Shown piece after piece: positions 1-25,785 of a stretch of DNA of 25,785 nucleotides (positions are counted from its first letter, which is position 1; each line of letters begins with the position of its first letter). Source of the stretch: Octopus sinensis (taxonomy: Eukaryota). The position numbers and the translations under genes are program-made. Below the pieces are notes generated by a model. That model saw nothing but the letters and a program-made list of their open reading frames with translations, had not been told where the DNA came from and ran no database searches. The stretch is taken from contig NW_021836002.1 in assembly GCF_006345805.1 (NCBI RefSeq), positions 1 to 25,785 of the forward strand. Direction: 5' to 3'.

Positions 1-1155
1 TCCCCAGGTGACAAGCTGCAAGCCCATTGACTTTTCCTGGCTGATTTTCCCTCCTATCACCACTTCCTAGTCTTTTCAGTGTATCTCCGACAAAGCTCAA
101 TGTAGTTGTGGATAGGCACTATAATGGTGGGACACGCTAGTCCCACATCCCAATTCTCGTGGGATGCCCCTCAACAGCGCTAGCTTCCACAGTAGTGGTT
201 CAAGGAGTCAACATGTACAGAAGTGACAAGAGGGACATCCCTGATGGACTGATGTGCAATGTCGATTGGTCTTGATAGATGCCCATCACGCGGAATTACC
301 GATCAGATGCTTTGTATAGGGCAGCGATCCAGCCACGGAAAGTGGGACCAAAACCCAGCAGTTATGAGGATAGCTTTCAAGTATTAATGGTCTACCCTGT
401 CGAAAGCTTTAGATTGATCCAAATTGATCAGTGCCCCACACATGCCAGATTCCTTAACCACCCTCTCTATGATGTGTAGCGCATGAGGTGGAGGGTGGCA
501 TGGATGCTCTGACCCAGCACAGCACACGTTTGCGCCTTGAGAACCAGTTTTGCAATGACAAGCACCGACTCTTGGCTAGCACCTTGGCCAAGATTTTAAA
601 GTCTGCATTGAGCAGAGTGATGGGCCTAAAGTAAATTACTATGTCCCCCTTGTTTGGATCTTTCTTTAACAACATTACAAATCTTTGGCTCACAAACTGG
701 GTTATGCTCCCATTTGCTGCCAGTTGCAGAACACTGTTGCCAAGACACCTCCAAACAAGTCTGGCATACAATGTAAAGATCGAAGTGCAGATGATCCAAA
801 CCTGGCGATTGTCCCTCGCCCAATCTGCCTTGTGTCCCGCACATCCACTACTGTCATGGCACCTTCGCACACTTTGCCTCTCTTGCCAGAGTCGTGGTAG
901 GCTATGCAGGGAGGGCACTAAAGTCCACCCTGCATTCTCGCCCACCACTTGTCCTGAAAAGTCAGGTAAAGTGCTCCTCAAAGGCCTCACACATTTTACT
1001 AGATTCCAGTAATTCGCAGCCCTCTTCAACCATCTGAGACCAAATGGTGGATTTGTTGTGCTGTTGTGTCTCCACCATCTGGGCCTCTAGCACGGCTCCA
1101 GTACCTATGTTTCTTAGAGCACGCACACTAGCCAGATAACGCACCCTTCATGCTT
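1..1155 (-). mobile_element. Degenerate L1/Tx1-clade non-LTR retrotransposon ORF2 (reverse transcriptase) fragment, 5'-truncated, running off the window edge
   Basis: Minus-strand translation across frameshifts/stops gives RPITLLNADFKILAKVLAK (~584-628), LINLDQSKAFDRVDH (399-422), SVHQGCP (232-243) and KISQEKSMGLQLVTW near position 10-60, the conserved RT motifs of L1/Tx1 elements. Confidence 0.88.
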
Positions 1156-1754
1156 GACAGATAGATATATAGGATGGAGGGACAGATGGAAGGATGGACA
1201 GAGTGATAGATAGATTTGTGACCCTGGGAGATCTGGTTGCTATTGCTGACTGTAGGTCTAGAAATATATCAATCATTTATACATCAGAATTCCTTCTTTT
1301 TGCTTCACCCTATAATTTCTCTCTGTTTCTCTCTCTCTCTACCATCCCACGGAATCACACGAAGATCTTGCTGCTCTTTCTAGCATATCAGATGTCACAG
1401 TTTAATTGATCTGTGGCAGTTCATTAGTTTTTCATGACAGACTGACACAAGGCTTACAAACAGAAGTTAATTTCAGAAGTATAGCAAACCGGAGGGACCT
1501 TTGGCTGCTATTTCAGACAGCTCTACCTACCATTTATTGCCTCATACACACACAAGACACTAGCCTATAATGCAGGTCTTTGCTTCGGACAGAACAGAGT
1601 TTGATGTATGGTTTTGGGGATTTGACTGCTATTCTAGAATATGTATTCATACAACTATATACAATATATTTGTTATTGTTGTTGTAGTATGTGTGTATGT
1701 GTGTGTATAAGTCGTGATGAAGTAGATTCGTTGATGTGTCGGAGAAAATATTTT

Positions 1755-1875
1755 AACACTATTTCATCCTTCATCATGTTGTGTGTTCAATTCTTGCAGA
1801 GGGGTGAGTTTGCCTTTCATCGTTCTGGGGTTCATAATTAAGTACTAGTCTAATATTATGGTCAATGTAATCAGT
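1755..1875 (+). mobile_element. Degenerate short SINE-like repeat fragment
   Basis: gttcaattcttgcagaggggtgagtttgcctttcatcgttctggggttcataattaagtactag resembles a B-box-containing SINE-type repeat; related decayed copies at ~8925-9000 (-) and ~9955-10030 (+). Confidence 0.5.
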
Positions 1876-2216
1876 TAGCTGCTCCACTAGCATTTAGGGG
1901 GCATTTGGCTGCTATTTCTAAAGGCTGTAGCTATGAAGTACAATTCGACTTTCATGTACACACCCAATTTTAATACCACTTCAAATGTTGAAATATCTTT
2001 TTTCTACTGGACTTATTTCTATTATAGATTTGTAAGTAGTGAAATGGTGCCAGCACTCCTTCCCTTGGCTCACTCACCCTCTCAGCAACCCTGCAACACG
2101 ACAGGAACGTCACGTACGCATTATATTAGATAAAATACCATTAACTCTCTCTCTCTCTCTCTTTCAGCAGATTAAACTTAAGATGTTGACCAAAAACGAT
2201 TCTTATCAGCAGAACA

Positions 2217-2251
<35 letters not shown>

Positions 2252-2429
2252 CAAAGCAAGGGTGTCTGTACAAGTTTGCATGGTCTACAAGAAATAGCAA
2301 CCAATTTTCCCCTAATCACACTTATCATATAGCTTATTAGATAGTGTAGTTCAAAATATATATGTGCCAACGTGATGGTCATGGTTGAGATGCATTATCA
2401 TGTCTGCACGATCAATGCTGACCTGCTTC

Positions 2430-2563
2430 CAGCTGTGGCTGTTATAGTAAGAAATTTGCTTCCCATTAAATATATGAAAATATGCCACAAACCTATTTTA
2501 CACCAGTTGAACCACCAACCATGCTAGCATGGAAAACAGACGTTAAACGTCGATGATGATGAT
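2430..2563 (+). mobile_element. 3' end of family-B SINE-like retroposon with (GAT)n tail
   Basis: ccaaccatgctagcatggaaaacagacgttaaacgtcgatgatgatgat matches the 3' ends of the copies at 12438-12764 and (reverse) 10737. Confidence 0.7.
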
Positions 2564-3749
2564 AATGTTTGCTTATGCATAAACACTGTAATATATATAT
2601 ATATATATACAGGGTGGAAATGAGGTGTTTTTACTGCATTTTTGACTTTGGAGCAAAATATATTTCTTACACATGTTCACTACCTTACAAGAACGACATC
2701 AGCTGAGCAAATGGCCTTCCAAATGGCATTGAAAATATTATCACATAATCTGATCATAATTCAGAAAAATTATCGCCATTTCTCTTCAGGATATAAAGAC
2801 AAATTGACTGGGGCAAAATGAGTAAGCTGAGATAAAGTGAATTTGTGCTTATTTTTCCAGAAAAACAAACTCAAACACATTAATATCCATCGTTAGACAT
2901 GAGAAAGAATTGAAATGCAAAACAAAAGAGAAATTTAAATAATATCTCGGTCAAATGAAAGAGGATCAAAAGGAAAATTGCACACGATATGAGAAATAAT
3001 GACTCAAACGAAATAAGGAAAACCTCACCGAAAAACATTCTCTATAGCTTCTTCAGAATTTTCTGGGATGTCCTCTTCCTGATATATTTAAACACGATAA
3101 CAATTAAAGAGAAGAATTATTGAATTACTCATTTTACACCCATTTTAGACATCAGTTTTTGAAACTTCAAAATTATCAAATAAGACATTAATGTGGGAAG
3201 AGAATTGAGTTGGATTCCAACAGAGGAAAAGAATATTAATTATTAAACCACAAAAATTATCCAGTATTTCATTAACAGTCTTAATTACCAAAAGCTGAGT
3301 AGAAATGTATTGGGAAGAAAATGGTACCGTCTCTGACAATGTTTCAAACTCTCAGCTTCACCAAACAACAACAACAACAACCATGCTGACCAATCTTCAT
3401 TCCTGAAGAGGAGGCAACAGCACAAAATAACGCCGCCATACATGCAATGTAATGATTCAGGACAGGTAGGGAGAATAACGAGAAGCCAGATCCCCACTCT
3501 TCAAAAAGCATGGTTCTACATGCAATACTCCATGCAGGTGAAATGTGGGTGATGCTGGGAACCTCCTCAGAGATCTCATCTGAAACAAGCAGGTCAGGCA
3601 AAGAACTGGAGTGAAGGACACTATCGCAGAACACCGTCTGAACAAACAGAGATGAGCTGCACATGTTGCACGTTGCACCAAGAAATGGTGGCTTGGTGCA
3701 GTTGTTGAATATTTCCTCCCTGGACAGATGGATATTCGTGTATTTGTTT

Positions 3750-5400
3750 CAGTCGTTTCAACAGGTAGGGAACTGTCCATATGAAAAGCACAATGTTCGA
3801 AGGTTCAATCCAACAACTTTCAGCAATGACTTGTGCTTTGTTAATTTTTCATAGCGAATCTGGGTTTTAGAGGGAACTGATATTTCTGCTTAGGGTAGAG
3901 GGGTGGCAGTCTGTTGGGGTTAACGGAATGAAAAACTCTATCATTTGGCTGTGATTCATGATAATTTGGGCTTCTGGAGACCTGGAGGATGTTGGGTGTT
4001 GGAAATTCTGTTGGAAAGTGTGTAACCTGATTGAGGTCGGTCAGGGTGTCAACCGATCTGTAACAAGATTCTTGAGAAGGTAGCTGACTGAGTAAGTCAT
4101 AGTTAAGAGTGTTGACGCTGCATTTGTAGTGTAAGAACAGGCCTGACATGAAGCCAATCTGGTTTTATGTATTCCGTTGTAAGATTTGGGTAAATGGCAG
4201 AACATAAGTCATCAGGGCTGGATTCAGTGTGGCCAATGATGGTAGTGTCAATGTATCCATTGCCGTCGAACATAATTTGTCCATTGACGATTGTTAAAGA
4301 GCATTTGCAAAACCTGGGCTCTAGGCTGACCAGTCTGTGTAGGAGTGATCTCATGTTGTTGGTGAGTTGTTTCGATTGGACATGCGACCAAAGGAGGGAC
4401 TTTTTAAGGCAGGTATTAAGGTCATCAGTGGGTGTTCCCTTGGGTATAATAGGCAGAGTTTATGAAAAATCTCCTGCAAGAAGCAGAGTCACACCTCTAA
4501 GGATGTTGATTTTGATCTAAGATCCCTCATTGTGATATAAAGTGTATGTAGGGAACATTTAGGGGACTTCGTTGCTTCATCCCAAACAACGAGTTTGCAC
4601 TTCATCAAAACTGCTGATTTGTCCGAGTAATGTATTGTGTGGCACATTGGGTTCTTTGATGTGCCTCATTGAAAGGCAATTTGAAGGCAGAGTCTGCTGT
4701 GCGTCCACCGTGGAGAAGAGTCGAGGCTATTTCTGAGGAAGCACCAGCAATTGCACGGTCACCATTATGCCACAACTTGTAAGAAGAGATTCAAGAGGAA
4801 TGTTTTCCCAATTCCACCGGGTGCGTGTTACGATGGTTCCACCAGTGTGTGTGGAGATGTTTCCGAGGACGAAATTGTATACGTGAGCTTGATCGGAATT
4901 CTGAAGGGACCTGTTTTCAGCAATATAATGTCTGAGTTTGTCGATGTTGTAGGATGTTTCTCTGAGAATGAAGTGATTGGGACAGGTGCCTTCAATTCAG
5001 TTTGAATGTTGAGAGAATAAGCGTCCAGTCGTTGACCTCCAATTGTTATAACTAATTGAAAATGCCAGATCAGATTGGTGCCTGATGCAGCCTTCTGCTT
5101 GCAAGCTCTCACTCAGACTGTCCAACCCATGCCAGCCATACATACATATATATATAACATATACACTGCTAAACAAGCAGTTTTCGGCCACTGACATAAT
5201 GTTATAGGTATGTTGTAAGAGTGGTCAGTTTGGCTTACTACTCTGGCTTCAAATGCATCTGAAAAATCTGGTATTGAGTCTGTCCATCTAAGATGGTTAG
5301 ATGTAGTTCCTCTCTGGACAGATGGACAGAGATTAAAATACAAAATGATTAATAAAGCAAGTGTAGAAACAGTCAACCCCATAAATTTGACCTTAAAAAA
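3750..5400 (-). mobile_element. Decayed Helitron RepHel fragment (end of Rep region plus Pif1-family SF1B helicase)
   Basis: Minus-strand frames give Walker A APGGIGKT (4801-4824), AIAGASSEIASTLLHGGRTADSAFKLPF (~4670-4755), GVTLLLAGDF.TLPIIPKGTP (~4435-4497), IYPNLTTEYIKPDWL (~4145-4195) and QFPLKPRFAMK..KAQ..LKVVGLNLRTLCFSYGQF (~3770-3880). Many stops, frameshifts and an internal deletion. Confidence 0.9.
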
Positions 5401-6263
5401 TGGTCTAAACACTTTGACTTTCACAGGAGTCTATAGGTGGGGTATATATATATACATATATATATATATATAAACAAAATATATACAAAATAAATATGTA
5501 CAGTGATGATGATGATGATGATGATGGTATATAAATGAAGCTGAAAACACACGCACAATATGAAACTAATAAAATGATGAAGAGCCCCTTCCAATGTGGA
5601 AAGGGTCAGTTAAGTAACATTTACATATTCCCGAAATATAAAAAGATGACTTTTGCCTTCTACATCGTAAGAAGCTGTCAGTCTCCAATGACAAGGCTTC
5701 TAGCAAAACCACAAGGCTCTTCAGTACATGTGTGTGTGACTATCTATGTATAGTAAGTATGCACACACACACACACACACCACACGTCTGCATGTATAGT
5801 TTTGTATATATATATATAAATAGTTTCTCAGTGTATTTGCTTTGTCTGTCGCAATTAGTAATACTGTTTAATTATAGCAGTTGCTTAATCACTAGACTGG
5901 AGGCAGATACAATAACACACACACACACACACTAAATATATTATATATATATGTGTATGTATTATATTTATATATATATATGTAAATACGCATCTATCTA
6001 TGCACACAGAAATAATTGTATGTACATTTACATATGTGTATGTGCGTGTGTGTGTGTGTTTGCAAGTATTTATCCCTTTTTCCTGTAGTGGGAACCTAGC
6101 ACACCACACATCCATATATACGAGTACATATATATATATATATATATATATAGATATTATATAGACATATACACAATGTAGGACATGTCTAGCTTTATCA
6201 TTTGTCTACGTGATCAAATACATAACAGCTGTGTGCAAATTTCACACTACACACCCACACACA

Positions 6264-6740
6264 CGAGGCGTTAACGCCCACTTCTTCCTGCTATTTATAA
6301 ATAAGCCTCATCAGTAGGGATTATCACATTTTTGCCAGTTCTTTCAACTGAACTCACAGACAGACAGACTTCAGGCTGAAATTCAAACGCAATTATTGAC
6401 TCAAGTAAGTACTTTATGATAATTATCTTCATTAACAACTTCATAAACACATTTACAGTGTGAAATATTCCTTAAACTATTTCAAACATAATTATGCTGT
6501 TATGTTGAAAATTGTTTTATTTTCAGGCAGTATTTTTCATACTAGAAACTGTTCAAACATTTCACAGAGTTACATTATAAGCAAAACATTTCATTTCCAG
6601 AATATAATATAAAGGATAGTTGTTATGACAAGGTCAAAACTATTTGATGGAAATTAAGGAAATGGAAATGTTCATCTAAGGATACAGCATTTTAAGTTGT
6701 TTCCAGTAGATTTCTAATTCTCAAGTGAATTTAAAACTTG
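6264..6740 (+). other. Copy 1 of a duplicated module: TATA-like box, short exon, 196-nt GT-AG intron (6405-6600), second exon
   Basis: TATAAATA at 6296-6303; donor CAA|GTAAGT at 6404/6405; acceptor tttcatttccag| at 6600; alignable by eye along its length to 8101-8580. Confidence 0.55.
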
Positions 6741-6859
6741 TATGAGAGTGTGTTTGTGTATATATGTATATATATATATATATGTGTGGTGTGGTGTGTT
6801 GATAATATATGAGTGCAATATGAAGGGGTTTAATCTGTTCTAGTGCATGTGTGTTTGTT

Positions 6860-6891
6860 GGGTGTGTGTGTATGTATGTATATATGTATAT

Positions 6892-6938
<47 letters not shown>

Positions 6939-6959
6939 ATATATATATATATATATTAT

Positions 6960-6994
<35 letters not shown>

Positions 6995-6995
6995 T
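6860..6995. repeat. Compound microsatellite (GT)/(TA)n/(GATA)n, representative of many similar tracts in the window
   Basis: Directly visible tandem di- and tetranucleotide runs; similar tracts at ~2590, 5445, 5940, 6130, 11460, 11890, 12860, 13540, 23230, 24130, 25460. Confidence 0.95.
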
Positions 6996-7149
6996 GGAGT
7001 TAAATGCAGTGTTGTTCAAATTCTTTTACTTCCTGTACCTGTTTATGTATTTTTCTGTGTTAATGTTAACAAGGAAAAATATCATTCATTTATATATATA
7101 ATATATATATAGATATAGTATATATATATATATAATATATGTGTGTGAC

Positions 7150-7345
7150 TGTCCACCTCACCATCGTTTGAGAACCAGTGTTGCTGTGTTTACCCCCTAT
7201 AACTTAGCAGTTCAGCAAAAAAGACCAATAGAAAAACTACTAAGCTTACAAAGAGTAAGTCCTCGGATCGATTTCTTCTACTAAAGGTGGTGCTCCAGCA
7301 TGACCACATTGAAAATTACTGAAACAAGTAAAGGAATAAGAGAAT
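7150..7345 (+). mobile_element. Family-A tRNA-derived SINE, 3' half only
   Basis: taacttagcagttcagcaaaaaagaccaatagaa...aaaggtggtgctccagcatgaccac...actgaaacaagtaaa matches 3' halves at 11260-11455 and 12235-12420. Confidence 0.75.
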
Positions 7346-7703
7346 ACATATACATATGTGCACACATACATATAAGTTAGTTCCTGGTAGATTATTTCCA
7401 GAGAAACCCAACCTGAGCTCTGGGCTGTTGGATTCCAGACCAATACCAAAATTCTTCAAGCATAAGAAATGCCGGTTTCACAACAGTAACACCATAGTTA
7501 TGTTACTATCATACACAAACATGTATATATATATACATACATGTGTATATATAAACATGTGAGTGTGTGTGTATGTGTATATATATACACACATATATAT
7601 ACATACGTATATAAAAATAAGCATATCTATATATATGTGTGTATTTATGAGAAGGTTGTATGTTATTTCAGGAAAATTTCTTTATTATTTCTAAGAAGAC
7701 TAT

Positions 7704-8000
7704 GGCTATGCTGGAGCACTGCTTTTAATTGAGCAAATCGACCCCAGGATTTTTTCTTTGTAAGCCTCGTACTTTTCTATCAGTCTCTTTTACTAAACTG
7801 CTAAGCTATGGTGGACATATACACACATACACACATATATATACAATGGGCTTCTTACAGTTTCCATCTACCAAATCTACTCACAAGGCTTTGGTTGGCC
7901 CCAGGCTATAGTAGAAGTCACTTGTGCAAGGTGCCACACAGTGGGACTGAACCCAGAGCCATGTGGTTGGTAAGCAATCTACTTACTACACAGCCACTCC
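7704..8000 (-). mobile_element. Family-A tRNA-derived SINE, near full length
   Basis: Reverse complement gives the head gagtggctgtgtagtaag...ggttcagtccc (A/B-box-like), an internal (TG/TA)n spacer and the same 3' half as 12077-12420. Confidence 0.8.
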
Positions 8001-8100
8001 CACACCTATACACACATAGAAATGTATATACACACAGACATGTATGTATGTGTATATCCATCTATATATACATACATACGTAAAGATGTATACACACACA

Positions 8101-8580
8101 TGAGGAGGCAATGCCTACTACTCCCGGATATATTATAAGTATCCTCTTAACTGTTGCCATATCTTCATTGCTGTTCGAGCGAAGCAGACTCACAGGATAT
8201 TTCTGAGACAGAAAGACTTCAAGCCAGTATCAAAACCCAATAACCAACCCTGGTAAATAATATTCTTCTCCTATTTATTTAACACACAATTTACCACCAC
8301 ATTTACATTGCTAAACATTCATTAGACTTATTTCAAACATAAATATACTGTTATATAGATATTGTTTTATTTGCACAACATTTTATAGACTAGACGTTGT
8401 TTAAACATTTTGCAGTGTCACATCACAAGTAAAACCTTTCATTTCCAGATATAATATAAAGTATGGTTGTGTTATAACTATGTTCAAAACTATTTGATGG
8501 AAATGTTCATCTAAGGATACATCATTTTACGTAGTTTAAAGTGGATTTCTAAGTCTCAGTGAAATTTAAAATTTGCAAAT
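8101..8580 (+). other. Copy 2 of the duplicated exon-intron-exon module, 196-nt GT-AG intron (8253-8448)
   Basis: Donor CTG|GTAAAT at 8252/8253; acceptor cctttcatttccag| at 8448; downstream exon near-identical to copy 1 (caaaactatttgatggaaat..gttcatctaaggatac). Confidence 0.55.
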
Positions 8581-8839
8581 TAATTTCATGGCAGATAAAT
8601 TAATTGGTTTTTTTTCATAAACTTAATCTTTAAAAGCTTAGTCAAGAACGGCCCCCTGCATATAACCCTTCTTTTTCTAGGGTCTTCGACAGTGGTGAGT
8701 GGGAGAAAGACATTCTCAAAACAAGAGGCCAACGTGAATGCACACAAAGAGAAATCCTCTACTAAAAGTAGCTCAGGGGCCAGCTTTTGTGTGAAATTTG
8801 GTGATAGATTTAGTCTGCAACATAGGGTGGCCACAATGG

Positions 8840-9000
8840 GATTTGAACTCAGTTCATAAAGAACCACATACCTACTGGAAGGCATCGTGTCCAATATTTA
8901 ATCTACCACCTCAAACTAGTATTTAAATTATTGACCCCTGCATAATAAAAGTCAAAGCTGACCATGCCAGAATTGAACCCAGAACACAAAGTGTCAGTAC
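8840..9000 (-). mobile_element. Decayed SINE-like fragments
   Basis: gggatttgaactcag (reverse B-box-like) and attattgacccctgcataataaaagtcaaagctgacc, reverse-similar to the repeat at 1755-1875. Confidence 0.45.
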
Positions 9001-10580
9001 TAATACAATTTCTAATGATTCTACTAATTGAAATGTTTAAAACTGAGTTTTTATTTCAATATTAAACTTTGTATATAAATGGAATTGTTCTGGTGATTTC
9101 ATTTCTATTTTATATCTTGAAGCAAACAAGAAGAATTGTTTAAATATTAAACAATTTGGTGACAACATATTTTCTCTCTCAGCAATCTTTATCCTACATC
9201 AACATTTTAATGTGCAATGCATTAAATATGTTTTCTCACCATCTTCGATATTCTATATCAGATGGATGGCTTCTGAGAATTACTTCACATTGTCTGCAGT
9301 TATTATTCACTCTATTACAAACAAAGAGCAAAGTCCCTAAAATGCCCCTAAAAATATATTCAATCATGACAACTTATGGGAGGGTCATGGTTAGAAAGTT
9401 TTGACTATAGCATTGCTAGACAAGAATTAACTTTCAGGTAAAAATCAAAAATGGAAATCATAGTTTTAATATATTTTAAACAAATGTATTTCTTTCATTT
9501 TAGATATATTTACTGTTTATAAAAATAATTTTAATGATTCAATATTTCAACTTTATAAATTGTATTTCGGAATTATGAAAGTTAAACATCCTATTAAATT
9601 TAAAAAGATTGTATTTTTAATATATTTTTACAAATTACATTTAAAATATTGTATTTTTAATAATAATAATCTATGTTATAAATTTGTATATTTCTTTAAG
9701 TTAACCAAGAGAATGTCTAAAAATTAAAAAATTCCAAGGTAACATCAGATATACCAACGAACATGCACCTGTAAATAATGTAATTAATCATTTGTTATTA
9801 CCTGGCCAAGGTACGACCTGGTTATGTTTCTCTAATGATGCTCTCTCAAGCAATAATATATTCATAGAAATCAAACAGTTAAACAAGTGAACTTATTCAT
9901 GTAAAAAGGGTCAGTTGGCAAAGGCATTCACACATTTTACTAAAAGACTGTTTCCAGTATCTGCTCTGGTGCCCTGAGTTCAATACTAGTGAGGTCAGCT
10001 TTACTTTATATTATGATTGATAAAGAACCAGTCAAGTATGGAGTAGATTTGTCATCATTGTGTTCTTCCTCCTCTTCAACCACTTCTTTCTTTCTATGTG
10101 CAAGACATTGCCAGGGGTTACACAAGTAGAGAGAAAGGCTCCTCCAGATTTCAAATCTCTCCAAGTCATTCTATATCTTATATCATCTGGTTGACCTCTT
10201 TTGATTTTAAATACAGCCAGAGAGGTCAGATCTTCTGATGCTGTTTTTCAACTTATTTTCCATCAATGTAGACCCAGAGTTTATTTACATGCCTCTTCTT
10301 CATCCATTTCCTCCCTCTTTCATCGTTCTTCTCTTTGTTTATATTATCAAGTCTGCAACAACTGTTGTAGTTGACCCTTCCACTTTTTTCAGCCGTTTAA
10401 GGCTCTGGTCTCAAAGACACCCATCCGGTCACTGCCACTGTGCTTCTGTTGTTGTTGTTGTTGTTGTCAACACCAGCTCATTGGCCATTCCCAGCATCAG
10501 CTCTGCCACTATAAATCCGTATGGAGTCAGGATCTTTTGGTTTGTGAATCTGTGGTGTATATATATATATACACACACAC

Positions 10581-11455
10581 AGGAGTGGCTGTGTGGTAAG
10601 AAGCTTACTTCCCAACCACATAGTTCCGGGTTCAGTTCCACTGCGTGATGCTTTGAGCAAGTGTTTACTATTATAGCCTCAGGTCAACCAAAGACTTGTG
10701 AGAGGATTTGGTAGATGGAAATGAAAGAAGCCCGATATCATCATCATCATCATCATTGTTTAACGTCCGCTTTCCATGCTGTGATGGGTTGGACAATTTG
10801 AGTGAGGACTGGCGAACCAGATGGTTGCACCAGGCTCCAATCTCATCTGGCAGAGTTTCTATAGCTGGATACCCTTCCTAATGCCAACCATTCCGAGAGT
10901 GTTACTGGCTGCTTTTACGTTACACTGGCACAAGGGCAATCCAGGCGATACTGGCCACATCCACTCTCAAATGGTGCCTTTTACGTGCCACCTGTACAGG
11001 AGCCAGTCCAGTGGCACTGGCACCAACCTCGCTCGAATCATTTTTGTGTCACCAGCACAAGTGCCAATGAGGCAATGCTGGTAACGATCACGCTCAAATG
11101 GTGCTTTTCATGTGCCACCAGCATGGGAGCCAGACAGCTGCTCTGGCAATGATCACACTCGGATGGTGCTGTTAGCGCTCCACTGGCACGGGTGCCAGTC
11201 ATCGAATTTGGTTCAATTTCGATTATATATATATATATGTGTGTGTGTATATGTTTGTGTTTATGTTTGTCCCCAGCTTTGCTTGACAACCGATTTTGGT
11301 GGGTTTGCGTCCCTGTATCTTAGCGATTTGGCAAAAGAGAATGATAGAATAAGTATTGGGCAAAACAAAGAATAAGAACTGGGGTCCGTTTTATATTTGA
11401 CTACAGGCGGTGCTCCAGCATGGCTGCAGTCAATGACTGAAACAAATAAAGGAAT
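10581..11455 (+). mobile_element. Family-A SINE split by a nested family-B insertion (head 10581-10735, 3' half ~11260-11455)
   Basis: Head and 3' half are contiguous in the copy at 12077-12420 but here are separated by ~485 bp of family-B sequence. Confidence 0.8.
10737..11222 (-). mobile_element. Family-B SINE-like retroposon with (GAT)n tail and internal ~60-bp tandem units
   Basis: Starts catcatcat..gtttaacgtccgctttccatgc (reverse of the 3' tail); contains tagctggatacccttcctaatgccaacc and about five gtgcttttacgtgccacc-type units. Confidence 0.8.
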
Positions 11456-11458
11456 ACA

Positions 11459-11513
<55 letters not shown>

Positions 11514-11514
<1 letters not shown>

Positions 11515-11886
11515 CTAGCAGTATCGCCCGGCGTTGCTCGGGTTTGTAAGGGAATAAATATAAAGCATTTTTAGAGAGTTATAGCAAAATAATGGAAAAA
11601 AAATTTTGGTAAATTTATTTTTGAGAGTTTAAAAAGGTGGAGTTGCGTCCCTAGACAGTCTGTGGTTTTGTGTTCTGATTCTCGACCCCATGTCGAATTT
11701 ATCGATTTTTTTCAAACGGGGGGAACTTTCAAAATTTTCGCTGCGTTAGTTTTGAATTATGACATTGGGCTATGTGTGTGTCAAGTTTCATCAGAATAGG
11801 TTGAAAGCCGTGGTCAGGGTGAGGGTACAACCTAACAGACACACAGAAACACACACAGACAAACTGCCGTTTATATAGAGAGAGAT
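11514..11886 (+). mobile_element. Non-autonomous Helitron/Helentron-like element (DINE-1/Lep1-type architecture)
   Basis: Begins ACTAGCAGTATCGCCCGGCGTTGCTCGGG (subterminal hairpin), ends aagtttcatcagaataggttg..cagacacacagaaacacacacagacaaactgccgtttatatagagagagat; inserted in a (TA)n run with no TSD. Confidence 0.65.
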
Positions 11887-12076
11887 ATGTATGTATGTAT
11901 ATATATATATATATAGATATATATATAATATATATATATTATATATATATATATTTATATGTTTATATACATATATATACATACATAACATATATATATA
12001 TTATGAGAGACAACGTAAAGGGGGAATGGTAATGTGGGAGGTGACAAGAATTAGAAGCAGTGGGGCAAGAGCACAA

Positions 12077-12420
12077 GAGTGGCTGTGTGGTAAGAAGCAT
12101 GCTTGCCAACCACATGGCTCTGGGTTCAGTCCCATTGCATGGCACATTGGGCAAATCAAAACCTTGTGAGTGGATCTGTTAGACGAAAACTGAAAGAAGC
12201 CCATCAGATATATTTATGTGTCTCTGCTTCGCCCACCAAAGAGCTTGACAACCAATATTGGTATGTTTACATCCCTGTAACTTAGCAATTTGGCTAAAGA
12301 GACCAATAGAATAAGTATTGGTCTTAGAAAGAATAAGTCCTGAGGTTGATTTGTTTCACTAAAGGCAGTGCTCCAGCATGGCCACACTCAAATGACTGAA
12401 GCAAGTACAAGAATAAAAGA
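12077..12420 (+). mobile_element. Family-A tRNA-derived SINE, full length
   Basis: gagtggctgtgtggtaag (A-box-like), gggttcagtccc (B-box-like), conserved body ending gtgctccagcatggccacactcaaatgactgaagcaagtacaagaataaaaga. Confidence 0.8.
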
Positions 12421-12437
12421 ATATATATATATATACA

Positions 12438-12764
12438 CGTCGCCTTACTGGCACTTGTACCCGGGCTAGTAGGGTGCTAAGAGCATCATCCAAGCGTGAT
12501 CGTTGCCAGAGTGGTTAACTGGCTTCCGTGTCAGTGGAACGTAAAAGACACCATTCGAGTGAGGTCGTTGCCAGTACTGCCTGACTGGCATGTAAAATGC
12601 ACCCACTACAGTCTCGGAGTGGTTGGCGTTAGAAGGGCATCCAGCTGTAGAAACTCTGCCAGATAAGATTGGAGCCTGGTGCAACCATCTGGTTTGCCAG
12701 CCCTCAGTCAAAATCGTCCAACCCATGCTAGCATGGAAGGCAGACGTAAACGATGATGATGATG
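12438..12764 (+). mobile_element. Family-B SINE-like retroposon
   Basis: ggttggcgttagaagggcatccagctgtagaaac...ccaacccatgctagcatggaaggcagacgtaaacgatgatgatgat. Confidence 0.8.
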
Positions 12765-12800
12765 GACATAACATATTAATATATATATTATATATATATA

Positions 12801-12857
12801 CATCATCATCATCGTTTAGCGTCCGTTTTCCATGCTAGTATGGGTTGGACGTATATA

Positions 12858-12913
<56 letters not shown>

Positions 12914-13090
12914 CAAATTATGAGAGAGAAAAACATCATCTGATATATTATAAAGGTTTTGACATCCATTTTCCCTAACTGGCATGGGTAGGACAGTTGA
13001 CGAGGAGCAGTGACCAGAGGACATTGCTGAGCTCCAATGAAAGATTTGGCAAGATTTCTACAGCTGGATGATCTTCTTAACACCAGATGC
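12801..13090 (-). mobile_element. Two family-B fragments (12801-12851 and ~12960-13090)
   Basis: catcatcatcatcgtttagcgtccgttttccatgctagtatgggttggacg, and a more decayed copy containing tttctacagctggatgatcttcttaacacc. Confidence 0.65.
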
Positions 13091-13590
13091 ACACCACACA
13101 CGTGTGTATGTGTTTATGTATGCATAAAAGTATATGAATGTATAAACATGGGTTTACTTATGTTTGATATTACATCTGATTTTGTATGCTAGCATGGTTA
13201 GGTGAATATATATGAAGCATTGTTTACAGACAGCCTTCCTATTGCTCACCCAAAACCATTTTGCAAGAACAAAAGTTCTTATTTCCCATGTCTCCAAGGT
13301 GGGTGTGATTGGTTGACAGATTGTTTCTGTTTGGAGCAACTTAAAAGAGATTGCAAACATAAACAAATGCACAGACACCTACGCGCACACACACTCAGCT
13401 CGAGTTCACTGCTCCTGTAGCAGAAACAGCTGGAAGCTAATGAAGGTGTCTAGTAACTCTTGTTCTTTTGTCGTTCATTGATTCATATCTATAAACATAC
13501 ATAGACACAAATATTTGTACATGGGTATGTGAAGGTATATATATGTATATATATATATTATACATAATATATATATATATATATATATAT

Positions 13591-13945
13591 CATCATCATT
13601 ATTTCCATCCGCTTTCAATGCTAGCATGGGTGGGACGGTTCAACTGGGGTGTGGGAAACAGAAGGCTGCACTAGGCCCAGTCTGATCTGGCAAAGTTTCT
13701 ACAGCTGGATGTCCTTCGTAACACCAACCACTCCGTGAGTGTGTAGTGGGTGCTTTTTATGTGCCACCGGCACGGGGGCCAGGCGATGCTGGCAATGGCC
13801 ATGATCGGATGGTGCTTTTTATGTGCTACCAGCACGAAGGCCAGTCGGGCGGCGCTGGCTACGGTCACGTTCAGATGGTTCTTTTACATACCACCGGCAC
13901 TGGTATCACAACTACAATTTCCATTGATGTTGATTGACTTGGATT
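13591..13945 (-). mobile_element. Family-B SINE-like retroposon with three internal ~60-bp units
   Basis: catcatcatt..catgctagcatgggtgggacgg...gtttctacagctggatgtccttcgtaacaccaacc...ggtgctttttatgtgccaccggcac. Confidence 0.8.
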
Positions 13946-14021
13946 TTGATTTTGATTTATATATATAAATATTTAGCAGAAGTAACAAAGTGACCCAAGA
14001 TCCGAAAGTTTCGTTTATTAG

Positions 14022-14083
14022 CATTTATCAAACTGGTTCTTTGGAGGTATTTCCCAGACCTCCAAACACCAGTTTGATGAGTG
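14022..14083 (+). other. Isolated stem-loop, pre-miRNA-like in size
   Basis: ATCAAACTGGTTCTTTGGAGGT (14027-14048) pairs with ACCTCCAAACACCAGTTTGAT (14058-14078): 20 bp, one small internal loop, 9-nt terminal loop, plus 5 further pairs (CATTT/GAGTG) including two G-U. Confidence 0.35.
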
Positions 14084-14394
14084 ACAACTCTTGGACCTTG
14101 AGTCCCTACTGTCACGCCCCTATCACCCTTACCTCTATCTTTCATCTCTCAATCACTCTCTCTTCTTCTTTTTACTCTACTATCTTACTGCTGTGACAAA
14201 GATTGGCAGTAAATCTCTTCTCTTCACCATTCTTCCAATGAAACTAGGGAGGTCACTGGACCTACCTGAGTCTCTCCCCAACACTCAACCACTCCATTTC
14301 ATATATTTATTACCTTAGATCTCTCACACATCCCAAGGCATATGTCACACCCAGAGATTTACTTTTGTCAAAGACATGGCGATCGCCTCTAGTG

Positions 14395-14553
14395 ATGGTG
14401 CCAAAAGATGCATCCAGTGCACATTGTGCAGTGGTTGGTGTCAGGAAGACCATCCAGCTGTAGAAAGAAAACCAGAAAATGTAACTTCAGGCAAGATATT
14501 CTTTGAACCATCCAACCCATTCCAGCATAGAAAGTGGGGGTAAAATGATGATC
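14395..14553 (+). mobile_element. Decayed family-B copy
   Basis: gtggttggtgtcaggaagaccatccagctgtagaaa...catccaacccattccagcatagaaagtgggggtaaaatgatgat. Confidence 0.65.
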
Positions 14554-15025
14554 ACATACATATGTACAGACGTATGGATGTATAAATATACATATGTGCA
14601 TCCTTGTGTATATATTATACAATTCATTCTATCATATATACATATATATGTATGTGTATCCTGAAGAAGGTCTCTTTATTTTTTCATCCTCCTGGGGTCA
14701 AGAGAGTAACAGTCATTATTTCATAGACCAAGGAGGCGGTGGAGGATCATTCTGATGATGATGGGTCACCAGAATGTCTAAACACCCCACCAATATTTCC
14801 TAATCCACCTCATTAAACCCCCAATACTTCATAATAAACTACACCAAGTTATAACTCCTCACCTAACACAAAACAAAACACACTTCACCTGCCAAACCTT
14901 TTTCATACAAACACATCTTTCTCATTGCTACCCAAACATTGTCCCTTATATTAAAGATAATTAAGATGAACCTACCTTTCATTAATTGGGCTTATTCATT
15001 AACCAATCTTTATTATCTCAATCAG

Positions 15026-15218
15026 CAACAAATAATAACGATCTCTCAACATGCTGTCTATCAGTGTGTTATATTGAAAGCATCTTTGGATAAGCTTCCG
15101 AGTTAATCAATGTTGTGTATGATAATTGTGTGGATTATATTGAAATGTCGAGAGATTTACAGCATTTGTCAGGTTTAAGAACAGTTTCATCTCCAGCTAT
15201 TCGTATCTGTGAATCCAG
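15026..15218 (+). other. Possible upstream exon of the propeller gene, followed by an 89-nt GT-AG intron (15219-15307)
   Basis: Acceptor atcag| at 15025, donor CCAG|GTAAAT at 15218/15219, acceptor gatttgtag| at 15307; mostly open reading (..NVVYDNCVDYIEMSRDLQHLSGLRTVSSPAIRICES|RDVVFHY) with one frame break. Confidence 0.3.
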
Positions 15219-15404
15219 GTAAATATGATGGAAACCAAGCCAACCATGACTGTCACATCATTTCCAGTGCATATAATTATTAATAATACTTATATCCTGA
15301 TTTGTAGGGACGTGGTATTTCATTATGCAACCATAAATTCCTGTAAAATATATTAAATCGTTTTAGAAGTCAACACACATTCTACTTTGTTAGCAGTGTT
15401 TTTC

Positions 15405-15635
15405 ACATTATTCTATTGATATTCCATAGAAATTATAGTTGGCTCTGATTTTTTGCTAAAGCTTTCCTATCGAGATGTCAGATGTAAACAAACAATGAGA
15501 TACACAATGAGAACTAAAAACAGATGTTTTTCTCTTTGATCTCATTGTGTTTCCGTCTGACATTTCGATATGAAATGTTGTAGCAGGAAATCAGTCCTGG
15601 CTATAATTTCTACGATAATATCTGTAGAAATAACC
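15405..15635. repeat. Imperfect inverted repeat (foldback/MITE-like), arms ~75-95 bp
   Basis: tagaaattatagttggctctgattttttgc..tttcctatcgagatgtcagatg..acaatgagat (15427-15501) is the imperfect reverse complement of atctcattgtgtttccgtctgacatttcgatatgaaa..gcaggaaatcagtcctggctataatttcta (15539-15612). Confidence 0.75.
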
Positions 15636-15912
15636 TCAACAAATATTATTATATTCCTTCTTACTACAAAACTTTTCACCATCACTTATATTCAGTCAAT
15701 AAAGAAATGGTGTATTTATATCTTCAAGTTTTATTTCTAATGATTATTCCATTGAAAACACTTTAAATGTTTAACTTCACTGTCAAATAAACAATTTGTT
15801 TAATATATTTAATGAAATGTGTGTTTTCCTTGAAATTCTTTGAATGAATCAAGTAAATATTATTTTATCAAAAGCTTTTCACAAAACTAATAAAGCTTTC
15901 ATTTTATTTCAG

Positions 15913-18900
15913 CTTTCACGTAAGAATTAGTGAATTTGAAGAGATAAATTGTATTCGAAGGAAGAAAACAAAATCCACAGAAAAGAATATATTAACAGAA
16001 AAAGATAATAATTCTATATTCATAAAATGGAGAAGATTAATGAAGAAGAAAACAAAATGTTGGCTCTCGTTCCTGCCACAGTCTGTGATACAACACCAAT
16101 TTATAAGGGAACTACACCAAATCTTACCCAATATTAGATACACAAACACAAAGAAAACAGAAGAACAGGAAAGAAAAGACACAAAGAAATCTAAAGAACA
16201 GGAAAAGTCCATGTACCAAGTTTTTTTTCATATTGTGACATGTTACCGAACACTAATCAAAACAGACCACATCAATACGTTTATAGATTATGTAAAGGAT
16301 AATGTAATCACATGGACTCTCTGGGTTTAATGGATCTCGAATTTTACGTAATATCAAACGTAAAATGCCAAGATTTCTGGAATTTGCAAAACAAAATAAT
16401 GATTTGTTCACCTAAACCTTGATGGTTTCAACAAAGACTCTTTGACATTTATGTCACCTGTAAACCCATACAACCACAAGACCATTGAACCACCAAAAGT
16501 AACCACAAAATTTCGTCCTCTTCGGCCAGTTGTGACCAGAGAAGTAGGATTGAGGAATCTGGTGAAGACTTAAGCAACCCAATATCCAATATTGTTGTCA
16601 TACAAGGGGGAATTGTAACATATTCCCGCCCACTTTATGACAATATGTTGGTAACAAGAGACGGCAACAGAAACGATGTTCGTGGTCATCTTCTGTCACT
16701 GATTTTACCAGAATCAGTGAAGACACAGTCCTGGCCACCCTCCCATTTCGAAAGATGATTCTTATTATCAACCCTTTAAGTTTGGGAATCAAAAGAATTC
16801 AGCTAGGATAATCTTGGTTTCTTATTTGGAAACATTCTACGCTTATAGGTGTAGAAAGTTGGTCAGACCATATACGTCATTGACTGGGAAGAGAATAGAA
16901 TAAAATACGAATATAACGAAAACAAAGACCCCTTCAGATATTGCTGTAGGAGCACAAAATAAACTCTTAGTCCTTTTCCAATATTAACAGGGGTTACCTG
17001 TTACAATGTGGATGGCCAGCAATTATTTGAGGTGGTGGATACCAATTCCCTGGACATTCAAGCCACATCTCTGTGTACCAAAACCATTTTATGTCCTTCA
17101 GGGACATATTATTTATCGGATATCAGGTACAGGTGCTGTGACAACAAGAGGAATGGCATGAAATGCCGCCATATTTGTTGGCAGAGAAAATATTTTTGTA
17201 ACTGATTATTTTGATGTCCTTCATATCATTGGAACAAATGAAGACTTTTGGCCCAGGCAGTCACATAACCTCCAGCTATGGACCCCAACATGAACAACTA
17301 TATTATATTGAGGATTGCTACAACATTACAATATTCTACCTATGTACATCTTCTATATTAATAATTTACAAAAACAAGAAAGCTAAATTATTCACTGAGA
17401 ACGGGGAAAAATTAACCAAAATAATTCAGTTTTCCTTGAGCTTCCTTCTTTCTGTTGTAGAATAAACGCAAACAGATTCCTGGTATTTTATTGTGAAATG
17501 AAAGGATTTCAGTATATCACCTGTCCTGAACTAAGAAAAGGCCCTTTAATAAAGGTGCAAACTGGTTACATGAAAATATGTCATGTTGTATCAAATAAGT
17601 GTCTGGCTGTGACCACCACTGAAAACAAAAGCGAGGTCCATATCCTATTGATCAACGAAGATAAAGTTGACATTGCAGAAAGAATTTCTCTGGGACATCA
17701 TAATGTCAGCATTGCTGCAACTCCAATTAATTTTGTAGTCGTAGATGGAAACGAAAATAAAATGGTATTGTATTCCACATGTGGTGAAGAACTTTTCAAA
17801 AATACCTTCCATTCTATGGCTACCCTCATCAAATTTACTCTGATAATATTTATTTTTATGTCCTCTTCAGGAGACACTATATTCTCAGATGTTACGATCT
17901 ATATGGACCAATGAAATGGCAGTGGGAACTGCCTTTCCCTGTTCACCCTCACATTGCTGTTTTCCAAGGAACTCTTTATGTCCCGGACACTCAACTCAAC
18001 AGGGTTCTTCTTTACAAGTATCAAGACTGGTCGTCTGGCTGTCGTTTACCCACAAAAAATCCTTACATCAGAAATCTAAATCTACGACTCAAAGAAAAGG
18101 AGAATGACCAAAAACTTGTAATTGGCGAAATATGTAATCTGGCCAATGGACAGTTGGTGGTGTCTGACATCAAGCATGATTGCATGTTGTACATTTCTGA
18201 GGAAGGAGACATTGTGTCCAGATTATCTCTGCCATCTACAGCCACAGATATATGTCGATGGGATTCTAATCATATAGGGGTCACATTACCCCTACAGAAA
18301 CAATTAAGGGTCATCGGAAACCTATCAAAGACAGTGAGAAGTGTATCACTAAGGCAGCCTTATGTACGGGTGTGTAAGATGGGTGAAGGTGAAATTGTTT
18401 GTTATTGTGATAAACCATCACATTTAGACATTTTAGCCATCAATTATTATAATCAAGTCGAAGTAATTAAGACAATTAATATCCCTGTGTTTGTGAAATC
18501 ATTATCAATAGACAAGAAAACAGAAAGCTATTAATTGTTACTAGGGGAAAAGCTTTCATCGTACAACACTAGAATAGGTGGTGGTGGTCATGGCGGTCGT
18601 CAGATGGTCCCCAGTGTTTTAATGTCCCAAGTGAAACGTCCCCTCAGTCTCCAAGGTGGATCTATTGACCAAACGTCTGTTTATCTGATAGACAGAAGCC
18701 GTATGTTTGCCATAAACGATCAGATTTGTTGGTTAATGATCTCGTTACTAATAATCAACTTAATTATTATATCGACCTGGTGGATGTATTTTCCAGACAC
18801 ATTTCTCTCAGTGAAATGTTGTCTTCCACTTTATATCTACAGGACCTGACAGTTTCTGATAAAGCCAGACATATTCCTCTCCCTAAACATTTGGGAGACA

Positions 18901-21240
18901 AAGAACCAGCGAGGATTAATCGTTTGGTTCTTACTGAAAATAATCTGATTGCAGGATGTGACGAGGAGAATGGAAACATTAAGATATTCACATTGGATGG
19001 TCAGCTTTTGGATTCAATCAAAGTGAATGTTTATTATAATATTAAAATGTGTCGATGGCAGTCAAACACACTGGTCATTACGAATGGGGATCTTTCTAAT
19101 AATAAATACCAACTGTGGACATTAAAAGTGGAATTTCCATTGTCGTTGGTAATTTACCAAACGAGAAATATTATTAATGTGTGGCTTCTTTATCAAATAT
19201 CAACTGGTTTTAGTGAATCGAGAGATGGAAGACATTTGCATTTTGTTGATATTGATGAAATACATTCGAGTGTGAAGGAAATAAAAAAATAGACATACCT
19301 GAACCATTAATAGAGAGAGACGAAGATGGAATTATTCTGATATAATCCAGGATATTAAAGTTACTGATGAAGATGTCATCATTGTCTTCAACTGGAGATT
19401 CATCATTTTCTTCAACAGTGGTGGTCAATATTTACATTCAGTCAGACACTACATGGAGATTATTTGGTGTGATGACAGATGACAATTGATGACAGTTTTT
19501 TGTACATTTATGGTGAGTGGGAGAAATGTTTTGGTTCATCTGGATATCGAAACATTTTGTGTTTGACCCAGAATGGGGAATACAAGAGAATATTTTTAAA
19601 TAAAAGAATTTATAAAGATGAAGTATATTTCTCCAGTATAGACTGTAAAGGACCAAGGTTTGTTGGAAGCCCCTGGAGGAATGAATTGTATGTTGAAGGG
19701 TTGTTTATGGTGAATCGAGACAGCTTCCCGGTTGCTCGTTTACAAACAGACGAATGTCCTGTTCAAGTAAAAGATTTTGATGTCTCTGAGGAAGGAAAGA
19801 CAGTTGTGTGTGAAAAAGCCAATAATGGAAATGTTAAAATATTCGATGAAGACGGCCAGTTGCTACGTCACAGAAATGTTGCAAGTTTAGTTGGTGGTGT
19901 GTGTTTTACACAAGAATCACACATAATGGCCACGGTTCCTAAAAGGAAAGAAATATTTCAACTGAATGGAGAAGATTTGCAGACATCTCAAGTTTGGTCG
20001 AGTCTCATCCCTTATGGTGTAATATGGAGAAAAGTGGCGGGTATTTACTGGTGTGTACATAATGAATTGATTGAATGTCATTGCATAAAGATTGATGGGG
20101 ACCAAGTGAACATTCTGGAATCTGTGTCGTCATTAATCTTGATTCTGGTCTTCGTTTCCCTTCCATTACATCTGAAACGAACAAGGAATATTCAGTAATG
20201 AATTAATTAATAAATTGGAATACAGAGGAGGAGATGGAGATGGAGGAGAAGAAGAAGAGGTAAATCAGGTGAAATAATTGGTAAGGTAGATTAAAGGTGA
20301 GATGTGGTAATTACATAGCGGAGATTAATAATTCAGGAATTGATGAAATATCAGTGAGGAGACTTCCATATAGGACAGCAATGGTCCCTTTTTCCATTCC
20401 TGCATTCGAGGAACCTGTTGATTATGATTGAGGACATTAGGGACCGGAACAGTAAACTAATTAAGTTAGATGAGAATGTGAGTGTGTTGATGTTTCGAGA
20501 AAGTGTCACATTAATCAGAACAACAACAACACAACAGTGGACATACTTCAACATGAACAACAACACGAACACCACTGGACATATGTCGGTGGACAGAGGA
20601 ATGTTTCATTGTCGCCTTTGGGGAGAGAATGAGGGTCTTCAACAGGGATCTCCGTCGTTTAAAAACCATCAGAACTGAGAAATACTACAACAGGATTTAT
20701 AAATACAACGACAATCAACTCGTGTGTGGTGGTCATTATATTAGAGACGTAACTCAAGAAGAGAGAGACAAGAAATACGATAGAATATGGATGAACAACA
20801 AGGATTACTATTTTTGCAAAGACCTTGACATCTTTGACCCTTATTATGTGGATGTGGTTGATTTTGAAGATGGGAAATGTAAAGATGAAGTGTGTCGTGG
20901 GGAGATGAGATGGGGAAGGATGGAGGGAGAAGAAGGGGTGTTGGATGGTGTGGGAGTCACATCTTTTGGTGATGTTGTTGTTTTGAGGAGGGAGATGGAG
21001 AAGTCTGGAGGGTGGGAACTTTTTTGTTTTGTGGAATGGTTCAGGGAAAAGTCTTTGGTGAGGAGGATAAGAATAGAAGAAAGTTTTTTATGGTCTGGAT
21101 ATTATATCCAAGACCTCGTCTGACCATAATTGGTGAATGTGTTTATATAACAGATTTAAGAAACAATATTTACGAAATACCTGGACATATTGAAGAGGAA
21201 CATCTGAAGATGATGAAATCCGGGATTAAAAGATAATCCA
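15913..21240 (+). pseudogene. Large apparently single-exon gene for a protein with about six tandem NHL-like beta-propeller domains; frameshifted in this sequence (pseudogene or assembly indels)
   Basis: Overlapping ORFs 17498-17914, 17911-18534, 18726-19292, 19479-20198, 20629-21123, 21012-21236 chain into one coherent beta-rich protein with NHL-like motifs (PSDIAVGAQNKLLV, VTCYNVDGQQL, GTLYVPDTQLNRV, GEICNLANGQLVVSD, ATDICRWDSNHIGVTLP, NGNIKIFTLDGQLL, NGNVKIFDEDGQLL, CVYITDLRNN). Splice acceptor ttttatttcag| at 15912. Confidence 0.7.
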
Positions 21241-21432
21241 AAATATTTACTCCTCAGAGGGGATGATAATGAAGTCTTGAAGTTCTTGGTTTGGATGTTT
21301 CAGACAATTCTTTGATGGTTTTTGGAATTATTCCTGGACGTCAATCTTTTGCTTTCTTTATTTTGACAAATAAATATTTCCAGAAATATTAAACTTCAAT
21401 CTTCTTCTTCTTATTGTTGTTGTTGTTGTAAA

Positions 21433-21492
21433 TGGCTTCGCCCGGAATCGAACCTGCATCGCATACATTGCATTCTACACACTACACTTATT
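21433..21492 (-). other. tRNA-like relic or SINE head
   Basis: Reverse strand: taagtgtagtgtgtagaatg..gcaGGTTCGATTCCgggcgaagcca has a clear B-box/T-loop, but the T-stem is mismatched and no anticodon arm can be built. Confidence 0.3.
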
Positions 21493-21753
21493 GTTGTAAC
21501 ATTCCTCAACACTCTCTCTTTGTGTGTGTGTGTATATTTATATACAGTATATGTACATGTGTTTATATATATACACACATATTTAGGAATGTATGTATAG
21601 AAATAAGGCTATAAGTATGTATGTTTGTGTGTGTATATACGCATAATATATATGTATTATATATATATATAACGCATGCATGTATGTATAGGAATGTCTG
21701 GTCCGAAAGCAGAGACTTTCATAATCATTGATTCTCCATTAAAAGGCAGACGA

Positions 21754-22093
21754 CCACCGCCGCCGTCTCCGTCGTCGTCGTGGTCGTGGTCGTCGTCGTC
21801 TCCGCCGTCGTCGTCGTCATCGTCGCCCGCGTCGTCGTGGTCGTGGTCGTCGTTTCCGCCGTCGTCGTCGTGGTCGTCGTCGTCGTCTCCGCCGTCGTCG
21901 TCTCCGCCCGTGGTCGTCGTCATCATCATCATCATCATCGTCGTCATCATCATCATCATCATCGTCGTCTTCATCGTCGTCATCATCATCATCATCGTCA
22001 TCACCATCATCGTCATCATCGCCATCATCATCGTCATCACCATCATCGTCATCATCGCCATCATCATCGTCATCATCATCATCGTCGTCATCA
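21754..22093. repeat. Compound trinucleotide repeat (GTC/GCC/GTG grading into ATC)
   Basis: Directly visible; includes an exact 36-bp duplication (21991-22026 = 22027-22062). Confidence 0.95.
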
Positions 22094-22253
22094 GCGTTGT
22101 GTGTGCGTGTGTGCATTTGCATCTGACAGTTTTTACGTTTAAAAGAATAGATTGTTTTGTTGTTGTTGTTGCAGTGACATTCCAACTGCACACACGCACA
22201 AACATTGCCTTTCGTCCTCGTAGGGTTGTTGTTGTTGTTGTTGCTGTTGGGGT

Positions 22254-22603
22254 TCATAAAAAAGAGAAGGACACTTTAAGAAGCATTCAGTAAAAGCTTT
22301 CCCATAGCTGGTCATTTTTCACGCTAGAAATAGAAACCACTTTATTTTTCATATAATTTTGAAGGACAGATAAGAAGCATTCATAAATAAATTGACCTGT
22401 ATATGGTCTCATTTCATGCTAGAAAGAGCCACAAAACCTTCACATTTTTGTTTCATCACAAATAAAATCGATGGACAATTTCCAAAGCATCCATGTCAAA
22501 TATTGTCCTATAGATGGCCTAACATCATGCTAGAAATAACAGCCAAATACTCTGAAATTTGTATCGTTTGTCATAAAAAAAGTGAAGGACACTTTAAGAA
22601 GCA
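22254..22603. repeat. Pair of ~32-bp direct repeats
   Basis: tcataaaaaagagaaggacactttaagaagca (22254-22285) and tcataaaaaaagtgaaggacactttaagaagca (22571-22603). Confidence 0.8.
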
Positions 22604-23069
22604 ACTCTAAAAATATTGTCCTGCGGCGGTTTAAGTGTAAAATATTATAAAAGTATGCATCTATGAGTTTATGTGTTTAAAAAACATAGCAAAGACCTGT
22701 TGTATATGTAGGTATATACATGTGTATAAAGTATTTTTTTGTAAAAAAGGTATTTTTGAATGAAATTTGGTAGAAATAACTTTCAAACGATGCAGATTAC
22801 GATTAAAAAGAATTTTTTGGCAAAATGTTTTTGTAAGGTTCGAGGGAAAAAGTGTGTGATTTAAGGGAGATTGGCTGTTGTTTCTAGCACACCACCCTCC
22901 TTGTCTTCTTTTTTTTCTCATTTTTTCCCTCAGAAACACATTTATGTTAAAAAAATAAAAAAGATATTTTTAAAATCTCTGATTATTTTTAGCCCCACTT
23001 CCTGGCCCCCGATTCTTTCTCTTATATAATTGTAAAATATTGGAGAGCCTGAGAAGATTCTTGCTGAAT

Positions 23070-23225
23070 TTATCCACAGGGATTTAAATAAGAGCTTTGT
23101 AAAAGAGGATTTCTTTTGAGAGCATCCTTTTCTGTTAGAACGAAAGTGGAAGTTTCATTAAAAATATCCATTTCCTGGAAGTTATGAGGAACACAGTCGA
23201 TGGGGTGTTCATCTGTAGTTATGCC

Positions 23226-23258
<33 letters not shown>

Positions 23259-23558
23259 ACTGTAATAAATGTAGTGTGTATATATATTATATATGTATGT
23301 GTGTTTGTGTATACATATTATTCATGTATATGTACAAGTTTAAAAAAGAAATATCAAAAGATGTTGGAATATTTGAGGTATTGGATAATTTCCGACTCAG
23401 GATTGCCAATACATTTATTAGGAATATAAATATACATCTTATTATACGTAGCCTTCTTGCACACACATAAGCATACCTCGTAGAGAAGATGACGGGTAAA
23501 TCCATCTGTGACAACCCATGCTTAAGGGTGTCTGGTGATATTTCGGGTCTGGTATCAT
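23070..23558 (-). CDS. Candidate two-exon small gene (exon 1 23558-23477, exon 2 23212-23070), 74 aa, unknown product
   Basis: Donor GAG|GTATGC at 23477/23476, acceptor ataactacag| at 23213/23212, microsatellite-filled 264-nt intron; phase-1 join gives MIPDPKYHQTPLSMGCHRWIYPSSSLRDEHPIDCVPHNFQEMDIFNETSTFVLTEKDALKRNPLLQSSYLNPCG*. Confidence 0.45.
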
Positions 23559-23621
23559 ACAAACCGCCCAGTCTGGAGTCTCTATAAACTTCTGCCGCTT
23601 CCCGTTCAATTGTTTCTATCT

Positions 23622-23634
23622 GTTGCCTAGCAAC
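23622..23634. promoter_or_regulatory. RFX X-box
   Basis: GTTGCCTAGCAAC, the 13-bp palindromic RFX-binding consensus, ~65 bp upstream of the candidate ATG. Confidence 0.6.
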
Positions 23635-23666
23635 GCTAATTTGAATGACAAAAACGTGGAGAAAAA

Positions 23667-23675
23667 GGCGGGAAA
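23667..23675 (-). promoter_or_regulatory. E2F-binding site
   Basis: GGCGGGAAA (TTTCCCGCC on the minus strand) in a locally CpG-containing island within AT-rich DNA. Confidence 0.45.
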
Positions 23676-24129
23676 TTTAGACAAACTTTGTCTAAATTAT
23701 TTATTTAAATCAAAGAGACATTGTCAGCATTTTTATGAATTAATAATGTTAAATGATTAAGGTCTCACAATTAAGTCATTAATTAGGAATTATAATTAAT
23801 TTGGACGTGAAAAAGAAAGGAAAAACTACGGATGTGTGTATATGTATGTATTTATGTATGTACATAAGCAGGTAAATATTTATATATTAAGTGTGTATGA
23901 ATATTTACATACGTCTATAGAGAGAGAAAGGGGGAGAGAGAGGGTGGAGTATTACACATGTATACGCATAAGACGAATGATGTCTGGGGTGTTTGTCGGT
24001 GTGTCTGTGTGTGTTATACACGCCTGTTTATGTTTTGTGCTGGTGTGTGTATTATTGGTGATGTTGTGTGTGTGTGTTTGTGTGTGTATCCGGGAACGTC
24101 ACTTTCTGCCTCTCTGTCTATATCTGCTG

Positions 24130-24178
<49 letters not shown>

Positions 24179-24182
24179 ATAT

Positions 24183-24480
24183 ATGTCTGTTGACTCTCTC
24201 CCCTATCTATCTAGCCACCTCTCTCTCTATCTGTATATCTTTTTATGTATATATCTATTTATGTATATATAAATATATAGATAATATATATATATCGTTT
24301 TGACTCTCTCCCCTATCTATCTAGCCACCTCTCTCTCTATCTGTATATCTTTTTATGTATATATCTATTTATGTATATATATAAATATATATATTATTAT
24401 ATATATGTCTGTTGACTCTCTCCCCTATATCTAGCCATCTCTCTCTTCTATCTGTCTATCTTTTTATGTATATCTCTCTA
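24183..24480. repeat. Three tandem ~111-bp units in the Penelope 3' tail region
   Basis: gttgactctctcccctatctatctagccacctctctctctatctgtatatctttttatg recurs at ~24189, ~24300 and ~24411. Confidence 0.9.
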
Positions 24481-24489
24481 TACAATATG

Positions 24490-25427
24490 TTACATTACTC
24501 GGTAGTCAAGATAAAACTCGAGTTTCAGATGCCGAAGTGGAAATCCACAACACCATCTCTTCGGTTATCTGGCTTGTGAAACGTTATGAAAAAATACCGT
24601 TAAATAAAGGGAAATTACTACTCTGTTATACTCTGCTTGCCTGCGTACTTATACATCGCTCGCATTTTTCGTCATAAAAATTATATAAAAATACATTAAA
24701 ATATATAAATATATAAAAATATATAAAATCTTCTTGGGACATAACACAGAAAGCATGTTCTATCCGTTTTCTTAGGGACCAAAAACGTAACAGAAATTTA
24801 GTCACATGTGGGCATGATCCGAAAAGCTCTGTCCTTGTATTTAGACATGTGGTAGGGTCTAAGCTCTTTTCCAGATAAGCCATCTCTCCATGTCGCATAA
24901 CCGCACCTTCCGCTGCCGTTAGTATAGGGCTTACATCTGGCCAAATCTTCCATTGTATGTTATAATCGACACCTTTCTCTCTTAAAGACCAAATTTGATT
25001 GGATAATTGTGTCGCTTTTCTTTTGTTCCAGTGCCTAAAGCTCAAGTGTGGTTATTGAACCTGGCCTTGAAATTACCCTCTGTCAGGCCCACGTATTTCT
25101 TCGTCGAACGGTGTCTTTAGTGGTTATAGAGTTTACGGTAGCTTCATATGATGGTCTGGACATGCAAGCTCCATTTAGCGGGCACAATCTTTATTCCTGC
25201 ATGAACATCTGTTTTCTTCTTGTTTTTTTTGTATGTTATGATTGATTATGTTTTTAAAATTGGTAGTTTGAACTAAAACTAATTTTTAAATTGTGTCTAT
25301 TGAAGAGTTTCCTAAAGCATGGTAACTGGAAATGTCTATCTATCAGTGCTAGGAAATATTTACCTATATTGAGGCCACCTCGGGTGAGTAAGGGGGCGTA
25401 AACCAGATGACCTTCCTATTTCTATTA
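24490..25427 (-). mobile_element. 5'-truncated Penelope-like retroelement: RT C-terminal region, GIY-YIG endonuclease and 3' tail
   Basis: Minus strand: RNRKVIWFTPPYSPE..NIGKYFLALIDRHF..FRKLFNRHNLKISFS, CSCRNKDC, LSFRHWNKRKATQLSNQIWSLREKGVDYNIQWKI, CLNTRTELFGSCPHVTKFLL, typical of PLE C-termini. Confidence 0.9.
24509..24570 (-). ncRNA. Type I hammerhead-ribozyme-like motif in the Penelope 3' tail
   Basis: AGAUAA-CCGAAGA-[GAUGGUGUUGUGG AUUU CCACUUCGGCAUC U]-GAAAC-UCGA-GUU/UUAUCU: 6-bp helix I, CUGANGA core with U4>C, long imperfect helix II, GAAA, 2-bp helix III with palindromic loop, GUU cleavage triplet. Confidence 0.6.
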
Positions 25428-25491
25428 TGGCTAGATAGATAGGGGAAGAGTCAACGACTATATATAATATATATATATATTATATATATTA

Positions 25492-25532
<41 letters not shown>

Positions 25533-25581
25533 AATAATTGATAAACGGTAAGATAACAAAGAAAGAAAGAGACCTCAATAT

Positions 25582-25618
<37 letters not shown>

Positions 25619-25785
25619 ATGTATAATGTATATATATATATAATATTAATTAAGGGTAGAAATTGATATTTATCATTAAGACCAGTTGTCTAGCTATATT
25701 AAAAGAATCCGAAGATTAAAATATTTATATAACCAATTGTGGACTGAACACGAAAAGGGACAGTCCACGCTAGATATAGACGTCA
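25428..25785 (+). mobile_element. Inverted copy of Penelope tail sequence joined to the 5'-truncation point
   Basis: tggctagatagataggggaagagtcaac (25428-25455) is the reverse complement of the unit at 24189-24217 and abuts the last coding codons at ~25426. Confidence 0.6.

What the first reader, a model, noticed from the sequence alone, without database searches (positions are those of the whole stretch)
15913..21240. Giant single-exon gene with about six tandem NHL-like beta-propellers
A diagnostic 'K-I/L-F-x-x-x-G-x-x-L' strand recurs with ~800-bp period: NMLVTRDG (~16645), KLFTENGEKL (~17380), MLYISEEGDIV (~18185), KIFTLDGQLL (~18980), KIFDEDGQLL (~19835), RVFNRDLRRL (~20630). About 270-285 aa per period matches one six-bladed NHL propeller, implying a ~1,750-aa protein with six divergent propellers after a charged, coiled-coil-like N-terminus. 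Canonical TRIM-NHL proteins (TRIM2/3/71, Brat) carry a single propeller, and molluscs are known to have expanded TRIM/NHL-like families. A string of highly diverged propellers in one exon suggests a multivalent ligand- or RNA-binding receptor, possibly immune. The function is inference only.
Basis: partly seen in the sequence, partly recalled or inferred. Interest (0 to 1): 0.75.

Follow-up and report, generated by a model that had tools for sequence, protein, structure and literature searches.

The report
Octopus giant six-propeller NHL-like gene
The window holds one copy of an undescribed, octopus-specific, much-duplicated gene whose single 5.3-kb coding exon encodes a short N-terminal region followed by six NHL-type beta-propellers; the roughly 45 frame breaks in this copy look like sequencing errors, not gene death.

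Summary
All six motif strings sit at the stated coordinates. They mark six homologous units of about 260-290 aa (profile-profile E 1e-6 to 1e-7).

The region (CDS 16027-21373, + strand) belongs to a family of about 1,660-1,925-aa "uncharacterized" proteins. The family was found only in Octopus vulgaris, O. sinensis, O. bimaculoides and Argonauta hians. Intact members are uninterrupted ORFs of 5.35-5.4 kb, and dozens lie on one 29-Mb O. vulgaris chromosome.

AlphaFold2 predicts six-bladed, four-stranded propellers with good confidence for units 1-4 and 6. Unit 5 is poorly predicted. The unit-4 profile hits only NHL domains in the PDB (Thin 3e-5, Brat 6e-5, TRIM2/3/71). It also matches the propeller of a cuttlefish RING-B-box-NHL TRIM protein (E 3.5e-12). 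No octopod member tested has a RING or B-box, a signal peptide or a TM helix, and none passes Pfam NHL.

The window copy needs about 40 frameshifts. These are mostly 1-nt deletions, and they occur at the same density in the non-coding flanks. They are absent between two reference loci, and no nonsense substitution exists. They are therefore probably assembly errors.

Function is inferred only: a cytosolic multivalent binding scaffold, possibly for RNA or immune recognition. This is a new architecture of a known fold.

The parts
3989..4080 (+). Probable upstream 5' exon (UTR or alternative coding start), followed by a GT donor at 4081
   Evidence: Residues 2-31 of gene model P0052 match window 3991-4080 at 80%. 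The sequence reads AG|gtagct at 4080/4081. This is inferred from a paralogue's gene model and is not shown for this locus.
15913..16026 (+). Start of the main exon (5' leader), directly after the splice acceptor cattttatttcag at 15900-15912
   Evidence: Sequence read. The DNA is colinear with the upstream region of the paralogue locus L002.
16027..21373 (+). Whole coding region of the hexa-propeller gene, from ATG at 16027 to TAA at 21371-21373. In the window sequence it is broken by about 40 frame-shifting small indels.
   Evidence: A frameshift-aware alignment to P0050 gives 1,754 aligned residues, 92% identity, about 40 frameshifts and no stop in the corrected frame. The DNA is 94.4% identical to L002 over 7.5 kb.
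16027..16566 (+). N-terminal region (~180 aa): K/E/T-rich, disordered start, then helices. It is poorly conserved and unrelated to the propeller units.
   Evidence: AF2 gives residues 1-79 at pLDDT below 50 and helices 63-145 at pLDDT 53-60. Identity among relatives is 16-48%. hhalign finds no match to the units or to the cuttlefish TRIM protein.
16567..17336 (+). Propeller unit 1 (contains NMLVTRDG)
   Evidence: AF2 domain 185-412 of P0035 has pLDDT 80-88 and 23-24 strands, i.e. 6 blades. U1-U2 hhalign gives E 2e-6 over 178 columns.
17337..18114 (+). Propeller unit 2 (contains KLFTENGEKL)
   Evidence: AF2 domain 427-670 has pLDDT 75-89 and about 23 strands. hhalign gives U2-U4 E 1.7e-7 and U2-U3 E 4e-7.
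18115..18893 (+). Propeller unit 3 (contains MLYISEEGDIV and the ICRW...VTLP blade)
   Evidence: AF2 domain 701-905 has pLDDT 70-83. hhalign against the cuttlefish NHL propeller gives E 8e-6.
18894..19745 (+). Propeller unit 4 (contains KIFTLDGQLL); the unit with the clearest NHL signal
   Evidence: AF2 domain 181-463 of P0009 has pLDDT 70-94 and 24 strands, i.e. 6 blades of 4. Its PDB profile hits are Thin 3.1e-5, Brat 6.4e-5 and TRIM2/3/71. hhalign to the cuttlefish TRIM-NHL gives E 3.5e-12.
19746..20428 (+). Unit 5 (contains KIFDEDGQLL), followed by a Gly/Arg-rich linker. Its fold is not confidently predicted.
   Evidence: hhalign gives U4-U5 E 1.8e-6 and U5 against the cuttlefish NHL propeller E 4e-5. 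AF2 pLDDT is below 50 across most of it.
20430..21371 (+). Propeller unit 6 (contains ICRW...RVFNRDLRRL) and the C-terminal tail
   Evidence: AF2 domain 690-1028 of P0009 has pLDDT 70-93 and about 25 strands. hhalign gives U4-U6 E 8.5e-7 and U3-U6 E 9e-7, offset by one blade.

Best explanation
Window 16027-21373 (+) is one copy of an octopod-restricted, tandemly amplified gene family. Its product has a ~180-aa charged, partly helical N-terminal region followed by six tandem six-bladed beta-propellers of the NHL type. The whole protein is encoded in one ~5.35-kb coding exon.

The propeller unit is homologous to the C-terminal propeller of cephalopod RING-B-box-coiled-coil-NHL (TRIM-NHL) proteins. 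The family most likely arose when such a propeller lost the E3-ligase module and was duplicated six times within the gene. This happened before Octopus and Argonauta split.

The protein has no signal peptide and no membrane helix, so it should be cytosolic. Inferred mechanism (not shown): it works as a multivalent binding platform. Each propeller would offer a top-surface ligand site, as in Brat, TRIM71 (RNA) or TRIM32 (protein). The amplified, fast-evolving, mosaic copies would give a diversified recognition repertoire, possibly for RNA regulation or innate immunity.

The ~40 frame breaks in the window copy are most likely single-base deletion errors of the source assembly, so the gene is probably intact in the animal.

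Confidence by part: family membership and six-unit architecture about 0.9; NHL-type fold about 0.8; frameshifts technical about 0.85-0.9; binding-scaffold function about 0.4; immune role about 0.15-0.2.
For: Family and architecture:
- 49 + 59 protein hits, all Octopus.
- An exhaustive HMMER scan of 1.84 billion representatives gave only 32 hits. The strong ones that were looked up or already named are all Octopus, plus Argonauta hians.
- The six-unit layout is conserved down to 30% identity.
- Intact members are uninterrupted ORFs.
- The window is 92% identical in protein to P0050 across 1,754 residues.

Repeats and fold:
- The units form a homology network at E 1e-6 to 1e-7.
- AF2 predicts five confident all-beta domains of about 24 strands each.
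- Foldseek's top matches are arrays of propellers: LRP4 at 3.5e-21, LRP2, DDB1, IFT-A.

NHL type:
- 12 of 13 PDB hits of the unit-4 profile are NHL domains, the best at 3.1e-5.
- The cuttlefish protein P0102 passes Pfam RING, B-box and NHL, and hits TRIM2/3 NHL structures at 2e-11.
- P0102 matches the family at E 3.7e-6 library-wide and at 3.5e-12 by hhalign.

Cytosolic: hydrophilic N-termini and maximum KD19 of 1.8 or less.

Selection:
- dN/dS is 0.57 between two intact members and 0.30-0.73 per unit.
- Divergence between paralogues is mosaic.

Frameshifts are technical:
- 37 of the 59 ORF indels are 1-nt deletions and none is longer than 24 nt.
- The same excess appears in non-coding flanks: 41 against 5 versus L002, and 30 against 4 versus L003/L004.
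- Two reference loci differ by 381 substitutions but only 9 indels, and show 0 indels in 663 nt of flank.
- None of the 185 substitutions is a nonsense change, where 5% would be expected to make a stop.
Against: - No octopod member tested reaches the Pfam NHL gathering score; the best is P0089 at 18.5 bits against a cut-off of 20.
- The whole-protein profile hits TRIM-NHL structures only at E 0.4-1.4.
- Weak library hits also include bacterial WD40 proteins.
- Unit 5 is not confidently folded, and both models have a mean pLDDT of only 61-65.
- No single-domain structural comparison could be run, so the NHL assignment rests on sequence profiles plus blade count.
- dN/dS between the window and P0050 is 0.89, which is also compatible with relaxed constraint.
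- The source assembly is unknown and no reads were available, so real pseudogenisation is not excluded.
- Nothing here bears on ligand, expression or function.
Confidence: 0.7

Rival explanations
1. The window copy is a true unprocessed pseudogene. It would be a duplicated family member that has decayed through many small deletions and is no longer translated.
For: About 40 frame-shifting indels are present, and no ORF exceeds 248 aa. dN/dS against the closest intact copy is 0.89. The family has many fragmentary gene models, and at least one O. sinensis model (P0044) ends in a shifted frame.
Against: The same excess of 1-nt deletions is seen in non-coding flanks against three independent reference loci, where natural indels should be symmetric (41:5 and 30:4). 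Two reference loci that are twice as divergent show almost no indels. None of the 185 substitutions makes a stop, although 5% of random substitutions would. No deletion is longer than 9 nt, unlike natural decay.
Confidence: 0.12
2. The repeated units are WD40-type or another non-NHL class of beta-propeller, and the NHL resemblance is only a shared blade motif.
For: The exhaustive search gave weak multi-stretch hits to bacterial WD40 proteins at E 1e-5 to 7e-4. Foldseek returns many tandem WD40 proteins. Pfam gives faint WD40 or other beta-propeller hits and no NHL pass.
Against: The unit-4 profile finds 12 NHL domains and only one WD40 protein (RACK1, at E 0.9) in the PDB. There is strong alignment over 211 columns to a propeller that itself passes Pfam NHL. 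The predicted units have about 24 strands, i.e. six blades, not seven. The best Foldseek hit for the N-terminal half is LRP4, whose propellers are six-bladed to my knowledge; the blade number of LRP4 was not checked here.
Confidence: 0.08
3. The ORF belongs to a mobile or selfish element, and its copy number reflects transposition rather than host gene amplification.
For: The gene is intronless and long, with dozens of copies. Some gene models are fused to DUF4371 (PF14291; I take this to be transposase-related, from memory, not checked here) or to C2H2 zinc fingers (P0067, P0053). Interspersed repeats surround the gene.
Against: No transposase, RT or integrase domain lies in the ORF. No LTR or TIR flanks it. 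Homology between loci extends more than 10 kb beyond the ORF, as in segmental duplication. Divergent subfamilies are kept as near-identical-length proteins, one member listed per species in O. vulgaris, O. sinensis and O. bimaculoides. Purifying selection acts on units 1-2, with omega 0.3-0.4.
Confidence: 0.03

Closest known systems
TRIM-NHL proteins (TRIM2, TRIM3, TRIM71/LIN-41, Brat, Thin/TRIM32, Mei-P26), and specifically a cuttlefish RING-B-box-CC-NHL protein (Acanthosepion pharaonis CAE1315789.1 = P0102)
   Same: The propeller unit is homologous. hhalign of unit 4 against P0102 gives E 3.5e-12 over 211 columns. PDB profile hits go to the Thin, Brat and TRIM2/3/71 NHL domains. The units have about 270 aa and six blades of four strands. 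Both are cytosolic.
   Different: The octopod proteins tested have no RING or B-box and no demonstrable TRIM coiled coil. They carry six propellers in tandem instead of one. They fall below the Pfam NHL threshold. The family is restricted to octopods and amplified to dozens of copies.
LDL-receptor-family arrays of propellers (LRP4, LRP2/megalin, LRP5/6); these are YWTD propellers and six-bladed to my knowledge, not checked here
   Same: These are the best structural matches to the N-terminal three-propeller model: LRP4 8s9p_B at E 3.5e-21, then several LRP2 entries. The overall plan is the same, a string of propellers in one chain acting as a multivalent ligand platform.
   Different: LRP propellers are extracellular, separated by EGF modules, and belong to membrane receptors with signal peptides (from general knowledge). 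No EGF or Ldl_recept_b domain, signal peptide or TM helix is found here. The sequence signal is NHL, not YWTD.
Multi-propeller WD40 scaffolds (DDB1, SF3B3, IFT-A subunits, UTP proteins)
   Same: They are cytosolic or nuclear scaffolds built from two or three tandem propellers, and they rank high in Foldseek for both models.
   Different: To my knowledge these have seven-bladed WD40 propellers, often interdigitated. There is no significant sequence relationship, and here there are six consecutive six-bladed units.

Membership tests
NHL-repeat six-bladed beta-propeller (Pfam PF01436, six-bladed propeller clan) | Pfam NHL model at or above the gathering score (20 bits) | tested here: not met
   The window pieces give no hit. 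P0001, P0006, P0007, P0016, P0018, P0050, P0086 and P0087 give no hit. P0089 scores 18.5 bits, below the cut-off of 20.
NHL-repeat six-bladed beta-propeller (Pfam PF01436, six-bladed propeller clan) | Significant profile similarity to experimentally solved NHL domains | tested here: met
   The unit-4 profile gives Thin 3.1e-5, Brat 6.4e-5, TRIM3 0.002, TRIM2 0.003 and TRIM71 0.0085; 12 of 13 hits are NHL. The whole-protein profile reaches only E 0.4-1.4.
NHL-repeat six-bladed beta-propeller (Pfam PF01436, six-bladed propeller clan) | Six blades of four antiparallel strands in about 270 aa | tested here: met
   AF2 DSSP gives U1 23-24 strands, U2 about 23, U4 24 and U6 about 25, at pLDDT 70-94. 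U3 is cut short by the end of the query. U5 is inconclusive.
NHL-repeat six-bladed beta-propeller (Pfam PF01436, six-bladed propeller clan) | Homology to a propeller that is itself a certified NHL domain | tested here: met
   P0102 passes Pfam NHL at 29.1 bits and hits TRIM2/3 NHL structures at 2e-11. Against P0102, unit 4 gives E 1.4e-10 to 3.5e-12, unit 3 gives 8e-6, unit 6 gives 2.6e-5 and unit 5 gives 4e-5. Units 1 and 2 reach only about 8e-3 directly, but are linked through unit-to-unit matches.
TRIM-NHL (RBCC-NHL) E3 ligases | N-terminal RING finger | tested here: not met
   No RING family was found in any octopod member scanned.
TRIM-NHL (RBCC-NHL) E3 ligases | B-box zinc finger(s) | tested here: not met
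   No B-box hit.
TRIM-NHL (RBCC-NHL) E3 ligases | Coiled-coil region before the C-terminal domain | tested here: inconclusive
   AF2 predicts helices at 63-145, but only at pLDDT 53-60. The N-terminal profile has no similarity to the cuttlefish TRIM protein (hhalign E 0.12).
TRIM-NHL (RBCC-NHL) E3 ligases | A single C-terminal NHL propeller | tested here: not met
   There are six tandem units.
WD40 repeat propellers | Pfam WD40 repeats and seven blades | tested here: not met
   Only faint sub-threshold WD40-family hits appear. The units have about 24 strands. Bacterial WD40 proteins match only a single blade motif, at E 1e-5 to 7e-4.
LDLR-class YWTD propeller arrays | Ldl_recept_b repeats with intervening EGF modules, a signal peptide and a TM anchor | tested here: not met
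   No such Pfam hits. No hydrophobic N-terminus or TM segment. The resemblance is of fold and architecture only.
Unprocessed pseudogene | Disabling lesions that are real and specific to the coding region (nonsense substitutions, indels absent from neighbouring DNA at a comparable rate) | tested here: not met
   There are 0 nonsense substitutions among 185. Small deletions are as dense in the flanks as in the ORF. The reference-to-reference control shows almost no indels. Reads were not available, so this is indirect.

The most novel reading that the evidence does not exclude
Octopods evolved a lineage-specific intracellular recognition repertoire. A TRIM-NHL propeller lost its ubiquitin-ligase module and was multiplied sixfold within one exon. 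The resulting gene was then amplified to dozens of mosaic, fast-evolving copies, with hypervariable N-terminus, unit 4 and unit 6. Together these would act as diversified multivalent sensors or restriction factors for viral or transposon RNA or protein. This would be a cephalopod counterpart of the TRIM5/TRIM22 or NLR expansions of vertebrates.
Probability: 0.15. Interest if true: 0.8.

Novelty: new variant of a known kind. Interest (0 to 1): 0.55.

Why it matters
The fold is known, but the architecture is not. I know of no described protein with six consecutive NHL-type propellers, no accessory domain recognised by Pfam, and a single coding exon. The database entries are all "uncharacterized" or "hypothetical", and four full-text searches found no paper on them.

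The family is restricted to octopods. Dozens of its gene models lie on one O. vulgaris chromosome, spread over at least 9.6-22.7 Mb, with three copies within 43 kb at one site. It evolves quickly and in a mosaic fashion. These are the hallmarks of lineage-specific recognition or conflict genes. It is therefore a concrete candidate for cephalopod-specific innate immunity or RNA regulation, an area where little is known.

The family also shows how a TRIM-NHL propeller can be freed from its ligase and multiplied.

There is a practical point as well. The window sequence carries roughly 0.7-1% single-base deletions. Any "pseudogene" call from this assembly needs read-level checking.

Tried and rejected
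- Pfam on ten window ORF pieces gave nothing.
- Pfam on intact relatives gave only faint beta-propeller hints.
- The whole-family profile against the PDB gave TRIM-NHL on top, but not significantly (E 0.4-1.4). The unit-4 profile was needed to reach significance.
- Foldseek on the multi-domain models returns multi-propeller proteins of several classes and cannot by itself separate NHL from WD40. No third structure job was available for a single unit.
- Looking up the 239-aa window ORF to identify the source contig found nothing on record.
- P0039, which lies on a 26.2-kb O. sinensis contig, was tested as the possible source of the window. It is not identical.
- The third homologue search, using the cuttlefish propeller, gave only two weak hits and no octopus TRIM-NHL.
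- Literature searches for the LOC identifiers, for octopus plus NHL, and for mollusc TRIM-NHL expansions found nothing specific. The statement that molluscs have expanded TRIM families therefore rests on my own knowledge and was not verified here.
- The transposable-element reading was rejected: there are no LTRs or TIRs and no mobile-element domains.
- Pfam on ten other ORFs of at least 100 aa elsewhere in the window gave nothing.

Full report
**What is in the window**

The region has no long ORF. On the + strand, 15.9-21.4 kb breaks into stop-to-stop pieces of at most 248 aa in all three frames. Pfam finds nothing in these pieces.

A search with four concatenated pieces returned 49 proteins. 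All are from Octopus vulgaris, O. sinensis or O. bimaculoides, and all are named "uncharacterized" or "hypothetical". A profile search added full-length members of 1,780-1,800 aa.

TBLASTN shows that the window is colinear with these proteins from an ATG at 16027 to about 21386, but the match hops between frames. A frameshift-aware alignment to the closest member (P0050, 1,798 aa) gave 1,754 aligned residues at 92% identity. It needed about 40 frameshifts and met no stop codon in the corrected frame.

**Check of the observation**

All six motif strings are present at the stated places, three in frame 1 and three in frame 3. A loose regular expression for the motif hits nowhere else in the window's six frames.

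I cut the family into an N-terminal region plus six units (P0050 residues 181-440, 441-700, 701-960, 961-1250, 1251-1480/1530 and 1481/1531-1798) and compared their profiles.

| Unit pair | hhalign E-value |
|---|---|
| U1-U2 | 2e-6 |
| U2-U3 | 4e-7 |
| U2-U4 | 1.7e-7 |
| U3-U4 | 1.2e-6 |
| U3-U6 | 9e-7 |
| U4-U5 | 1.8e-6 |
| U4-U6 | 8.5e-7 |

These alignments are mostly in register over 100-180 columns. A less diverse alignment had already shown the same pattern. The N-terminal 180 aa are unrelated to the units. The ~800-bp periodicity is therefore a real sixfold internal repeat.

**Gene structure and family**

Intact members are single uninterrupted ORFs:

| Member | Species and record | ORF length |
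|---|---|---|
| P0058 | O. bimaculoides CM046629.1 | 5,352 bp |
| P0050 | O. vulgaris OX597841.1 | 5,397 bp |
| P0051 | O. vulgaris OX597841.1 | 5,406 bp |

Some members have additional 5' exons. P0055 spans 22.9 kb. The window has a probable upstream exon at 3989-4080, with a GT donor, that matches the N-terminus of model P0052.

About 46 distinct gene models lie on the 29.19-Mb O. vulgaris chromosome. Copies sit at 9.57, 21.9 and 22.66 Mb, and three copies fall within 43 kb at one site.

An exhaustive HMMER scan of 1.84 billion representative proteins with a 910-position C-terminal profile found only 32 hits. Those looked up or already named include:
- two further subfamilies, each with one near-identical-length member listed per Octopus species (P0086 type, 45% identical; P0089 type, 30% identical);
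- two proteins of Argonauta hians (1,913 and 1,925 aa).

All of these keep the six-unit layout. The architecture therefore predates the Octopus-Argonauta split. Apart from Argonauta, no six-propeller relative outside Octopus turned up in what the databases hold.

**Fold**

AlphaFold2 was run on the C-terminal 1,028 aa (P0009, 40-sequence alignment) and the N-terminal 978 aa (P0035, 45 sequences).

| Region | Model residues | pLDDT | Strands |
|---|---|---|---|
| N-terminus | 1-79 | below 50 (disordered) | none |
| N-terminal helices | 63-145 | 53-60 | helical |
| U1 | 185-412 | 80-88 | 23-24 |
| U2 | 427-670 | 75-89 | about 23 |
| U3 | 701-905 | 70-83 | truncated by query end |
| U4 | 181-463 | 70-94 | 24 (six blades of four) |
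| U5 | 464-685 | below 50 | partial only |
| U6 | 690-1028 | 70-93 | about 25 |

Foldseek against the PDB returns proteins built from several propellers. For the N-terminal half these are LRP4 (E 3.5e-21), LRP2/megalin, IFT-A and UTP proteins. For the C-terminal half they are DDB1, IFT-A and SF3B3.

**NHL or not**

Several lines point to the NHL type:
- The whole-family profile puts TRIM2, TRIM3 and TRIM71 NHL domains on top of the PDB list, but without significance (E 0.4-1.4).
- A profile of unit 4 alone, from eight octopod sequences, is significant and specific. It hits Thin at 3.1e-5, Brat at 6.4e-5, TRIM3 at 0.002, TRIM2 at 0.003 and TRIM71 at 0.0085. Twelve of the 13 hits are NHL domains.
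- The weakest informative hit of the exhaustive scan is a 656-aa protein of the cuttlefish Acanthosepion pharaonis (E 3.7e-6 for the whole library). It passes Pfam RING, B-box and NHL. It also hits TRIM28/2/3 RBCC regions and TRIM2/3 NHL structures at 1e-14 to 2e-11.
- Unit 4 aligns to the cuttlefish propeller over 211 columns at E 3.5e-12. Units 3, 6 and 5 align at 8e-6 to 4e-5.

Against formal membership, no octopod protein tested reaches Pfam's NHL cut-off; the best is 18.5 bits against 20. A few bacterial WD40 proteins also match the blade motif weakly.

I conclude that the units are divergent NHL-type six-bladed propellers, derived from the propeller of a cephalopod TRIM-NHL-like protein. 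The RING, B-box and recognisable coiled coil are absent.

**Are the frameshifts real?**

The closest locus (L002, P0050) matches window 14658-22093 at 94.4%. Colinear patches run from about 8.2 kb to the end of the window.

Inside the ORF there are 185 mismatches and 59 indels. Thirty-seven of the indels are 1-nt deletions in the window, against six 1-nt insertions, and none exceeds 24 nt.

The same asymmetry holds in non-coding flanks, where natural indels should be symmetric between two loci:
- 41 one-base deletions against 5 insertions, compared with L002;
- 30 against 4, compared with two other O. vulgaris loci.

As a control, two reference loci (L002 and L004) differ by 381 substitutions in the ORF but only 9 indels. 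They show 15 substitutions and no indel in 663 nt of upstream DNA.

No substitution in the window creates a stop codon, although 5.0% of random substitutions in this ORF would.

The small deletions are therefore a property of the window sequence itself. Most likely they are residual errors of a long-read assembly, and the gene is probably intact in the animal. Without reads this remains an inference, at about 85-90% confidence.

**Evolutionary signals**

- dN/dS between two intact members is 0.57 overall. By region it is 0.30 and 0.40 for units 1-2, 0.55-0.68 for units 3-6, and 0.73 for the N-terminus.
- Paralogues are mosaic. P0050 and P0055 are 90-96% identical in units 1, 2, 3 and 5, but only 60-64% in units 4 and 6 and 33% in the N-terminus.
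- Between the window and P0050, dN exceeds dS in the C-terminal half, but this rests on few sites.
- There are no LTRs or TIRs around the gene. Duplication blocks extend well beyond the ORF, which argues for segmental duplication rather than transposition.

**How it most likely works**

Shown: a cytosolic protein (no signal peptide or TM helix) made of a variable N-terminal region and six NHL-type propellers. It is encoded by a single coding exon and belongs to an amplified, octopod-restricted family under moderate purifying selection.

Inferred: each propeller offers a ligand-binding face. In TRIM-NHL proteins this face binds RNA (Brat, TRIM71) or proteins (established knowledge of that family). 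Six in a row would give a multivalent platform without ligase activity. Amplification and modular hypervariability suggest a diversified recognition role, possibly in RNA regulation or innate immunity. None of this was tested.

**Comparison and novelty**

The closest family by descent is TRIM-NHL. The closest by architecture are the LRP propeller arrays and the multi-WD40 scaffolds. The octopod family fails the defining features of each: it has no RBCC, no EGF modules or membrane anchor, and no seven-bladed WD40 propellers. It is a new architectural variant of a known fold, present in databases only as uncharacterised predictions. Full-text searches found no paper on it.

**Verdict**

One correction applies: the copy as given is frame-broken, and most likely for technical reasons.

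Noticed in passing
whole window, measured at 5792-6742, 14658-16026 and 21400-24295: Relative to three loci of the O. vulgaris chromosome assembly, the window carries a strong excess of 1-2-nt deletions in non-coding DNA, at about 0.7-1.3% of positions. Two reference loci compared with each other show almost none. The window sequence probably comes from an error-rich long-read assembly, so any frameshift seen in it is suspect.
   Followed up: yes
window 3989-4080 and 15900-15913: A probable upstream 5' exon, matching residues 2-31 of gene model P0052 and followed by a GT donor at 4081. It lies 11.8 kb upstream of a strong splice acceptor at 15912/15913. The gene is therefore 'single coding exon' rather than strictly single-exon.
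   Followed up: partly
window 21748-22120: A long imperfect trinucleotide array (GTC/GCC, then ATC/GTC) about 400 nt downstream of the stop codon. It produces poly-D, poly-M/T, poly-I/V and poly-H/R ORFs of 120-205 aa on both strands. A similar but longer array sits at the same place in paralogue locus L002 (about 15850-16900).
   Followed up: partly
window 10578-10660 and 12072-12154; also 7100-7400, 11220-11510, 12070-12435: Interspersed repeat copies at 82-85% identity, with a tRNA-like core (...GGTTCAGTTCCAC...). They also occur in both orientations near the paralogue loci L001-L004 and are probably a SINE family.
   Followed up: no
window 10797-10877 and 12632-12712: An 81-nt inverted repeat, 93% complementary, with arms 1.75 kb apart and lying upstream of the gene. 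It may be the ends of a small DNA element.
   Followed up: no
relatives P0050 vs P0055 (O. vulgaris OX597841.1); window 18894-21371 vs L002: Divergence between paralogues is mosaic. Units 1, 2, 3 and 5 are 90-96% identical, units 4 and 6 only 60-64%, and the N-terminus 33%. In the window versus P0050, dN exceeds dS in the C-terminal half (omega about 2, few sites). This suggests gene conversion and/or diversifying selection on particular propellers.
   Followed up: partly
relatives P0053 (2,053 aa) and P0067 (2,120 aa), O. vulgaris OX597841.1: Two gene models fuse the hexa-propeller protein to C2H2 zinc fingers or to a DUF4371 (PF14291) domain. These are probably annotation run-ons into neighbouring genes or transposon remnants.
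   Followed up: no
locus L003 (OX597841.1 21.89-21.93 Mb): Three family copies lie within 43 kb, two of them in opposite orientations. The 411-aa model on the minus strand is a fragment of one copy. This illustrates the dense, partly fragmentary annotation of the cluster.
   Followed up: partly
window 1-1030: The most GC-rich part of the window (GC 0.49 against about 0.36 elsewhere), with overlapping ORFs of 191 aa (-) and 123 aa (+). Neither has a Pfam match, and its nature is unknown.
   Followed up: partly
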